In this document: piece after piece, positions 1-64,000 of the stretch
How the letters are laid out: each line of letters opens with the position of its first letter
Position numbering within the stretch: the first letter of the stretch is position 1
NCBI GenBank assembly: GCA_965372535.1
Contig: CBDVCR010000001.1
Span: 11,290 to 75,289, forward strand
Length of the DNA stretch: 64,000 nt
Reading direction: 5' to 3'
Source: an uncultured bacterium
GTDB taxonomy: Bacteria > Nitrospirota > Thermodesulfovibrionia > Thermodesulfovibrionales > JdFR-86
Translations under genes and position numbers: made by a program
Notes under the pieces: generated by a model
Database searches by the model: none
Seen by the model: the letters and a program-made list of their open reading frames with translations, nothing else
What the model was told of the DNA's origin: nothing

Positions 1-470
1 TCTCCGCTCTGCTCAGCTGGTATGCCGAGACCCCCTTGCCCAGCGCCGAAAGCAACCTTTATGCGGCAAACGGCGAGTTCCAGGCAATGCTCGACCAGAT
101 AGGAAAGACGATAAAGACCACGGCTGCCCTCCCCAACAGTGTGGCGGACGGCAACCTCTGCCATCTGTCCGTAACCCACTGGTGCAGGGCCTCCGGGATG
201 GCCAGCGGCTCCTCCGAGCGCTCCGAGCGCTGCGCCAGGCTGTCCGGGGACGTGGCCGCAAAGAGCGTTCAGCTTCTCAACGATCTTTTCGGCCAGAACG
301 GGATACCCGCATACACCGTGCCGGGCGACAAGTCGACTTGCCGCCAGTGCCACTACAAAGGTCCGGACTACGCCGCCGGCCAGTTCACCCGCGGCAAGAT
401 GGACTGCGAGATGTGTCACGTGGACATAAAAAAGGTATCGGCAAACCATCGCAAAGGAAAGCTGAAGTGA
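1..470 (+). CDS. c-type (multi)haem cytochrome, C-terminal part; the 5' end lies outside the window
   Basis: The frame is open from the window edge to the stop at 468-470. The tail carries two CxxCH haem-binding motifs (CRQCH, CEMCH). Confidence 0.6.
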   Translation, partial: SALLSWYAETPLPSAESNLYAANGEFQAMLDQIGKTIKTTAALPNSVADGNLCHLSVTHWCRASGMASGSSERSERCARLSGDVAAKSVQLLNDLFGQNGIPAYTVPGDKSTCRQCHYKGPDYAAGQFTRGKMDCEMCHVDIKKVSANHRKGKLK

Positions 471-528
471 CATTCCGTCCGGTCACGGCCGGACAATGAC
501 GGATGACCCCTCCAAGTGGCGGGAAAAA

Positions 529-561
529 CCGGGGGCCGCGGAACCCGCGCCCCCGGTTTTT
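529..561 (+). terminator. Rho-independent terminator after the cytochrome gene
   Basis: GC-rich hairpin ccgggggc...gcccccgg followed by ttttt; an A-run precedes it, so it could act in both directions. Confidence 0.6.
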
Positions 562-756
562 ACTACCTGGAGCATGAAATACTTCACATCCCAATGCCGG
601 GACTGCCATCTAAAATAAGCTTTTTTCAAGGGTTCAATGTGAATATAAAACTAACCGTGTTAGTATCTGGTACATGGCCCGGCAAGCCGATTTGAAAGGC
701 CGACCTCTCTCACCCCGGCCTGTTACGCTGCCAGACTGCGCTTGTTACCAGCTTTG

Positions 757-778
757 CCGGACTCGTGCAATATCCGGG
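757..778 (-). repeat. dispersed 22-nt repeat, copy 1
   Basis: The reverse complement cccggatattgcacgagtccgg matches 6448-6469 at 21/22 positions. Confidence 0.6.
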
Positions 779-930
779 ATAGCGTAGCAGGAAATCAGAA
801 GGTTACGCAGGCTGAGCGTACAGTTGCGTCAGGGGGTCCGAACCCTCGCCCGAACCAGGGGGGATACATAAGGGGAACCTGTCGCCCCTTATGATGAAAA
901 GGGAGGAACGCAAGCACCGCGAAGACCCTC

Positions 931-1917
931 CTACGGGCCAAACCCCATGGCCTCCCTGACCTCGGCCATGGTCTTGAGGCAGACCTCCCTTGCCTTGTCC
1001 GTGCCGTGGCTCACTATCTCCTCGAGGCGCGAAGGGTTGCTTATAAGCTCCTGGCGCTTATTCCAGATGGGCTCCATGACATTAAGGACGTTCTTTATGA
1101 GGACCTTCTTGCAGTCGATGCAGCCGATTCCCGCGGTGACGCAGCCTTTGGCCACCTCGTCCTGCTCCTCGGAGGTGGAAAATATTTTATGTAGATGAAA
1201 GACCGGGGACTTTTCGGGGTCGCCCCTGTCGGTGCGCTTGACGCGGGCGGGGTCGGTCATCATGGTGCGGAGCTTCTGCTCCACCGTCTTGGGGTCGTCG
1301 GACAGGTATATGGCGTTGTCATAAGATTTGGACATCTTCCTGCCGTCCACCCCGGGTACCTTGGGGAACCTCGTCAGCAAGGGCTGGGGCTCGGTGAAGA
1401 CCTCCTTCAGGTAGAGGTGGTTGAACCTGCGGGCGATTTCGCGGGTAATCTCAAGGTGCGGCACCTGGTCCTCGCCCACGGGGACGAAGTCCGCCTTGTA
1501 CATCAGGATGTCGGCGGACTGGAGCACAGGGTAGCCGAGGAAGCCGTACATGTTGAGGTCGCGGTCGGAGAGCTCTTCCTTCTTCTCCTTGTAGGAGGGT
1601 ACCCGCTCGAGCCACCCGATGGGGGTTATCATGCCGAGCATCAGGTGAAGCTCGGCGTGCTCAAGCAGCCGGGACTGGAGGAAGATGGTGCTGCGCTCCG
1701 GGTCGAGACCCGCAGCTATGTAGTTTGCGAGGATGTCTCCGGTGCTCTCCTTGATGTCCCGGGGGTTTGCGTACCCGGTGGTGAGGGCGTGCCAGTCGGC
1801 CACGAAATAGTAGCACTCGTATTCGTCCTGGAGCTTTACCCAGTTAGAGAGAGCGCCCACGTAGTTTCCGAGATGGAGCCTGCCGCTTGCCTGCATCCCG
1901 CTTAAGACCCTCCGCAC
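931..1917 (-). CDS. trpS: tryptophan--tRNA ligase
   Basis: 328 aa with a class I HIGH-type motif (GRLHLGNY) and KMSKS; the full-length layout is typical of TrpRS. Confidence 0.95.
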   Translation of the reverse strand: MRRVLSGMQASGRLHLGNYVGALSNWVKLQDEYECYYFVADWHALTTGYANPRDIKESTGDILANYIAAGLDPERSTIFLQSRLLEHAELHLMLGMITPIGWLERVPSYKEKKEELSDRDLNMYGFLGYPVLQSADILMYKADFVPVGEDQVPHLEITREIARRFNHLYLKEVFTEPQPLLTRFPKVPGVDGRKMSKSYDNAIYLSDDPKTVEQKLRTMMTDPARVKRTDRGDPEKSPVFHLHKIFSTSEEQDEVAKGCVTAGIGCIDCKKVLIKNVLNVMEPIWNKRQELISNPSRLEEIVSHGTDKAREVCLKTMAEVREAMGFGP

Positions 1918-1929
1918 CTGCGTCCTCCT

Positions 1930-2595
1930 CTAAAGCAGACCTGATAACAGGTTAAGAAAATATAACAGCAGGTTGACCACCGGGTTTACGAACACCCTGT
2001 AAAGGCCGGTCATGAGCAGTACTATGGCGATAATCATCCCGTAGGGCTCAAGCCTTGCGAAAGCCGCGGCCTGGGAGGGGGGGAGAAAGCCGGTCACGAT
2101 TCTTCCCCCGTCCAGGGGGGGCACTGGCATGAGGTTTATGGCCGCAAGGAACACGTTTATAAAGATGCCGGATTCGAGCATGAGGATGAGGGGGACCCAT
2201 ATTGACCGGGGGAGCACGCCGGAAAGGACGAGGACCATCTTAAGAAGCAGCAGGAACGCCACCGCAAGGGCCACATTCATCCCCGGCCCGGCGGCGGCCG
2301 ACAGCGCCATGTCCCGCCTTGGGTTTCGGAAGTTATAGGGGTTTATGGGGACGGGTTTTGCGTAGCCGAAGACGAACTGGCCGCCCGAAAGGGCCAGCAG
2401 GAGCAGGGGCATGAGCACCGTGCCCACCGGGTCGATGTGGGCCAGGGGGTTCAGCGTGAGCCGGCCCGATGCCTTGGCCGTGCCGTCGCCCATCCTGTAG
2501 GCCGCAAGGCCGTGGGCCACCTCGTGAAAGGTGATGGCTATAAGCAGCGGTACCGCCGATATGGCAAGCTGCCTCAGTATGGAGGCTATATCCAA
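1930..2595 (-). CDS. site-2 protease family (peptidase M50) membrane metalloprotease
   Basis: HEVAHG (HExxH) lies in a transmembrane segment, with the NLMPVPPLDGG motif and a polytopic hydrophobic profile. It sits immediately upstream of trpS on the same strand. Confidence 0.85.
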   Translation of the reverse strand: MDIASILRQLAISAVPLLIAITFHEVAHGLAAYRMGDGTAKASGRLTLNPLAHIDPVGTVLMPLLLLALSGGQFVFGYAKPVPINPYNFRNPRRDMALSAAAGPGMNVALAVAFLLLLKMVLVLSGVLPRSIWVPLILMLESGIFINVFLAAINLMPVPPLDGGRIVTGFLPPSQAAAFARLEPYGMIIAIVLLMTGLYRVFVNPVVNLLLYFLNLLSGLL

Positions 2596-2718
2596 TTTAC
2601 GAAACTCTCCTTAGGGGGCCGGCATGGGTTTAAATGTCTATTTTAGAACATTTGACCTGAAAACTTCACGCCGCGTCTTTTTGTTTCCATGTGGCAACGA
2701 AATTGCTAATTAATCTCC

Positions 2719-4080
2719 GTGCAACGGACGGGGAAGTCGGAAAACTTTACACAGGACACAGGCGATATGGAACTTGATATGGAACTTATAGAGAAGCTGA
2801 AAACGAGAAAAGCCCGGGTAGGGGTGATCGGACTGGGGTACGTGGGGCTTCCGCTGGTCATCCAGTTCTGCAAGGCGGGCTTCCGCGTGACCGGCTTTGA
2901 CATAGACCTTGAAAAGATTGCCATGCTTAAAGAGGGCAAGAGTTATATAAGGCATATCGAATCGTCTTTAATCGCCGGGTGCGGCCGGCTTTTTACCCCC
3001 ACTTCCGAGTATTCGGGGCTTTCCGGCATGGACTGCATAATCATCTGCGTGCCCACGCCGCTTAACAGATACCGGGAACCGGACATGTCGTTTGTCGTCG
3101 GCACTTCAAGGTCAGTCTCAAAGCACCTCCGGAGGGGCCAGCTCGTCGTCCTTGAGTCCACGACCTATCCCGGCACCACGGACGAGGACATGAGGGCGAT
3201 ACTTGAGGAGTCCGGCCTTCGGGCGGGGGCCGATTTCCATCTCGCCTACTCGCCCGAGCGCGAGGACCCGAACAATAAGGACTTCAATACCGGCAACATC
3301 CCGAAGGTCGTGGGCGGGTACACGGAAAATTGCCTCAAGGCGGCGGTGGCCCTCTACGGGCAGATTGTGGAGCGCACCGTCCCTGTTTCGTCCACTAAGG
3401 TCGCCGAGGCGGCGAAACTGCTCGAAAACATATACCGTGCGGTAAACATCGCCCTGGTAAACGAGCTGAAGGTCCTGTTTGCCAGGATGGACATCGACAT
3501 CTGCGAGGTAATAGACGCGGCCAGCACCAAGCCTTTTGGTTTTCAGGCGTTTTATCCCGGCCCGGGCCTCGGCGGGCACTGCATCCCCATCGACCCCTTC
3601 TACCTGACCTGGAAGGCGAGGGAGTACGATTTCCACACCAAGTTCATCGAACTCGCGGGCGAGATAAACGCCTCCATGCCCTACTACGTGGTCCACGAGA
3701 CCATGGAGGCCATTAATGGAAACGGAAGGAGCATTCGGGGCGCGAAAGTCCTCATCCTCGGCCTGGCGTACAAAAGAGGGGTGGACGACCCCCGCGAGTC
3801 GCCGTCGCTTAAGATTATCGAACTCCTGAAAGACCGCGGTGTCGAGGTCGACTACAACGACCCCTATATTCCGAGGCCCCCCAGGATGCGGAAATACGAC
3901 CTGGACATGGAGTCCGTGCCGTTGACCCCCGAAAACCTGAGAAAATACGACTGCGTTCTGGTGGTTACAGACCATCCCGAGTATGACCCTGATTTCATCG
4001 TCGAGCACTCAAACTTCGTCGTCGACACCAGGAACCTGATAAAGGACCGGAACGGAAACTCCAAAGTCAGGAGAGCCTGA
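2719..4080 (+). CDS. nucleotide-sugar 6-dehydrogenase (UDP-GlcNAc / UDP-ManNAc dehydrogenase, WbpA/WecC-like)
   Basis: N-terminal Rossmann motif VGVIGLGYVGLP and a catalytic-Cys region GLGGHCIP; the length fits the UDP-glucose/GDP-mannose dehydrogenase family. The true start may be the ATG at 2767. Confidence 0.85.
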   Translation: MQRTGKSENFTQDTGDMELDMELIEKLKTRKARVGVIGLGYVGLPLVIQFCKAGFRVTGFDIDLEKIAMLKEGKSYIRHIESSLIAGCGRLFTPTSEYSGLSGMDCIIICVPTPLNRYREPDMSFVVGTSRSVSKHLRRGQLVVLESTTYPGTTDEDMRAILEESGLRAGADFHLAYSPEREDPNNKDFNTGNIPKVVGGYTENCLKAAVALYGQIVERTVPVSSTKVAEAAKLLENIYRAVNIALVNELKVLFARMDIDICEVIDAASTKPFGFQAFYPGPGLGGHCIPIDPFYLTWKAREYDFHTKFIELAGEINASMPYYVVHETMEAINGNGRSIRGAKVLILGLAYKRGVDDPRESPSLKIIELLKDRGVEVDYNDPYIPRPPRMRKYDLDMESVPLTPENLRKYDCVLVVTDHPEYDPDFIVEHSNFVVDTRNLIKDRNGNSKVRRA

Positions 4081-4199
4081 AGTCTTTCCTCCCCTGCTTT
4101 TCGGCCTGCGAAACCGCTGCTGGTCATGTTTTCCGCCGCCGGCCCTGTTCTGCCCAGAGGTTTGTTTTTTAGGCAGCCCCTTGCAGTAAAAAGATATTT

Positions 4200-5261
4200 T
4201 TAGAGGGCGCCTTTAGTGAATATGGTGATTTCGCTTGAGATATCAAGTATAAAATCCACCGTCTGGGTAAAGACCATCACGGTTTTGCCCGAGTCCATGT
4301 AGCCTTCCACAGTACCGAACCCTTCGATGGTTACGGTTCCTTCCGGGGTAATGGACAGGGCCCTGTCTATTTCCCCGCTTTCACCGCTGCTGTTTTCGTA
4401 CGAGATGCCGGCCGTGCCGTCCGGGGCAATCATGGCCGTGCCCTTTCCGGCAACCGGGGAATAGGCGCCTGTTGACAGGGTGCTCATCTTCCATGTGCCT
4501 TCAAGGTCGGCCGTGGAATAGACGGCAGCCTGTCTGGTCAATACGGCAAGTTCCATGGTATCGTTATGCCATTTGTCGGTCCAGACTATGACCGTTTTAT
4601 CAGAATCCATGCGGCCTTCCAGAGAGGGATACTCATCGATAGTGATAATTCCTTTTGCCGTGATATTCATTATCCCGCCGTAGCTCAGGTAGCCGGGGTC
4701 GCCGAAAATATCCGTGGTCGTTGCGGTGAATTCCCCTGATGCATTTACCGTAAGCGCGCCCCTTTCCCACCAGGGCGAGCTGGGGCCGGAGACCAGGATG
4801 TTTACGCCCCAGGCGCCTTCGAGGTCGGCGAGGGAGTAGGAATCAGCCTGCTTAAGCGCGGTAAACAGGCCGGTCGGGTCGTTGTTATATGCGGTTATTC
4901 CATGTATAACCGTATCGTTGGAATCACAGTGGCCCGAAAAAGTGCCGTCGCTCCCAATCGTAACCGTCCCGTCATCCGATATGGTTAACGTGTCCGTGGT
5001 GTTGTCGCTCGTCCCGCTGCTGTCAACGGTCAGGACGGATGCCGAACCGTTTGAGGATACCTCCATTGTGCCTCTTTTCCACCAGTTATCCTCGGAGCCC
5101 GAGGCAAGGAGGTTTGTCCCCCACGTGGCCTCAAGTCCGGGTGTTGGGTTTTTATCCCGGGGTGCGGAGCCGCTTTCCCCTCCACCTCCGCAGGCGGCCA
5201 GGGATGCCGCCAACATGCCGCTCAACAGCAAAGCCGTAATGTTTCTCAGGTGCTTTTCCAT
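4200..5261 (-). CDS. lipoprotein with a three-fold internal repeat, function unknown
   Basis: The ATG at 5261 follows a GGAGGAG RBS. The lipobox is LAASLAAC-GGGG. Three similar modules are present (..DLEG[AT]W..W[WK]RG.. and ..G.MDS.KTV.V.T..). Confidence 0.6.
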   Translation of the reverse strand: MEKHLRNITALLLSGMLAASLAACGGGGESGSAPRDKNPTPGLEATWGTNLLASGSEDNWWKRGTMEVSSNGSASVLTVDSSGTSDNTTDTLTISDDGTVTIGSDGTFSGHCDSNDTVIHGITAYNNDPTGLFTALKQADSYSLADLEGAWGVNILVSGPSSPWWERGALTVNASGEFTATTTDIFGDPGYLSYGGIMNITAKGIITIDEYPSLEGRMDSDKTVIVWTDKWHNDTMELAVLTRQAAVYSTADLEGTWKMSTLSTGAYSPVAGKGTAMIAPDGTAGISYENSSGESGEIDRALSITPEGTVTIEGFGTVEGYMDSGKTVMVFTQTVDFILDISSEITIFTKGAL

Positions 5262-5353
5262 CTCTCCTCCTTTTAAAAAGAAATTATTCCCCTTCATGTC
5301 ATCTTCCCGAGAACTCCCTGTCTTGATAACGGTTTTTTTCGCAACAACGTTTT

Positions 5354-5369
5354 TGCAACATCGGCGCCA
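5354..5369 (-). promoter_or_regulatory. sigma-54 (-24/-12) promoter for the lipoprotein gene
   Basis: The minus strand reads TGGCGC-cgatg-TTGCA, one mismatch from the TGGCAC-N5-TTGCA consensus. It lies about 90 nt upstream of the ATG at 5261. Confidence 0.6.
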
Positions 5370-5391
5370 TCGGCCCGGGGGGAGAAAAGAT

Positions 5392-5408
5392 TGTAAAGAA
5401 TGCCGACA
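5392..5408 (-). promoter_or_regulatory. candidate enhancer-binding-protein site (TGT-N11-ACA)
   Basis: The minus strand reads TGTCGGCATTCTTTACA, the same motif as 5535-5551 in the opposite orientation. Confidence 0.3.
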
Positions 5409-5534
5409 GGGGAGCGGGAAGGTCTTTCAGCTCTCCGTTGGCCGGTTTTTCGCCTGGCGGCCGCAAGGCCCTTTTTTTCCCGGGCAATCTCTCCCGGAGG
5501 AGCGCCCGCCGCGGGGAGAGGACTTGCAGCCTTG

Positions 5535-5551
5535 TGTCGGAGAAGTTTACG
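5535..5551 (+). promoter_or_regulatory. candidate enhancer-binding-protein site (TGT-N11-ACG)
   Basis: TGTCGGAGAAGTTTACG, about 50 bp upstream of the plus-strand sigma-54 promoter. Confidence 0.3.
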
Positions 5552-5600
5552 GCAGGGAGGATGCTTCAAAAAATGCCAATAAAAACGGCGCATTGGATGC

Positions 5601-5616
5601 TGGCATTGGTGTTGCT
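5601..5616 (+). promoter_or_regulatory. sigma-54 (-24/-12) promoter for the PEP-CTERM protein gene
   Basis: TGGCAT-tggtg-TTGCT, about 57 nt upstream of the ATG at 5673. Confidence 0.65.
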
Positions 5617-5672
5617 ATGTCTTGTGCGGAATTCAAATTTGATTGATTAACAACTCAAGAAAGGAGGCTGTC

Positions 5673-6347
5673 ATGAAAAAGGAAAGGTTCTTAATCGGTT
5701 TGCTGGTCATGGCGCTGATGCTTGGCCTGGGCGCGGCTGCATATGCGGTGCCCTCCCTCGGCGTCGGCACGGGTGATTTCAACTGCACGGGGGCAACGGA
5801 ATACTGGGATTGCTTCAGCGGCAATCTCGGGGGCCACGGTTTTGCGCTTCCGGCTTCCGGCGTGACAGACGGCATCACGCCGTTTACAAACATTGGTGGA
5901 GCCAACATCTGGCTCCTTGCGGAGCCGGGCATTGACCCTGTTTCGTTTGCCGCCGGAGGTACGACGTATCTTTTCGATACCGTGTTTTCGCCCGGCGTCG
6001 CTTTCGGTTCCTACCAAACGCCATATGAAGGGGCAAACCTCGGGGAGGTGGACGGCGACTGGTCCGCACTTCCCTCCCCCTTTAATCCCGCGACCTTCTA
6101 TGGCCTGCCCGGGACCCTTGATTACAGTGGAGACGCCGCTGGCAAGTGGGTCTTCCTGGTCGCCGATGATAACGGCATAGGCGGGTTGCAGGGCAATGGC
6201 ATGCCGGGCAAGCACGACTCCTTCTCCCCGAAGACCACCGGCGCGGTCGGCGTGCCCGAGCCCTCGACGCTTTCGATGGCGGTTGTCGGCGGGATTATCC
6301 TCATCGTCGGGATAATCGCAAGGAGGCGGGCGTACGGGGCGGCGTAA
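5673..6347 (+). CDS. PEP-CTERM sorting-domain secreted protein (exosortase substrate)
   Basis: The ATG follows an AAGGAGG RBS and there is a signal peptide. The C-terminus VPEPSTLSMAVVGGIILIVGIIARRR has the PEP motif, a transmembrane helix and a basic tail. Confidence 0.85.
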   Translation: MKKERFLIGLLVMALMLGLGAAAYAVPSLGVGTGDFNCTGATEYWDCFSGNLGGHGFALPASGVTDGITPFTNIGGANIWLLAEPGIDPVSFAAGGTTYLFDTVFSPGVAFGSYQTPYEGANLGEVDGDWSALPSPFNPATFYGLPGTLDYSGDAAGKWVFLVADDNGIGGLQGNGMPGKHDSFSPKTTGAVGVPEPSTLSMAVVGGIILIVGIIARRRAYGAA

Positions 6348-6384
6348 GACGGGTAGTAAGACGGGTATTTTGTTCAAACCGAAA

Positions 6385-6417
6385 GGGCTGCCCCGGAAAG
6401 GGGCAGCCCTTTAATTT
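6385..6417 (+). terminator. Rho-independent terminator
   Basis: gggctgcccc-ggaaa-ggggcagccc hairpin followed by a T-rich tract. Confidence 0.7.
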
Positions 6418-6447
6418 CGGCCTTTTTCCATTCCCCTTTTGGCATAG

Positions 6448-6469
6448 CCCGGATATTGCACGAGTCTGG
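6448..6469 (+). repeat. dispersed 22-nt repeat, copy 2
   Basis: cccggatattgcacgagtctgg. Confidence 0.6.
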
Positions 6470-6594
6470 TTTGCCGCAGACGCAAGGCGCGCGGGGCGCG
6501 AAGGGGGACAGCGTCCCCCGGCTCTATCAATACCGCGAGTGGCCCGCAACGCCGCGGATGCGGTAATTCGCGGGGGTCCGTGACCCCCGGGCTC

Positions 6595-6622
6595 GCCCGA
6601 AGGGTGAGTGCTCCGGAAATTC
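6595..6622 (+). repeat. dispersed 28-nt repeat, copy 1
   Basis: gcccgaagggtgagtgctccggaaattc matches 11289-11316 at 25/28 positions. Confidence 0.6.
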
Positions 6623-6763
6623 CGTTAACTTTTTCAGGTGACAAAACGCATCTAAAACTAAAAATAGAATATTCCTATGGACATTTTGTATTTTCATGCC
6701 TTCTGTTCTATTTTTCATAATACTCATGAAATATCCGGGATAGGGGCGTGGGTGCGGCGCTCC

Positions 6764-8596
6764 CTACTCGACGGTTACGCTCTTTGCCAGGTTGCGCGGC
6801 TGGTCCACGTTGCAGCCCCTGAGCACGGCGACGTGGTATGCGAGCAGTTGAAGGGGTATGACGTTGACAAAGGCCGAAAGCGCGGGGTGGGTCGGCGGGA
6901 CCTCGATAAGGTCGTCCACCTTGTCCCGGAGGCAGGAGCGCTCGTCGGTTATAGCTATCACCCTTGCCCCTCGGGCCCTTACCTCCTCTATGTTTGAGAG
7001 GTTTTTATTGTAAACGTGGTCCACCGGGGCGATTATCACGACCGGAAGCCCGTCCTCTATGAGGGCGATGGGGCCGTGCTTTATCTCCCCCGCCGGATAG
7101 CCTTCCGCGTGGATATAGGATATCTCCTTGAGCTTCAGCGAGCCCTCAAGGGCGATGGGGTAGTTGATGCCCCTGCCGAGGAAGAGAAAACCGTTTGCGT
7201 GGATTAGTTTTGCGGCAAGCTCCTCTACCTCCCTGCCTTTTGTGAGCGTCTTTTCCATGAGCGCGGGCATCCTTTTGAGCTGTGCCTTCAGGGGGTTGGC
7301 CTCCTCCGAAAACAGCCTCCCCCTTTTTATCCCGAGCGCTATGGTGAGGAGGCAGAGGGCGGCCATCTGTGCGGCAAACGTCTTGGTGGAGGCCACCCCT
7401 ATTTCGGGGCCACCCCTGGTGTAGAGGACGGAGTCCGCCTCCCTGGCCGCGGTACTCCCCACCACGTTGCAGATTGTGAGCGTCCTTGCGCCCTTTCTCT
7501 TCGCCTCCCGCTGTGCGGCAAGGGTATCGGCCGTCTCGCCGGACTGGGTGATGGAGATGAAGAGGTTGGCGCCGTTTTCTATAATCGGCTCCTTGTAGCG
7601 GTACTCGGAGGCCGTATCGACGTCCACGTGGATATGGGCGATGTTCTCTATGATGTACTTGCCCACGAGCGCCGCGTGATAGGAGGTGCCGCAGGCCACT
7701 ATCTGCAGCCTCCTCAGCCCCATAATCATTTCCTTGCCGAGGCCGAGCTCTCCAAGGAGCCTCGGGGGGTCGTCTATCCACTCTCTTATTGTGTCGTTCA
7801 CCACGCGGGGCTGTTCGTAAATTTCCTTGAGCATGAAGTATTCATACCCCTCCTTTTCCGCCATGGAGGGCGTCCAGTCCACCTCGACGATTTTTTTCTC
7901 AAACGGTACGCGGCATTCGGAGTCAAGGTTTTCGAATTCCATCTCCTCGGGCCTCAGGGTGCATATCTGTCCGTCGTCGGGAAAGATGAACTTCCTTGTA
8001 TACGGGAGCAGGGCGGGCGTGTCGGAGGCGAAGAAATTTTCCCCTTCCCCGCAGCCTATCACGAGTGGGCTTCCCTTTTTCACCGCGTAAAGCGTTTCCG
8101 GCTCCGTCTCGCTTATCGCGCCGACGGCGAAAGAGCCGTGTAATTGAGAGGCCGTTTTCCTGAAGGCTTCCTTGAACGTGAGCCCTTCTTTCAGGTACCA
8201 TGCTATCAGCTGCGGGATGACCTCGGTGTCGGTGTCCGAAACAAACGTCGCGCCTTTTAAAAGAAGGTCTGATTTAAGCTCCCGGTAGTTCTCGATTATT
8301 CCGTTGTGGACCACGGCGACCCCCTCGGCGCCGTGGGGGTGGGCGTTGACCGATGAGGGCATTCCATGGGTTGCCCACCTCGTATGGCCCAGCCCCGCCC
8401 CTGCCGCGGGAGGAGACGGCGGCAGGATGTCCAGGAGGTCCTTTATCTTTCCCCTGCTCTTGTGTATCTCGATGCCGCCGCCGTTTTGGTAGGCAACGCC
8501 CGCCGAGTCGTATCCCCGGTATTCGAGCCTTTTCAGTCCGTCGATAAGGACGGGAAGAGAGTTTTTCCTTCCGACGTATCCCACAATCCCGCACAT
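6764..8596 (-). CDS. glmS: glutamine--fructose-6-phosphate aminotransferase
   Basis: The protein starts MCGIVGYVG (N-terminal Cys nucleophile) at the ATG at 8596, has two SIS domains and ends with the canonical ..AKSVTVE. The longer ORF reaching 8734 is an upstream extension. Confidence 0.95.
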   Translation of the reverse strand: MCGIVGYVGRKNSLPVLIDGLKRLEYRGYDSAGVAYQNGGGIEIHKSRGKIKDLLDILPPSPPAAGAGLGHTRWATHGMPSSVNAHPHGAEGVAVVHNGIIENYRELKSDLLLKGATFVSDTDTEVIPQLIAWYLKEGLTFKEAFRKTASQLHGSFAVGAISETEPETLYAVKKGSPLVIGCGEGENFFASDTPALLPYTRKFIFPDDGQICTLRPEEMEFENLDSECRVPFEKKIVEVDWTPSMAEKEGYEYFMLKEIYEQPRVVNDTIREWIDDPPRLLGELGLGKEMIMGLRRLQIVACGTSYHAALVGKYIIENIAHIHVDVDTASEYRYKEPIIENGANLFISITQSGETADTLAAQREAKRKGARTLTICNVVGSTAAREADSVLYTRGGPEIGVASTKTFAAQMAALCLLTIALGIKRGRLFSEEANPLKAQLKRMPALMEKTLTKGREVEELAAKLIHANGFLFLGRGINYPIALEGSLKLKEISYIHAEGYPAGEIKHGPIALIEDGLPVVIIAPVDHVYNKNLSNIEEVRARGARVIAITDERSCLRDKVDDLIEVPPTHPALSAFVNVIPLQLLAYHVAVLRGCNVDQPRNLAKSVTVE

Positions 8597-8762
8597 AACG
8601 GCTCCCTCTTTCCCCGGTATTTGCGCCTCCGCGTCTATGTTGTAGCAAGAAAAGTACCACCTTTCGAAATTAAAAATATCCTTGACAACGGCGTTAGGGA
8701 GGTCTAAGACTGTAATTATTAGGAAGCAAGGCATCCGAGGATGCGCTTAGCAGGAGGAGAGC

Positions 8763-9773
8763 TTGGTGGTTGTGGAGCAAATACATTGCTTTCGTACTGA
8801 CCATACGCTTTGCATAAACGAGTGGGACGAAAACATGGCAGAGCTTACCGGGAAACGTTCCCCGGCGGTTATCGGGAAAAAGTACCACGAAGTCCTCCCC
8901 ATGATATTGGCCGGGGAAGCGGACGCGGTAGGCGCGGGGATAAAGGAGGGAAAGCCCCGGACGCTAAAGGATTATGCGTTTAACTGTCTCGGCGGCCAGA
9001 CGAAAGCCGATATAACGATCAGCCCTCTAAAGGACGGGGACGGAAAAGTCGCCGGCGCAAAAGTATGTATTTCACCAACCTCCACATGTTCGGTATTCAG
9101 GAAGCTCCAGGACTCGCAGCGTCTGATAGACATCGGTAAAATGGCCTCGACCCTCGCCCACGGGGTCAGGAACCCCCTTAACGCCATAAAGGGCGCTGTC
9201 GTCTACCTCGGGGAAAAGTATTCCGACGAGCCCACCCTTGTCGAGTTCACAAGCCTGATGGGAAGCGAGATATCAAGGCTCGATAATTTTATTTCGAGGT
9301 TCCTGAGCGCGTCCCTGTCGGATGCGGCGCCCTCCAGGGTGGACGTCAACTCCCTGCTCGAAAAGATAGAGGTCTTCACTTCCCTCCAGATGCAGGCCGG
9401 CAACGTGAAGCCCGTATTCGAATACGGTGATGTCCCCGAGGTGCCGATAAACACTTTCCAGTTCGAGCAGGCAATCCTGAACGTCATAAACAACTCGCTG
9501 GAGGCGATGCCCGGCGGCGGGCGGCTTGCCGTAAGGAGCCGGGCGGAAGACCGCTTTGGCTCCCGTGTTGCCGTAATCGAGATTTCCGATACCGGCAGGG
9601 GGATGTCCGACGCTGACATCACCCCGCCTCCGAAGGACAATGGAAGGGGTTTCGGGTTGTTTATCACCCGTGAAATCCTTCAGTATTACGGTGGCCGCCT
9701 CGAAATAGAGACCACCCGGGGCGAAGGCTCCACCGTAAGGCTGTGTCTTCCGGTAAATAACCCGGAGGTATGA
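8763..9773 (+). CDS. sensor histidine kinase (PAS-like N-terminus, HisKA, HATPase_c)
   Basis: H-box LAHGVRNPLNAIKG, N-box NVINNSLEAM, G1 DTGRGM and G2 GRGFGLFI. The TTG start is uncertain. Confidence 0.85.
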   Translation: MVVVEQIHCFRTDHTLCINEWDENMAELTGKRSPAVIGKKYHEVLPMILAGEADAVGAGIKEGKPRTLKDYAFNCLGGQTKADITISPLKDGDGKVAGAKVCISPTSTCSVFRKLQDSQRLIDIGKMASTLAHGVRNPLNAIKGAVVYLGEKYSDEPTLVEFTSLMGSEISRLDNFISRFLSASLSDAAPSRVDVNSLLEKIEVFTSLQMQAGNVKPVFEYGDVPEVPINTFQFEQAILNVINNSLEAMPGGGRLAVRSRAEDRFGSRVAVIEISDTGRGMSDADITPPPKDNGRGFGLFITREILQYYGGRLEIETTRGEGSTVRLCLPVNNPEV

Positions 9774-9774
9774 G

Positions 9775-11154
9775 ATGGACGCAAAAGGCAGGGTCTTAAT
9801 CGTGGACGACGAGCCCAATGCCCTCAAGGTGCTTTCCGCGGTGCTCTCTGCCGGCGGCTACAAAGTCCTTGAGTCCACGAACGTTGACGAGGCCTCGGAC
9901 TTGATGCGGAAAGAGGACGTGGACGCGGTAATAACGGACTTGAAGATGCCGGACAAGGACGGCAACCATCTTTTCGAGTACATCAAGGAGAACCATTCGG
10001 ACATCCCGGTCATCTTCCTGACGGCGTTCGGGACCGTTGAGTCCGCCGTGCATGCGATAAAGGGCGGGGCTTTTGACTTTTACATAAAACCTCCCGATTG
10101 CACAAGGCTAAAGGAGAACCTCGCGCGGGCGGTCGAACTTCGCCGGTTGAAAAAGGAACTCGGAGACCTGAAAAGCAACTTTCCGTCCGACAACGGGCTG
10201 CACGTTATCGGGCACACCAGGACAATGCGCAAGATGGTGGAGACGATTAAGTCGGTCAGGGATTCCGAAAGCAGCGTGCTTGTCTGCGGGGAGACGGGCA
10301 CGGGCAAGGAACTGGCCGCAAGGGAGCTCCATTACAGCGGCAAGAGAAAGGACGGGCCATTCATAGCCGTAAACTGCGCCGCCATACCGAGGGAACTGCT
10401 GGAGTCCGAGCTTTTCGGTTATGAAAGGGGAGCGTTCACGGGCGCCGTCTCAAGCAGGACGGGCAAGTTCGAGGAGGCATCCGGGGGGACGTTTTTCCTT
10501 GACGAGGTCGGTGAGCTTGAGCTTTCGCTTCAGGCGAAACTCCTGAGGGTGCTGGAGACAAAGGAGGTCGAGCGGCTCGGCAGCAACAGGAGGACAAAGG
10601 TCGATTTTAGGCTCGTCTGTTCTACCAACCGGAACCTCGAAGAAGAGGTAAGGGCCAGGAAATTCAGGGAGGACCTTTTTTACAGAATAAATGTAATAAA
10701 AATATCGACGGCTCCTCTGAGGGAGAGGGTCGCGGATATTCCACCGCTGGTCTCCGCCTTTGTCGGCGAGTACTGCTCCAGGGAGGGTAAGGTCCTCACG
10801 GTGTCGGAGCAGGTGATGGAAATATTCCGGAATTACCACTGGCCGGGCAATATCAGGCAGTTGAGAAACGTTGTGGAAAGGGCGGTCGTCCTCGCCAGGG
10901 GCAGTACGATTAGTCTCAGGGAACTGCCGGAGGAACTTTCGTCCGCGGCGAAGGAAGCGGCGCCCGATACTTTTTCCAGGACCCTGAGGGAGATGGAAAT
11001 ACAGGCCGTCAGGGACGCGCTCCGCAACTGTATCGGCAATAAGTCCAAGGCCGCCAGGATGCTCGGCATATCCCGTAAGGCTTTTTACAAAAGACTTTAC
11101 GATATGGGGGGCTTCAACGACAATCCCCCCCGCTCCAATAATAAAGCCTTCTGA
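9775..11154 (+). CDS. sigma-54-dependent response regulator (NtrC/AtoC family)
   Basis: A REC domain is followed by an AAA+ domain with Walker A GETGTGKE and the GAFTGA motif, then a C-terminal Fis-type HTH. Confidence 0.9.
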
Positions 11155-11288
11155 GCCGTTCCGCCGCAGCCTTGTTTCCGATGGGGACGAAATTTTAGTC
11201 CCATGCCGACCTGTAACCTATGGACACAAAAAATTCCTTTAAAATCCGGTGCCTGTAATTCTGCTTCCATTGGGTACAGTTCCGGTCG

Positions 11289-11316
11289 GCCCGAAAGGTG
11301 AGCGCCCCGGAAATTC
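11289..11316 (+). repeat. dispersed 28-nt repeat, copy 2
   Basis: gcccgaaaggtgagcgccccggaaattc. Confidence 0.6.
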
Positions 11317-11369
11317 ATGGGCCTTTCCCGGTACAAACCGTTCACATGAATATGCATGGATGACCCTTG

Positions 11370-11385
11370 AATGCACCAGTGCATT
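11370..11385. promoter_or_regulatory. perfect inverted repeat AATGCAC-CA-GTGCATT (candidate regulator site)
   Basis: 7-bp arms with TGCAC/GTGCA cores as in NtrC-type sites, about 100 bp upstream of the first gene of the EPS block. Confidence 0.25.
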
Positions 11386-11486
11386 CCCCGTGGTCTTGCC
11401 GCGGGGTTGCCAACTCCTTGCCTTTTCGGGATACCCTGAGGTCTCTGCCGCCCTTCCGGCGCCGGATTTGCTTCTTCTCCGGTGAA

Positions 11487-11873
11487 ATGGCGCTCTGGTC
11501 AAAGAAAAAGATACTTTTAATCGACGAGGCCTGCTTTTCCCGCATCTGCTCCGCCATCCTTGTGTCCGAGGGTTATCATATCGAGACGGCGTCGGGTGCC
11601 GGGAGCCTGTCGCCGCTTCTGAACTCCAACGAGCTGGGCTTGATAATTACGAGCTATCCCTACGGAGCGTTCCTTTTCGAGAAGCTCAAGGCCGGGGGGA
11701 TTCCGGCCATAATCCTGTCCGACCAGATAAACCTCGAACTCATCAACATACTTGAGGGGTTCAATCGTTCCTACTGTTTGATAAAGCCCCTTGACTACCG
11801 GAAGTTCAGGACCCTGGTAAAACGCGTCATGAGCGGCGACATGGGCATCAGCGGAGGGTATAACATTGTTTAG
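11487..11873 (+). CDS. receiver-like (pseudo-receiver) single-domain protein
   Basis: REC-like pattern: ILLIDEA, then LGLIITS where the phospho-acceptor Asp is expected, then IILSD and LIKP. Confidence 0.55.
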   Translation: MALWSKKKILLIDEACFSRICSAILVSEGYHIETASGAGSLSPLLNSNELGLIITSYPYGAFLFEKLKAGGIPAIILSDQINLELINILEGFNRSYCLIKPLDYRKFRTLVKRVMSGDMGISGGYNIV

Positions 11874-14619
11874 GACGGTCTCGGCGGCCCTGGCGGTATT
11901 TTTTATGATGGCGGGGTGTGCCGAGAATACGAAAGAGGAGATGTTCGGGGAGGGGCTTGAGCTTCTGGAAAGCGGCAACCCGAGGGGGGCCATCGTGCTT
12001 TTACGCAGAGCCCTCGACAGGGACCAGAACTTTGTGGAGGCCAGGTTTCAACTCGCGAAAGCGTATTTCGTGATAGGGTCTGTCGATTCCGCGGAAAAAG
12101 AGCTCCTCAAGGTCCAAAGGCAGCGCCCTTCCTCAAGGGACGTCCGTATCGAGCTGGCAAGGGTTTACCTTCGAAAGGCCAGGCCCGACGAGGCGCTTGA
12201 GGAAATTGGCGGCCTTGCGGAAGGTCCGTCGGACGATGCCGAGGCCCTTGAACTCGCGGCATTGGCCCACGCCGCGAAAGGCGATTATCCGTTTTCCATA
12301 AAATTGCTCAAGCGGGCGTTTTCCTTTGAGAGAGGACGGAAAACGGCCGCCATCTCGCTTGCCAGGGTTTACATGATGGCCGGGGAGGAAGGAAAGGCCG
12401 AGGCTAAGGTTAAGGAGCTGCTGAGAAGGTATCCCTCAAACAGGGACGCCCTCGGCCTGCTTGCGGCTCTCCGGAAAAGCAGAAAAGACATTGACGGGGC
12501 GCTTGAGAGCTACGAGCTGCTCTTAAAGACCAATCCCGCGGATTTCGAGGCCCTTTACGGGAAGGGCGCTCTTTATGCGGGTTCCGGCAGGTACACGGAA
12601 GCCCTCGCGGTATTGGACGAAATAATCGAAAAACATCCACGGCGGCCCGAAGGATACGTGCTGAAGGGAAGGGTCCTCTTTTATAAAAAGGACTTCGAGG
12701 AAGCCATGAACTTTCTTCAGCAATCGCTCTCGCTCCGCCCCGGCGCCGCGGCGTATTATTTTCTCGGCCTCTGCCATTACAACAAGAACGAACTCGAACA
12801 GGCGCTGAGCCGGTTTTACAGGGCGCTTGATTATAACCCGTCGCTGCTTGAGGCAAGGACGCTCGTGTCGTTTATTCTCCTCAGACAGGGCAGGACCGAG
12901 GACGCCATTTCCGAGGCCGTGAAGGTCACCGGTATGGACGGGGAGAACGTATTTGCCCATTACATACTCGGCAGCGCCTACCTGAAAAAGGGCCTGTATG
13001 AAGAAGGGATGCGGGAACTTGGCAGAGCCGTTGAGATAGCCCCCGGGCCTTCGGACGCCCATATAGAGAAGGGCCTCTATCAGTTCGGCAGGGGTGATTT
13101 GAAAGACGCGGGGGAGGAATTCGAGGCCGCCGTGAGCGCGGCCCCCGGGGAGCTGAACTCAAGGGTCGTCCTCGCCTCATACCATATGGAGAAAGAGGAG
13201 TTCCGGCGGGCAATAGAGGTCTTGAAGGGCGGTGTGAGGGGCCTCGAAACCGACGCGGTGCTTTTTAACCTTATCGCCGAGGCGTTTGGGAGGCAGAACA
13301 GGGTAGACGAGGCCATCCGGTATTTAAAGAAGGCGATAGGCTCAAACCCCGGCTACCTTGCCTCGTATTTCAACCTCTCCTCGCTGTATATGCTCAAGGG
13401 CGAGCACGAAAAGGCGGTGGTGGAGCTCGATGCCGCCGTGGAAAATTCTCCCGGAAACGTAAAGGCGCTGCTCGGAATCGCACGCATATACGAAACCGCC
13501 GGCGGAGACGGGAAGGCGCTCGGATATTATGTCATGGCCGAGGAGACGGGAAAGGCCGAGGGGAGCATGGCGCTGGCGGAATACTACCTGAGAAAAGGCA
13601 AACATGGCGAGGCCCTTGGCGTGCTCGGAAAGGGCATCGGTAAAAACCCTTCGGAATCCGCCCTTCACGAAATGGAGGGGAAAATACTCCTTTCGATGGA
13701 AAGGCCGCGTGAAGCCGTCCGGAGCTTTGAAAGAATCGAGAAGTTAAGCCCCGGCCGCGGGCTGCCTCTCATCGTCAATGCCTATGTGTTCATTGGGAAA
13801 CACCGGGAAGCCCTGAGGAAAGTCCGCGAGGCCCTGAAGCGTGAGCCGGAAAGTCCCGGCCTTGCGGCGGAGCTTTCGAGAATATTATTGATTATGGGCA
13901 GGGAAAACGATGCAGTTGAAAACGCCGGAAAAATGATACTCGCAAAACCCGGCTCGCCGGTCGGTTACATGACGCTTGCGAGGCTCTACCGAAACATGAA
14001 TAAGCCCGGACGGGCGATAGATGTGCTTATGGGGGCGAACGTCGCGGGAAGCGACAGGGCCGCAATATACGCGATGCTCGGGGATATGCACGCCTTTAGG
14101 AAGGATTACGCCTCGGCCCTCGACTATTACGGCAAGGCCGAGGGTGTAAACGGGGCGTATGTTCCGGCCGTATTCGGGCGGGGGGCGGCGCTTCATGCAA
14201 TGGGCAGGAAAGAAGAGGCCGCCGCAAGCTACAAGAAAGTGCTGAGGCTTTCGAGAAACCACGTGCCGGCGCTGAACAGCCTCGCCTATCTTTACGCCCA
14301 GGGCGACACGGACCTTGAAACCGCTCTCTTATTGGCCACAAGGGCGTATATGACCGCACCCCGCGACGGCCCGGTACTGGACACCTTCGGTTTCGTCCTG
14401 CTCAAGAGCGGGAGGGCGGGGGAAGCGGCGGATGTCCTCAAGAGGGCCGTCGAGATTATGCCGGAGGACCCCTCGGTCCGATACCACCTCTCGCTGGCCT
14501 ATAAGGAGCTGGGCGATAAACGCCGGGCGGTGGAGCACCTTGAGCGGGCGCTGAGGTCCGGGGATTTTACGGAGTCTGAACAGGCAAGGTCGTTGCTTGT
14601 CCAGTTAAAAGAGGGATGA
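11866..14619 (+). CDS. prsT: PEP-CTERM system TPR-repeat lipoprotein (PrsT-like)
   Basis: 917 aa with lipobox FFMMAGC and TPR repeats throughout. The size and position at the head of an exosortase EPS locus fit PrsT. Confidence 0.8.
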   Translation: MFRTVSAALAVFFMMAGCAENTKEEMFGEGLELLESGNPRGAIVLLRRALDRDQNFVEARFQLAKAYFVIGSVDSAEKELLKVQRQRPSSRDVRIELARVYLRKARPDEALEEIGGLAEGPSDDAEALELAALAHAAKGDYPFSIKLLKRAFSFERGRKTAAISLARVYMMAGEEGKAEAKVKELLRRYPSNRDALGLLAALRKSRKDIDGALESYELLLKTNPADFEALYGKGALYAGSGRYTEALAVLDEIIEKHPRRPEGYVLKGRVLFYKKDFEEAMNFLQQSLSLRPGAAAYYFLGLCHYNKNELEQALSRFYRALDYNPSLLEARTLVSFILLRQGRTEDAISEAVKVTGMDGENVFAHYILGSAYLKKGLYEEGMRELGRAVEIAPGPSDAHIEKGLYQFGRGDLKDAGEEFEAAVSAAPGELNSRVVLASYHMEKEEFRRAIEVLKGGVRGLETDAVLFNLIAEAFGRQNRVDEAIRYLKKAIGSNPGYLASYFNLSSLYMLKGEHEKAVVELDAAVENSPGNVKALLGIARIYETAGGDGKALGYYVMAEETGKAEGSMALAEYYLRKGKHGEALGVLGKGIGKNPSESALHEMEGKILLSMERPREAVRSFERIEKLSPGRGLPLIVNAYVFIGKHREALRKVREALKREPESPGLAAELSRILLIMGRENDAVENAGKMILAKPGSPVGYMTLARLYRNMNKPGRAIDVLMGANVAGSDRAAIYAMLGDMHAFRKDYASALDYYGKAEGVNGAYVPAVFGRGAALHAMGRKEEAAASYKKVLRLSRNHVPALNSLAYLYAQGDTDLETALLLATRAYMTAPRDGPVLDTFGFVLLKSGRAGEAADVLKRAVEIMPEDPSVRYHLSLAYKELGDKRRAVEHLERALRSGDFTESEQARSLLVQLKEG

Positions 14620-14635
14620 GCATGGAGGAGGGCGC

Positions 14636-15436
14636 ATGAGGGTTTCGGCGTTTTTTCTTTTTATCGCCCTGCTTCTGCCGCAGTGGGTTTTCGCGGAGGA
14701 CTATATTATCGGCGAGGGCGATGTCCTGCGCGTTTCGGTCTGGGGCGAGGAGCAGTTGAGCCTGTCCGTTAAAGTCAGGCCGGACGGGAAGATTACCGTC
14801 CCCGCCCTGGGCGACGTGAGGGCGGCGGGGCTTACCACAAAAGCCCTGCAGAGGCTGCTCACGAAAAAATTGACCAGGCTTATCAAGAAACCCGTCGTCA
14901 CCGTGATAGTCGAGGAAATAACCAACAACAAGGTCTACGTCTTCGGCGGAGGGGTGAAATCCGGAATTTACAACCTCACGCGGAGGACCACCCTTTTGCA
15001 TCTCCTCTGCCAGATAGGCGAGTTGGACAACGCCGACCTCAAAAACGCCTATGTGCTGAGGAAAGGCGTGAAAGTAAAAGCTGATTTCCACAGGCTTTTC
15101 GTGGAGGGGGACATGACCGAGGAGGTGGCGATAAAGCCCAACGACGTGGTTTTCATCCCGGGCGTGGTCGATAAAAACGTATACGTGGTGGGCGCCGTTC
15201 AGAGGCCCAGGTTTATAGTGTACAGGGAGGGCCTGACCGTAATGGCCGCAATACTTGAGGCGGGCGGTTTCACGAAGTTCGCGAAGCTCAACAGCATCGT
15301 CGTTTTCCGGGAAAACGGGGGCGAAGAGCTTGCCATAGCCGTGAAGGCGAAAAAACTGATGCAGGACGGCGAGCTGGAGCAGAACGTAAAACTCAGGCCA
15401 GGGGATTATGTGGTCGTAAAGGAAGGGATGTTTTAG
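14636..15436 (+). CDS. polysaccharide export protein (Wza/EpsE-like, Poly_export + SLBB)
   Basis: Signal peptide; GDVLRVSVWGEE motif; PGDYVVV soluble-ligand-binding beta-grasp ending. Confidence 0.85.
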   Translation: MRVSAFFLFIALLLPQWVFAEDYIIGEGDVLRVSVWGEEQLSLSVKVRPDGKITVPALGDVRAAGLTTKALQRLLTKKLTRLIKKPVVTVIVEEITNNKVYVFGGGVKSGIYNLTRRTTLLHLLCQIGELDNADLKNAYVLRKGVKVKADFHRLFVEGDMTEEVAIKPNDVVFIPGVVDKNVYVVGAVQRPRFIVYREGLTVMAAILEAGGFTKFAKLNSIVVFRENGGEELAIAVKAKKLMQDGELEQNVKLRPGDYVVVKEGMF

Positions 15437-15446
15437 GAGCACGGCC

Positions 15447-16976
15447 ATGGAACCGTCCGGGCAGGATATAAAAGGATATTTTAAGCTCGTCCGCCAGCGA
15501 AAGGGGCTGTTCGCTCTCAGTGCGATATCGGTCGTTAGCCTTTCGCTGCTGGCCGGTTTTTTGCTTCCCAATGTCTACGAGGCAAGCTGTACCGTATTAA
15601 TCGAGGAAAACGTCATCAAGCGCCTCGTAAAGGACATTGCCGTAACCCCGTCCATGGAGGAAAGGTTCAGGGTCCTCGCTTACGCAATGGAGAGCAGAAG
15701 CCTCCTGATGGACGTGATGGAGGAAATCGGAATCGAAATGAGCGGGAAGTCGCCGGCGGAGTTGGAAAAACTCGTCAAGAAATTCCAGAGAAGGACTGAA
15801 ATCGAAAGCACCGAGGAAATGGACCTTTTCACCGTGTCCTACAGGGACGGCGACCCCGTGTTCGCCAGAGACTTCGTAAACGCGCTGGTGCGGAAATACA
15901 TCGAGATGAACGTATCCGAAAAGAGGGAAGAGGCATACGGCGCCAGCAGGTTCCTGGCCGAGCAGATGAGCTTTTTCAAGGAAAAGCTGGACGGCGTGGA
16001 GTCGGGGATGGTCGATTTCAGGAAGGAAAAGGGCATTTTCGTGGCCGTTGACGAGCGGAGGGTCGCGGAGGAGATAAAAGACGCCAGCGAGAAAATCGAG
16101 GAGTTGAAAATACTCAAGAGCGAGCTGAACGCGAAAAAGAAGATGATAAAAAAGCAGATGGAGGACGAGGACCCGTACACCGCGGCGGCGCTCGGCATGA
16201 AGCCCGAGGATACTTTGGGGGGCAGGCTCCTCATGCTCCAGGACAGGTTGAACATGCTTTTGACCAGGTATACCGAGACCCATCCAGAGGCGGAAAGGGC
16301 AAGGGCGGAGATAGAGTCCCTGAAAGCGCAGATAAGGGAGGGAAAGGCGAGGGGAACGGGCGGAGGGGGGGCGGGTTTTGAGATGGACCTTTCCGCTTTC
16401 ACCCCCCTGCACCAGCAGTTACGGGAGGAACTGGCCAAGGGGGAGGTCGAGCTTGCCGCCCTTAACGCCAGGGAGCAGCACCTGCTCAGGCTCATAGAAT
16501 CGAAGGAGGAATACCTGAGGGACATCCCGGCCGAGAAGAAGATACTTATCGACCTTGAGAGGGAGAGAAACACTTACGACAGCATCTACAAGGAACTCGT
16601 GATGAGCTTCGGCCAGTCCGAGGTCGCAAAGCAGATGGAGATACAGGACAAGGCCGCCACTTTCAGAATCGTGGACCCTGCCATCACCCCTGTGGAGCCG
16701 GTGAGCCCGAACAGGATGAAGCTTCTGTTTCTGGGCATATTCGCAGGGCTTGCGGGTGGTTTCGGGGCCGTTGTCCTCAAGGACAACCTCGACGACTCGG
16801 TAAAATCGGTAGAGGGCGTTAAATCTTTCGGCCTGCCGGTGCTCGCGGTAATTCCGACCATGAGCAACGAGGAGGAGCAGAGGAGAAAAAGGCTGAAGGA
16901 CGTCTTTCTGTTCGGATTTACAGGGTTATATCTGTTGTGCGTTTTCGTCGTGATTTTTTTCGAGGTCTTTGTCTGA
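15447..16976 (+). CDS. polysaccharide chain-length determinant (Wzz/EpsF-like)
   Basis: N- and C-terminal transmembrane helices flank a long coiled-coil periplasmic region. Confidence 0.8.
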   Translation: MEPSGQDIKGYFKLVRQRKGLFALSAISVVSLSLLAGFLLPNVYEASCTVLIEENVIKRLVKDIAVTPSMEERFRVLAYAMESRSLLMDVMEEIGIEMSGKSPAELEKLVKKFQRRTEIESTEEMDLFTVSYRDGDPVFARDFVNALVRKYIEMNVSEKREEAYGASRFLAEQMSFFKEKLDGVESGMVDFRKEKGIFVAVDERRVAEEIKDASEKIEELKILKSELNAKKKMIKKQMEDEDPYTAAALGMKPEDTLGGRLLMLQDRLNMLLTRYTETHPEAERARAEIESLKAQIREGKARGTGGGGAGFEMDLSAFTPLHQQLREELAKGEVELAALNAREQHLLRLIESKEEYLRDIPAEKKILIDLERERNTYDSIYKELVMSFGQSEVAKQMEIQDKAATFRIVDPAITPVEPVSPNRMKLLFLGIFAGLAGGFGAVVLKDNLDDSVKSVEGVKSFGLPVLAVIPTMSNEEEQRRKRLKDVFLFGFTGLYLLCVFVVIFFEVFV

Positions 16977-17003
16977 TGCGAAGGCGTATGGCGAGGAGAA
17001 AAT

Positions 17004-17816
17004 ATGAGCAGGATTGAAAAGGCGCTTGAGAAGGCAACGCGGCTGAGAGACAACAGAAGCAGCGCTTTTTCGCCCGCCGGGAAGCGTGCCGAAAAGGAAA
17101 GCGCCGTTACCGTTGAAAACATAAGCCCCTACGCCGCCACCTTGCATGAGCCGGATTCTCCGGTTTCGGAAGAGTACAGGAAACTGAAGTCCATGGTCGT
17201 CAGGCTCACCAAACAGGGCGGGTTCAAGAACACCCTGGCGGTAATGAGCGCCGTAGGCGGGGAGGGCAAGAGCATCACCGCCCTCAACCTGGCGGTCGCG
17301 TTGTCCCGGGAGTACGACCATACGGTCCTGCTGGTGGACGCCGACCTCAGGAACCCGGCCCTGCACGATTATTTCGGCACGGTCCCGGAAGCCGGACTCT
17401 CCGACTGCCTCGCCGACGGGCTCGATATGCGGGTCGCGCTGCTTGACGTCGGAAAGGGGGGCTTTGCGTTCCTTCCGTCGGGCAGGAAGGCGAAAAACCC
17501 CGCCGAGCTCCTCTCCTCGCTGAGAATGAAGGAACTCCTCGCCGAGATGAAGCACCGTTATTCCGACCGGTATGTCATCATCGATACCCCGCCGCTGCTG
17601 CCGTTTGCCGAGGCGTTTTCAATCGGCTCCATGGTGGACGGCGTTGTCTTTGTCGTCAGGGCGGGCGCGGCTTCGAGGGACAATGTCAGGGACGCGCTGG
17701 ATGTCCTTAAGGACTGTAACGTCCTCGGCGTCGTTTACAACGACGCCGGCGCGGAGAATCCATACGGGCGCTATGCGTGTTATAGCTCTAGATGCGGGAA
17801 GCCCGCGGAAGGATGA
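17004..17816 (+). CDS. chain-length-determinant tyrosine-kinase-type P-loop ATPase (EpsG/BY-kinase-like)
   Basis: Walker A SAVGGEGKS, A' VLLVDADLRNP, Walker B YVIIDTPP, and a Tyr-containing C-terminal tail. Confidence 0.8.
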   Translation: MSRIEKALEKATRLRDNRSSAFSPAGKRAEKESAVTVENISPYAATLHEPDSPVSEEYRKLKSMVVRLTKQGGFKNTLAVMSAVGGEGKSITALNLAVALSREYDHTVLLVDADLRNPALHDYFGTVPEAGLSDCLADGLDMRVALLDVGKGGFAFLPSGRKAKNPAELLSSLRMKELLAEMKHRYSDRYVIIDTPPLLPFAEAFSIGSMVDGVVFVVRAGAASRDNVRDALDVLKDCNVLGVVYNDAGAENPYGRYACYSSRCGKPAEG

Positions 17817-17818
17817 TA

Positions 17819-18862
17819 ATGGGCGCTTACGAGGAGTTTTTCGGCTTCAGGACAAAGCCCTTCGAGCTGGTGCCCAACCCGGACTTCATGTATCCGAGCG
17901 GCACGCATAAGAAGGCCATGACCTACCTCGAATACGGCATAAGGGAGAAGATAGGGTTTGTTCTCCTTACCGGCGAGGTGGGCTCCGGCAAGACGACCCT
18001 TATACAGGACCTGATAAAAAAACTCGACACGAGGGTGAACCTCTCCAAGGTTTTTAATACGAACGTAAACTGCGAACAGCTGCTTTCCATGGTCAACGAC
18101 GACTTCGGGCTCGACGTCAAGGGCAAGGACAAGGTCATGCTGTTGAAGGACCTGAACGATTATCTGATAGCGCAGTACGCCGAGGGAAACCATTCGGTCC
18201 TGATTATCGACGAGGCGCAGAACCTCGGCCCGGAGCTCCTTGAGGAAGTCAGGATGCTGTCGAACCTCGAAACCGACCGGACAAAACTGCTACAGATAAT
18301 CCTGGCCGGCCAGCCCGAACTCGGCAGGACCCTTGCCAGGGCCGAACTCAGGCAGCTCCGGCAGCGGATAAGCATAAGCTGCAACATCCTGCCGCTGACG
18401 AGCGAGGAAACCATAGAGTACATACTTCACAGGCTCGATGTAGCCGGCAACCGCCATGCCATAACGTTTCTTGATGGGACGGTCGATATCGTCCACAATT
18501 TCAGCAGGGGCATACCGAGGTTTATAAACATTATCTGTGATTTCCTCCTGCTCGCCGCGTTTGCCGAAGAGACGCGCCAGCTTTCCGTGGATATCGTCAA
18601 CGACGTAATCCAGTCGATTGACGCCGAAAACAGGTACTGGCAGGACGAGCCGCACGGGCAAGGGGAAGCCAACGGCGGACAACTTAAGGGCCTGATGGAG
18701 CGCCTGGACAATATCGAGAAAGAGGTCGTTCGCACCAATGAACTTTTTATCGATTTTATCAACAGAAACCCGATAAGTTTCATGAGAGCGGGAGATTCCA
18801 TTGCCTGCGAGGGAAGGCGGGCCATTATCAACGCGCTTAAAAGGTCAAAGCGGGTGCAATAG
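17819..18862 (+). CDS. ExeA-like AAA ATPase associated with PEP-CTERM EPS loci
   Basis: Walker A GEVGSGKTT and Walker B LIIDEAQNL. The start ATG at 17819 lies 3 nt downstream of the upstream gene's stop. Confidence 0.75.
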   Translation: MGAYEEFFGFRTKPFELVPNPDFMYPSGTHKKAMTYLEYGIREKIGFVLLTGEVGSGKTTLIQDLIKKLDTRVNLSKVFNTNVNCEQLLSMVNDDFGLDVKGKDKVMLLKDLNDYLIAQYAEGNHSVLIIDEAQNLGPELLEEVRMLSNLETDRTKLLQIILAGQPELGRTLARAELRQLRQRISISCNILPLTSEETIEYILHRLDVAGNRHAITFLDGTVDIVHNFSRGIPRFINIICDFLLLAAFAEETRQLSVDIVNDVIQSIDAENRYWQDEPHGQGEANGGQLKGLMERLDNIEKEVVRTNELFIDFINRNPISFMRAGDSIACEGRRAIINALKRSKRVQ

Positions 18863-18871
18863 GGGTATTCC

Positions 18872-19378
18872 ATGGGCGAGTCATATTCATGGTTTGTGCT
18901 TTACGTCAAATCAAGGCATGAGTTCGTAACCCGGAACGAACTGGCCGGAAAAGGCATAGAGACCTTGCTTCCGTCCGCCAAACGCTACAGGTTATGGAGC
19001 GACAGGAGGAAGCTGGTGGAGTTCCCTCTCTTTCCGGGGTATCTTTTTGTCCATATCCATCCCGACCCGGAATCATACGTAAGCGTCCTCAAGGCCAGGG
19101 GCGCGGTGACGTTTGTCGCCCTCGAATCGAGCAATCCCACGCCAGTGCCGTCCGGGGAGATACGGTCGCTGAAAGCAGTCGTCGAAAGCGGCAAGGAGAT
19201 GGACATCTACCCGGAACTGAGGGAAGGCGCCAGGGTCAGGGTCAGGCGAGGACCTCTTGCCGGGGCCGATGGGGTCCTGGAGCGCAAGGGTGACGGAAAC
19301 CGGTTTCTGGTAAATATACAGATTCTCGGCAGAAGCATCGGCGTAAGGATTTATGACGACGACATCGAGGCGGCCTGA
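18872..19378 (+). CDS. NusG-family transcription antiterminator paralog (RfaH/UpxY-like)
   Basis: NGN domain (WFVLYVKSRHE...FPGYLFV) plus a KOW-like segment (GARVRVRRGPLAGADGVL). Confidence 0.8.
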   Translation: MGESYSWFVLYVKSRHEFVTRNELAGKGIETLLPSAKRYRLWSDRRKLVEFPLFPGYLFVHIHPDPESYVSVLKARGAVTFVALESSNPTPVPSGEIRSLKAVVESGKEMDIYPELREGARVRVRRGPLAGADGVLERKGDGNRFLVNIQILGRSIGVRIYDDDIEAA

Positions 19379-19591
19379 GGCCGAAGGGGCCTGATACGCG
19401 GGGTTTCCGGCCCTAACCCGGCCGGGGCCGAGATGTCCGGTGGAGGCGAGACGAGCAGCTTTTCGGTTATCCCGTGTAACCGAGAAGGCGGAGCATTGCC
19501 GGAAGGGTTTTGTTCGAGGGGTTTCAAAGTCCGCCCTTTATTGGTCAGGTCGCACCCTGGCCCAGGAAGCCATGAGGTTTTATGGAGCAGG

Positions 19592-20815
19592 ATGTCTCTT
19601 AAGACCCTCGCCCCCGTCTCGATGGCAATGCTCGCGTTCGTCGGCACGGCAGAGGGCGCCACATTCAAGCTGCGGCCGTTTCTTGCCGTTGTCGAAGAGT
19701 ATAACGATAACATGCTGCTTACGAAGGAAAACAGGGTGGACGATTTCATAACGAGGGTCCAGCCCTCCATCCAGCTTGAATACGAGGCCCCCGCATGGGA
19801 ATGGGACATCGGTTACCAGTTTGACTACAGGTATTTTGCCGAGCGGACGAGGAGCGACGAGGCAACCCATACCCTCGGCGCCAAGGGGCGCATCAATGTG
19901 TTCAGGGACGTGTTTTTTATCGATATAAGAGACGACTTCGAGCGGGTGACGCTGGACGTGACGAGAGACTTTACCAGGGAAAGCCTGATTGTGAACCAGT
20001 CGGACAGGAATATTTTCGTTCTGAACCCGAACCTGATGCTGAGGCTCGCCCCCACCGTATATCTAACGCCGGGCTACATATACGGAAGTATCCGGTACGA
20101 AGACGAACGCGGCATCGACAAGACAAACAACGCGGCGTATGTGTCGATTGTCAAGGAGATGTCGGAGAAGACGACTTTCAGCCTGGGATACAGTTATACG
20201 CGGGAAGACACGGATTTCAGGGATTTTGAGAAAAACGACGTGTTTGCGGGGTCAAGGCATGAGTACGCGGAAAATTCGTATTTCTTCTTTACGGTGGGCA
20301 ATACCTGGCTCGACGTGGAAGGCGGGGACGCTTTCAGCCAGTTTTTCTGGGACACCGGACTAAGCCATGCCTTTGCCGCACTCAAAACCACCATTAAGAG
20401 CTCGCGCACGTATGATGAAAACCCCACGGGAAATTCTATACGGGTGAACAAATACGAGGCGTCCCTGGGCGAAGACCTCGAAAGGGCCTCTTTTAATGTT
20501 TCGGCTTCCTTTCGGGATTACAGGGACACGGTTACAGATGCGCTCCAGGCCAGAAGATACGGAGCGTGGGGCAGCGTCAAGTACGAGCTGAGCCCGCGAA
20601 CGGCCGGGAGCCTGAACGTTTACGGAGAAAAAATAGAGAGAAAGCAGTCGCGTTCCGACCCAAAACGCTACTCCGCCACGGTGCGGTTGGATTATATGCT
20701 TTTTAAGGATGTCCTGTTTGCCGTTTCATACCAGTATGCGAAATCCGGGTCAAAAGTCGACCTGGACGATTACGAGGTCAACAGGGTATCGGTGGAAGTG
20801 AAGAAAACGTTCTGA
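19592..20815 (+). CDS. outer-membrane beta-barrel protein of the EPS locus
   Basis: The ATG at 19592 follows GGAGCAGG. There is a signal peptide, an alternating beta-strand pattern and a C-terminal ..KKTF aromatic terminus. Confidence 0.6.
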   Translation: MSLKTLAPVSMAMLAFVGTAEGATFKLRPFLAVVEEYNDNMLLTKENRVDDFITRVQPSIQLEYEAPAWEWDIGYQFDYRYFAERTRSDEATHTLGAKGRINVFRDVFFIDIRDDFERVTLDVTRDFTRESLIVNQSDRNIFVLNPNLMLRLAPTVYLTPGYIYGSIRYEDERGIDKTNNAAYVSIVKEMSEKTTFSLGYSYTREDTDFRDFEKNDVFAGSRHEYAENSYFFFTVGNTWLDVEGGDAFSQFFWDTGLSHAFAALKTTIKSSRTYDENPTGNSIRVNKYEASLGEDLERASFNVSASFRDYRDTVTDALQARRYGAWGSVKYELSPRTAGSLNVYGEKIERKQSRSDPKRYSATVRLDYMLFKDVLFAVSYQYAKSGSKVDLDDYEVNRVSVEVKKTF

Positions 20816-20832
20816 GCGTTTTCCGAAAGGAT

Positions 20833-21981
20833 ATGAAAATGAAATCCTTCCTGAACGGCAAGGCCGCTTATCAGAAAAACAATGCGTGCTGCGAGCATTG
20901 TTCCGGACACTTGCTCGACCGGACGTTCGGACTATACGTCGAAGGACACTTCAGAGAGATACTGAACTGGGAAAGAAAGCGGACCGAGCGCTCACGGAAA
21001 CCTTTTATGCTCATGTTGCTGGGCATCGGAAAAATACCTCACGGCTTCGAAAGGGATACGGTAACAAGAAAGACGGCCAATGTGCTTTTTTCCGTTACCA
21101 GACAGACGGACCCGAAAGGCTGGTACCGGGACGGCTCCGTCATAGGCGTGATATTTACCGAGCCGCGTGAAATTGACGACACCACCGCCGACATAAAGAT
21201 ATATAAGGAGCTCTCCAGGGAATTAGGCCCGGAAGATGTGCGAAAAATCGAGATCAGCACCTTTGTTTATCCCGAAAAAAAAGGCAGGCAGGGGCAGTAC
21301 CGCCCGCCGGATTTGAACCTTTACCCCGACCTCTTGGACATGAATTTCTCGCGGAAGCTTTCCCTGTCGATAAAGAGGGCAATGGACGTCGCGGGCGCAG
21401 CCCTGGGAGCGCTTGTCTTTTCACCGTTTTTTGTAATTGTCCCGATTGCCATTATATTGTCGTCAAGGGGGCCGGTGCTTTTCAGGCAGGAAAGAGTCGG
21501 GCGGCAAGGGAGAAAGTTCATGTTCCTGAAGTTCAGGACCATGTTTGTCGGCAACGACGAGAGCGTCCACAGGGAATACGTAAAAACCCTTATACAAGCA
21601 CGGAACAATATCGATGAAGACGGAGTCTTCAAGATAAAGGACGACTCGCGTGTGACGAGAATCGGCGGATTTCTGAGGAAGAGCAGCCTCGACGAACTGC
21701 CCCAGTTTTTTAACGTGCTGAAGGGCGATATGTCCCTGGTGGGCCCACGGCCCCCCATTCCGTATGAACTCGATGACTATGACATATGGCACAGGAGGAG
21801 GGTGCTTGAGGCGAGGCCCGGCATCACGGGGCTCTGGCAGGTGGAGGGCAGGAGTTCCACTACCTTTGACGAGATGGTGAGGATGGACCTCAAGTACATC
21901 AGCGAGTGGTCGGTATGGCTTGACATCAAGATACTCCTTCAAACCCCCCGGGCCGTTCTGTCCTTCAAGGGCGCTTATTAG
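20833..21981 (+). CDS. polyprenyl-phosphate sugar phosphotransferase (bacterial sugar transferase family, priming enzyme)
   Basis: The C-terminal domain carries LDELPQFFNVLKGDMSLVGPRPP. Confidence 0.85.
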   Translation: MKMKSFLNGKAAYQKNNACCEHCSGHLLDRTFGLYVEGHFREILNWERKRTERSRKPFMLMLLGIGKIPHGFERDTVTRKTANVLFSVTRQTDPKGWYRDGSVIGVIFTEPREIDDTTADIKIYKELSRELGPEDVRKIEISTFVYPEKKGRQGQYRPPDLNLYPDLLDMNFSRKLSLSIKRAMDVAGAALGALVFSPFFVIVPIAIILSSRGPVLFRQERVGRQGRKFMFLKFRTMFVGNDESVHREYVKTLIQARNNIDEDGVFKIKDDSRVTRIGGFLRKSSLDELPQFFNVLKGDMSLVGPRPPIPYELDDYDIWHRRRVLEARPGITGLWQVEGRSSTTFDEMVRMDLKYISEWSVWLDIKILLQTPRAVLSFKGAY

Positions 21982-22031
21982 GCAAGAGGCATTGTGGAGA
22001 GCATGATAAAAAGGGCGGATAAAGCCGGAGG

Positions 22032-23039
22032 TTGAGTATGCTGAGGATAGGCGTCATAGGGTACGGCTACTGGGGTCCTAATATCGTGAGGAATTTCATG
22101 GGCAACGAGGGGTCCGAGGTCGTCACCGTGTGCGACTTGAACCGGAACGCGCTAAAACGGGCGCAAGGCTCCTATCCCAATATGAATGTCACCACGGACT
22201 GCCGTGAGATTATCGATTCCCCCCGCATCGACGCCGTTGCGATTGTCACGCAGGTCTCGACTCATTACGAGTTTGCCAGGAAGGCTCTTCTGAACGGTAA
22301 ACATGTCTTTGTGGAAAAACCTTTTACATCGAGCGTGGCCCAGGCGGAGGAGCTGATTGAGCTTGCGGAGAAGAAAAGCTTGAAGATAATGGTGGACCAC
22401 ACGTTTCTTTTTACCGGCGCCGTGAAAAAAATCAAGGAGCTGATAGACGCTGGCACACTGGGGGAGCTGTATTATTACGATTCCGTGAGGATAAACCTCG
22501 GTCTTTTCCAGCATGACGTAAACGTAATATGGGACCTCGCGCCGCACGATTTCTCAATCATGGACTACCTTGTCGGAGACAGAAGCACCGCGCTGGCGGC
22601 TTCCGGCCGGGCGCACGTCAACGGGAAAGAGGACGTGGCCTACGTAACGGTCTATTGCGAAAACGACATGATAGCCCACTTCAGCCTGAACTGGCTCTCG
22701 CCGGTCAAGGTAAGGTCGACGCTTATAGGCGGCGAGAAGAAGATGCTGGTCTGGAACGACGTCGAGCCCGACGAAAAGATCAAGGTTTACGACAGGGGCG
22801 TCGAGGTCAAGAGCACGGAAGGCATTTATGACCTGCTCGTAAGCTACCGCTCAGGCGACGTATGGGTGCCCAGGGTTGAGCAGACCGAGGCCCTCAAGCT
22901 TGAGGCCTCATATTTCATTGATTGCGTCATGAACGGTAAAACCCCGGTTAACGACGGACATGCCGGCCTCAGGGTGGTCCGGTTGCTTGAGGCGTGCAGC
23001 AAGTCGCTGGATAATAACGGGGAGGCTCAGCCCCTATGA
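22032..23039 (+). CDS. Gfo/Idh/MocA oxidoreductase (WbpB-like UDP-GlcNAcA 3-dehydrogenase candidate)
   Basis: N-terminal IGVIGYGYWGPN Rossmann motif and EKP motif; it sits next to the acetyltransferase and aminotransferase genes. Confidence 0.8.
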   Translation: MSMLRIGVIGYGYWGPNIVRNFMGNEGSEVVTVCDLNRNALKRAQGSYPNMNVTTDCREIIDSPRIDAVAIVTQVSTHYEFARKALLNGKHVFVEKPFTSSVAQAEELIELAEKKSLKIMVDHTFLFTGAVKKIKELIDAGTLGELYYYDSVRINLGLFQHDVNVIWDLAPHDFSIMDYLVGDRSTALAASGRAHVNGKEDVAYVTVYCENDMIAHFSLNWLSPVKVRSTLIGGEKKMLVWNDVEPDEKIKVYDRGVEVKSTEGIYDLLVSYRSGDVWVPRVEQTEALKLEASYFIDCVMNGKTPVNDGHAGLRVVRLLEACSKSLDNNGEAQPL

Positions 23040-23515
23040 GATACCTTTGCATAGCGGACGACGTCTGTCTGGGAAAAAACGTCAGGCTCTCGAAGTTCAT
23101 CAACCTGTATGGGTGCTCGGTGGGCGACGATACGAAGGTCGGAGCCTTCGTGGAAATACAGAGAAACGCCAGGGTCGGCAACAGGTGCAAGATATCAAGC
23201 CATACGTTCATCTGTGAGGGGGTTACCATCGAGGATAAAGTCTTTGTGGGGCATGGCGTTACGTTCATAAACGACGGCTACCCGCGCGCGGCGACTCCGG
23301 AAGGAAAACTGAAAACCGACGATGACTGGCGTGTGGAGCCGACCGTGGTCAGAAGCGGTGTCTCCATAGGGTCCGGAGCCACGATACTTTCAAACGTGAC
23401 CATCGGCGAGAACTCCCTCGTGGGCGCCGGGAGCGTGGTGACCAGGGACGTGCCGCCCGGGTCCGTGGTTGCCGGGAACCCGGCCAGGGTAGTAAGGAGA
23501 ATTAAGGATGAATAA
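23036..23515 (+). CDS. left-handed beta-helix N-acetyltransferase (WbpD-like)
   Basis: Hexapeptide repeats throughout; 4-nt overlap with the upstream gene. Confidence 0.85.
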   Translation: MRYLCIADDVCLGKNVRLSKFINLYGCSVGDDTKVGAFVEIQRNARVGNRCKISSHTFICEGVTIEDKVFVGHGVTFINDGYPRAATPEGKLKTDDDWRVEPTVVRSGVSIGSGATILSNVTIGENSLVGAGSVVTRDVPPGSVVAGNPARVVRRIKDE

Positions 23516-24701
23516 CAGGGTGCCGTTTCTGGACCTTGTGGCTCCCCATCTGGAGCTCAGGGAGGAGTTGGTAGCGGTTTTCAATGAAGCCCTCGATAAG
23601 GGCGGGTTTGTCGGCGGGCCAATGGTGGAGAACTTCGAAAGGGATTTCGCGCAATACTGCGGCACCAAGTATTGCGCAGGGGTGGGAAGCGGCACCGACG
23701 CCTTGAGGTTCGCCCTTATCGCGGCGGGCGTTAAGGATGGCGACGCGGTCGTCACCGTGCCGAACTCCTTTATCGCCACCTCGGAGGCGATTTCCCAGGC
23801 CGGCGCCTCGCCCGCGTTTGTGGACATCGATAGGCGCACTTACAACATGGACCCGGAGAAACTCCGTGAGTACCTGGAAACGCAATGCAATCTGGACGAG
23901 ACCTCGGGGAGGCCGGTTGACAGGAAAACGGGCAGGAGAGTCTCTGCCCTGATCCCCGTGCACCTTTACGGGCAGACGGCCGAGATGGACGCCATCCTGG
24001 GGCTTGCGGAGAAATACGGGTTATACGTAATCGAGGACGCGTGCCAGGCCCACGGGGCCGAATATTATTCCATAAAACAAAACCGATGGCTGAAGGCCGG
24101 CTCCATGGGCCTGGCCGCTGCCTTCAGTTTTTATCCCGGAAAAAACCTTGGGGCCTGCGGAGAGGGCGGGGCGGTCACGACGAACGACGAGGGTTTTGCG
24201 GCGAAGGTCAGGATGCTCCGGGACCACGGGCAGACCAGAAAGTACCGCCACGAGATGGAGGGCTACAACGGCAGGCTCGATGCCATACAGGCGGGCTTTT
24301 TGAGGGTAAAGCTCAGGCGCCTGACCGGATGGAACGAAAGCAGAAGGAGGAACGCCCGTTACTATGACGAACTCCTCGGAAAGGTGGGCGGTGTTGTGAC
24401 TCCACATGAGCCTTCCTGGTCGAGGGGGGTTTACCATCTCTACGTAATACGGAGTCCGGAAAGGGAAGGGATTGAGAAGCATCTTACGGAAAACCATGTT
24501 TTCACCGGGCTGCATTACCCGTGTCCGCTTCATCTGTTGAAGCCGTACGCTGGCAATGGCCACGGAGAGGGCGACTTCCCGGTTTCGGAAAACGTTTCGA
24601 GGGAAATCCTCTCTTTGCCCATGTACCCCGGGCTCAGGGACGTGCAGCAGGAGTGGGTAGCCGAGAAAATCACCGAGTACCTGGCATGCGAGTCGAAGTA
24701 A
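23508..24701 (+). CDS. DegT/DnrJ/EryC1-family PLP aminotransferase (WbpE-like)
   Basis: Full-length aminotransferase pattern, including the FYPGKNLGA region that carries the PLP lysine. Confidence 0.9.
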   Translation: MNNRVPFLDLVAPHLELREELVAVFNEALDKGGFVGGPMVENFERDFAQYCGTKYCAGVGSGTDALRFALIAAGVKDGDAVVTVPNSFIATSEAISQAGASPAFVDIDRRTYNMDPEKLREYLETQCNLDETSGRPVDRKTGRRVSALIPVHLYGQTAEMDAILGLAEKYGLYVIEDACQAHGAEYYSIKQNRWLKAGSMGLAAAFSFYPGKNLGACGEGGAVTTNDEGFAAKVRMLRDHGQTRKYRHEMEGYNGRLDAIQAGFLRVKLRRLTGWNESRRRNARYYDELLGKVGGVVTPHEPSWSRGVYHLYVIRSPEREGIEKHLTENHVFTGLHYPCPLHLLKPYAGNGHGEGDFPVSENVSREILSLPMYPGLRDVQQEWVAEKITEYLACESK

Positions 24702-25723
24702 GGATTATAAACCCGGTTGATTGTTCCGGGTGGGACGACATGCTGTTGTCCGCGCGGGGCCATTCGTTTTTTCATACCGCGGAATGGGCGCGGGTGCTCA
24801 GCGGGGCATACAGCTATACCCCCTTGTATTTCAGCGTGCTCGATAACGGCAGGCTGCTGGCCCTGATTCCGGTAATGGAAATAAACAGTGTTTTTACGGC
24901 AAAGCGCGGAATATCGCTTCCTTTTTCCGATTATTGCGAACCCATAATTGCCGAAAGAGGCCTGTTTTCCGTCGTATTCAACCGGATGATAAGATACGGG
25001 AAGAAGGCCGGGTGGAAGGTCGTCGAGCTGAGGGGCGGCAGGGGGATGCTGCAAGGCGTTGCCTCGTCGTATTTTTTCTCTCACACGCTGGACCTCACGC
25101 GGGACGAGGAGGGAATCTTTTCTAAATTCCGCAGCAATACGAAGCGGAATATCAAAAAGGCCATGAAAGAAGGGGTGTGCGTCGAGATATGTAACTCGCC
25201 CGAGTCGATAAAACAATTTTACCGCCTTAACTGTCTGACGAGGAAGGAGCACGGTCTTCCTCCACAGCCGTATTCGTTCTTCAGGAAGCTGCATGAAGAA
25301 GTCATTTCCAGGGACATGGGGTTCGTGGCTTTGGCGTCATATAAAGGGCAAAAGATAGCCGGCGCGGTATATTTCAGGTTCGGAGACACGGCGATGTACA
25401 AATACGGGGCATCTGACAGGAGGTTCCAGCACCTCAGGGCAAACAACATGGTCATGTGGGAATCGATAAAATGGCACGCGGAGAAAGGCTACAGGCGTTT
25501 TTGCTTTGGAAGAACGGAGCCTGAAAACAAGGGGTTGAGAGTTTTCAAGTCCGGGTGGGGAGGAGAGGAGAAAGTCATTTGCTATTACAAGTATGACCTG
25601 AGGAAAGAAGATTTCGTGTGCAATGGCGCAAGAGCGGGCGGTCTGCGGCGCCGGATTTTAAAAAGGATGCCCGTCCCCCTGCTGCAGGCCGCGGGAACGG
25701 TGTTGTACAAACATATGGGATAG
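24686..25723 (+). CDS. FemAB-like / GNAT-fold acyl(aminoacyl)transferase associated with PEP-CTERM loci
   Basis: The start MRVEVRIINP overlaps the upstream stop. The two-lobed FemAB-like layout includes YKYGASD..ANNMVMWE. Confidence 0.65.
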   Translation: MRVEVRIINPVDCSGWDDMLLSARGHSFFHTAEWARVLSGAYSYTPLYFSVLDNGRLLALIPVMEINSVFTAKRGISLPFSDYCEPIIAERGLFSVVFNRMIRYGKKAGWKVVELRGGRGMLQGVASSYFFSHTLDLTRDEEGIFSKFRSNTKRNIKKAMKEGVCVEICNSPESIKQFYRLNCLTRKEHGLPPQPYSFFRKLHEEVISRDMGFVALASYKGQKIAGAVYFRFGDTAMYKYGASDRRFQHLRANNMVMWESIKWHAEKGYRRFCFGRTEPENKGLRVFKSGWGGEEKVICYYKYDLRKEDFVCNGARAGGLRRRILKRMPVPLLQAAGTVLYKHMG

Positions 25724-25766
25724 GCGACGTAAAGGGCGTTCGTCTTCAAGCGCAATAATTTTTGAA

Positions 25767-26696
25767 ATGGTCACCAAAATTTACTACCATCTCAAACCGG
25801 CGATTCCGAGGGCCCTGCAGATTCATGTGCGGAGAAAATATGTCGCCCGAAAGCGTCCGAAGTGCGCCGGCATATGGCCGATTGACGAATCAGCGGGCAC
25901 TCCCCCGGCCTGGTGGAAGGGATGGCCGGAGAAAAAACAGTTTGCCCTTGTCCTTACGCACGACGTTGATACGGCAAAGGGCCAAAAAAAGTGCGGTGAT
26001 TTAATCAAGCTTGAAAAGGAAGCCGGTTTCCGTTCTTCCTTTAATTTTGTCCCCGAGCGCTATAAGGTTTCCTCTGAACTTCGTGATTATCTCATGCGAA
26101 ACGGGTTTGAAGTCGGGGTGCACGATTTGTACCATGACGGCAGGCTTTATAGCTCGAAAAAAGAGTTCGCGAAGCGGGCAGAGAAGATCAACAGGTATCT
26201 GAAGGAGTGGGATTCCGTTGGGTTCAGGTCCGGCTCGATGATGTGTAATTTACGATGGATACGCTCCCTGGACATAGAATACGATGCCTCGACTTTTGAT
26301 ACGGATCCTTTTGAGCCGCAACCTTATGGAACAGGGACCATTTTTCCATTCAGGGTGGTGGGCAACCATGGCCGAAAAGGATATATTGAACTCCCATATA
26401 CTCTCCCGCAGGATTTCACCCTTTTTGTCCTTATGCGGGAAAAGAGTATTGACATCTGGAAGAAAAAACTTGACTGGATAGTCGAATGCGGCGGCATGGC
26501 CCTCTTAAACACACACCCGGATTATATGTGCTTCGGCTCGACGGGGGCAGGCAACGAAGAGTACCAGTATAAGTATTATGAGGAGTTTCTCATGTATATG
26601 AAAACGGAATACAAGGGACAATGCTGGCACGTTTTACCAAGGGAACTGGCTGGTTTCTTTCAGGAATCGATGCCTGCGGAGACGAAGAACCAGTGA
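25767..26696 (+). CDS. polysaccharide deacetylase-family protein
   Basis: NodB-like LVLTHDVDT motif and later His-containing motifs. Confidence 0.65.
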   Translation: MVTKIYYHLKPAIPRALQIHVRRKYVARKRPKCAGIWPIDESAGTPPAWWKGWPEKKQFALVLTHDVDTAKGQKKCGDLIKLEKEAGFRSSFNFVPERYKVSSELRDYLMRNGFEVGVHDLYHDGRLYSSKKEFAKRAEKINRYLKEWDSVGFRSGSMMCNLRWIRSLDIEYDASTFDTDPFEPQPYGTGTIFPFRVVGNHGRKGYIELPYTLPQDFTLFVLMREKSIDIWKKKLDWIVECGGMALLNTHPDYMCFGSTGAGNEEYQYKYYEEFLMYMKTEYKGQCWHVLPRELAGFFQESMPAETKNQ

Positions 26697-26707
26697 GGGA
26701 CTATCAC

Positions 26708-27928
26708 ATGAGAATCTACATCGAGCGTGATGGCTGCAAGAGGAGGGGAGCCGAGGTATCGAAGCTCGGCAGGTACTTCGTTTTAAACGGCTACGAAATC
26801 GTTGACAAGCCCGAAAAAGCGGATTATATCTTATTGGCTACATGTGCGTTTAAGAGGACGGAAGAGGAGAACTCATTAAGCAGGGTCGAGGCCCTTCAGG
26901 GCTACAACGCTAAAATGATAGTCTTCGGCTGTCTTCCGGATATCGCCCCTTCCAGATTTCGGCAATTCTCGGAAATAAACCATGTTTCACCCAAAAACAT
27001 TAATAATATCGATTCATATTTCGATAACATCAGCATTAAATTCTCTGAAATCGAAGAGCAGGATGAAAGCATTAATGAGATAGAACCTACACCTTTAAAA
27101 ACCGCTTTTGCCAAGCTTCTGAGAGAATTTGAATTTTCCGGAGAAACTTTCAACAAAACAGTACGGTATGGGAAAAAGAGGGTCAAGGATGTTTTCAAAA
27201 ATAAGAAGAGTTATTACCTAATTACAAGCAGGGGATGCCTTGGAGAATGCAGTTACTGTGCAATTAAATATGCTATCGGCCCAATCAATAGCAGGCCCCT
27301 TGAAGTTGTGACGAAGGAATACAGGAAGTGTGTTGAGGCCGGATATCGTAATTTTATCGTTGCCGGCGATGATGTGGGCGCGTATGGAATTGACAGGAAC
27401 AGCAGCTTTCCGGAACTTGTGGAATGTCTTTTGGGGGAGACGTCCGATAATGGCGGGATAGGTTTCCATATAGACGAAATTCATCCAAGGTGGTTGATAC
27501 GGTACCATGACAGGTTTATTGAACTCCTTGCATCAAAGAGGATAAAGAGCGTCATGTGCCCCGTCCAATCGGGGAATAACAGGATTCTTGGACTGATGAA
27601 GAGGAATCATACCGCGGAGGAGCTTCTTCAAGTCATTGGAGGCATACAGCGGACCGACCCGGCAATAAGGCTCTCCACACAGATAATGGTCGGTTTTCCT
27701 TCCGAGACTGATGGGGAGTTTGCCGATACCCTCGAGTTCATGAAAAAAGCGCGCTTCAGCTCCGTAATAATATTTCCATATCACGAGAAGGAAAAAACCC
27801 CGGCCTCGAAGTTGCCGGACAAGATGCCGGAACATGTGATTCAGCGGCGAATTAAGGAAGCCCAGGAATATCTCAAACAGGAGAATATCCAGTATTTCTT
27901 TAACTGTGCGCATGTCGAAACAATCTGA
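26708..27928 (+). CDS. radical SAM enzyme with a methylthiotransferase-type N-terminal domain and no TRAM domain
   Basis: Three N-terminal Cys are present (DGCKRR, LATCAF, VFGCLPD). The radical-SAM motif is CLGECSYC. Confidence 0.75.
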   Translation: MRIYIERDGCKRRGAEVSKLGRYFVLNGYEIVDKPEKADYILLATCAFKRTEEENSLSRVEALQGYNAKMIVFGCLPDIAPSRFRQFSEINHVSPKNINNIDSYFDNISIKFSEIEEQDESINEIEPTPLKTAFAKLLREFEFSGETFNKTVRYGKKRVKDVFKNKKSYYLITSRGCLGECSYCAIKYAIGPINSRPLEVVTKEYRKCVEAGYRNFIVAGDDVGAYGIDRNSSFPELVECLLGETSDNGGIGFHIDEIHPRWLIRYHDRFIELLASKRIKSVMCPVQSGNNRILGLMKRNHTAEELLQVIGGIQRTDPAIRLSTQIMVGFPSETDGEFADTLEFMKKARFSSVIIFPYHEKEKTPASKLPDKMPEHVIQRRIKEAQEYLKQENIQYFFNCAHVETI

Positions 27929-29195
27929 GCCGCCTGCCGTTGCCCCCGAAGCTCTTTTAGATAACGCAAATATGTTTGGACGAGACAGAAATTCAATGCC
28001 GGCCGTTGTCCTTTCGAGCCATACCAGCGGCATGGGGGTAATATCCGCTCTCGGGTTAATGGGCGTGCCTGTGGTGGCCGTCTATTACGAGAAAAAGGAT
28101 ATGGGGTATGTTTCAAAATATGTAAAAGAGAGGATATGCGCTCCACATCCGGAAAAGCATGAAAGCGAGTTCATAAGCCTGCTTTTGGAAAAAGCCTCAC
28201 GCTACCCGGGTTGCCTGCTTATCCCGGCTGATGACGAAACACTCGGGGTGGTTTCGAGGCATAAGGCCCTGCTTGGGCGATACTACATTGTGGCATGTAC
28301 GGGCTGGGAAGTCGTGGAAAGGTTGATCGACAAAAAGTACATATATGCCCTGGCGGATGCAATCGGCATAGCGACCCCGAAAACGCTGGTTCCCGGGTCA
28401 GCCGACGACGTGGAGAGCTATGGCAGGAGCATTGAATACCCTTGCGTTGTAAAGCCATGCCAAAGTCACAGGTATTTTGAAGTTTTCAGGGTAAAGATGG
28501 TTTGCGTCGAAAACCTTGACCATATGTTGTCTGTTTACAAACAAGCCGCGGCCGTGGGTATCGAGGTTATGCTGCAGGAATACATTCCCGGCGATGATAG
28601 CCGGGGCGTGAATTATAATTCGTATTTCTGGGATGGGGAACCCTTGGTGGAGTTTACCGCGCAGAAGGTAAGGCTGTCGCCCCCCGGGTTTGGCGTCCCC
28701 CGGGTGGTGCGGAGCAAGGATATCCCGGAAATAATCGAACCGGGACGCAAGATTCTCAAGGCCCTGGGGTATTACGGGTATTCCTGCACCGAGTTTAAAA
28801 AAGACCCGCGAGACGGCGGCTATAAGTTCATGGAAGTAAACGGCCGCCACAACCGGTCCACGCTTCTTTCCGTGCGGTGCGGCATAAATTTCCCCTGGCT
28901 CGAATACAGGCACCTGATGCGTGACGAACTTCCGGCGGCGACAGGCTACAGAACCGGCGTCTACTGGATTGATGAATTCAGGGATATGTTCAGCAGCGCA
29001 AGGTACAGGAAAGAAGAACGGTATCCTTTAGGTCACTATATCCGTCCATATGTCAGCCCGCACGTATTCTCGGTGTTGCACTGGAAGGACCCCATGCCCT
29101 TTGTCAAAAGATGTGTCGACTCCATCAAGATGGTTTCCCGACATGTCCTTTCTTTTTTGAAAAACGATTTTCCGAGGAAAGAGGTGCAAAAATAA
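27906..29195 (+). CDS. ATP-grasp carboxylate-amine ligase-like enzyme
   Basis: ATP-grasp pattern (..YPCVVKP.., ..MLQEYIPG.., ..EVNGR..). The likely ATG is at 27912. Confidence 0.7.
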   Translation: MRMSKQSEPPAVAPEALLDNANMFGRDRNSMPAVVLSSHTSGMGVISALGLMGVPVVAVYYEKKDMGYVSKYVKERICAPHPEKHESEFISLLLEKASRYPGCLLIPADDETLGVVSRHKALLGRYYIVACTGWEVVERLIDKKYIYALADAIGIATPKTLVPGSADDVESYGRSIEYPCVVKPCQSHRYFEVFRVKMVCVENLDHMLSVYKQAAAVGIEVMLQEYIPGDDSRGVNYNSYFWDGEPLVEFTAQKVRLSPPGFGVPRVVRSKDIPEIIEPGRKILKALGYYGYSCTEFKKDPRDGGYKFMEVNGRHNRSTLLSVRCGINFPWLEYRHLMRDELPAATGYRTGVYWIDEFRDMFSSARYRKEERYPLGHYIRPYVSPHVFSVLHWKDPMPFVKRCVDSIKMVSRHVLSFLKNDFPRKEVQK

Positions 29196-29989
29196 TGCGT
29201 AAAGACGCTATCCGGCTCGAAGAGGAACGGCTGAGGGGTATTAACGATATCCGGGAATATCCGAGCTTGCATGAGAGGCACAGGATATTTCCCGGTATTC
29301 TTGAACTGCGGAGCCACGGTAGAATACTCGACATAGCCGCGGGAGTGGGCGTGGTGGGGAAGAGAATTCAGGAACATTACCACGGTGAGCTGTTATGTAA
29401 CGATATCTGCCCGACATGTGTGAGGACCATGCAAAAAAGCGGTCTTCAAACGGTGTCTTTTGACATCGACGACAGTGAAAAGCCATATCCGTTCCCTGAC
29501 GGTCATTTCAACGCGATTATCGCACTCGCTTCCATTGAGCACTTAATCCACGTGGACCATTTTTTGAAAGAGATTTACCGCCTGCTGGACGATGGCGGAT
29601 GCCTGTACCTTTCCGCTCCCAACTATTCGGGTCTGTCATACCTGATGCCTTTTTTGCTGACGGGCAAGACGTTTCATGACCCCTTTGGCGAGTCTTCGCG
29701 TTACGAGTTTTACGCTCATGTCAGGTATTTCACATATCGGACGCTCCTTGAGTTTGTGAGTTCGTTTGGATTCGCTGCGGACACCGTCTATCTTGCCGTG
29801 CCGGAAGGCAGTTCGCGTTTCAAGAAATTGAAATCGAACTCAAAGACGAAGGCATTAACTTTTAAGTATGTCATGAAATATATTTATAAGTTCTTTTCTC
29901 CCCGATGGGCGGCTGAGCCGGTAGTCTGTTTCAGGAAATCCGGCGATAGCCGGAAAGTAAATTTCAAACCAAAGAAAATTGTCCTTTAA
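29195..29989 (+). CDS. class I SAM-dependent methyltransferase
   Basis: Motif I ILDIAAGVGVVG; the ATG overlaps the upstream stop. Confidence 0.75.
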   Translation: MRKDAIRLEEERLRGINDIREYPSLHERHRIFPGILELRSHGRILDIAAGVGVVGKRIQEHYHGELLCNDICPTCVRTMQKSGLQTVSFDIDDSEKPYPFPDGHFNAIIALASIEHLIHVDHFLKEIYRLLDDGGCLYLSAPNYSGLSYLMPFLLTGKTFHDPFGESSRYEFYAHVRYFTYRTLLEFVSSFGFAADTVYLAVPEGSSRFKKLKSNSKTKALTFKYVMKYIYKFFSPRWAAEPVVCFRKSGDSRKVNFKPKKIVL

Positions 29990-29997
29990 GTTCTTTA

Positions 29998-31059
29998 ATG
30001 TCGAGGAGAGTCCCGGTGCAAAAAAAAATCTGGATTGACCTTGATAACTCGCCGCATGTGCCGTTTTTCAAGCCGATCATTGATGAATTGGACAGAAGGG
30101 GTTTCACGATTATTCTGACTGCTCGTGACTGTTTCCAGGTGTGCGGTCTTGCAAATTATTATAAGCTGCGCTACAAACGAATAGGGCGACACTATGGAAA
30201 AAACAAGTTTCTCAAGGTGTTTGGCCTGCTGTTAAGGACTGTGCAGCTTACGCCTGCTGTCTGGAGTGAAAAACCGGACCTGGCGGTGTCTCATGGGTCA
30301 AGAGCCCAGTTGACCCTCGCAAAATTACTGAAAATACCTTCGATAGTGATAACCGATTATGAACACGCCAAGGCGCTTATTAAATTCATTTCCCCGTCGT
30401 GGGTAATAATGCCCGAGGTGATTCGAGATGATGAATTCAATCTCGACAAGGCAAGGGTTCTCAAATATCCAGGCATCAAGGAAGATGTCTATGTCCCCGG
30501 CTTCAGACCGTCTTATAACATACTGGATGAACTGGGGATCAAAGAGAGCGACATAGTGGTCACCATCCGCCCGCCGGCGGCAGAGGCACATTACCGCAGT
30601 CCCCAGAGCGAAGAGCTGTTCAGGGCGGTAATGGAGTTTTTATGCGAAAAGGAATGCGTCCGGCTTGTCATCTTGCCGAGAAACGAAAAACAGGCCGCTC
30701 GATTAAAGAAAATTTGGCCGTCTCTGTTTGCTGAAAGGAAAATCATTATACCGAATCATGTGGTCGACGGGCTCAATTTAATATGGCATTCGGACCTTGT
30801 CATCAGCGGAGGCGGCACCATGAACAGGGAGGCCGCGGCATTGGGCGTTCCGGTATACAGCATCTTCAGGGGAAAAATCGGAGCTGTTGACCGGCATCTG
30901 GCTGACATTGGACGTCTTACGCTTCTGGAAAACGTGGAGGACGTCAGGGCGCAAATAAAATTGTTAAAGCATCATCGACCGAACAAGCTCAATGTTTGTG
31001 GCGTCACGCTAAAAAGCATCGTAGATAGTATTGATGAAGTGATGGCATTCAGGTCATAA
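29998..31059 (+). CDS. DUF354-family protein (GT-B / epimerase-like fold)
   Basis: N-terminus KIWIDLDNSPHVPFFKPIIDELDRRGFTIILTARD is typical of DUF354. Confidence 0.6.
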   Translation: MSRRVPVQKKIWIDLDNSPHVPFFKPIIDELDRRGFTIILTARDCFQVCGLANYYKLRYKRIGRHYGKNKFLKVFGLLLRTVQLTPAVWSEKPDLAVSHGSRAQLTLAKLLKIPSIVITDYEHAKALIKFISPSWVIMPEVIRDDEFNLDKARVLKYPGIKEDVYVPGFRPSYNILDELGIKESDIVVTIRPPAAEAHYRSPQSEELFRAVMEFLCEKECVRLVILPRNEKQAARLKKIWPSLFAERKIIIPNHVVDGLNLIWHSDLVISGGGTMNREAAALGVPVYSIFRGKIGAVDRHLADIGRLTLLENVEDVRAQIKLLKHHRPNKLNVCGVTLKSIVDSIDEVMAFRS

Positions 31060-31257
31060 GTGGCGGAATATACTTGTAAAGGCATAATTGGCCCAATGAA
31101 ATGGGATGTTCATATAATTCAGGAAAGTTTTTTTCGATGTAAAAATATGGACTTTACCGGACAGCATGCCAGGGGAAAAGCTAACTTATTGAAAATAAAG
31201 AGATTATTTCTCTCACCACTGAGCGGATTAAAAAATTGAAAACTTAACCGGACAGTA

Positions 31258-32568
31258 ATGAGATTACAAATGGATCCTAAACGGAAAGCGAATATCTCTT
31301 TTGCTCTTTGGGTGCCTTTTATCTGGTACGCGTTTGCTGTATCGCAAAGTCCCAGCCATTGGTTAAATCAATTTGGCGATAGTATAAGGGCGAGTTACCT
31401 GGGAGGTAACCCTGTCGAGAGAACTGTATATAGTATTTTTATAGCTATAGGAATATTAATACTTTTAAGAAGAAAAGTAGACTGGTCCCATCTGCTAAGA
31501 AATAATACATGGATTTTTGTATTGTTCCTTTATATGGCAATCAGTATACTCTGGTCCGATTTTAGAGGGGTATCCTTCAAAAGATGGATAAAAACAGCCG
31601 GTGCTCTTGTGATGGTTCTGATAGTCCTTTCAGAGTCCAAACCTTTCGAGGCAATGACAACACTGTTAAGGAGGTGCTTCTATCTTTACCTTCCGCTGTC
31701 GATCATATCTATCAAATATTTTCCAGCTATTGGTGTAACTAAAGATGGGCTGTCTGAAATGTGGAAAGGGTTGACATTACATAAAAACACTCTTGGTCAA
31801 GTGGTTATGGTCAGTGGGATCTACTTCCTATGGAATATTATGAGGGCCGGGAAAAGAAAAAAAATATACATTGACCTTTCTTATTTATTAATGGCACTGT
31901 GGTTGCTAACCGGCTCTCGTAGCGTTACATCAATATTCGGGTTTTTGTTCGGTGTCTGCATATTATTCATGCTTCACTTTATGAAATCAAATCCGAAATA
32001 CATGGGGAGGCACATTATAATAGGTATTTTTTTCATTGCTTTTTCCTTCTTGATTTTTGAACTTGCGGTAGAATCATTTGCCCAGGAAACATTACTAACA
32101 CTCGCTCTTGAGAGGTCAGGACGTGATATGACATTTACCGGAAGAATACGCCTTTGGAATGACATTATAGACATTGCATCCCTTCATTCAATATTGGGAA
32201 CCGGATATGGTAGTTTCTGGATCGGAGACCTGACACATGATTTATGGGAAAGACACCGCTGGAGGCCGGGACAGGGACATAATGGCTATATAGATGTCTA
32301 TGTTGAACTTGGTTTTGTAGGCGTATTTTTACTTATAGCTGTAATATTGTCTGCATATAGAAGTACAATGAGAAATTTTGCGGTTAATTTTGAATATGGG
32401 AGATTTCGCATGGTACTTCTCTCAATAATCTTATTGTGCAATATCACCGAATCAAACTTTCTAAACGGAACAAATAATTTGTGTTTTCTTTTTCTTCTTG
32501 CCGCAGTGAATATCTCAGATATTTCTCACTCTCATCATAAAAACATAGAAGATAAGCATAAGACTTAA
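31258..32568 (+). CDS. O-antigen ligase/polymerase-family polytopic membrane protein (Wzy-like)
   Basis: About 10-12 transmembrane helices with a large loop containing ..GHNGYIDVYVELG.. Confidence 0.7.
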   Translation: MRLQMDPKRKANISFALWVPFIWYAFAVSQSPSHWLNQFGDSIRASYLGGNPVERTVYSIFIAIGILILLRRKVDWSHLLRNNTWIFVLFLYMAISILWSDFRGVSFKRWIKTAGALVMVLIVLSESKPFEAMTTLLRRCFYLYLPLSIISIKYFPAIGVTKDGLSEMWKGLTLHKNTLGQVVMVSGIYFLWNIMRAGKRKKIYIDLSYLLMALWLLTGSRSVTSIFGFLFGVCILFMLHFMKSNPKYMGRHIIIGIFFIAFSFLIFELAVESFAQETLLTLALERSGRDMTFTGRIRLWNDIIDIASLHSILGTGYGSFWIGDLTHDLWERHRWRPGQGHNGYIDVYVELGFVGVFLLIAVILSAYRSTMRNFAVNFEYGRFRMVLLSIILLCNITESNFLNGTNNLCFLFLLAAVNISDISHSHHKNIEDKHKT

Positions 32569-32629
32569 TAAGAAATAATCAACAGATTATCTGCATTTGA
32601 AAGAAATTCTATCAAATAGGGAAAAGCAT

Positions 32630-33538
32630 ATGGGAAACTGTCATATTTGTGTATGCATTTGTACATATAAGAGACAGCAGTATTTAGAGTTTTTATTAAA
32701 AAGGCTCCAAGATCAAAGGACTGATAGGTTATTTACCTACTCCATAATCGTAGTTGACAATGACCATGAGATGTCCGCAAAAAGTATTGTTAACGATATG
32801 AAGAAAAAATCCTCAATTGCCATAGATTATTACGTAGAGCCTGAAAAGAATATCGCCCTCGCAAGGAATAAGGCTATCCAGAATGCAAATAGTGATTTTG
32901 TGGCTTTTATTGATGATGATGAGTTTCCTGTTGATGAATGGCTCTTGTATCTATACAAAACATATAATTTTTACAAGGCCGATGGTGTTCTTGGACCAGT
33001 AATGCCACATTTTGAGGAAAGACCTCCTGAATGGATACAAAAGGGCAAATTCTGTGAAAGGCCAGCTTATGAAACAGGAACGGTAATGCATTGGAGAAAT
33101 ACTCGTACAGGTAATGTTCTGCTCAGCAAGAATATTTTTAAAGATGGAGACAATGTATTTAATCCTGCGTTCAAAGTCGGGGGTGAAGATGTCTATTTTT
33201 TCAAGGAAATGATTGATAAAGGATATGTTTTTATTTGGTGCAATGATGCCAATGTATATGAAATGGTCCCGCCTACTCGTTGTAAAAAAAGCTATTTTTT
33301 GCGAAGGGCATTCCTCTCGGGAAACGTATCATTAAATTATTTTAAAAAGAATTTACAAAATAAAGCCTATATTCTGATAAAGTCTGTAACCGCATTTAGC
33401 ATATATACTCTCATTTTACCTTTCACATATTTTTTCGGAATTCATATTTTTTTAAAGTATTTAATTAAAGACATAAATCATATTAGCCGTCTTTTGGCTT
33501 TATTTGGAATAGTACGTGTTAAAAAGAGAAATCTTTAG
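32630..33538 (+). CDS. family 2 glycosyltransferase
   Basis: ICVCICTYKR..IIVVDND..FIDDDE (DxD motif). Confidence 0.85.
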   Translation: MGNCHICVCICTYKRQQYLEFLLKRLQDQRTDRLFTYSIIVVDNDHEMSAKSIVNDMKKKSSIAIDYYVEPEKNIALARNKAIQNANSDFVAFIDDDEFPVDEWLLYLYKTYNFYKADGVLGPVMPHFEERPPEWIQKGKFCERPAYETGTVMHWRNTRTGNVLLSKNIFKDGDNVFNPAFKVGGEDVYFFKEMIDKGYVFIWCNDANVYEMVPPTRCKKSYFLRRAFLSGNVSLNYFKKNLQNKAYILIKSVTAFSIYTLILPFTYFFGIHIFLKYLIKDINHISRLLALFGIVRVKKRNL

Positions 33539-33599
33539 ATAATATTCTTACCTTGAAAAAGAATATATTGTTTGAATAAATTGATCTGAAAGGAGCATT

Positions 33600-34727
33600 T
33601 TGCCTGTGAATAAGTTATTGATCATATCCAATCGGGTAATGCATTATAGGGTTTCTGTTTACAATTATATTTCTCGGAGGTTTAAACAACATGGCTGGGA
33701 ATTCATTGTTAGAAGCAACGAACTTCAAAAGCAAAACCCCCACCCCTTGGAATTCGATTTCAAGGAAATTGAATTCAAATTTAATAGATATAAAAGGGAA
33801 ATCGAAGAGATCAAGCCGGATGTTGTAATAATTTACTTGCGTCTTAAGGACTTTATTGTCTGGCCATTAGTTCATTGGCTGAAGTTGAAAAAGATACCCA
33901 TTGTTTATTGGACTATAGGTATTAATCTTTACGACTCGGATAATAAGTTTAGACATCTATTTTTCAATCATATTCACAGCATATGTGACGGCATAATTCT
34001 GTATTCAAAACATGAAATTAAATATATCAAGGGGAAAAATAGAAACAAAATATCAATTGCAAATAATACTTTAAATTTTGAAGACTTTCCTGAAATAAAT
34101 ATATCTAAAGAACAGATAAAGGAAGAGCTTGGCATTCCTTTTGAGAAAGTTGTTCTCTCTGTGGGCAGGATGGGTGTCGAAAATCAGAGAAAAAAGGTTC
34201 ATCATTTAATCGAGATATTTAATGGTATAACAATGAAGGGAACTGGCCTTGTTATAGTTGGATCTGGAGTAAACAATGATCTGTTGAAGAAAATGAATAA
34301 AGATAATACAATTTATCTTGGAGAAATACACGATCATCATCTAATAAGCAAAATATTTAAAATGGCTGATATATATTCGATACCTGGCAATGTTGGCTTG
34401 AGTTTAAACCAGGCATTTTATTGGGGGTTGCCGGTAATTACCGCGAATGGATTCCAAGGTCCGGAATTTTATTACCTGATCAATGGATACAATGGATTCG
34501 TTGTTCCGAATAATGATCTATCAGAACTCAAGAAAAAGATACTGCATTTATTGAAAAATGATGATATCAGACTGGAATTCTCTAAAAACGCAAGAGATTA
34601 TATCCTGGAAAACGCATCTGTTAGTAATATGTTCATGGGTTTCAAGAACTGTGTAGATTCTTTATTTGCTCATCGCGTTAAGGAAAAAAGAATCTTCAAT
34701 CGAGGAAAGTTATCAATTAAGAGTTAA
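33600..34727 (+). CDS. family 4 (GT-B) glycosyltransferase
   Basis: The C-terminal half matches the Glycos_transf_1 pattern (..GRMGVENQRKKVHHLI.., ..E..G L.LNQAF..GLPVI). Confidence 0.8.
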   Translation: MPVNKLLIISNRVMHYRVSVYNYISRRFKQHGWEFIVRSNELQKQNPHPLEFDFKEIEFKFNRYKREIEEIKPDVVIIYLRLKDFIVWPLVHWLKLKKIPIVYWTIGINLYDSDNKFRHLFFNHIHSICDGIILYSKHEIKYIKGKNRNKISIANNTLNFEDFPEINISKEQIKEELGIPFEKVVLSVGRMGVENQRKKVHHLIEIFNGITMKGTGLVIVGSGVNNDLLKKMNKDNTIYLGEIHDHHLISKIFKMADIYSIPGNVGLSLNQAFYWGLPVITANGFQGPEFYYLINGYNGFVVPNNDLSELKKKILHLLKNDDIRLEFSKNARDYILENASVSNMFMGFKNCVDSLFAHRVKEKRIFNRGKLSIKS

Positions 34728-34830
34728 ATGATGAGTGTGATTTGTATCACGTTTTTTTTTATGGTTTTCCTTTAATTTATTAATATAGCAGATTTAATCT
34801 GCTCTGAATGCAAAGTGCAGAGGAGAAGAT

Positions 34831-35973
34831 ATGAAACACCTGACATTTCTTTTAGTGATAATATGCTTATTTATCGGAGGTGGGAAAACCTATGCAGGTG
34901 TTATCCAGGCTGCAAGTACATCCCGGGCAGACATCCAGGCGGCTATAAACTCTGCAAGTGACGGTGACATTGTAGTAGTTCCGGCAGGTATTTCTACATG
35001 GACCAGCAGGGTTACCATATCCGCTCAAATTACTCTACAGGGTGCGGGGCAGAGGAAAACTGTTATTACAAAGACGGGTGGGGATTACGCATTATATGCA
35101 AACGGAGTTGATAACTTGAGGATTACGGGATTCACGATAAGGGGTGGCAACTATTCGTCAAATGGCATCAATCTTGCTGGAAACCCAAAAGGCTTCCGCA
35201 TTGATAATAATAAGTTTACTCAATGTACCGGAAGCGCAGTTCAGATACGGGGCTATGCGAAGGGAGTAATTGACCACAACAATTTTATTGATAATCAAAA
35301 ATATGATGTTGTTATATATGGTGATAATGATGCGGGATGGCAGAGGCCGATAAATTTAGGAACAGACGAAGCTGTTTATGTCGAGGACAACTATTTTGAA
35401 CATACTAATACCCCAAGCAATGCACATTCCATAGCATCTAACCACGGTTCACGTTATGTCTTCAGGTACAATACAATTAATGACAACGGCAGTCTTAACA
35501 CGGTTCCAATCGACGCTCATGGAAATTGCTACTATGGGCGGGGAAGTGTTAGTTATGAGATTTATAATAACACTATAAATTCAGAGCATAGTTATAATGG
35601 AATGGGCATCAGGGGGGGGACAGGCGTCATATTTGGCAATACCTACATTGGCGACTTCACTAATCCGATTTATTTGACTAATTATCGGTCATGGAAAACT
35701 AATTGTTCTACGGGCGGTATAGTCTCTGCATACCCTGCTCCTGACCAAATTAATAACCTCTATATTTGGGGTAATATATACAATGAACAACCGCTAACAT
35801 CAGTTACCATAGCTTCAAGCGGTTACGCTTTTGACCATATTCAGGAAGATAGGGATTATTATTCTGAAAGACCTAGTTATACGCCATATGTATATCCACA
35901 TCCACTTACCGGTGGTGCTGATACTACTAGTCCATCTCCACCATCAAACCTGAGGATTGTGCAGTTGCAGTAG
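34831..35973 (+). CDS. secreted right-handed parallel beta-helix protein (pectate-lyase-fold; possible EPS lyase/modifier)
   Basis: Signal peptide and repeated ..I.GN.F.. beta-helix rungs. Confidence 0.6.
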   Translation: MKHLTFLLVIICLFIGGGKTYAGVIQAASTSRADIQAAINSASDGDIVVVPAGISTWTSRVTISAQITLQGAGQRKTVITKTGGDYALYANGVDNLRITGFTIRGGNYSSNGINLAGNPKGFRIDNNKFTQCTGSAVQIRGYAKGVIDHNNFIDNQKYDVVIYGDNDAGWQRPINLGTDEAVYVEDNYFEHTNTPSNAHSIASNHGSRYVFRYNTINDNGSLNTVPIDAHGNCYYGRGSVSYEIYNNTINSEHSYNGMGIRGGTGVIFGNTYIGDFTNPIYLTNYRSWKTNCSTGGIVSAYPAPDQINNLYIWGNIYNEQPLTSVTIASSGYAFDHIQEDRDYYSERPSYTPYVYPHPLTGGADTTSPSPPSNLRIVQLQ

Positions 35974-36130
35974 GCATAAGGTTTTCTCACTTGTCCTTCG
36001 GAGAAACCCGCAATAGATGCGTGCTTTTAAAAAAAGCAATATGGCTTGACGCGCCGTGCAAGCCCTCCTGAAAGCTATCAGACGATTGATCCCTTGAAAA
36101 TTCCCGCAGCCAGGCCTCGGCGTCCTGATA

Positions 36131-37606
36131 ATGGATACAACTTTTCAAGCTCAAAGCCTTTCCCGGAGAGTGATCATAAGCGGTTTCTGGGTGTTGGCGA
36201 TCAGGATGACCCACCAGGCTTTCAAGTTGGTCAGGCTGTTGATCCTTGCCCGCATCCTTGCCCCTAACGATTTCGGACTGCTCGGGATTGCCTTGTTGAC
36301 ATTAGGCGCAGTGGAAACATTCTCCAAGACGGGATTCGAAGCCGCCTTAATCCAGAGAAAAGATGATATAAGAAGCTATCTTGACAGCGCGTGGACTATC
36401 CTGGTTTTAAGGGGGGTTATCCTATTCGTGATCCTCTACTTGATTGCTCCTCATGTGGCTGTCTTCTTCGATACCCCGGAGGCAAAGCCTATCATTCGGG
36501 TTATAGGGTATTCAATCCTCTTTAAAGGTTTTACCAATATAGGGATAATATATTTTCAGAAGGACCTAGAGTTCAATAAGCAGTTCATCTATCGATTCAG
36601 TGGCACATTGGCAGATTTTATCGTCGCCGTTTCCGCAGCATTGATATTAAGAAACGCCTGGGCTCTCGTTGTCGGCCTGCTTGCGGGCAATCTAGTGGAA
36701 TTTCTTATGAGCTACATAATCCATCCTTACAGGCCCCGCCTGAGTTCTGATTTCAAAAAGGCAAAGGATCTGTGGGGCTTCGGGAGATGGGTATTAGGGT
36801 CGAGCATGCTGATATTCCTGGTCAACCAGGGCAACGATATCATGGTCGGAAAGGTACTGGGTGCGACCGCGCTTGGTTTTTATTTAATGGCGTACAGGAT
36901 TTCAACCATGCCTTCCGCGGAGATAAGCCATATGATTTCGCAGGTGATATTTCCGGCATACTCCAAGCTGCAAAACGACATGCCGAGGTTAAGAGAGGCA
37001 TTCCTGAAAGTAACTCAACTTACGGCATTTTTGTCTTTTCCCATAGCAGGTCTGATAGTTGTTCTGGCACCGGACTTTGCCAGGATATTTTTAGGAGAAA
37101 AGTGGTTGGCAATAGTGCCAGCGATGCAGGTATTGGCATGCGCCGGGCCGATGCGATCAATAGCCGCCACATTCGGTTACATGTTTTACGCCATAGGGAG
37201 GCCAAAAACGGACACCGCCATGCAGATACTCCGCCTGTCGATATTGTCCGCCTTGATTTTGCCCTTTACCTTGAAGTGGAACATCCTGGGAACTTCAATA
37301 GTGGTTCTCTTGAACATATCCATCCCGGTTATCGTGTTTAGCCTGATAAGCATTAACATCACTAAATGCGGGATCAAAAAATATGCTAACAATTTCCTGC
37401 TGCCGTTGATAAACATGATCATAGTGGTGCTGCTCGTGCAGGGACTGAAAACCTTTGTCACTGTCGGGGCAGGAGAGTTTGTGGCGTTGGCGTGCACAGG
37501 CATTTTCTCTTACCTCTTGCTGACTTACTATCTGGACAGTTTTTTTAAATTCGGAATAAGCCCCTTGATAAGGGAACGCGTGTTCGCCAGTATAGTCAAG
37601 AGATGA
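36131..37606 (+). CDS. polysaccharide flippase (Wzx, MOP superfamily)
   Basis: About 12-14 transmembrane helices with the typical N-terminal R/K-rich helix. Confidence 0.8.
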   Translation: MDTTFQAQSLSRRVIISGFWVLAIRMTHQAFKLVRLLILARILAPNDFGLLGIALLTLGAVETFSKTGFEAALIQRKDDIRSYLDSAWTILVLRGVILFVILYLIAPHVAVFFDTPEAKPIIRVIGYSILFKGFTNIGIIYFQKDLEFNKQFIYRFSGTLADFIVAVSAALILRNAWALVVGLLAGNLVEFLMSYIIHPYRPRLSSDFKKAKDLWGFGRWVLGSSMLIFLVNQGNDIMVGKVLGATALGFYLMAYRISTMPSAEISHMISQVIFPAYSKLQNDMPRLREAFLKVTQLTAFLSFPIAGLIVVLAPDFARIFLGEKWLAIVPAMQVLACAGPMRSIAATFGYMFYAIGRPKTDTAMQILRLSILSALILPFTLKWNILGTSIVVLLNISIPVIVFSLISINITKCGIKKYANNFLLPLINMIIVVLLVQGLKTFVTVGAGEFVALACTGIFSYLLLTYYLDSFFKFGISPLIRERVFASIVKR

Positions 37607-37727
37607 AGAAAGAGCTGCCGGTCCAAAACAGTCAGTTAATCAAAATATCCTTAACCCTATAAAGGTCACTTCATGAAAAAGTCTTTTTTGGCATGTGCAA
37701 TGCCGGATAAACAAAGAGGTGACGAAC

Positions 37728-37913
37728 ATGAAAAACAACGATCTCTGCATAAAGATCCGTGACAAGAAAGCCTGAATCGGCGTTATTGGCTTGGGATACG
37801 TCGAACGTCTGCTTGTTATCCATTTCTGCAAGGCGGGGGTTCTGGGTAATAGGCTTCGACAATGACGAAGATAAGGCTTCTCGGGAAGGTAAAAGCTATA
37901 TCAAAACCCATTG
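37728..37913 (+). pseudogene. decayed N-terminal fragment of a second WbpA/WecC-like nucleotide-sugar dehydrogenase
   Basis: It reads MKNNDLCIKIRDKKA*IGVIGLGYVERLLVIHFCKAG, then a +1 shift in a G-run, then FWVIGFDNDEDKASREGKSYIKTH*. This parallels KARVGVIGLGYVGLPLVIQFCKAGFRVTGFDIDLEKIAMLKEGKSYIRHI of the intact gene at 2719. Confidence 0.7.
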
Positions 37914-37958
37914 ACAGTGCCCATGTTGCACAATGCGGCAAGACCGCATGAGGCCACT

Positions 37959-39131
37959 ATGAAAAAAATCTGCATTGTCGCCGGGGCGAGGCCCAATTTC
38001 ATGAAGGTCGCCCCCTTGATAAGGGAGCTGTCCCGGGTGCGGGAAATCGAGACGCTGATTGTCCATACCGGGCAGCACTACGACAGGGACATGTCGGAAA
38101 GTTTTTTCGATGACCTGGAAATTCCCAGGCCCCATTTGTTCCTTGGCGTTGGTTCCGGTTCACACGCTGAACAAACGGCCAAAATAATGATTTCTTTCGA
38201 GGAGGTTCTGCTTCAGAAAAAGCCGGAACTTGTCATTGTTGTCGGGGATGTCAACTCTACGTTGGCCTGCGCATTGGTAGCTGTAAAACATGGCATAAAA
38301 ATTGCGCATATTGAGGCGGGCTTAAGGAGTTTTGATAAATCCATGCCGGAGGAAATCAACAGGATTGTAACTGATGCGATTTCAGACTTTTTGTTTGTAA
38401 CGGAGGAAAGTGCGATATTGAACCTTAGTAGAGAAGGGGTTTCGAAAGGAAAAATCTTTTTTGTCGGAAACGTAATGATTGATACTTTATTGCAATATAG
38501 GGAAAAAGCGAGACACTCGGATATTTTAAATAAAATTGGATTAAACAGCGCCTCCAATAGTGTTTTGGATTATGCGGTTCTCACTTTGCACCGCCCGTCA
38601 AATGTGGACGACAGGGGGAAGTTTATGGAAATCATTGATGCGGTGAGAGAAATTTCCGAGGTGGTGCCAGTCGTTTTTCCTGCTCACCCAAGGACGATGA
38701 AACACATAAAGGACTTCGGATATGAGGAATATTTCAAAATCTCAGAAGATAGCCTGAGTTATAAAGTCGCCAAGAGGGGAATTTACTGTATCGGTCCTCT
38801 TGGATACCTGGACTTCCTCCATTTGACCTCTCTGGCAAAACTGGTCTTGACCGATTCAGGCGGAGTCCAGGAGGAAACGACCATTCTCGGTGTTCCATGT
38901 GTCACCATTAGGGAAAATACCGAAAGACCAATAACCGTTACACATGGGACAAACAGAATTGCAGGGACGGAAAAGCTGTCAATTATTAATGAGTGTTTTG
39001 ATGCGTTGCGTAACAGGAATGCTAAAACCGCTATCCCACCGCTATGGGACGGAAATGCGGCAAAGAGGGTGGTTGCCATTCTATTGGAGATATTTAATCA
39101 TTCTGATGGGAATATCCGTGAGATGGCTTAA
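37959..39131 (+). CDS. non-hydrolysing UDP-N-acetylglucosamine (or UDP-GlcNAc3NAcA) 2-epimerase (WecB/WbpI-like)
   Basis: The protein starts MKKICIVAGARPNFMKVAPL; the HTGQHYD and ..LTDSGGVQEE.. motifs are present. Confidence 0.9.
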   Translation: MKKICIVAGARPNFMKVAPLIRELSRVREIETLIVHTGQHYDRDMSESFFDDLEIPRPHLFLGVGSGSHAEQTAKIMISFEEVLLQKKPELVIVVGDVNSTLACALVAVKHGIKIAHIEAGLRSFDKSMPEEINRIVTDAISDFLFVTEESAILNLSREGVSKGKIFFVGNVMIDTLLQYREKARHSDILNKIGLNSASNSVLDYAVLTLHRPSNVDDRGKFMEIIDAVREISEVVPVVFPAHPRTMKHIKDFGYEEYFKISEDSLSYKVAKRGIYCIGPLGYLDFLHLTSLAKLVLTDSGGVQEETTILGVPCVTIRENTERPITVTHGTNRIAGTEKLSIINECFDALRNRNAKTAIPPLWDGNAAKRVVAILLEIFNHSDGNIREMA

Positions 39132-39323
39132 AAAGTCTATAAGGGGCCGGTTATCAAATTTGTTATTCGGATTACATCGAAACATGGTACTGTTTGAAAA
39201 AAAATCTTTTAAGACAAGCCGTTTTTGTTGAATGTACGGATCTTCAAGAAGCCCCCTCGGGACACCTGAAAAAGGCAAGTTCATCGTGTTGCTTTTAAAT
39301 CTTTTAGAGAAAGGAAAAAACAA

Positions 39324-39734
39324 ATGACCGGACTGATAGATGAGTTAAAAAGAGAAAATTCTCTTATTTTCGAAACCCTCAAGGACATCAAGAAACTTGG
39401 CGTCAGAACAAAAGAGGGGCAGGCTAAACTGCTGTCAGCCAGAGCAGGGTTGCTTGCGCACCTGAAAAGGGAGGACGAAGAGGTTTACCCCGCCCTCAAA
39501 ATGTCCGCCGAGAAGGACGAGAGCCTGAAACGCATCATGAACCTTTTCGAGGACGACATGAAAGAGGTCTCAAGCCTCGCGAACAGTTTTTTTGAGAAAT
39601 ACCCGCAGGGCGGGGCCGGAATTGAGTTCATTACCGATTTTGGACAGCTTTTCATGGCGCTCAAGGTGAGGATAGCTCTGGAGGAAAATGTAATCTTTAC
39701 CGAGTATGTAAACGGGCAGACAAGCTGTTGTTGA
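39324..39734 (+). CDS. hemerythrin-like (HHE cation-binding) domain protein
   Basis: LLAHLKREDEEVYPAL resembles the H..EE..L.P motif, but only weakly. Confidence 0.4.
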   Translation: MTGLIDELKRENSLIFETLKDIKKLGVRTKEGQAKLLSARAGLLAHLKREDEEVYPALKMSAEKDESLKRIMNLFEDDMKEVSSLANSFFEKYPQGGAGIEFITDFGQLFMALKVRIALEENVIFTEYVNGQTSCC

Positions 39735-39773
39735 AAATATTGTGAGCCGCGCCGCCTTTACGCGACAAGCCAT

Positions 39774-40694
39774 ATGAAAACCCTTAATGCTGAAGGAATT
39801 CATCTTGAGCCGCAGTCGCGAGTTACCCCAAGGAATATTTCCTTCCTGCTGTTTAATATTATTGCCCTTATGATGTTTTATCGACCAATTCACGAGTTGT
39901 TTTCAATGTCGTTGCATAATAATCTTTACTCTCACGTGGTTCTGGTGCCGCTTGTAAGCGGGTATCTGATTTATTCGAGAAGGAAGATTATATTTGAGGA
40001 CGTGAGGTATTCATTTCCAGCGGTCGCCGTTATTTTTGCCGGAATCTGTCTGTATCTTATTTGGAAAAAATCCCCTGGAAGCGTAAATCAAAACGACGCT
40101 TATTCACTCATTTCGCTTTCTTTTGTTATATTCTGGATAGGCGGATTCATATTCCTTTACGGGATTCGAGCATTCCGGCGTGCACTGTTTCCCCTTCTAT
40201 TTCTTTTCTTTATGGCGCCGATTCCTACCCTGATGGCGGATAAAATAATCTGGGTCCTGGAGAGCGGTTCAACGGAGGTCTCTTACTGGCTGTTCGAGCT
40301 TTCGGGGATTCCTTTTGCAAGAGAAGGGTTTGTGTTTCATCTCCCCGGGCTGAGCATCGAAGTGGCCGAGCAGTGCAGCGGCATCCGTTCGAGCCTTGTG
40401 CTTTTAATGTTCGGCATTTTACTGGGCAACCTCTTCTTGAAAAGCCGGTCCGGAAGATTACTCCTGATTTTAGCGGTTTTTCCCGTAACCGTGCTGAAAA
40501 ACGCCTTGCGGATTGTGATGCTTTCAGTCCTCGGGGCGTACGTCGATATAAGGATACTAGACGGCATCCTTCACCGGCGGGGGGGAGTGCCCTTTTTCGT
40601 CATAGCGCTTTCAATGCTGGTAATATTCCTTTGGGCTTTAAGGCTATCCGAAAAAAGCTTTAACGCCAGAGGTGAGACAAAATGTTTGAAATAA
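39774..40694 (+). CDS. exosortase (XrtA/EpsH-type)
   Basis: Polytopic membrane protein with the catalytic-Cys motif AEQCSGIRS. Conserved Arg (NALRIV) and His (GILHRRGG) are also present. It lies next to prsK and prsR. Confidence 0.85.
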   Translation: MKTLNAEGIHLEPQSRVTPRNISFLLFNIIALMMFYRPIHELFSMSLHNNLYSHVVLVPLVSGYLIYSRRKIIFEDVRYSFPAVAVIFAGICLYLIWKKSPGSVNQNDAYSLISLSFVIFWIGGFIFLYGIRAFRRALFPLLFLFFMAPIPTLMADKIIWVLESGSTEVSYWLFELSGIPFAREGFVFHLPGLSIEVAEQCSGIRSSLVLLMFGILLGNLFLKSRSGRLLLILAVFPVTVLKNALRIVMLSVLGAYVDIRILDGILHRRGGVPFFVIALSMLVIFLWALRLSEKSFNARGETKCLK

Positions 40695-42751
40695 CCCTGT
40701 CGGCCATATCCTCTTTTTTTCTCCTCGCCCTTTCCTTGTTCGTGATATTGAAGAAGAGGTCGGCCCCGAACGCGTCCCTTGGCGCCGTCCTGCTTTTACT
40801 TTTGGCAATCGAGCTTATGGACAGGTTTGCCCTTGTTCTTCCGGGAGAGCCCCTTGCGTTTAAAGGGGCCGCTCTTTTTTTCGAGTCGCTACTCCCTGCT
40901 GCTTTCCTGGCCTTCAGTCTCACCTATGCGCGGCAAAGGTCGGGGAACTTCCCCTCTTTTATCTGGGTTTTTCTCATGGCGTTGGCTGTCGCCTTCCCCT
41001 TGGGCGCGCTGTTTATTCCGCTCGATGATTTCTTCTATTCCCCCGACATCCGGTCGGAAAAAACGCTGTTTCTCGGTCAAGCCGGATATTGGTTTTATAC
41101 TGGGCTAATGGTCTACTGCGTCGCATCTTTAGTAAATATAGAGGCCACTTTCGCGGCCTCCTCGGGCGAGGACAGATGGAGGATGAAATTCGAAGTCGTG
41201 GGGATAAGCGCCGTTCTGGCGGTGCTTGTATTCTATTTCAGCCAGGGACTTCTGTACAGGACCATAAACATGGACCTTTTGCCGGCAAGGTCGGGGGTAA
41301 TGATACTGGCCTTCCTTCTTATAGGATATTCGAGGGCTTTCAGGGGCAATGACGTCCGGGTCGAAGTGTCAAGATACGTTGTCCATCGGTCGTTGGCGCT
41401 TCTCGTAATAGGGATATATTTTCTCGCTCTCGGGGTAATAGGCGAGGGCATGAGGTATTTGGATGTCTCTTTTGGACGCGACCTGACTATTTTCATCGCA
41501 TTTGCCGGCGCCGCCGCAGTGCTGCTCGTTCTTTTTTCCGAAAAGCTCAGGAGAAAGGCCAGGGTGATTATCAACAAGAATTTTTATGCCCAAAAGCATG
41601 ATTACAGAAACGAGTGGCTCAGGTTCACCGGCAGGCTCTCGTCCTGTAAGACGGCCGCTGACGTACAGGGCGTTATACTTGCCACATGCAGGGAGGCCCT
41701 GGACCTCAGGGGCGCTTCCCTGTACCTTGCGGCAGGAGAAAATAAATTTCTTCTCGGGGCGAACCAGGGGATGCCGGAAGAACCGCGAGAGTTTCGGGCT
41801 TCCGATGGAATGCTCGCGTATTTTATGGACCGGGGCAGGGCTTTCAGCCCCTTTGACGGAGAGTATGTCCCTGACGAAGAGGAAGCCTCTTTTGTCCGGC
41901 GCACCGGGGCGGCGTTGACAGTGCCCTTGATTGGCAACGATAAGGTCGAAGGCCTTCTGGTGTTCGGCGAACGGTTGAGCCGGGAGGAGTTTATCTATGA
42001 GGACTATGACCTCATGAAGACGCTTGCAAGGCAAGCTGCTCTTTCAATAAAGAAATTTTCGCTTTCGGAGGAGCTTGCCGAGGCAAGGGAGATGGCGGCG
42101 GTGGCGAGGATTTCCTCGTTCGTCATCCATGACCTTAAAAACCTCGCTTCCTCGCTTTCCGTGCTTTTAGACAATGCGCAGGATTACATGGATGAGCCGG
42201 ATTTTCAGAAAGACACGCTCAAGACCATCGGAAACACGGTTGCGAGGATGAAGAGCATAATGCAGAGGCTGAAGACCATACCGCAAAAGCATTCCCTGCG
42301 CCCGCAACCAGTGGACCTGGCCCTTCTCTCAAGAGAGGCGGTGGGTGAGGTCGCAAGGGTAAAACCGGGGGCGAAGTTGGTATGCCGGGGCACGAAGGCG
42401 GCGTCATCTGTTGATGTCGAGGAGATAAGAAAAGTCGTCATGAACCTGTTGCTCAATGCGGTTGAAGCGTGCAATGGAGACGGCGTCGTAAGGGTAGGCA
42501 CCGGCCGCAGCGACGGCATGGCATATGTCCGCGTGGAGGACAGCGGGTGCGGGATTGACGATGAGTTTATGAAAAACCATTTGTTCAAGCCCTTCAGGAC
42601 GACAAAGCAAAAAGGGCTTGGCATAGGGCTCTACCAGTGCAAACAGATAGCGGAGGCGCATGGCGGCAGACTGGAGGTGGAAAGCGAGGTCGGCAGGGGT
42701 TCTGTCTTTACGGTGTATCTGCCGGCCCCGGCCTCGAGGTGCACAGTGTAA
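40682..42751 (+). CDS. prsK: PEP-CTERM system histidine kinase (PrsK-like)
   Basis: 689 aa: a multi-transmembrane N-terminal half, a GAF-like region, H-box FVIHDLKN, NLLLNAVEA, DSGCGI and GLGIGLYQ. Confidence 0.85.
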   Translation: MFEITLSAISSFFLLALSLFVILKKRSAPNASLGAVLLLLLAIELMDRFALVLPGEPLAFKGAALFFESLLPAAFLAFSLTYARQRSGNFPSFIWVFLMALAVAFPLGALFIPLDDFFYSPDIRSEKTLFLGQAGYWFYTGLMVYCVASLVNIEATFAASSGEDRWRMKFEVVGISAVLAVLVFYFSQGLLYRTINMDLLPARSGVMILAFLLIGYSRAFRGNDVRVEVSRYVVHRSLALLVIGIYFLALGVIGEGMRYLDVSFGRDLTIFIAFAGAAAVLLVLFSEKLRRKARVIINKNFYAQKHDYRNEWLRFTGRLSSCKTAADVQGVILATCREALDLRGASLYLAAGENKFLLGANQGMPEEPREFRASDGMLAYFMDRGRAFSPFDGEYVPDEEEASFVRRTGAALTVPLIGNDKVEGLLVFGERLSREEFIYEDYDLMKTLARQAALSIKKFSLSEELAEAREMAAVARISSFVIHDLKNLASSLSVLLDNAQDYMDEPDFQKDTLKTIGNTVARMKSIMQRLKTIPQKHSLRPQPVDLALLSREAVGEVARVKPGAKLVCRGTKAASSVDVEEIRKVVMNLLLNAVEACNGDGVVRVGTGRSDGMAYVRVEDSGCGIDDEFMKNHLFKPFRTTKQKGLGIGLYQCKQIAEAHGGRLEVESEVGRGSVFTVYLPAPASRCTV

Positions 42752-42818
42752 TGGCGCGGACGTTTTTATGCCGCTTCGCGGCCTGCGCCTTTGCGGGAGG
42801 CCACAGGGAGACGCCGGG

Positions 42819-44282
42819 ATGGAAAAGCTCTTAATCATCGACGACAACGAAGATATCAGAAGGCAACTCAAGTGGGGCTTTGCGAAAGAGTACGAAACGC
42901 TTATGGCGAAAGACGCCGAAGAGGCGCTCGCCCTTTTCGGGAGGCACGGCCCGAAAGTCGTGACCCTCGACCTGGGGCTGCCGCCGCATGCGGATACGGT
43001 GGTCGAGGGGCTGCGGTGCCTTGAAAGAATTCTGGCCGAGCGGCCTTCGACGAAGATTGTCGTGATAACGGGCAACGAGGAGGGGGAAAACGCGCTCAGG
43101 GCCGTGCGGATGGGAGCATATGATTATTACCGGAAACCGATAGACCTCAAGGAGCTGAGGGTTATCGTCAAGAGGGCTTTCCACCTGCATGAGATCGAGC
43201 GGGAGAATCTCAGGCTTCACACGGCCATTGCCGAAGGGAAGCCCGCCGGGTTGGAAGGCATGCTGGGGCAATGCCCGGAGATGGAGGCTGTTTTCTCGAT
43301 TATCGGGAAGGTCGCCTCCTCCGCCGTCAACGTGCTGGTAGTCGGCGAAAGCGGTACGGGCAAGGAACTGGCGGCCAAGGCGATTCATGCCGGCAGCTTG
43401 AGGAACAGGGGTCCCTTCATGCCGATAAACTGCGGCGCCATCCCCGAGAACCTCCTTGAGTCCGAACTCTTCGGGCACGAAAGAGGCGCTTTCACCGGCG
43501 CGCACGCCAGGCTGCAGGGGAAGTTCGAGTACGCGCACGGAGGCACGCTCTTTTTTGACGAGATAGGCGAGCTGCCGGCGAACCTGCAGGTGAAGCTGCT
43601 CCGCTTTCTCCAGGAGAAGACCATCCAGCGGGTGGGGGGGAGGGAGGACATAGCCGTTGACGCGAGGATTATCGCCGCAACGAATATCGATATATCAAGA
43701 GCCATGAAGGAAGGCGCCTTCAGGGAGGACCTCTACTACAGGCTGGGCGTGATTACGATAAAACTTCCGCCGCTGAGGGAGAGGAAGGGAGATATCATGC
43801 TCCTTTCGAGCTTCTTTCTGCAGAGGGCCAACGCGGAGTTCAAAAAGAGGGTGAGGGGGTTCAGCCCCTCGTCGGTAGAGCTTCTTGAGTCTTGTCATTG
43901 GCCCGGCAACGTGAGGGAGCTTGAGAACAGGATTCAGAGGGCGGTCATTATGTCGGAGGCGACGGTCATTCAGCCCCAGGGCCTCGGGTTCATGGATACC
44001 CCCGCAAGGCAGGAGTCCGGGATCGCCGAGACGATGACCCTCCGGGAAGGGAGGGACAGGGTGGAGAAGGAAATGATAATCGCCGCCACCGAAAAATGCG
44101 AGGGCAACATAGCAAGGACAGCCGAAAGGCTCGGCGTAAGCAGGCCGACACTTTATGACCTAATGAAGAAACACGGTCTTTTCAGTATGCCGGTGCAGGG
44201 CCGGGACGGAGGGGGCCAGAGAAACGGGCCTGTCTCCGATGCGCCGCCCGGCGCGCGGAGCGGTTTACATCCCCTCCCTTAA
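42819..44282 (+). CDS. prsR: PEP-CTERM-box sigma-54-dependent response regulator (PrsR-like)
   Basis: The protein starts MEKLLIIDDNEDIRR. It has REC, AAA+ (GESGTGKE, GAFTGA) and Fis-type HTH domains. Confidence 0.9.
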   Translation: MEKLLIIDDNEDIRRQLKWGFAKEYETLMAKDAEEALALFGRHGPKVVTLDLGLPPHADTVVEGLRCLERILAERPSTKIVVITGNEEGENALRAVRMGAYDYYRKPIDLKELRVIVKRAFHLHEIERENLRLHTAIAEGKPAGLEGMLGQCPEMEAVFSIIGKVASSAVNVLVVGESGTGKELAAKAIHAGSLRNRGPFMPINCGAIPENLLESELFGHERGAFTGAHARLQGKFEYAHGGTLFFDEIGELPANLQVKLLRFLQEKTIQRVGGREDIAVDARIIAATNIDISRAMKEGAFREDLYYRLGVITIKLPPLRERKGDIMLLSSFFLQRANAEFKKRVRGFSPSSVELLESCHWPGNVRELENRIQRAVIMSEATVIQPQGLGFMDTPARQESGIAETMTLREGRDRVEKEMIIAATEKCEGNIARTAERLGVSRPTLYDLMKKHGLFSMPVQGRDGGGQRNGPVSDAPPGARSGLHPLP

Positions 44283-45017
44283 ATCCCTTTGCATGAAGTC
44301 CGGGCTCAGGCGTATGTGCCGGTTTTTCAGGACGGTGATTTCCTTGTCTCTCTGGAGCTTGTCGATTACCCTTGTCGCGGTCTCTCTCGTAAGGCCCGCC
44401 ATGTTCGCTATGTCCCTGTGGGTGAGCTTGAGGTCCAGCGTGACGCCCTCTCCCGTTTCCTTGCCGTACTCCTCAGCGAGCAGGCAAAACAGCATCTTCA
44501 ACCTCTGGGACGCGTTTTTGAAGTTCAGTATCTGTATCATGTCCCAGGAGTTGCGGAGACGGGCGCACAGTATCTGAAGCAGCCGATCGAGTATCTTGCT
44601 CTGGGAATGTATCAGGGAATAAAAATCGTTTTTGGAAATGACGGCGGTCAGGGTGTCTTCTATCGCAAGCACGGTGGCGGGGACCGTTTTGCCGTCAATC
44701 AAGGACATCTCGCCGAAGAATTCCCCTGTCCGGTGTATGGCCAGGATGGTCTCCTTCCCGTCCTCGCTTATCTGGATAACTTTCACCTTCCCGGACAGGA
44801 TAATATACATGTATTCGTTGGTGTCTTCCTCATAAAGTATCGTCTTGTTCTTACTGTACTGTTTAATCTTCAGTTTCGCGCTGATATGGAGCAGGTCCTG
44901 ATCCGTAAGCGAAGCGAAAATCTGTACTGGTTTCAGTCTGTCTATAACGTTTTTTTCTTCCACGTCTGTCCCTCTGGCAAGTCGGTTTTTACACGGTTTC
45001 CCATGTATTTTTTGCAA
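44265..45017 (-). CDS. Crp/Fnr-family transcription regulator
   Basis: cNMP-binding domain (FGEMSLIDG) plus a C-terminal HTH (RDIANMAGLTRETATRVIDKL). The start could be an internal GTG. Confidence 0.9.
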   Translation of the reverse strand: MQKIHGKPCKNRLARGTDVEEKNVIDRLKPVQIFASLTDQDLLHISAKLKIKQYSKNKTILYEEDTNEYMYIILSGKVKVIQISEDGKETILAIHRTGEFFGEMSLIDGKTVPATVLAIEDTLTAVISKNDFYSLIHSQSKILDRLLQILCARLRNSWDMIQILNFKNASQRLKMLFCLLAEEYGKETGEGVTLDLKLTHRDIANMAGLTRETATRVIDKLQRDKEITVLKNRHIRLSPDFMQRDLREGM

Positions 45018-45220
45018 GACCCGTGCCCAACGGCGAATTACCTTTAATCAGCCTGTTATACATGTTTTACGGGCCGTGGCATGTAAAGTAATTCGACACC
45101 TGTCGTTTAACGTTACACTCTCAATTAATCGAGTATTTCCCGCATCGCCCGTCTTTTGAGGCATCGTCCCTTCCCGGCTTTTCTCCGTTCGGCATCGCAT
45201 TCAGTCAATTCCCTGTAACT

Positions 45221-45345
45221 AAAAGAGCCGCCGGAGAAATCCTCTCTGGCGGCCCGGCGGACATAGGATAGCGTTTGCTGACATCCTTTAGTCCCGTCGC
45301 TCTGCGTCCCCGGGTTTCCCCAGGTTTGCTCTGAGCAGAGAACCT
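45221..45345 (-). promoter_or_regulatory. GEMM-I (cyclic-dinucleotide) riboswitch-like leader with intrinsic terminator, upstream of the crp-like gene
   Basis: The RNA reads ..CAGAGCAAACC-UGGG-GAAA-CCCG-GGGACGCAGAGC..GGAC-UAAA-GGAU..AUCC-UAU-GUCC.., then GCCGCCAGAGA..UCUCCGGCGGC-UCUUUU. This matches the Vc2 core GGCAAACC..GAAA..GGGACGCAAAGC. Confidence 0.75.
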
Positions 45346-45388
45346 ATGCATTAATTATTAAATAATAATAAGAACAGACAGAAAAAAA

Positions 45389-45404
45389 TGTGATTCAAAT
45401 CACA
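45389..45404 (-). promoter_or_regulatory. CRP/FNR-type box TGTGATTCAAATCACA (perfect palindrome)
   Basis: TGTGA-N6-TCACA centred about 41 bp upstream of the predicted start of the riboswitch leader, with an AT-rich -10 region between them. Confidence 0.7.
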
Positions 45405-45467
45405 TTGCGGCAGAGGGTTAAGGGCATGCAAAAACCGCGGGCTTTTTGTTGTTTGCGGAAACGGGAA

Positions 45468-46583
45468 TCAGCGGGAAAGGTAGGTGCTTATTTCGGTCGA
45501 GTAGGCGCTTTCGTTGCCCTGTGTATCGTATGCCGTTACGGCGAAATAATAGTATAAGCCGGTCGGGAGGTTCCCGACGGTGTATTGCGTTACATTTGCC
45601 ACGTCAAACGATTCGGTATAGTTGCCGGTGGAAGTTCCGTAATAGAGCCTGTAGCCCGCGAGGTCATCAAGTGGAGCGCCCTCTTCGTTGGTCGTGGGCG
45701 CATCCCAGAGAAGGGTTACCGGGCGGTGGGTTTGCAAAGGACTCGTTGCGGTACAAGCCTGGATGCCTGCGGTTGATTCGTTGCCTTCCGTATCATATGA
45801 GGTAACGGTATAGCAGTATGCTGTTGCGGGGAACAACCCCGTATCGCTGTAGACGGTGGAAGTAGAGGTTCCTGTTTCAACGCCGTCTCTGTAAACCCTG
45901 TAGCCGGCGACTCCGGAACCGTCTCCGTCCGTGGAAGGATTCCACGAGAGGTCAATCCGGCTTGAGGAAACAACTTTTGTTATCAGTCCCGTTACGGCCT
46001 CCGGAGGGGTGATGTCCAACCCGGAGCCTATTGGTTCGGTGGCAACGGGGTCTGGTTCGGAGATAACGGGGGCCGGCTCGGAGCCTATTGGTTCGGTGGG
46101 AACGGGGTCTGGTTCGGCGGGAACGGGGTCTGGCTCGGCGGGAACGGGGTCTGGCTCGGCGGGAACGGGGGTCATCATTATATTAATTATGGATTCGGTT
46201 TTTTTCTCCACGTCCACGATACCGGCATAAGGCTCATATCCGTCACCGGTTGCGGTAATGGTTATGCCTTTCCCTTTTACTATATTCTTGATAGTGTATT
46301 CTCCGTTGCCGGCCGTAATGTCCATTGCTTCGCCTATCCGGACCATGACCGCTGAAAGAGCCGTCCCGTCAACATCGGTTACAATGCCGGTGACGCTGCC
46401 GAGGACCCCATAGGCATTTCCTGTCCCATTATATAGCGAACCCTCCGCGAGTCCTCCAGGGGCGTCCTTCGCAATATTTTCGGCAAAGCCGTTTCCCGCG
46501 GCATATCCGGTTATGGACAAAACGGCCACGAAAAAGACAAGAAGATGTGGGGCGCCGTGTTTCACTGAAAATGTTTTCATCAA
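45468..46583 (-). CDS. secreted surface protein: carboxypeptidase-regulatory-like domain, Pro-rich repeat linker, two FN3 domains
   Basis: Signal peptide; GIVTDVDGTALSAVMVRIG.. domain; PVPAEPD x3 linker; two FN3-like modules (..LSWNPSTD.., ..LLWDAPTTNEEG..). Confidence 0.75.
   Translation of the reverse strand: MMKTFSVKHGAPHLLVFFVAVLSITGYAAGNGFAENIAKDAPGGLAEGSLYNGTGNAYGVLGSVTGIVTDVDGTALSAVMVRIGEAMDITAGNGEYTIKNIVKGKGITITATGDGYEPYAGIVDVEKKTESIINIMMTPVPAEPDPVPAEPDPVPAEPDPVPTEPIGSEPAPVISEPDPVATEPIGSGLDITPPEAVTGLITKVVSSSRIDLSWNPSTDGDGSGVAGYRVYRDGVETGTSTSTVYSDTGLFPATAYCYTVTSYDTEGNESTAGIQACTATSPLQTHRPVTLLWDAPTTNEEGAPLDDLAGYRLYYGTSTGNYTESFDVANVTQYTVGNLPTGLYYYFAVTAYDTQGNESAYSTEISTYLSR
46024..46173. 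repeat. in-frame tandem 21-bp repeats (about 4 copies plus diverged copies)
   Basis: Units ggytcggygggaacggggtct lie at 46090, 46111, 46132 and 46153. They encode PVPAEPD on the minus strand. Confidence 0.85.
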
Positions 46584-46668
46584 ACCTTCATGATTCCATC
46601 GAAAGGCGCGGCTTTCGGCAAAGCATAAGCGGAATGTTTTATTATTTTCCGAAACAACGGTAAAAAGA

Positions 46669-46684
46669 TGTGATTTGAATCACG
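46669..46684 (-). promoter_or_regulatory. CRP/FNR-type box TGTGATTTGAATCACG
   Basis: One mismatch from the palindrome; centred about 93 bp upstream of the ATG at 46583. Confidence 0.6.
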
Positions 46685-46826
46685 CCTCTTTCTAACGGGA
46701 CCGTTGGCAGGCCGACATATGAATGCCCCGGAATCCCTGCTCACGGGGCCTTGGAAGGATTCAACGCCGGATGAGAACCTGACCGGTTGATAATAAATCT
46801 GTACTTCAAAGGGTGTTATGTGAATC

Positions 46827-46852
46827 GGGCGGACCCCTTCCGGGGTCCGCCC
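46827..46852 (-). terminator. strong GC hairpin downstream of the FN3/PKD gene
   Basis: gggcggacccc-ttcc-ggggtccgccc. No clear U-tract follows. Confidence 0.4.
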
Positions 46853-46876
46853 GTTGCGTGACCGGCCAAGAAGATA

Positions 46877-48745
46877 TTACCCGCGTGCCTTCTCGTGTCT
46901 GTTCCTTTTCCGGTGCGCTATCAGGAACATGACGATGCCCGCAAGGACAATAATGCCGCCTAAGGAGGCCCTGGGAAACTTTATTCCATAGACAATCGGC
47001 GCAAGCGCCCGCCTAGTGGCGACCCTCAGCGCTTCGTGTCTTGAGATAAAGTCCGCCGCCTGCGGAGACAGCCTGTAGTAGGCGGCCACGAACGCCCTGC
47101 CCGGAAGGCTGCCAAGCAGGTATTCGTCCCTGAATTTCCTGAGCACCACTACATCGGGAGCCAGGGAGCTTCCGTAAGCGGCGGTTGCTATGAAGCATGC
47201 ATACGGGGAGGGGATTGTCGAATCCATGGAACCGGGTGGAGTCACGTCGGTGCCTGTGCCTCCCTGGTCTTGTCCCGGGTCCGCTGAAACGGTAATAACC
47301 GTCTCGCCGCTTGCCGATGCTCCGCCGTCGTCCGTAAACCGGACTTTTGCCGTGAAGGTGCCGGGGGTCTGATAGGTATGAGAGACGGGGCTTGCGGCGG
47401 TCTGGGCGTCGAAAACTCCGTTTCCGTCAAAGTCCCACTCGTACAGGACTATCTTTCCGTCGGGGTCCGAGACCACGGTGGAAAAAACCACCGTTAACGG
47501 CGCTGTTCCCGCATTGGGCGAGGTTTTGACCGAGGAGACGACCGGAGGTTCGTTCAGCGCGGAGGTTGCCGTTATCGTCACCGGAGGCGATATGGTCGAG
47601 GCCCCGCCGTTGTCCGTGATTTTCAGGCGCACGTTGCAGGCGCCTTCGTTTGAATATATATGGGACGCGCTCGATACCGCGCCCGTGTTCTCATCGAATG
47701 TGCCGTCGCCGTCAAAGTCCCACTCGAAGGCGACGACGGCGCCGTCGGGGTCCGATGCCTGTGCCGTAAAGTCCACGAGGAGGGGGACGGTCCCGGTCGC
47801 GGGGGCTGCTGAAAAAGCGGTTATCACGGGGGAGAGGTTCGATGTCGTGAAAGAGTGTTCCGCCGACATGGCCTCGTTGCCCGCTGCGTCGGCGGACCTG
47901 ACCCTGAAGACGTAGGTGGTAAAGCTCGAAAGCCCCGTAATCTCCACGGAATGCATGGTGACCGGGTCGGAAACAAGTGGGGTGATGCTCCCGTAAGCTG
48001 AGGCAAGGCCGTGTTCGACCCTGGAGGACGAGGGCTCGTCGGTCGTCCAGGAGATAATCGCCGAAGAGTCTGTAATGCTTGCGGTCTGTACCGCGGTTAT
48101 TACCGGAGGCGTCGTATCCAGCGGGTCGGACGTGGTGAAGGTATGGGTTTCCGAGACTGCCGCGTTGCCTGCGGCGTCGGCGCTCAGTACCCGGTAGTAG
48201 TACTGTGTTGAAGGCGAAAGGCCGCTTACGCCCTGGGAGTGGGTGGTGACAGGCGAAGGGTCGAGGGCGGTGGAGCTTCCGAGGGCGAGGGTTGCGCCGT
48301 ATTCCACACGGGTGTCGGAAGCCTCGTCAGTGGTCCAGTTTATGGTCGCGCTCTCGACGGTAACGTCCCCGGCGTAGACCCCGGAAATCACCGGGGCGGA
48401 GGTATCCGCGGTTGCCGGGGTCATACTGGCCTCGTTTGAGTACGCGCTTTCATTGCCCGCCGAGTCGTAAGCACTGGTCGCGAAATAGTAGGTGAGGCCG
48501 TTTGTGAGGCCGGTGACCCGGTAGGTTGTCACTTTTCCAACGTCTATGCTCGACGAATAACCGCCGCTTGCGGCGCCGTAGTACACCCTGAAGCCCGCAA
48601 GGTCGCCCAGCGCCGTGCCGTCCTCGTTAGTTGTGGGCGCGTCCCAGGCAAGGGTGGCCTCGCCAGCGAACGCGGAGGCGACTAAAACAAAGGTCAAAAA
48701 GACAATCAAACAAACTGTTGCTGTACTTTTTCCGTTTCTTTTCAA
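46877..48745 (-). CDS. large secreted FN3/PKD-repeat surface protein with a C-terminal CFIATAAYGS-type sorting-like domain
   Basis: The TTG start at 48745 follows a GGGGAGGA RBS. A signal peptide is followed by FN3 modules and two PKD-like modules (..FDGDG[TV]FD..). The tail is ACFIATAAYGS..LRKFRDEYL.. plus a transmembrane helix and HRKRNRHEKARG. Confidence 0.8.
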   Translation of the reverse strand: MKRNGKSTATVCLIVFLTFVLVASAFAGEATLAWDAPTTNEDGTALGDLAGFRVYYGAASGGYSSSIDVGKVTTYRVTGLTNGLTYYFATSAYDSAGNESAYSNEASMTPATADTSAPVISGVYAGDVTVESATINWTTDEASDTRVEYGATLALGSSTALDPSPVTTHSQGVSGLSPSTQYYYRVLSADAAGNAAVSETHTFTTSDPLDTTPPVITAVQTASITDSSAIISWTTDEPSSSRVEHGLASAYGSITPLVSDPVTMHSVEITGLSSFTTYVFRVRSADAAGNEAMSAEHSFTTSNLSPVITAFSAAPATGTVPLLVDFTAQASDPDGAVVAFEWDFDGDGTFDENTGAVSSASHIYSNEGACNVRLKITDNGGASTISPPVTITATSALNEPPVVSSVKTSPNAGTAPLTVVFSTVVSDPDGKIVLYEWDFDGNGVFDAQTAASPVSHTYQTPGTFTAKVRFTDDGGASASGETVITVSADPGQDQGGTGTDVTPPGSMDSTIPSPYACFIATAAYGSSLAPDVVVLRKFRDEYLLGSLPGRAFVAAYYRLSPQAADFISRHEALRVATRRALAPIVYGIKFPRASLGGIIVLAGIVMFLIAHRKRNRHEKARG

Positions 48746-48764
48746 GATATCCTCCCCTTTCAAC

Positions 48765-48893
48765 AAAAAAAGCCGCCAGAGAAATATCTCTGGCGGCACG
48801 GCGGGCATGGGACAGCTTATCTCCGGGCCGTCCTTTAGCCCCGTTGCTCTGCGTCCCCGGGTTTCCCCGGGTTTGCTCTGAGCAGAGAAGAAC
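48765..48893 (-). promoter_or_regulatory. GEMM-I (cyclic-dinucleotide) riboswitch-like leader with intrinsic terminator, upstream of the FN3/PKD gene
   Basis: It has the same architecture as 45221-45345, with compensatory base-pair changes. The terminator GCCGCCAGAGA..UCUCUGGCGGC-U7 ends about 20 nt before the RBS. Confidence 0.8.
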
Positions 48894-48941
48894 CGTTGTT
48901 TTCCGTTCTGTGTTAATTTAAACGAACCGGATGGAAAAAAC

Positions 48942-48957
48942 TGTAATTCAAATCACA
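48942..48957 (-). promoter_or_regulatory. CRP/FNR-type box TGTAATTCAAATCACA
   Basis: One mismatch; centred about 41 bp upstream of the predicted leader start. Confidence 0.65.
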
Positions 48958-49038
48958 ATTTTATCTTGAGTCTAATAGAAGGGGAGTGGTATCGAGAACC
49001 ACGCGCAAGGAAGTGAAAGCGGGAAAAGGGGCGTTTCT

Positions 49039-51318
49039 TCAGGGAGGGGGCTGCCGGGATTTCAGGGCTTTTTCGAGGGCCTTGACGACCGAAGGGTCGT
49101 AGATTGTGCACGAGCCCTTTTTTATTTCCTGCAGTGCTTCTTTCTTTGTGAATTTTTTCCCGTACGGCCTTTCCCTCGTCATTGCCGAGAATGCGTCGAT
49201 AACGGAGATGGCCCGTGAAATGAGGGGTATTTCCTCCCCCCTCAGACCGTCCGGATAGCCCGAGCCGTCGTACCTTTCATGGTGGTGGAGTATGGCGTCC
49301 CTGGCTTTTTCGGAAAACTCAAAGTCGTCCAGCAGGGTTACGGTCGTGTACGGATGGACCCTTAGGGTGCGGGCCTCGGCGGGAGAGAGTTTGGTGCTCT
49401 TCTCAAGAATGCTTTGGTCGATAAACATAAGCCCGAGGTCGTATATCATGGAGACGTAAACCGCGAGGGCCTTTTCCCCCTCCTCGACTCCGAGGTCGTC
49501 CATGACGTCCGAGATAAGGTCAGGGAACAACTTCTTCTTTTTATGGTATCTCTTTTCGGCGTCAAGGAGGCCCTGGAAGGACGTGATGAACTGTTTGAAA
49601 TCATATTCCACGGGGCCGTCCATGGAGAACTTTTCGAAAAAATGCGAAACCCTTTCGACCACCTCGAGGGCGATATAAAGGTCGCGGACCGTGAAGGGGG
49701 ATGAGGTCCTCTTGTTGTTGAGGTTGAGCACCCCTATTGCCTTGTCCCGCAGCTTTATAGGCACTGAAATAAGGGATTTCGTGTTGTACCGCGGATTGTT
49801 CTTCCTTCCGAAACGCGGGTCGCTCTCTATGTCTTCTATGAGCAGTGGTCTGCCCTCGATGGCAACCCACCCGGAAATCCTGTCGCTGAACCGTATTCTC
49901 GTCCGCTTTATGACGTCTTCGGAAAGCCCCATGGCCCCCTTAATCGTAAGTTCCCCCGACAGGTCGTCGCTGAGCATGATGGAACAGACGTTGACGTCGA
50001 GCAGGTCCGAGATGAACTCGATGAACAGTTCCATGGCGGTGTTGACGACGGCCTCCCTTTTTTCCCTTTTTCCTTTTGGGATTGTCAGGGTGACGTGGAA
50101 TTTGTCGTTAATGTTTTGCGCTGTCATTTCCCACCTGTGAAACTCCGCCACCTTCCGGGCAAGGTAGAAGTTCAGGCCCTCCCGGGGATGGTCCGACTGG
50201 AAGATGTATCCTGTTGTGGCGAGGTAGGGCAGTATCGCCTCGGGCATCTTTCTGGGGACGACCAAATCCACGTCTATGAAATTGTTCTCGTGGATGCTCA
50301 GGTCAATTGCGTCTCCGGTCTCAAGGTGGTGGCTGAGGCCCTCCATGAGGTTCAGAAAGAACTGGGCGAGCCTGGTCTTGTCGGCAGCGATGTACGATAT
50401 GTCCTTTTTGATGTCCGTTTCGAGCCTCAGGTCCTTTTTCGCGAGCAAGGAGTTCAGCATCCTGGAGTTTACGAGCTCCTCTATGAGGTCGGCGAGGTTC
50501 ACAACCGTCTTTCTTACCGCCCTCGTTTCGTCGTCAAGCCTGAGGAAATCAAGCAGGTTTTCGACGATGGAGACAAGCTTCGTTGTCTCGTCGCCGATGA
50601 TGTCGCGATATTCCCTCTGGTCGCTCGGGGGCATGTCCCCGGTCTGCTGCAAATAGTATATGGCCCCGCTGATTGAATTGAGCGGCGTCCGGAGCTCATG
50701 AGAGACATGGGTTACGAATTCGGTTTTTACGACGTCGCTCTCGATGAGTTTCTTATTCATCTCCTCAAGCTCCGCGGCCTTCGCCTTGAGCTGTTTCATC
50801 AAAAACGCGTTTTCCAGGGCGATGGCCGCCTGGTTCGCTATGATCTTAACCAGGTCGAATTCGTCTTCCGTAAAAGCTTTCTCGTCCTTCTTGTCGTTGA
50901 TGTTGATGACGCCGAGCAGCCTGCTCTTGCTTATCAGCGGGCATGAGATGAACGATTTTGTCCTGAAACGCTCTCTTGTTTCCCCCGGGAACAGGTCGCT
51001 TTCCTCGATGTTTTCGACAAGGACGGGAACGCGGTTTTTCGCCACCATGCCGGCAATCCCCTTGCCTATCTCTGTTCTGCTGCTTCTGATTTGCGGGCCG
51101 CTAACGCCTCTTGAGACAAAGACGTACAGTTCGTCCCGCTCGCTGAGAAGCATCAGGGAGCCTTTTTCGGCGTTGGCGTAGTTCAGGGCGGACTCCAGCA
51201 TGAGGTTGGCGATGGCGCTTACGTTGTCCGTGGCGACTATGGCGCTCGTGGTTTCCTGAAGTATGCAGAACTTCTTCTCGAAAAGCTCCGGATTTTGCAT
51301 AAGGCAATTATAATTCAT
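49039..51318 (-). CDS. GAF - HisKA - degenerate HATPase - GAF - HD-GYP multidomain signalling protein (cyclic-dinucleotide phosphodiesterase candidate)
   Basis: H-box FVTHVSHELRTPLNSISG is present. The kinase ATP-lid region lacks the DxGxG and GxGxG boxes. The C-terminus has HHHERYDGSGYPDGL (HD-GYP). Confidence 0.8.
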   Translation of the reverse strand: MNYNCLMQNPELFEKKFCILQETTSAIVATDNVSAIANLMLESALNYANAEKGSLMLLSERDELYVFVSRGVSGPQIRSSRTEIGKGIAGMVAKNRVPVLVENIEESDLFPGETRERFRTKSFISCPLISKSRLLGVININDKKDEKAFTEDEFDLVKIIANQAAIALENAFLMKQLKAKAAELEEMNKKLIESDVVKTEFVTHVSHELRTPLNSISGAIYYLQQTGDMPPSDQREYRDIIGDETTKLVSIVENLLDFLRLDDETRAVRKTVVNLADLIEELVNSRMLNSLLAKKDLRLETDIKKDISYIAADKTRLAQFFLNLMEGLSHHLETGDAIDLSIHENNFIDVDLVVPRKMPEAILPYLATTGYIFQSDHPREGLNFYLARKVAEFHRWEMTAQNINDKFHVTLTIPKGKREKREAVVNTAMELFIEFISDLLDVNVCSIMLSDDLSGELTIKGAMGLSEDVIKRTRIRFSDRISGWVAIEGRPLLIEDIESDPRFGRKNNPRYNTKSLISVPIKLRDKAIGVLNLNNKRTSSPFTVRDLYIALEVVERVSHFFEKFSMDGPVEYDFKQFITSFQGLLDAEKRYHKKKKLFPDLISDVMDDLGVEEGEKALAVYVSMIYDLGLMFIDQSILEKSTKLSPAEARTLRVHPYTTVTLLDDFEFSEKARDAILHHHERYDGSGYPDGLRGEEIPLISRAISVIDAFSAMTRERPYGKKFTKKEALQEIKKGSCTIYDPSVVKALEKALKSRQPPP

Positions 51319-51809
51319 TTCGTACCACGATTTTTATATATTTATTGGGATCCAAGTAATAATTAAGCAATAATTATGCCTTTTGCGTACAACCTGTAAA
51401 AAAGAATTTTCTTTTTTTTCAAGCAGGTATGGACGGCAAGGAGGAGAGGGACGCGGCCCGCCTAATAAGTGTTAACCAGGCCGACTTTCAGTGTCGCATG
51501 TGTTTACAGCCTGGGTTCCGGAAGAGCCGGAAACATTTCGAAGGGGAGCCTTTCGAACGGACGCGTTCCAGGCTAACAACAACCCTCATGGTCTGACAGA
51601 CTCTTCATAACTGTATGCTTCTTTTTCCCTTTCAACCGGGTATGGGCATGAAACGGCACTTATAGGACAAGGGCGCGTCCCTCGATGCGGGCGCGTTGTG
51701 CGTACCGCTTCGAGTAAGTCTTCCCTTGTCGTTTAACGTCCCGTTTTATCGCGTGGACGCATTTCGGCGTGCTTGGAAAACCCCGCCTTTCGGGCCGGCA
51801 TGAGCGTTT

Positions 51810-51837
51810 GCTTTACCCCCATGCGAGGGGGTAAAGC
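51810..51837. repeat. perfect 11-bp-stem hairpin next to the IS110 remnant
   Basis: gctttaccccc-atgcga-gggggtaaagc. Confidence 0.6.
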
Positions 51838-51851
51838 AACTGTGATGGATG

Positions 51852-52790
<939 letters not shown>

Positions 52791-52851
52791 TTGTTCCGTA
52801 GGGGCTAAAGAGGCGCCTTGACCGGGGGGGCGATAAAATTTTATCCTTAGC

Positions 52852-54231
52852 GTGATGAAAAAACCGTGGGCAGGAAGGTTCAGCGAGGCGACGGCAAAGG
52901 CTGTTGAGTCGTTTACGGAGTCCGTCTCGTTTGACCGCAGGCTCTGGAAGTACGATATCGAGGGCAGCATCGCCCACGCCCGCATGTTGGGCAGACAGGG
53001 AATAGTCTCAAAAAGCGAGTCCGAAAAGATTGTGAGGGGCCTTGGGGAAATCGCCTCCTCCATGGAAAAGGGGGAGTTCGCCTTCAGCGAGGAACTCGAG
53101 GACGTACACATGAACATAGAGGCCGCTTTGGTGGAAAAAATCGGCCCCGCGGGCGGCAAGCTCCACACTGCGCGTAGCCGCAACGACCAGGTGGCCCTGG
53201 ACCTCAGGCTCTATTTAAGGGCAGAGACCGACGAAATACTCGGCCTTATCGGAAGCTTGCAGGCCGCCATGCTTTCGCTTGCGGAGAGGAACATCGGCCT
53301 GATAATGCCCGGCTACACCCATATGCAGAGGGCCCAGCCCGTGCTCCTGGCCCACCACCTCCTTGCATACGTGGAGATGCTCGAAAGGGACCGGGAGAGG
53401 CTTACGGACTGCCAAAAGAGGATAAACGTTCTTCCCCTGGGGGCCGGGGCGCTTGCGGGCACGAGCCTCCCCATCGACAGGAAATACGTGGCCGAGCTTC
53501 TGGGTTTCAGGGCCGTGGCGGCAAACAGCATCGACGCGGTCTCGGACAGGGACTTCGCCCTTGAGTTCGTCTTCGCGGCAAGCATGGTCATGGCGCATTT
53601 AAGCAGGCTTTCCGAGGAACTGGTACTCTGGGCCTCTGAGGAGTTTTCGTTCGTCGAACTCCCCGACGCCTTTGCCACCGGATCGAGCATCATGCCCCAG
53701 AAGAAAAACCCCGACGTGCCGGAGCTTGTGCGGGGCAAGGCCGGGAGGGTGTACGGCGACCTCGTGGCCCTTCTGACGATAATAAAGGGGCTTCCCCTGG
53801 CCTATAACCGGGACCTCCAGGAGGACAAGCCCGCGGTGTTCGATACCGTGGACACGGTGAAGGGGTGCCTCGCGGTGCTTGCCGGGATGCTGCCCCGGCT
53901 CGGGTTCAACGAAAAGAGGATGTATGAGGCGGCCTCCAGGGCCTACTCCACTGCCACGGACGTGGCGGAATACCTGGTGGGAAAGGGCATGCCCTTCAGA
54001 GAGGCCCACGAGATGACGGGCAGGATAGTGGCTTACTGCATCGAGAAGGGCAAGGGCCTCGAGGAGCTGAAAACCGGGGAGTTCAGGAAGTTCTCCGGCC
54101 TGTTTGAAAGCGACATCTCCTCCCGTCTGAGCGCCGAGGCCTCGGTGAAATCCAGGAGTTCCGAGGGCGGCACCTCGCCCAAAGAGGTGAAGCGCCGCCT
54201 CAGAAGGCTGGCTTCCCGGATACGTAAATGA
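52852..54231 (+). CDS. argH: argininosuccinate lyase
   Basis: 459 aa with the signature [12 protein letters not shown]. Confidence 0.95.
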
Positions 54232-55151
54232 AGCCCGGGCCGAGGCTCCTCTGTTTAGTTGTTCTTTCATCACTCGTTGTCTCATGCGGAAAGAAAGCCC
54301 CGCCGAGGTGGATAGAGCCTGTGCCGCCCCCCGCGCCTTCCGCCCTGCGTGCCGTGGTCAGGGAGGACGCCGTCGTACTCAGGTGGGATTACCCTGAAGG
54401 AAGGGTAAAAGAGGGTTTCTTGGTTATGAGGGCCGCTCCGGGTGCGGAATTCGAGGAAATAGCCGTTGTGAAGGAGCAGGCGTATATGGACAGGGATTTC
54501 CTTGCGGGCGTTGCCTATGCATACAGTGTGGCGGCCCTGGGGAGGAGGGGGATGAAAAGCGGAAGCTCCAACCGGGTTGAGGCATCCCCCCCTTCGGGTG
54601 TTGCGCCTCCCTCCGGCCTTTCCTTCTCGATTCACGAAAACGTACTGGACCTCTCCTGGGAGCGCCCCTCGGGGGACGGCATGTTTAACATATACAAGAG
54701 TGCCGGGCAGGATGCCTATCCCATTGAGCCTGTAAATTCCGAACCTCTTGCCGGGGCTTCTTTCAGAGACATCCTGTCCCCGGAAGCCGCTGTCTACTAT
54801 GCTGTAAGGGCGGTCGAGCACGGCGCGTCCGAGGGAGTGACGAAGGAAAGCGCCCCAGCAGAGCTCCGGGTAGGGCCGGAGGACTATATCCCCTCCGCCC
54901 CCGGCGGCCTTGGGGCCGCGGTCGCGGACGGCAAGGTGGTGCTTTACTGGGACGAAAGCCCCGAGACGTGGGTGAGGGGCTACAGGGTCTACCGGGCGGC
55001 GGACGGCGGGGAGTTTGTGGATATTGGGGAATCGCGGACCCCGGCGTTCAAGGACCGGGAGCCCTTCAAGGGGAAAATGCGTTACCGGGTAAGCGCACTC
55101 GGGCCTGTCGGCGAAAGCGCCCTTTCCGGGGCAATAACGGTGTCCCCATAA
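54228..55151 (+). CDS. lipoprotein with FN3-like repeats
   Basis: Lipobox LVVSC; three ..LRWDYP../..LSWERP../..LYWDESP.. modules. Confidence 0.6.
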
Positions 55152-55308
55152 ATCCCTTTTCCCTTAACCGGCCGCCTGTATGAAGCATTGCTTTATATGA
55201 CAATTATGCGCTTCCTGAAGTGGGAGCATCTGTTGCTTGTAATGCCGGCGCATCTAACGCACAATGCGGATACAGGCTCCCGGCGATGTGATATAATCTG
55301 GTCACTGA

Positions 55309-56991
<1,683 letters not shown>

Positions 56992-57073
56992 GCCGCGTCA
57001 TCCCTTTGCCTGTGTGTTGAGTTCGCCCCCGTTTTTTTAGTCCGCCGGAAACGGCCTGTTTATAGGGCCGGGG

Positions 57074-57101
57074 TGGACATTTCCTTCCGCTTGTCTATAA
57101 T
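57074..57101 (+). promoter_or_regulatory. sigma-70-type promoter
   Basis: TGGACA, a 16-bp spacer, then TATAAT, about 30 bp upstream of the next CDS. Confidence 0.5.
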
Positions 57102-57131
57102 TAAAACTATGGCGCGCGTCTCAGGAGGGCC

Positions 57132-58193
57132 TTGGCCGTGAGAATCGCGGAACTTATCCTGCGGAGAGGAAGAGGCCCTTTCGCTTTGTCTCTGCTGCTT
57201 TCGCTCCCCATTGTCTGCCTTTTTACCCTTCTCCTTGCCGTCCTCCATATCTGGGAGGACGGCACGAGGCGGCGCAACTTCGAGATGCAGCTCAGGGAGT
57301 CGGCGAGGGCCCATTTCGAGCAGGTGGTGCTTACCGGGCTGTGGAACGCGCAGCACGGGGGCGTGTATGTAATGCTTGCCGAAGCAGGTTCACGCTCAAG
57401 CATGAGGGTCTCCCCGGAGGACACGGTAAATATCGGCGGCAAGCTGTACACAAAGCTCAACCCGGCGTATATCACCAGGCAGTTGTCCGAGATGGCAGCG
57501 GATAAAGGGTCTTTTATCAGGTTCCGTATATCGAGCCTTAACCCCGCTAACCCTTCCAACAGGCCCGGCAAGTGGGAGGCCCGGATGCTTCGCGCATTCG
57601 AAAACGGCGAGACGGAGGGGTACGGGATAATCGAGCAGGAGGGGTTGGAGTATTTCAGGTATATGTCCAGGCTGGTGGCAACCGAGGGATGCCTTGGCTG
57701 CCACTCGGAGCAGGGCCTGAAAGCCGGGGACATCATCGGCGGCGTAAGCGTAATCATCCCCGCGGGCCTGAACAGGGCGCTTCAGAGCGACATGAGAAGA
57801 CGGAGCATAATTGTCTTCAGCGTTATATGGGGCGCTACCGCCCTGTTAATCCTGGGCATTACATGGGTCTTGGCAAGGAGGCTCAGCCGGGGGGTCAAGA
57901 GCGAGGTGGAAGGCGAAAAACTCAAGAGCGCCGTAAGCATGGCAGGTGCGGCGGCCCACGAGCTCAGGCAGCCGCTGTCCATCATAATGGGGTTTTCCGA
58001 GCTTCTTAAGGACAAGGCGACAAACGGGGAGAACACCGACAGGGAGACCGAAATCATCATAAGCCAGTGCCGACGCATGAACGAAATCATCTCAAGGATG
58101 CTCAACGTCACCTCTTACAGGACTAAGTCCTACGGCGGCTATACCGAGATATTCGACTTCGGCCTGGAACCTGAAGAATCCTCCCGGAAATAA
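57132..58193 (+). CDS. DUF3365 (haem-binding, CxxCH) sensor domain fused to a HisKA-type dimerisation/phosphoacceptor segment, with no ATPase domain
   Basis: It has ..NPANPSNRPGKWE.., ..EGCLGCHSEQG..GGVSVIIP, a transmembrane helix and H-box AAHELRQPLSII. The protein ends about 70 aa after the H-box. The start is TTG 57132 or GTG 57138. Confidence 0.7.
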   Translation: MAVRIAELILRRGRGPFALSLLLSLPIVCLFTLLLAVLHIWEDGTRRRNFEMQLRESARAHFEQVVLTGLWNAQHGGVYVMLAEAGSRSSMRVSPEDTVNIGGKLYTKLNPAYITRQLSEMAADKGSFIRFRISSLNPANPSNRPGKWEARMLRAFENGETEGYGIIEQEGLEYFRYMSRLVATEGCLGCHSEQGLKAGDIIGGVSVIIPAGLNRALQSDMRRRSIIVFSVIWGATALLILGITWVLARRLSRGVKSEVEGEKLKSAVSMAGAAAHELRQPLSIIMGFSELLKDKATNGENTDRETEIIISQCRRMNEIISRMLNVTSYRTKSYGGYTEIFDFGLEPEESSRK

Positions 58194-58758
58194 CCCGCTG
58201 TAGTCGGTCACACAGTTTGGAATTATTGGCCATTTGATCTGAGATTTATTAAGAAAATAAGCGGGATTTGCCGGGAATAGTAAAGAATCGGCGGGATTTT
58301 CAAAAGTTATTTGACCAGTTAGGCATTCCGGTTATCGGGGAATATTTCTTATGGCAAAATCCTCCTTCTCTGAGCCTTGAACACCTGACAAAAAAATCGC
58401 GCTTTTGAGACTTTTTCGAGGAAAGCTCACCCTTTCCCGCTGATTCCGCAAAGACCGGCACGGGATAGGGCTGAACCTGGCCGAAAACCTCAGGGTCGAG
58501 TTCCGCTCCTGAATTGAAGGAGTAGTCCTTGCGGGTAAGCTGAAGAAGAGCATCGTCCATTAGTACGGTATGCCACATTGTCCGATTTTTGTGTGAAATG
58601 GCGCACCTCAATTACTTCGGGTATGCGATATCACACTAAATCAGCCTGATTTTCCGGTTGTCCCTTGCCGGGGAATCTCAATAAAAAAAATCATTTCCCG
58701 CTCAAACCCGCATGGATACTATTTTAGATAGTTTTGCATATTTAATTTGCCACCAAAC

Positions 58759-58774
58759 TGGCACGCAACTTGTA
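58759..58774 (+). promoter_or_regulatory. possible sigma-54 promoter (TGGCAC-gcaac-TTGT)
   Basis: The -24 element is perfect, but -12 is TGT rather than TGC. It ends about 12 nt before the riboswitch-like leader. Confidence 0.35.
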
Positions 58775-58786
58775 TGGAAGAGAGAG

Positions 58787-58918
58787 CCACCGAAAAGAGC
58801 AAAGCCGGGGTAACCGGGCGGCGCAAAGCCACCTGCCCTGAGTTAATCGAAGGGTAGAGGGGGTTGCCGAAGTGGAAAGAGCAGCATCTTCGGCCCGTCT
58901 TTTCGGAGGCGGGTTTTT
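58787..58918 (+). promoter_or_regulatory. GEMM-I (cyclic-dinucleotide) riboswitch-like leader with terminator, upstream of the transglutaminase-core gene
   Basis: The RNA reads CCACCGAAAAGAGCAAAGCCGGG-GUAA-CCGGGC-GGCGCAAAGCCACCUGCCCU..AGGGUAGAGGGGGUUGCCGAAGUGG. It aligns along its length with Vc2 (..GGGACGCAAAGCC..GGUAGCGGGGUUACCGAUGG). The hairpin CCCGUCU..GGAGGCGGG-U5 follows. Confidence 0.8.
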
Positions 58919-58945
58919 ATGTTTACAACATTCGGGGGAGGTACG

Positions 58946-61930
58946 ATGGACTTCAGGCATACGCTTATCGCGAGGGCCGTATCATTTATAGTCCTGCTCC
59001 TGTTTTCGTGGACGTTCGCGGGCGTTTACGACGTGGCCTATGCTGTCAAGAACAGCGGCGAGTTATTCAACAAAGACAACCGTGTTCGCACCATAAGGGG
59101 AAAGACCGCCGCCGGGAAGTTCGAGGAGGCCGTCGAGCGCATGGAGGAGGCCCTTGCCGACCCCTCGCTTGAGATGAAGGACAAGAAGGGCCGGCTGGCG
59201 AAGGTCAGGTCAGAGATGGAGAGGCTTGCGGAAAAACTCAGGGAGGAGTTCGGGGCCACGGAAAAAAAGCTCAGGGAAGACGGGCTTCCCCCGGAGATAC
59301 TTGACAGGCATCATGATTTTGTAAAGCGCTTCGAGGAGAACCTGGACACGGTGCTCGAGCACATCGAGTCCATTGACCGGGCGGCAACGCATTCTGATTT
59401 CGACAAGCGGGTGGGAAAAGCTCTTGAGCATGTCAAAAAGGCAAAGCCGCCGAAGAAGCACGTTCCCCTCGACCCCGACAACCTCCCCCACCGTGCCGCC
59501 GAGCCCACCAGGAAGGAGCCCAGGCTCAAGAAAGAGGAGTTCATAAACGGCATGAGGGCACAGGCCGAGCCCATCCTTGTTGCCTCCACGGGTTCCCTTG
59601 CCGGGCTTCTGGATGAGAACTCACAATATATGCAGCTTGCCCTGGCCGTCGGGCTGCCCGGGCAGGCCGACCTTGCCGAGACAGTGGAGATAAAATTCAC
59701 TCCCGCCATACAGACCAGGGCCGAGGAGCTTGGCGGCAGGCCCCTTGCCATCTACGAGTGGGTGAGGAATAACGTGGAGTTCGTGCCCACCTGGGGCTCC
59801 ATACAGGGTGCGGACTACTGCCTTCAGACCATGCAGTGCAATGCCTTCGACACGGCAAGCCTGCTTATCGCCCTTCTCAGGGCCTCGGGCATCCCGGCCC
59901 GGTACGCCATGGGCACGGTGGAGATGCCCATGGAAAAAGTCATGAACTGGGCCGGAGGGTTTACTGATGCCAACGCGGCCCTTAACTTCATGGCCTCGGG
60001 CGGCATACCCGCAGGGGGGCTCGTCGAGGGCGGGCGGATAAAGGTCGTCCAGATGGAGCACGTCTGGGTGGAGGCATGGATTGATTACATCCCCTCGCGC
60101 GGGGCGCGGCACAGGCAGGGCGGAGGCGATACTTGGATACCCCTGGACGCGAGCTTCAAGCAGTATGCCTATACGGACGGCATGGACGTTAGCTCGGCGG
60201 TTCCATTTGACGCCGAGGGGTTTGCCGACGCCCTCATATCCTCTGCAATCATAAACGAGACGGACGGCTACGTCACCGGGGTGGACTCTGCCTACATCCA
60301 GCAGGCGATGAGCGAATATCAGGCTCAGGTCAGCGATTATATCACTACTAATCATCCTGACGCCACGGTGGGCGACGTTCTTGGAAAGAATGAAATCATT
60401 GTCCAGAAATTTCCGTATCTTCTGGGTACGCTTCCTTACAGGCTCAGGGTAACGGGGGCGCGGTACAGCAGTATGCCCGACAGCTACCGGCATAAGATCG
60501 AGTTCTACCTCGCCGCCGAGAGCATAATTTCCGGGTCAATGCCCATAAGCATCACCAGGAGCCTGCCCGAGCTTGCGGGGAGGAAGATAACGCTCAGCTA
60601 CTCTCCGGCCACTCCAGAGGATGAGGCGGTTATCAACTCCTATCTGCCAGAGCCCCATCCTGACGGCACGCCCATAGACCCCTCTGAGTTTCCGTCCTCG
60701 CTTCCGGCGTATCTGATAAACTTAAAGCCGGAACTGAGAATGGACGGCGAGGTGGCAGCCACGGGCGGGGCGATAGGCATGGGCCATATACAGAAACTCG
60801 ACATGACGTTTACATCTCCGAGCCATGGAAGCGGCGTGGTGGCAAACAAGGTCAATGCGGGCGAGTACTTCGGCATCGCGCTGGATTTGGCCGGGATATC
60901 CGGGCCGCAGATGGAGGCCGTCAAGGCGAAACTTGAGAGCACCAAGGCGAAGCTCGAGTCGGGCAACTACGAGGGGCTTACCAAGGACGACGTCTTGGGC
61001 GACCTGCTCTATGCCACGGCGCTTTCTTACTTCGCGGAGCTCGACGCAATGGACCACGTGCAGGCAAGGACAATGGGGGTGGTTGACATAAGGCTCCCGT
61101 CCGAGAATATTTTCAAGACGGCGCTGGAAGTGGAGCATTCCTTCGGCGTTCCCGTATCCGTTAGCGCGGGCGGGCTTGCGATGGACGCAGACAGGATGTT
61201 GAGCCTTTCGAAGGCCAGGGACGGAGACTATGAGAAGAAGAGGCAGTTCATGCTGGCCTCCGGGATGAACTCATCGGCCCTGGAGCACAGCGTGCCGGAG
61301 CAGTTGTTCTCGACGCCCGAAAACCCGGTCGAGGGGATAAGCGCGGTCAAGGCCCTCCAGATAGCCAACGGGCAGGGCATACCGATATATACGGTCACCA
61401 GGGACAACATCGCCGCGGTGTTTCCGCAGCTACAACTTGACCCCCGGGTGATTAATGATATTTTAAACGCCGTGAATGCGGGCATGGAGGTTACGGTCTC
61501 GAAGACGGACATAACCTACAACGGCTGGATCGGCTGCGGCTACCTCGTCATAAACCCCCTGACGGGTTCCGGCGGGTATATGATTAGCGGGGGTGCGAGC
61601 GGGGCAGTTTTGCTGGTGCTTACCCTTATTTTTAGTTTATTAGCGATAGTGACCGCCGCACCTACTGGCGGAATAGGAGCAGTTTTCTTTGGAATGCATG
61701 CTATTGCAACATTGGAAGGCGCAATCGCTGCATTGTATGGGAAGGATAAATTAAATGAATTTATGAATTGTTTAGTTAAAAGCGTTGCCAAGATTATTGT
61801 TAAAGATAAGACTGCTCACTATTTAAAACCGTATTTAATACCTGCAGTAGCTGTACTGTTACCTTACATCCTATCATTTACTGCTGGTTGGTCCATAGGT
61901 AAATGTATCAGTGACACATTTTACAATTAA
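58946..61930 (+). CDS. large secreted/membrane protein with a transglutaminase-like Cys-His-Asp core, a conserved pre-C-terminal block and a variable hydrophobic C-terminal cassette
   Basis: The ATG at 58946 follows a GGGGGAGG RBS, and there is a signal/anchor sequence. The core is QCNAFDTASLLIALLRASGIPARY, EHVWVEAW and WIPLDAS. The last ~105 aa are AT-rich at DNA level and transmembrane-like. Confidence 0.8.
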   Translation: MDFRHTLIARAVSFIVLLLFSWTFAGVYDVAYAVKNSGELFNKDNRVRTIRGKTAAGKFEEAVERMEEALADPSLEMKDKKGRLAKVRSEMERLAEKLREEFGATEKKLREDGLPPEILDRHHDFVKRFEENLDTVLEHIESIDRAATHSDFDKRVGKALEHVKKAKPPKKHVPLDPDNLPHRAAEPTRKEPRLKKEEFINGMRAQAEPILVASTGSLAGLLDENSQYMQLALAVGLPGQADLAETVEIKFTPAIQTRAEELGGRPLAIYEWVRNNVEFVPTWGSIQGADYCLQTMQCNAFDTASLLIALLRASGIPARYAMGTVEMPMEKVMNWAGGFTDANAALNFMASGGIPAGGLVEGGRIKVVQMEHVWVEAWIDYIPSRGARHRQGGGDTWIPLDASFKQYAYTDGMDVSSAVPFDAEGFADALISSAIINETDGYVTGVDSAYIQQAMSEYQAQVSDYITTNHPDATVGDVLGKNEIIVQKFPYLLGTLPYRLRVTGARYSSMPDSYRHKIEFYLAAESIISGSMPISITRSLPELAGRKITLSYSPATPEDEAVINSYLPEPHPDGTPIDPSEFPSSLPAYLINLKPELRMDGEVAATGGAIGMGHIQKLDMTFTSPSHGSGVVANKVNAGEYFGIALDLAGISGPQMEAVKAKLESTKAKLESGNYEGLTKDDVLGDLLYATALSYFAELDAMDHVQARTMGVVDIRLPSENIFKTALEVEHSFGVPVSVSAGGLAMDADRMLSLSKARDGDYEKKRQFMLASGMNSSALEHSVPEQLFSTPENPVEGISAVKALQIANGQGIPIYTVTRDNIAAVFPQLQLDPRVINDILNAVNAGMEVTVSKTDITYNGWIGCGYLVINPLTGSGGYMISGGASGAVLLVLTLIFSLLAIVTAAPTGGIGAVFFGMHAIATLEGAIAALYGKDKLNEFMNCLVKSVAKIIVKDKTAHYLKPYLIPAVAVLLPYILSFTAGWSIGKCISDTFYN
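61181..61611 (+). repeat. conserved ~430-bp block, copy 1 (inside the large gene)
   Basis: It aligns colinearly (constant offset 1186 bp, no indels seen) with 62367-62797 at high identity. It encodes MDADRMLSLSKARDGDYEKKRQFML...GSGGYMISGGASGAV. Confidence 0.85.
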
Positions 61931-61945
61931 CCGAGGAAGATAATT

Positions 61946-62275
61946 ATGCTGAACTTAATAAGAGAAAATCCCAATCTAATTTTAGGATTAATAATATTAA
62001 CTGCTCTGATTATTGCACTGCTTATTTCGATAAAGAGAGGTGACTATCATCACTCCTACAAGAAATCACTTATTATTTTTGGAGTTGGAATAATTGATTT
62101 AATTGTAGGTATTATCTTTAACTCGATTGAAGTCGGTCGATGGGATAAGGAAACAATTACATCATACTTATTCTTAAAAACCGATAATCTTATTTTAGTG
62201 ATTTTTGGTTATGTCTTTCTTGTAACTGGAGTCTTCCAATTCTTGGTTACAATTGTTAATCGCTTTAGGGCTTAA
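61946..62275 (+). CDS. small 3-TM membrane protein (candidate cognate/immunity partner of C-terminal cassette 1)
   Basis: 109 aa, GAGGAAG RBS, AT-rich, three hydrophobic helices. Confidence 0.55.
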   Translation: MLNLIRENPNLILGLIILTALIIALLISIKRGDYHHSYKKSLIIFGVGIIDLIVGIIFNSIEVGRWDKETITSYLFLKTDNLILVIFGYVFLVTGVFQFLVTIVNRFRA

Positions 62276-62313
62276 AGCTTAAGCAGCACGTTCTTTGACA
62301 ACATGGGAGGCAA

Positions 62314-62348
62314 GGCGGGCACGAAGGCTCAGAGTGTTCGTGCCCGCC
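62314..62348 (+). other. perfect 12-bp GC-rich hairpin at the junction before the orphan module
   Basis: ggcgggcacgaa-ggctcagagtg-ttcgtgcccgcc. No U-tract follows. Confidence 0.6.
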
Positions 62349-62366
62349 TTCAAAAGGAAGCGAAGA

Positions 62367-62797
62367 ATGGACATAGACCACGACATGGTGATGGTGAAGG
62401 CGCGTGACGGAGACGACGAGAAGAAGAGGCAATTCATGCTGGCCTCCGGGATGAACGGCTCGGCCCTGGAGCACTCGGTGCCGGAGCAGTTGTTCAGGAC
62501 ACCCGAAAACCCGGTCGAGGGCATATCGGCGGTCAAGGCGCTCCAGATAGCCAACGAGCAGGGCATACCGATATATACTATCGACCGGTCAAATATAAGC
62601 ACGGTCCTTCCTCAGCTTCAGGTTGATGCCCAGGTAATAAATGACATAAGGAATGCCGTGAATGCGGGGAAAGAAGTGACTGTCTCGAAGACGGACATCA
62701 GCTACAACGGCTGGACAGGCTGCGGCTACATAGTCATAAACCCCGTCACCGGCTCCGGCGGGTATATGATTAGCGGGGGAATGGCGGGGGCGGTTGT
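62367..62797 (+). repeat. conserved ~430-bp block, copy 2
   Basis: See 61181-61611. Confidence 0.85.
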
Positions 62798-63170
62798 TGA
62801 TATAGACGATATTAAGGTTATATGGTTTGGTATTGCCACAAACTTAATATTGTGGGGACCTATCATTATGGGTGTAGGAATGGCTGTCCCTATTGCTGGG
62901 CTTGCTTTGACTGGTGCAATAATCACAGGGCTTGGAGCAGGTATGGTGCTGAGCCAGATTCTGCCTGAAGAAGTTAAAGACTTCATTTTGGAAGCACTAT
63001 CAGATACCAGCGTCATGATTGGAATTCTAACTACCATGTCAATCTTGGGAATATCAACATGTTTATTTGCTGTTGTTGCTCTTCTTCTGCTTTACAATCT
63101 ATATGTACAAACACAAGCCAGTATAAATTATAGATTTCCATATTATTCGACAAAAAATACGTATGCATAA
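62367..63170 (+). CDS. orphan C-terminal module: a copy of the conserved block fused to a second, unrelated hydrophobic glycine-zipper-rich cassette
   Basis: MDIDHDMVMVKARDGDDEKKRQFML...GSGGYMISGGMAGAV is followed by a divergent ~125 aa (..GVGMAVPIAGLALTGAIITGLGAG..). An AAGGAAG lies 6 nt before the ATG. Confidence 0.65.
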   Translation: MDIDHDMVMVKARDGDDEKKRQFMLASGMNGSALEHSVPEQLFRTPENPVEGISAVKALQIANEQGIPIYTIDRSNISTVLPQLQVDAQVINDIRNAVNAGKEVTVSKTDISYNGWTGCGYIVINPVTGSGGYMISGGMAGAVVDIDDIKVIWFGIATNLILWGPIIMGVGMAVPIAGLALTGAIITGLGAGMVLSQILPEEVKDFILEALSDTSVMIGILTTMSILGISTCLFAVVALLLLYNLYVQTQASINYRFPYYSTKNTYA

Positions 63171-63186
63171 TAATTATGGATGAGAA

Positions 63187-63591
63187 ATGATAGAAAAAGT
63201 TATTTCATTAATTGTTATACCTGCAGCCTTGATTTATATAGCAGTTATTGCTAGGCAAAGATTGTATGCTTACATAGGAATAGTTTTTCTATTTCTGATG
63301 ATTTTGATGGCTTTTCCTGATACTGCTGTATTTTTCTCTCTCCATGAAAATTACTTTCCATGGGTGACAGAAAAAATGATATTTAATGCGATAACTACCA
63401 TAACTATAATTGTAGGGCTTATTTTAGCAATTCATTGTTATAAAGCAGAAGCAAAAGCTAAAAAAGAAGGCAATCCAATAATCTTAAAGAGCGATTTCAG
63501 GAAAATACTGGCTCCATCAAAAGGGAATATTACATTTTGGATTATTATCATTATTTATTACATCAGCACCAAGATATTTCTTGGCAATTAA
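63187..63591 (+). CDS. small 4-TM membrane protein (candidate cognate/immunity partner of C-terminal cassette 2)
   Basis: 134 aa, AT-rich, four hydrophobic helices. Confidence 0.5.
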   Translation: MIEKVISLIVIPAALIYIAVIARQRLYAYIGIVFLFLMILMAFPDTAVFFSLHENYFPWVTEKMIFNAITTITIIVGLILAIHCYKAEAKAKKEGNPIILKSDFRKILAPSKGNITFWIIIIIYYISTKIFLGN

Positions 63592-63632
63592 GGCTAAACA
63601 TATAAAGCAAAGGTTTTTACATATATAACAAA

Positions 63633-63751
63633 CCACCGAAAGGGCAAGGCCGGGGCGACCCGGCGGCGCAAAGCCACCTGTCCCATTAAGGATAGAGGGG
63701 CCGTCGAAGTGGGAAGAAACTTTGCCCACCCTTTCGGAGGTGGGCTTTTTT
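63633..63751 (+). promoter_or_regulatory. GEMM-I (cyclic-di-GMP type) riboswitch-like leader with terminator
   Basis: The RNA reads CCACCGAAAGGGCAAGGCCGGG-GCGA-CCCGGC-GGCGCAAAGCCACCUGUCC..GGAUAGAGGGGCCGUCGAAGUGG. The hairpin GCCCACCC-UUUC-GGAGGUGGGC-U6 follows. Confidence 0.8.
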
Positions 63752-63800
63752 AATGGAGATGGAGAATAAAAGTAAAAAAACAATAGGAATGGAGGCAGCC

Positions 63801-64000
63801 ATGAAACAGGGGGGCATATTCATAACAGCGGTCATTACCTTAATCTTGATTTGCACGCCTGGCCCGGGCCATGCCCGGACGCCCGAGATAGAAAGCGGGC
63901 TCAATTACCTGGCCTCCACGCAGAACGCCGACGGCTCATGGGGCGCCGCCGCCTCCGCAACCGATTCCATGACCGCCACGGCCGAGGCGATAGGCGCTCA
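63801..64000 (+). CDS. secreted protein, N-terminal part (prenyltransferase/squalene-oxidase-type repeat beginning); the 3' end lies outside the window
   Basis: The ATG follows GGAGG, and there is a signal peptide. LNYLASTQNADGSWG resembles the terpenoid-cyclase/prenyltransferase repeat. Confidence 0.5.
   Translation, partial: MKQGGIFITAVITLILICTPGPGHARTPEIESGLNYLASTQNADGSWGAAASATDSMTATAEAIGA

Follow-up and report, generated by a model that had tools for sequence, protein, structure and literature searches.

Two related GEMM-I leaders with predicted OFF-type platforms at a transglutaminase-type candidate toxin locus in a strain-variable island

The stretch of DNA analysed here (64,000 nucleotides, referred to as the window) carries near its right end a plus-strand gene block with two leaders. 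The first leader consists of an aptamer at 58787-58875 (+) and an intrinsic terminator at 58892-58920 (+), followed by a gene for a transglutaminase-core protein of 994 aa (58946-61930, +; Pfam Transglut_core, E = 1.3e-15) with the ribosome-binding site GGGGGAGG at 58934-58941. Downstream lie, all on the plus strand, an ORF for a small protein of 109 aa with three hydrophobic segments (61946-62275, GC ~0.30), an orphan cassette (62295-63170) and an ORF for a small protein of 134 aa, imm134, with four hydrophobic segments (63187-63591, GC ~0.30). A sigma-70-like site was located at 63147-63174. The second leader, with its aptamer at 63633-63712 (+) and terminator at 63724-63751 (+), is followed by the start of a gene for a secreted protein (63801-64000, +), which is cut by the end of the window and has the ribosome-binding site GGAGG at 63791-63795. 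The placement of leader 1 ahead of the transglutaminase and cassette genes was the same as in the initial annotation.

The transglutaminase protein has a membrane anchor at its N-terminus and a body conserved up to a YMISGG motif (residue 886 of 994). More than 1800 homologues were conserved to about residue 886 and could not be aligned beyond it, and an alignment of 27 homologues showed conservation up to the motif and no consensus after it. The ~110 aa that remain make up a tip of variable sequence, low GC and hydrophobic character, and the architecture of the protein makes this segment a candidate polymorphic toxin tip. The C-terminal tips matched no Pfam family, and the searches detected none of the pre-toxin or toxin domains known to Pfam.

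The orphan cassette, delimited by tblastn and by direct repeat D1 (62396-62695 versus 61210-61509, 81% DNA identity), contains a second copy, with 80% amino-acid identity, of the final ~145 conserved residues of the transglutaminase protein and then continues into a different, unrelated hydrophobic C-terminal tip. Extra C-terminal fragments of this kind were present in many related loci, multiple per locus. The locus shows the polymorphic-toxin architecture: a conserved body, a hypervariable tip and, further downstream, fragments in which the junction recurs and leads into a new tip. Each tip is followed by a small hydrophobic low-GC ORF. Judged by position, the 109-aa protein is a candidate immunity protein for the main tip and the 134-aa protein a candidate for the orphan tip; neither had a homologue in the 74 related loci examined, and no Pfam family was matched by the former and no domain by the latter.

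CDI (cdiA-CT/cdiI) and Rhs loci encode polymorphic toxins with orphan toxin-tip/immunity cassettes. The locus described here has in common with them a large conserved protein, a hypervariable tip after a conserved motif and a small adjacent gene, as well as a promoterless downstream fragment that repeats the pre-tip segment and carries a different tip and its own small gene, with low GC in the variable parts. In contrast to those systems, the carrier protein here has a transglutaminase core and is paired with a giant MG2/TED-like partner, and toxicity and immunity are putative.

The gene behind leader 2 had been described as encoding a secreted prenyltransferase-repeat protein, and a secreted protein with an N-terminal prenyltransferase/TED-like domain (weak SQHop_cyclase matches) was indeed found. 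In relatives, transglutaminase genes are followed by genes for giant proteins, and the window protein is homologous to the alpha/alpha-toroid domain at their N-terminus. In 36 loci, tblastn placed a same-strand match behind the transglutaminase gene. A full homologue from one of the related loci (L009; 2898 aa, with five CarboxypepD_reg domains, MG2 and a weak TED/prenyltransferase match) has homologues on the same strand in 47 of the 74 loci. These homology searches show that the transglutaminase gene has a conserved partner on the same strand, the gene for the giant protein.

Both leaders were matched by RF01051 (c-di-GMP-I) in cmscan with Rfam gathering thresholds (cut-off 35 bits), leader 1 at 58788-58871 (+) with 53.5 bits and leader 2 at 63633-63708 (+) with 50.8 bits, and both matches spanned model positions 1-87 of 87. 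This covariance-model check upheld the earlier identification of the two regions as GEMM-I leaders, and the coordinates originally assigned were right to within a base or two. With the family model R1, the scores were 83.8 bits for leader 1 and 92.3 bits for leader 2, the latter being the highest of all matches.

In an alignment of 11 family leaders, 92% of cells were paired and 8 pairs carried compensatory changes, with three such changes at the P1 top pair C5:G94. This level of pairing and compensation was reached by none of 500 shuffles, and slid controls were 37-50% paired. The fold comprises P2 with a GNRA loop, P3 and a closing P1, together with this covariation, and both leaders are ordinary members of the known GEMM-I class.

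The P2 loop is GUAA in leader 1 and GCGA in leader 2, and P3 is short in both, without the 11-nt receptor (CUAAAGG...CCNAUG). The proposed assignment to the GYRA-loop, receptor-less type was thus correct. The GEMM-I pair on the minus strand of the window (48789-48887 and 45245-45340) has GAAA loops and the 11-nt receptor. A GAF-HisKA-HD_5 (HD-GYP-like) gene is located at 49039-51318 of the window. Transglutaminase-like cysteine protease genes have already been listed as GEMM-associated, and the split between GYRA loops without receptor and GAAA loops with receptor was described for GEMM in 2007 (PMC1950547). The leaders share with the GYRA subclass of that work the P2 GYRA loop, a short P3 with an AG bulge, the AAA linker, equivalents of the C44-G83 pair, the 5' regulatory position and the full-length model match; leader 1 differs from it by an A at position 20.

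For the ligand pocket, the contact roles considered were Hoogsteen pairing of G20 to G-alpha, intercalation of A47 and Watson-Crick pairing of C92 to G-beta. In leader 1, A is found at 58798 (Vc2-G20) and C at 58867 (Vc2-C92), with a canonical J1/2 of 5 nt, while leader 2 has G at 63643 (Vc2-G20), U at 63704 (Vc2-C92) and a J1/2 of 4 nt. A47 is kept in both leaders, and neither carries the full canonical set of G20, A47 and C92. Compared with Vc2, the leader subclass mostly has U at position 92 (18 of 25 leaders, the family majority) and a J1/2 shorter by one nucleotide. Leader 2 holds this consensus state, G20/U92/4-nt J1/2, whereas leader 1 deviates from it in precisely three features of the pocket.

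The combination of A20 and C92 in a GEMM-I fold, which defines GEMM-Ib (PMC6140456), was found in leader 1 and not in leader 2. Together with the canonical J1/2 length, it is present in three of the four GEMM-I aptamers of the window (leader 1 and the minus-strand pair), which have these features in common with Gs1761 and pilM; their C92 also lies in a G-C-C motif, like G74-C75-C76 of Gs1761. Gs1761 and pilM, the known 3',3'-cGAMP (GEMM-Ib) riboswitches, are Geobacter ON switches with terminators overlapping the aptamer (Kellenberger 2015 and Nelson 2015, as cited in PMC6140456 and PMC8835794). In contrast, the host here is nearest to Nitrospirota/Thermodesulfovibrionales MAGs, and the platform predicts OFF.

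The ligand is contacted by G20 and C92, and G20A results in cGAMP or dual binding, with c-di-GMP still bound at nanomolar Kd via a protonated adenine (PMC6140456). The G20A/C92U mutant binds c-di-AMP. In Vc2, C92U reduces c-di-GMP binding without abolishing it (bioRxiv 10.1101/617340). Ligand assignments depend on two nucleotides, A20 aptamers may be bispecific, and U92 aptamers may still be able to bind c-di-GMP through a wobble pair. Since leader 1 combines A20/C92/5-nt J1/2 and leader 2 G20/U92/4-nt J1/2, the two leaders probably differ in ligand or in affinity.

The simpler view, in which both leaders just sense c-di-GMP and the A20 of leader 1, like the U92 of leader 2, is neutral or affinity-tuning, is quite possible, if on balance somewhat improbable. 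It is consistent with the scores of both leaders as c-di-GMP-I, the nanomolar c-di-GMP binding of G20A variants, the weakened binding kept by C92U Vc2 and the prevalence of U92 in the subclass, which is compatible with a G.U wobble to the ligand. However, it does not account for the GEMM-Ib signature in three of the four window aptamers or for the departure of leader 1 from its family at just three pocket features, and the conservation of U instead of C at a Watson-Crick contact calls for explanation.

The same leader was found directly upstream of transglutaminase homologues in 9 of the 74 related loci, from Geobacteraceae and Nitrospirota (L005, L008, L009, L013, L014, L015, L040, L046 and L070), and was confirmed by Rfam. 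Where the leader exists in these loci, it is single and upstream of the transglutaminase gene; no second leader was found in any of the 74, and only the window has a leader ahead of the giant-protein gene. The two window leaders were rightly regarded as closely related: their alignment score was 133.5 versus 17 ± 7.5 for shuffles, and 101 of 121 ungapped positions (83%) were identical across aptamer and expression platform.

The initial annotation suggested that a riboswitch-controlled unit was already in place and that the cassette locus had either inserted into it or duplicated it. A recent origin of leader 2 from leader 1 in this way would fit the 83% identity including the platform, the presence of two leaders in a transglutaminase-giant gene unit that normally has one, and the low GC of the cassettes, but it is unlikely. 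Over the full leader, identity between leaders 1 and 2 was 0.75, no higher than that between leader 2 and the leaders that precede Nitrospirota and Geobacter homologues in other genera and phyla (0.77 for L008, 0.75 for L005 and 0.74 for L070), so that a recent duplication is unsupported. L008 shares the platform motif UUUCGGAGGURGGCUUUUUU, and orphan cassettes without extra leaders are normal in related loci.

The insertion of cassettes into a riboswitch unit was likewise unsupported: L195, the only close relative found (~97% nucleotide identity), is without the entire block, leaders as well as cassettes, so that no pre-insertion state is visible. By blastn, L195 was 96.5-97.5% identical over window positions 52812-58198, with no identity beyond. 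Collinearity breaks off at 58198/58199, immediately past the stop codon of a HisKA gene, which places the left edge of the block at 58199-58786 (no strand assigned); past the breakpoint, L195 carries nifU, amidase and amidohydrolase genes. The block in its entirety forms a strain-variable island, and what stands of the earlier proposal is that the cassettes and the second leader lie inside a conserved transglutaminase-giant gene unit.

The terminator scan found a hairpin with a U-tract after each aptamer, as annotated before. In leader 1 the hairpin at 58892-58915 (GGCCCGUCUU/UUCG/GAGGCGGGUU) is followed by UUUUUAU, and in leader 2 the hairpin at 63724-63745 (GCCCACC/CUUUCGGA/GGUGGGC) by UUUUUU. 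The distance from P1 to the terminator is 16 nt and 11 nt, respectively, and no nucleotides are common to terminator and aptamer. The 5' strand of the aptamer shows complementarity to the terminator in each case: in leader 1, CCACCGAAAAGAG matches the loop and inner stem (duplex of -14.3 kcal/mol, z = -2.75), and in leader 2, CCACCGAAAGGG matches the loop and 3' arm (-18.9 kcal/mol, z = -3.6).

Through this pairing, the full-length MFE structure was antiterminated in both window leaders, and enforcing P1 restored the terminator hairpin at a cost of +2.8 kcal/mol in leader 1 and +3.2 kcal/mol in leader 2. Prefix folds gave transient antiterminators in all six leaders tested. Within the family, a P1 strand was complementary to the terminator at z < -1.64 in 16 of 21 leaders, and significant alternative pairing was absent in the other 5. 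The number of A residues in J1/2 equalled that of U residues in the loop in leader 1 (4/4), leader 2 (3/3), L008 (4/4) and L040 (4/4). In L005, L009, L014 and L046, aptamer and terminator were both present in the full-length MFE; as these leaders are already terminated in the MFE, any regulation in them must be kinetic.

With a non-overlapping GC-rich hairpin and U-tract and an alternative pairing that involves the P1 strands, the thermodynamic folds of leaders 1 and 2 predict transcriptional OFF switches. Without ligand, the single-stranded J1/2 and P1 5' strand (CCACCGAAA(A)G..) would pair with the hairpin loop and 3' arm or, in some relatives, the P1 3' strand would pair with the hairpin 5' arm and loop. 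Because either pairing would block the terminator, RNA polymerase would read through. With ligand bound, P1 and J1/2 would be held in the aptamer, the separate hairpin and U-tract would form, and transcription would stop. The long-range helix of 5' strand and terminator, which ends 2 nt before the U-tract, might also terminate by itself.

Coexistence of aptamer and terminator is known from the Cd1 OFF switch of Clostridioides difficile (PMC9262584), with which the leaders share the non-overlap, an antiterminator competing with the P1 region and, as predicted here, termination favoured by ligand. In Cd1 the platform is long and the switching strand is a separate one, whereas here the aptamer 5' strand (or 3' P1 strand) itself would antiterminate within a platform of ~40 nt.

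It is decidedly unlikely that the leaders are instead ON switches in which ligand prevents termination, like the Geobacter pilM and Gs1761 cGAMP riboswitches. GEMM terminators often overlap P3 and have been interpreted as ON (PMC1950547), pilM is ON (PMC9262584), and the ligand-free MFE of four relatives already contains the terminator; in the window, however, both terminators lie clear of the aptamer, enforced P1 gives the terminator that the ligand-free MFE removes, and none of the structures found had the hairpin blocked by a bound aptamer.

A putative sigma-54-type promoter-like site, TGGCACGCAACTTGTA (58759-58774, +), precedes the leader 1 aptamer by 13 nt, and TGGCACN5TTGYW had 2 matches in the window versus 0.18 expected. 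Two sigma-54 activator genes are also present within the window. No clear promoter was recognisable upstream of leader 2; as this region is AT-rich, leader 2 could have a promoter of its own. There is very little likelihood that leader 2 is a decaying relic of which only the hairpin works, as terminator of the cassette and immunity genes: the lack of a recognisable promoter, an A.C mismatch at the P3 base and the lack of a leader at this position in the 74 loci would agree with it, but a relic would not keep the top family-model score, a perfect P2, all conserved junction nucleotides and the intact antiterminator complementarity.

It is considered fairly probable that these are functional GEMM-I riboswitches, predicted to be OFF, of one leader family that travels with a transglutaminase-toxin/giant-protein module, here within a strain-variable island. 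Leader 1, probably fed by the sigma-54 promoter, would gate the toxin, immunity and orphan-cassette genes, and leader 2 would be a lineage-specific second checkpoint gating the giant partner gene, which in relatives would be transcribed together with the toxin genes that precede it.

If the leader pair goes beyond the known class at all, it would be through the U92 subclass. Aptamers with G20, U92 and a short J1/2 (18 of 25 in the subclass, leader 2 included, in Geobacteraceae and Nitrospirota) might represent an unrecognised GEMM-I specificity class, with leader 1 as a natural three-change conversion to the A20/C92 pocket of GEMM-Ib, although this proposal is regarded as doubtful. A possible ligand mode of such a class would be a flipped 3',3'-cGAMP, its G read by G20 and its A paired to U92. 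If the class were real, two sister riboswitches that differ in ligand readout would control a single toxin locus.

Scanning the entire window against Rfam with curated thresholds yielded four matches, all to c-di-GMP-I (RF01051, cut-off 35 bits) and each across the full 87-position model. Two lie on the plus strand, leader 1 at 58788-58871 (53.5 bits) and leader 2 at 63633-63708 (50.8 bits), and two on the minus strand, at 48789-48887 (63.7 bits) and 45245-45340 (60.9 bits). The assignment of 58787-58920 and 63633-63751 to GEMM-I in the initial annotation thus passed the covariance-model check, and the sequence of both regions agrees with its description. The close relationship noted there was also confirmed by pairwise alignment: 101 of 121 ungapped positions are identical, spanning both the aptamer and the expression platform, and the alignment score of 133.5 compares with 17 ± 7.5 for shuffled sequences. 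Each leader ends, as annotated, in a GC-rich terminator hairpin followed by a U-tract (58892-58915 and 63724-63745, both on the plus strand).

The P2 loops are of the GYRA type (GUAA in leader 1, GCGA in leader 2), P3 is short in both leaders, and the receptor is absent, unlike in the minus-strand pair, whose loops are GAAA and whose P3 contains the classical receptor motif. This division into GYRA/no-receptor and GAAA/receptor forms has been known since the discovery of GEMM, and a 2007 listing of GEMM-associated genes already included transglutaminase-like genes (PMC1950547). Both plus-strand leaders are ordinary members of a well-known riboswitch class and subtype, and their classification is correct. 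As for the minus-strand pair, one leader is situated 5' of a gene for a Crp/cNMP-binding regulator (44265-45017) and the other 5' of a gene for a secreted PKD/fn3 protein (46877-48808), followed by one for an fn3/CarboxypepD_reg protein; a GAF-HisKA-HD_5 (HD-GYP-like) gene at 49039-51318 adjoins the pair.

Downstream of leader 1, a plus-strand gene with a strong ribosome-binding site (58946-61930) encodes a 994-aa membrane-anchored protein in which Pfam recognises a transglutaminase core (E = 1.3e-15). More than 1800 homologues were found, in Geobacteraceae, Nitrospirota/Thermodesulfovibrionales and other groups. When 27 of them were aligned, conservation was good as far as YMISGG (residue 886 of 994), with no consensus beyond; the last ~110 residues are hydrophobic and encoded at low GC. 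The gene is followed by a 109-aa hydrophobic ORF (GC ~0.30) and then by an orphan cassette, a 291-codon ORF whose residues 25-168 duplicate the final conserved stretch of the transglutaminase protein at 80% amino-acid identity (81% DNA identity across 300 nt). Beyond this repeat the hydrophobic tip of the orphan is unrelated, and the next ORF encodes a hydrophobic protein of 134 aa. Related loci commonly have additional C-terminal fragments of this sort, and L051 and L063 contain as many as five. Pfam matched neither the C-terminal tips nor the small ORFs. Exact look-ups of the products of the 134-aa and 109-aa ORFs, of the transglutaminase protein (994-aa and 1003-aa forms) and of the argininosuccinate lyase encoded in the window gave no record; by cluster look-up, they are located on an 83-kb NCBI/ENA contig. 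The arrangement matches polymorphic toxin loci that carry orphan tip/immunity cassettes, the toxin and immunity roles being assigned by inference.

The conserved pre-tip segment recurs three to five times in arrays, as copies or fragments, in L051, L063 (a Gallionellaceae MAG), L011, L027 and L071, which suggests large orphan-cassette arrays in this uncharacterised toxin family. A 19-nt inverted repeat, GGCGGGCACGAA...TTCGTGCCCGCC, was also noted at 62312-62350 (+), where the orphan cassette begins just past the 109-aa ORF. Its 3' flank is UUCAAAAGG rather than a U-tract, and the repeat could act in mRNA stability or in recombination.

The gene after leader 2, which starts at 63801 and is cut by the window end, had been described as encoding a secreted prenyltransferase-repeat protein. 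The 66 codons within the window encode a signal peptide and the first part of an alpha/alpha-toroid repeat, with weak SQHop_cyclase matches, and a protein search with this 66-aa N-terminus gave no match. In tblastn against 74 related loci, which had been retrieved using the transglutaminase protein as query, 36 loci gave a homologue that lies downstream of the transglutaminase gene and on its strand. The full-length gene in L009 starts 92 nt past the small ORF that follows the transglutaminase gene there, and its 2898-aa product comprises five CarboxypepD_reg domains and one MG2 domain, with weak matches to TED/prenyltransferase. Homologues of the N-terminal domain were detected on the same strand in 47 of the 74 loci and on the opposite strand in none. 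This agrees with the description, and the recurrent position of the homologues shows that this giant gene is a conserved partner of the transglutaminase gene rather than an unrelated neighbour.

A family covariance model was built from six leaders of this type and used to scan the window and all 74 loci. A single leader immediately 5' of the transglutaminase homologue was found in nine loci (L005, L008, L009, L013, L014, L015, L040, L046 and L070), from Geobacter, Geomonas and Nitrospirota MAGs, and all nine leaders exceeded the Rfam threshold. With this model, no second leader copy was found in any of the 74 loci; only the window has two. In the alignment of all 11 leaders, 92% of cells are paired and eight pairs show compensatory changes; none of 500 shuffles equalled this, and slid controls reached 37-50% paired. 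The model also gave a weak 17-bit match at 11350-11432 on the minus strand, with CCGAAAAGGCAAGG at its 5' end. It was rejected as a family leader, being below every Rfam threshold and having neither the CGCAAAG core nor a same-strand downstream gene, and is probably a chance match or a decayed copy.

As to how the locus came to have two leaders, the initial annotation had suggested that the cassettes might have been inserted into an existing riboswitch-controlled unit or that such a unit might have been duplicated. What stands of this idea is that the two genes form a conserved unit, normally with one leader. The insertion reading was examined against a close relative's contig (L195), identified through the argininosuccinate lyase gene at 52852-54231. 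Among named sequences, this gene product is closest to Nitrospirota/Thermodesulfovibrionales MAG proteins (67-73% identity), and the relative on the JGI contig L195 is 98% identical. On this evidence the genome is nearest to Nitrospirota/Thermodesulfovibrionales MAGs, and a Geobacter origin, considered in view of the A20 leaders, was rejected. L195 is collinear with window positions 52812-58198 at 96.5-97.5% nucleotide identity, and collinearity breaks at 58198/58199 (L195 7027/7028), exactly past the stop codon of the HisKA gene. Beyond this point L195 carries nifU, amidase and amidohydrolase genes, and neither the transglutaminase gene nor a leader is present on it. The entire block from 58199 onward is thus strain-variable, and the comparison reveals presence or absence of the whole unit, with no pre-insertion unit. 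Recent duplication of a leader is not supported by the identity matrix, in which the full-leader identity of leaders 1 and 2 (0.75) is no higher than that of leader 2 to L008 (0.77), L005 (0.75) or L070 (0.74). The platform motif UUUCGGAGGURGGCUUUUUU also occurs in L008. Judged by these identities, the two leaders appear to be sisters within an old family and not recent copies of one another; having a second leader is peculiar to this lineage.

Several further observations concern variable segments. L195 is also not collinear upstream of window position 52812, so the region of the minus-strand riboswitch pair is variable too. In L046 (Geomonas anaerohicana; 8611-9014), four clustered tRNA genes precede the leader-transglutaminase module by about 700 nt, and in L070 a tmRNA gene occupies the contig start (1-280) on the same contig as the module; tRNA clusters and tmRNA genes are typical neighbourhoods for island integration. 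Between its fn3 and PGI genes, L195 has gained some 375 bp (3770-4145) that are 78-86% identical to window 6432-6746 (-), which suggests a small repeated or mobile element. GC content in window 31000-36000 is 0.33-0.42 versus 0.55-0.60 elsewhere, and this may be another foreign segment.

The two leaders differ in their ligand pockets. In the Rfam alignment with Vc2 numbering, position 20 was taken as the base immediately 5' of the G21-C22 pairs and position 92 as the base immediately 5' of C93. The P1 register was set by its top pairs, the invariant G6:C93 and C5:G94 with three compensatory changes, and is consistent with G74-C75-C76 of the Gs1761 structure and with G83 as the bulged G; a G19:C93 pair was rejected, being paired in only 54% of sequences. 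Leader 1 has A20, C92 and a 5-nt J1/2, and leader 2 has G20, U92 and a 4-nt J1/2. G20 is known to read one ligand base via its Hoogsteen edge while C92 pairs with the other, and G20A leads to cGAMP or dual binding (PMC6140456). The G20A/C92U mutant binds c-di-AMP. C92U weakens c-di-GMP binding (bioRxiv 10.1101/617340). In light of this literature, A20 and C92 give leader 1 the sequence signature of GEMM-Ib, the 3',3'-cGAMP type. The same two bases occur in both minus-strand leaders (45245-45340 and 48789-48887).

Among 25 GYRA/short-P3 aptamers (the 11 leaders plus 14 further aptamers with this type of P3, taken from a scan of metagenomes), G20 was present in 24, U92 in 18, and a J1/2 one nucleotide shorter than that of Vc2 in 20. 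U92 co-occurs with the short J1/2 (counts 17, 3, 1 and 4; Fisher p = 0.012 with phylogeny ignored). Of the 14 from metagenomes, only two precede a transglutaminase gene; the U92 type thus extends beyond this locus. For the G20/U92 majority, two candidate readings may be considered: binding of c-di-GMP through a wobble pair, or of cGAMP in the other orientation.

With respect to switching, the terminator is located 16 nt (leader 1) or 11 nt (leader 2) downstream of P1 and shares no nucleotides with the aptamer. In the minimum-free-energy folds of both full leaders the terminator is absent and P2 and P3 are kept; the terminator loop and 3' arm are engaged instead by the aptamer 5' strand, which reads CCACCGAAAAGAG in leader 1 and CCACCGAAAGGG in leader 2. 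Enforcing P1 restored both aptamer and terminator at a cost of 2.8 and 3.2 kcal/mol, respectively, which is far below the binding energy of a nanomolar ligand. Prefix folds contained transient antiterminators in all six leaders tested; in L005 this is an 11-bp helix between the P1 3' strand, position 92 included, and the terminator 5' arm and loop. One P1 strand is complementary to the terminator at z < -1.64 in 16 of 21 family members, and the J1/2 A-run equals the loop U-run in length in leaders 1 and 2, L008 and L040.

Without ligand, J1/2 would be single-stranded and could serve as a toehold for antitermination; bound ligand would lock J1/2, and the terminator would form. From this toehold and locking scheme, both leaders are predicted to be OFF switches. 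The predicted design is of the same kind as that of the Cd1 riboswitch, an OFF switch (PMC9262584), and differs from that of pilM, an ON switch with an overlapping design.

A sigma-54-type promoter-like site, TGGCACGCAACTTGTA, is located at 58759-58774 (+), 13 nt upstream of leader 1. The pattern has two matches in the window versus 0.18 expected, the other at 31892-31907, and the window also encodes two NtrC-type sigma-54 activators (9775-11154 and 42660-44282). Upstream of leader 2 no comparable sigma-54-type site was found; the nearest sigma-70-like site precedes the 134-aa ORF, from which leader 2 is not separated by any terminator. Leader 2, having no comparable site of its own and no intervening terminator, would thus most simply be an internal checkpoint on transcripts arriving from upstream.

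Previous work already covers the riboswitch class, the loop subtype and the association with transglutaminase-like genes, and the finding as such is ordinary. The main points of interest are the predicted OFF logic and the differing ligand-contact bases, above all the U92 majority: most GYRA/short-P3 aptamers have U at the position that makes the Watson-Crick contact with the ligand. Two sister leaders with different ligand-contact bases in one locus represent a compact natural experiment in riboswitch specificity change. More broadly, this riboswitch leader family accompanies a widespread, uncharacterised locus of a transglutaminase-type toxin and a giant surface protein, and the association suggests that, in Geobacteraceae and Nitrospirota, cyclic dinucleotides control what is likely an interbacterial-competition system.

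Follow-up and report, generated by a model that had tools for sequence, protein, structure and literature searches.

Why does GC content collapse near the end of a large gene on this bacterial chromosome, recover over a repeated block, and collapse again before the next gene? In the window (the whole 64,000-nt stretch of DNA analyzed here), the initial annotation had described AT-rich DNA that began at homology breakpoints, and had proposed that cassettes and their partner genes were imported horizontally as modules. The drop is real: at 61.6 kb GC goes down from about 0.58 to 0.34, the repeated block (62.28-62.80 kb) brings it back to 0.56, and a second stretch at 0.34 lasts until composition recovers at 63.63 kb. 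A plot of composition in 200-nt windows has both down-steps, at 61.6 kb and 62.8 kb, with values of 0.54-0.65 (59.0-61.6 kb), 0.29-0.41 (61.6-62.3 kb), 0.52-0.59 (62.3-62.8 kb), 0.27-0.43 (62.8-63.6 kb), and 0.48-0.63 beyond 63.6 kb. Taken as whole intervals, GC is 0.339 for 61612-62275, 0.560 for 62280-62800, and 0.337 for 62800-63600. Just 4.6% of 660-nt windows across the 64 kb have a GC of 0.36 or less, and every one of them belongs either to this locus or to a glycosyltransferase island at 32-35 kb. Describing the body and the conserved block as GC-rich like the chromosome in general holds only approximately, since the window mean is 0.53 and the 26-41 kb region is also low in GC. The answer that we consider likely is that this is a locus of the polymorphic-toxin type, in which the GC steps mark where a carrier gene adapted to its host is joined to cassettes that can be exchanged. 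Its parts are as follows.

58946-61930, forward strand: main gene, 994 aa; PF01841, E = 1.3e-15; more than 1,835 homologs
59726-60151, forward strand: transglutaminase-like core (Pfam; Foldseek matches to 3isr and animal transglutaminases)
61181-61594, forward strand: pre-tail block copy A, homologous to copy B; GC 0.58, GC3 0.80
61595-61930, forward strand: tail 1 (CT1); GC 0.39, GC3 0.31; 2-3 predicted transmembrane (TM) helices; no Pfam match
61946-62275, forward strand: partner 1, putative immunity gene, 109 aa; 3 predicted TM helices; GC 0.30, GC3 0.27
62313-62349, forward strand: hairpin with a GC-rich 13-bp stem, separating the orphan from the expressed pair; -44.7 kcal/mol for 62270-62370, z = -5.9
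62367-62779, forward strand: pre-tail block copy B, in the orphan, homologous to copy A; GC 0.56, GC3 0.74
62780-63170, forward strand: tail 2 (CT2), unrelated to CT1; GC 0.39, GC3 0.31; 3 predicted TM helices and glycine-zipper-like runs
63187-63591, forward strand: partner 2, putative immunity gene, 134 aa; 4 predicted TM helices; GC 0.30, GC3 0.26

The main open reading frame starts mechanically at 58919, but its likely start is the ATG at 58946, preceded by GGGGGAGG. At its N-terminus the protein carries a hydrophobic, signal-like segment (aa 7-25), followed by the Transglut_core, a beta-rich middle, the conserved pre-tail domain, and the variable tail. Transglut_core is its sole Pfam match, RHS/YD repeats are absent, and an AlphaFold model of moderate quality (mean pLDDT 68, pTM 0.41) identifies nothing beyond that core. 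Among homologs, His372 and Asp401 of the core are conserved, and the nucleophile at position 298, a Cys in the window's protein, is Gly in 56 of 120. Copy A closes with the demarcation motif GWIGCGYLVINPLTGSGGYMISGG (61523-61594), so that the body ends in GCGY..NP.TGxGxYMISGG. The two copies are about 81% identical over 384 nt (61210-61593 and 62396-62779), with protein-level homology reaching back to 61181 and 62367 (80% identity).

Change points were placed by maximum likelihood, and the ranges given in parentheses are 2-lnL support intervals. For all bases, the down-steps lie at 61732 (61605-61749) and 62968 (62793-63023). The up-step past cassette 1 lies at 62283 (62258-62309), next to the stop of the first small ORF at 62275, and the one past cassette 2 at 63633 (63627-63643), exactly where the next riboswitch begins. 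These four steps have delta-lnL values of 32-47. At third codon positions the steps are found at 61619 (61601-61628) in the main gene, where homology ends at 61593, and at 62793 (62787-62796) in the orphan, where it ends at 62779. The drop was said to lie exactly at the homology breakpoints, and at synonymous sites it does so to within 8-35 nt; total GC, however, declines in two stages, because the first ~45 codons of the tails are rich in Ala and Gly. The AT-rich blocks correspond exactly to tail plus partner, beginning just past the motif and ending 8 nt past the stop of partner 1 and about 40 nt past that of partner 2. Each tail (~110-130 aa) and the tightly coupled gene that follows it form a unit that is hypervariable across the family and has a low GC of its own.

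Could the amino acids alone account for this? On this view, AT-rich codons would simply follow from encoding very hydrophobic membrane peptides with much Ile, Leu, Phe, Lys, and Asn, whatever the origin of the DNA, and the products of all four ORFs are predicted to be multi-TM. Second-position GC is low in the partner genes (0.26-0.30), which exceed the body in AT even in low-GC hosts. Under host codon usage, the same amino acids would yield a GC of 0.55 in the tails and 0.46 in the partners, already below the 0.59 of the body, and amino-acid composition contributes about 0.03-0.13 of the drop. However, observed GC (0.39 in the tails, 0.30 in the partners) is about 0.16 under this expectation in all four ORFs, meaning that the cassette DNA is compositionally foreign and not merely hydrophobic-coding. 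GC3 falls from 0.75 in the body and 0.80 and 0.74 in the conserved blocks to 0.31 in both tails and 0.27 and 0.26 in the small ORFs. Soluble enzymatic tails are AT-rich too in the GC-rich hosts of loci L052, L068, L069, and L073, where GC goes from 0.48-0.51 (body) to 0.40-0.42 (tail) to 0.33-0.35 (downstream). As the sole cause, a coding artefact is largely refuted by the synonymous-site analysis, and we consider it very improbable.

The same layout is seen in over 1,800 homologs of the main protein. Their identity to the query is 40-80% until about aa 885, then drops to 6-13%, and the motif at the joint, G-x-G-Y-x-[IV]-x-[ND]-P-x-T-G-x-G-x-Y-M-I-S-G-G, is near-invariant among 120 of them. 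Across 2,983 cluster representatives, the position of the pre-tail domain is invariably ~110-150 aa short of the C-terminus, and it never occurs in proteins longer than ~1,130 aa. Of 72 modules, 70 have a coupled ORF behind the tail, and the other two are at contig ends. Composition was compared across hosts in 71 modules from 75 genome loci. Whatever the GC of the body (0.31-0.60), that of the tail is 0.39 +/- 0.03 and that of the next 450 nt is 0.325 +/- 0.05; the regression on body GC has a slope of 0.07 (r = 0.15, not significant), and downstream DNA is GC-poorer than the body in 70 of the 71. In the 22 modules from GC-rich hosts, GC3 goes from 0.6-0.7 to 0.29 within ~30 codons past the motif. 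This step is also found in the isolate genomes of Geobacter argillaceus (L005), Geothermobacter (L063), and Geotalea (L068), and the junction of body and CT1 is seen in two assemblies, so the pattern is not an assembly artefact.

It is highly unlikely that the tails lost their GC in place, through fast diversifying or relaxed evolution under a universal AT-biased mutation and without any import. Neither a donor nor a near-identical cassette was found, both partners and the orphan ORF being singletons at 90% identity clustering, and in GC-rich hosts GC3 already dips over the last ~40 codons ahead of the motif, as such erosion would have it. The step, however, is confined to 8-35 nt, and the tails are unalignable rather than graded. 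Tail and partner switch jointly. Related tails are found in only 11% of 79 homolog pairs with bodies 80-90% identical, while in some pairs the tails are more alike than the bodies (94% vs 83%). Identity to the nearest tails found is 33-42%, and to the partner proteins of those tails 23-34%. Those nearest to CT2 are ~33% identical in the tail, and the CT1 family is present in hosts of 40% and 58% GC: at locus L076, in the 40%-GC host, the tail is 42% identical, the partner following it 34% identical, and the cassette has a GC of 0.37/0.30, compared with 0.39/0.30 in the window.

Selection for AT-richness, which might silence or attenuate cassettes and orphans or slow the translation of membrane-inserting toxins whatever their origin, is improbable as the main account. 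The near-constancy of cassette GC across hosts fits it, as do the GC3 values: none of the 22 tails from GC-rich hosts exceeds 0.46, and the family maximum is 0.48 (L007, body GC3 0.53). So do the partner genes, which are AT-richer than even the low-GC hosts (0.31 vs 0.38). Yet such selection could operate alongside horizontal exchange rather than instead of it, and as tail GC3 in low-GC hosts (0.29) is near that of the host (0.33), a pool dominated by low-GC lineages would yield the pattern without selection. Import from low-GC donors cannot explain everything, since no host is as AT-rich as the partner genes, and something besides import, for example coding bias or selection, adds to their AT-richness. 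Modular horizontal exchange is the best-supported reading, and for the two cassettes in the window it is the probable one. The proposal that cassette and partner were imported together is supported by the synonymous-site drop, the boundaries at tail plus partner, the host-independent GC, the swapped tails, and the co-variation of tail and partner types (odds ratio 72, p = 4.5e-27).

What the cassettes encode is suggested by the relatives. NlpC/P60 domains are present among the tails (40.3 and 53.3 bits, Pfam cut-off 23), and a prokaryotic phospholipase A2 (PLA2) match (27.7 bits, E = 4.4e-6) is slightly under its cut-off of 29.4. Weaker matches are to SLT, CHAP, and Tox-ART-HYD1. The identifiable tails of the family include no nuclease, and all point to the cell envelope, except for two Tox-ART-HYD1 matches below cut-off, one of them in L056, distant from the window. 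CT1, CT2, and both partners have no match to known toxin or immunity families. The tails would be envelope- or membrane-acting toxins, those in the window, multi-TM by prediction, being probably membrane-perturbing where relatives carry NlpC/P60, PLA2, or SLT domains, and the small multi-TM proteins would be their cognate immunity proteins. Alternatively, there may be no toxin/immunity pair: by analogy with polymorphic identity systems such as IdsD/IdsE and TraA, the variable multi-TM tail could be a membrane anchor or self-recognition determinant, and the small membrane protein its binding partner. The helical, hydrophobic nature of the tails, their lack of toxin-domain matches, a large adhesin-like gene as recurrent neighbor, and riboswitch control suited to surface or biofilm functions agree with this, as does the absence of T5SS, T6SS, and T7SS from the neighborhoods examined. 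It nevertheless appears unlikely, given the NlpC/P60, PLA2, and SLT-like enzymes at the equivalent position in other members, and the orphan arrays and cassette replacement typical of toxin systems. Partner localization also follows tail type, as it should for immunity proteins: of 20 modules whose tail has no predicted TM helix, 18 have a partner of the exported type, with one hydrophobic segment at its N-terminus, and multi-TM tails mostly have multi-TM partners.

Under the toxin/immunity reading, cassettes would come from a pool common to several lineages, mostly low in GC, and would be joined by homologous recombination within the conserved pre-tail block. As in Rhs C-terminal displacement, an incoming tip may push the resident tip downstream as an orphan. 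The orphan here has no upstream body, and an SD-like AAGGAAG lies ~6 nt ahead of its in-frame ATG at 62367. The hairpin before it has a weak U-tract (UUCAAAA) and was not called by the terminator scan. As its conserved block is host-like (GC3 0.74), the orphan looks like a displaced resident tip with a piece of body rather than an imported unit. Further orphans, with differing 5' truncation points, are found at L020, L024, L038, L062 (two), and L063. Recombination between the two 384-nt blocks would excise CT1 together with its partner and leave the body armed with CT2, but with only 81% identity between the copies and no identical run longer than 26 nt (61568-61593 and 62754-62779), RecA-mediated switching would be inefficient. 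In evolved Salmonella populations, an orphan Rhs toxin is said to become expressed through recombination with the main gene.

An AT-rich swappable tip and immunity cassette on a GC-rich carrier, joined at a conserved motif, is the usual hallmark of polymorphic toxins, and Rhs, CDI, and MafB loci were already known to have it. For rhs and mafB, both this GC signature and such downstream fragments have been described (PMC2935791). Rhs loci likewise have a core, a C-terminal tip swapped from a large pool, and an immunity gene, with a GC-distinct core joined to tips of another GC signature. Jackson et al. (2009) proposed the displacement model from tips "dissociated" downstream (PMC2935791), and Koskiniemi et al. 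(2014) report an orphan Rhs toxin becoming expressed in evolved Salmonella populations (PMC3967940). In contrast, the window's protein has a body of ~880 aa with a transglutaminase-like core, lacks RHS/YD repeats, has GxGY..P.TGxGxYMISGG in place of PxxxxDPxGL, and has no PAAR, VgrG, or T6SS context; its core copies are 81% identical, whereas those at rhs loci are identical (Jackson et al., PMC2935791). In CDI systems (CdiA-CT/CdiI; see also PMC4725963), tail and immunity cassettes also stand behind a short conserved demarcation motif. These cassettes are often lower in GC, and orphan cdiA-CT/cdiI modules keep some homology upstream. Among CDI tails are membrane ionophores, such as the CdiA-CT of EC93, whose immunity proteins are small membrane proteins. 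The window's locus differs in having no TPS domain, FHA repeats, VENN motif, or CdiB neighbor, and its family in having envelope-directed rather than nuclease tails, the two weak matches aside. Also comparable are the Sec-dependent polymorphic toxins of Zhang et al., which have an inactive transglutaminase domain at the N-terminus: directly behind a signal peptide or TM helix stands a transglutaminase-like domain that has lost some of its catalytic residues (compare Cys298), and the C-terminal toxin domains vary. There, however, RHS repeats, absent here, follow the transglutaminase domain, while the window's family conserves the triad His and Asp and the window's protein retains its Cys; no mention of Geobacter was found in the 300,000 characters of that paper covered. 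MafB of Neisseria (cited in PMC2935791) is also Sec-dependent, its variable C-terminus being followed by an immunity gene and silent alternative 3' cassettes, but the window's protein has no DUF1020/MafB-N domain, and taxa and body are unrelated. The carrier family is what looks new, no description of it having been found in the literature.

On the flanks of the locus lie two riboswitch leaders, among the following features.

58199-58787: left edge of the strain-specific segment, from synteny comparison with the two closest relatives; GC 0.447
58788-58871, forward strand: c-di-GMP-I (GEMM-I) aptamer 1; RF01051, 53.5 bits (gathering score 35)
58892-58915, forward strand: terminator-like hairpin with U-run, the expression platform of riboswitch 1 (terminator scan)
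63633-63749, forward strand: second c-di-GMP-I aptamer (63633-63708, 50.8 bits) and terminator (63724-63745)
63801-64000, forward strand: next gene, cut by the window end; signal-like N-terminus and a weak, below-cut-off prenyltransferase/squalene-cyclase-type repeat

Synteny with these relatives stops at 58198, 5 nt past the stop of the Tll0287/HisKA gene, nucleotide identity up to 58198/58196 being 96.5% (L078) and 89.9% (L079). Both then proceed into NifU/AmiC genes missing from the window, and both lack the whole toxin locus at this site, which is therefore accessory. The second leader, which coincides with the right-hand GC up-step, is paralogous to the first, and compensatory changes preserve the terminator stem (63724-63745). 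Both aptamers exceed the Rfam gathering score of RF01051 and are followed by intrinsic terminators. They differ at the position equivalent to Vc2 G20: the RF01051 alignment places an A in the first and a G in the second. Since cGAMP riboswitches have A in place of G20 (PMC6140456), the first carries a GEMM-Ib-like signature (cGAMP or bispecific). A cyclic dinucleotide (c-di-GMP and/or 3'3'-cGAMP) thus probably turns expression on, which would correspond to the surface-attached state. The same aptamer family precedes homologous genes at L005, L009, L013, and L014 (four of eight Geobacter-type loci), and transglutaminase-like cysteine protease genes were already among the GEMM-regulated genes of Weinberg (2007; PMC1950547). 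Homologs of the next gene lie within 5 kb downstream of the toxin-family gene in 19 of 39 loci, making it a recurrent neighbor, and the L076 neighborhood contains a 2,664-aa Prenyltrans/TED/CARDB/FG-GAP protein.

Two stretches of AT-rich DNA, each made of a C-terminal tail and the small partner gene that follows it, are set into the otherwise GC-rich toxin-like locus. Its elements run as follows, 5' to 3', all on the forward strand:

58788-58871, +: c-di-GMP-I aptamer, with a terminator at 58892-58915; leader of the main gene
58946-61930, +: main ORF, 994 aa (mechanical start 58919), with Transglut_core as sole Pfam domain and CT1 as tail
61946-62275, +: partner 1, a putative immunity gene (imm1), 109 aa, three predicted TM helices
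62313-62349, +: strong GC-rich hairpin (z = -5.9)
62367-63170, +: orphan, a 3' fragment of the body (62367-62779) joined to an unrelated tail, CT2 (62780-63170)
63187-63591, +: partner 2, a putative immunity gene (imm2), 134 aa, four predicted TM helices, 3' of the orphan
63633-63745, +: paralogous c-di-GMP-I aptamer and terminator; leader of the next gene

GC content along the locus in a 200-nt sliding window
59.0-61.6 kb: 0.54-0.65
61.6-62.3 kb: 0.29-0.41
62.3-62.8 kb: 0.52-0.59
62.8-63.6 kb: 0.27-0.43
beyond 63.6 kb: 0.48-0.63

The initial annotation had described 61612-62275 and 62800-63600 as AT-rich and 62280-62800 as a GC-rich interruption. Recomputation over these intervals agrees (GC 0.339, 0.337 and 0.560, respectively), and the sliding window displays the expected steps at 61.6 kb and 62.8 kb. 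Equally AT-rich windows of 660 nt represent 4.6% of the 64 kb, and they are confined to the cassettes and to a Wzy/glycosyltransferase island at 32-35 kb. The two copies of the conserved block form a direct repeat in which nucleotides 61210-61593 correspond to 62396-62779 with ~81% identity. At the protein level the repeat reaches further 5', with 61181 matching 62367. With all bases counted, GC steps down at 61732 (support 61605-61749) and again at 62968 (support 62793-63023) by change-point analysis. The up-step after cassette 1 is at 62283, 8 nt past the stop codon of the partner 1 ORF, and the one after cassette 2 is at 63633, the first base of the second riboswitch. The GC3 steps are much sharper: from 0.79 to 0.28 at 61619 (support 61601-61628) in the main gene, where homology ends at 61593, and from 0.75 to 0.30 at 62793 (support 62787-62796) in the orphan, where it ends at 62779. 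The drop had been placed "exactly" at the homology breakpoints; the coincidence holds at third codon positions, with a precision of only about ten codons. Codon usage, called for as a second line of evidence, points the same way, both through the GC3 drop and through comparison with the host: the same amino acids encoded with host codon usage would give an expected GC of 0.55 in the tails and 0.46 in the small ORFs, and the observed values are 0.39 and 0.30. Because these are well below expectation, hydrophobic coding accounts for a minor part of the GC drop, and the remainder is foreign synonymous-site composition. Such a step is a textbook signature and is ordinary for polymorphic toxin loci. 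It lets annotators delimit the exchangeable portion of polymorphic toxins, here within a few codons for both cassettes.

The main protein, or carrier, begins with a hydrophobic, signal-like segment (aa 7-25) followed by VAYA|V, and this N-terminal region is conserved among homologs. PF01841 is matched at 58 bits for a cut-off of 23, and a Foldseek comparison of the AlphaFold2 model with the PDB links the transglutaminase-like fold to 3isr and to animal transglutaminases, with C298, H372 and D401 as the predicted Cys-His-Asp triad. Apart from this core, the full-length model (mean pLDDT 68) had no informative match in the PDB, and in particular none bearing on the pre-tail domain or on export. 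Of 120 homologs, 63 have Cys and 56 have Gly at position 298, and catalysis is therefore dispensable for many members. This glycine in place of the putative nucleophile echoes the "inactive transglutaminase" domains of polymorphic toxins described by Zhang et al. (2012). At the Cys292 position the same 120 sequences divide into 66 with Cys and 54 with Thr; His372 and Asp401 stay conserved. The near-equal residue splits at 292 and 298 (window ~59819-59839) point to possible co-variation of the two positions, for instance as a disulfide or as a mark of active versus inactive subfamilies.

Homolog searches retrieved more than 1,835 proteins of ~1,000 aa from Nitrospirota/Thermodesulfovibrionales, Geobacteraceae, Desulfuromonadaceae and others. 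They share 40-80% identity with the main protein as far as residue ~885 and 6-13% after that point, and a near-invariant motif, GW.GCGYII.[DN]P.TGAGAYMISGG, forms the boundary. A conserved body and a hypervariable C-terminal domain are thus parted by a demarcation motif, as in polymorphic toxins. The 140-aa pre-tail domain that ends in this motif matched 2,983 cluster representatives, 1,844 of them at E <= 1e-10, which puts the family at no fewer than 1,800 clusters at 50% identity. In every cluster representative, 110-150 aa separate the domain from the C-terminus, and it occurs in none of the proteins longer than ~1,130 aa. No model in Pfam or NCBIfam covers the pre-tail domain or the cassettes. 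In the libraries and literature searched, no description appears to exist of the carrier family, of its motif and riboswitch control, or of its conserved giant neighbour. It is this carrier family, large yet lacking a curated model for its pre-tail domain or cassettes, that constitutes the added value of the locus. It is present in environmentally important anaerobes (Nitrospirota, Geobacter and relatives).

The carrier differs from the known systems with exchangeable tips. The RHS/YD repeats of the Rhs family and the PxxxxDPxGL that ends the Rhs core are missing: the 1,003-aa ORF contains only PF01841 (Pfam, E <= 0.1), and the Rhs core-end motif differs from the demarcation motif described here. 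The TPS domain, FHA repeats and VENN motif of CdiA/CdiB systems have no counterpart in the carrier protein, and a CdiB-like neighbour is absent from the window and from two other genome loci, L076 and L077. Instead of RHS repeats, FHA repeats or a T6SS adaptor, the carrier has a pre-tail domain and a demarcation motif of its own.

Comparison across hosts was made on 71 motif-anchored modules taken from 75 genome loci. Tail GC is 0.39 +/- 0.03 and that of the next 450 nt is 0.325 +/- 0.05. The bodies range from 0.31 to 0.60, and regressing tail GC against body GC gives a slope of 0.07 (r = 0.15, not significant). The result is a GC saw-tooth in GC-rich hosts, including the isolates Geobacter argillaceus, Geothermobacter hydrogeniphilus and Geotalea toluenoxydans, and a step that is almost absent in low-GC hosts. 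Third-position GC in 22 modules of GC-rich hosts goes from 0.6-0.7 down to 0.29 inside ~30 codons past the motif, and it already sags slightly over the last ~40 codons ahead of it, as expected from crossovers scattered across the conserved block. Tails appear to be exchanged between closely related bodies: when bodies are 80-90% identical, only 11% of homolog pairs have a common tail type, and in some pairs the tails are closer than the bodies (94% vs 83%). A CT1-type cassette is found in the 40%-GC host of L076 (GC 0.37 for the tail and 0.30 for the partner), with 42% identity in the tail and 34% in the partner. The search found no donor or near-identical cassette, the best tails being 33-42% identical and their partners 23-34%; the orphan, imm1 and imm2 each form a singleton cluster.

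The possibility that assembly had created a chimera at the motif was rejected, as the longest identical run between the two conserved blocks is only 26 nt (exactly at the motif), the junction is present in two assemblies, and the same pattern is seen in isolate genomes. Tail-partner cassettes appear to move as modules within a pool similar in composition to the low-GC majority of hosts, and they would be joined to host-adapted bodies through recombination at the conserved block. Given the family-wide cassette GC and the apparent exchange of tails, the initial proposal that each cassette was imported horizontally with its partner is a reasonable one. This host-independent GC also offers a clean data set for asking whether a shared mobile pool or selection keeps cassettes AT-rich.

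Pfam and NCBIfam gave no significant match for either tail (CT1, CT2), for the two partner proteins or for the orphan; weak, below-cut-off matches of cassette proteins to MerC, Saf_2TM and SfsA were discounted. The tails of relatives have known enzyme domains at the same position. They include NlpC/P60 domains (40 and 53 bits, above the Pfam cut-off), a prokaryotic phospholipase A2 just below the cut-off (27.7 bits, E = 4e-6), and weak matches to SLT and CHAP, all of them envelope-acting activities. An ORF is tightly coupled 3' of the tail in 70 of the 72 modules, and the remaining two lie at contig ends. Modules with similar tails tend also to have similar partners (odds ratio 72, p = 4.5e-27). 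The type of partner also follows the type of tail: multi-TM tails mostly have a small multi-TM partner, and tails without a predicted TM helix are followed in 18 cases out of 20 by a protein of 200-350 aa with a single N-terminal hydrophobic segment. Coupling, co-variation and the tracking of partner type give the look expected of toxin/immunity pairs acting in the periplasm or membrane. A co-varying gene downstream of a putative toxin domain is a further trait of polymorphic toxins, and the immunity role of the partners is putative.

The stand-alone cassette at 62367-63591, which has homology to the 3' end of the main gene, is another such trait. Orphan modules recur in five other loci (L020, L024, L038, L062 and L063), with varying 5' truncation points. 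The conserved block of the orphan is host-like (GC3 0.74), which fits the Rhs C-terminal displacement model, where the resident tip is pushed downstream together with a piece of the core (PMC2935791). Within 62353-62369, an SD-like AAGGAAG lies ~6 nt 5' of an in-frame ATG at 62367. This ATG corresponds to Met746, invariant in 27 aligned full-length homologs; of 120 short ORFs of the family predicted from metagenomes, 14 begin at this MDxDR position. That orphans are always internal-start products beginning at Met746 was rejected as a rule, since 5' truncation is variable in the genome loci. From its sequence, independent translation of 62367-63170 as a short toxin is a possibility.

Both leaders score well above the RF01051 gathering score of 35 (53.5 and 50.8 bits), and in these predicted c-di-GMP-I riboswitches a terminator hairpin lies 3' of each aptamer, as an expression platform. 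An aptamer was found 5' of homologs in 4/53 cases by regex search and in 4/8 Geobacter-type loci with Rfam, so that its association with the toxin-like family is recurrent, not universal. The 64 kb hold four c-di-GMP-I aptamers: 58788-58871, 63633-63708 and, on the minus strand, 48789-48887 and 45245-45340, the latter two 5' of a PKD/fn3 surface protein and a Crp-family regulator. Three of the four have an A at the Vc2 G20 equivalent, the GEMM-Ib (cGAMP or bispecific) signature, and the aptamer at 63633 has a G. This signature is best known from Geobacter, and the host here, judged from Pgi homologs, seems to be a Thermodesulfovibrionales-like member of the Nitrospirota. The leaders at 58770-58918 and 63615-63749 are paralogous direct repeats of aptamer and terminator that bracket the toxin-like locus. 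Compensatory changes preserve the P1 and terminator stems in both, and the ligand-specificity position differs. Recombination between the two could delete the whole locus.

The two closest relatives (L078 and L079; 96.5% and 89.9% nucleotide identity) are collinear with window 52812-58198. Synteny ends 5 nt past the stop codon of a Tll0287/HisKA gene, and the relatives then have NifU/AmiC/amidohydrolase genes that are absent from the window. As they diverge at 58198, the entire locus from 58199 to at least 64000, GC-rich body included, is a strain-specific insertion or replacement whose right end falls outside the window. The window contains no tRNA, and the ORFs at the left junction (58300-58611) have no domain, integrase or other (Pfam, E <= 0.1). 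The gene adjoining the junction (57132-58193) combines a Tll0287-like, CxxCH-containing sensor domain with HisKA and has no Pfam-detectable ATPase domain; it is conserved in the relatives without the toxin-like locus. On the other side, the gene cut off by the window end (63801-64000) opens, on weak matches below cut-off, like a protein of the prenyltransferase/squalene-cyclase fold (TED-like). In 19 of 39 loci a homolog of its first 66 aa is encoded <=5 kb downstream of the toxin-like gene, and the neighbour in L076 (9659-15093) is a 2,664-aa Prenyltrans/TED/CARDB/FG-GAP protein. This conserved giant is a candidate functional partner of the toxin-like protein.

A mechanism can be proposed from these elements. 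A cyclic dinucleotide would relieve termination in the leader, and the toxin and immunity genes would be co-transcribed. The carrier would be exported by Sec, its transglutaminase-like domain may serve as an anchor or peptide binder, and the giant linked protein could be a display or delivery partner. Neighbouring cells without the cognate membrane partner would then have their envelope attacked by the tail. The orphan would be a reserve, whose tail could be fused onto the body by block-to-block recombination. We tentatively propose, as a reading that falls a little short of probable, an unreported large polymorphic toxin family, found mainly in Nitrospirota and Geobacter/Desulfuromonas-type bacteria, with a Sec-exported transglutaminase-like carrier, envelope-acting cassettes (multi-TM, NlpC/P60, PLA2, SLT), cyclic-dinucleotide riboswitch gating, and linkage to a giant thioester-domain-like (prenyltransferase-fold)/CARDB/FG-GAP protein. 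If these are antibacterial weapons under c-di-GMP or cGAMP control, they would link surface-attached life to kin competition in these organisms, and would represent a new Sec-dependent delivery route for envelope toxins, open to experimental dissection.

The second AT-rich island of the window (31258-35973, GC 0.33-0.42) encodes Wzy/O-antigen ligase-like, GT2, GT1 and beta-helix proteins and is a typical variable surface-polysaccharide cluster. An element of ~300-390 nt in L078 (3767-4153), between the fn3 gene and pgi, is missing at that site in the window and has a 78-86% identical copy elsewhere in it (6432-6746, minus strand); a small mobile element or repeat is a possible identity. Finally, the cassette of Geobacter argillaceus is followed ~1.4 kb downstream by a group II intron domain (RF00029, 57 bits; L005, 12694-12767, minus strand).
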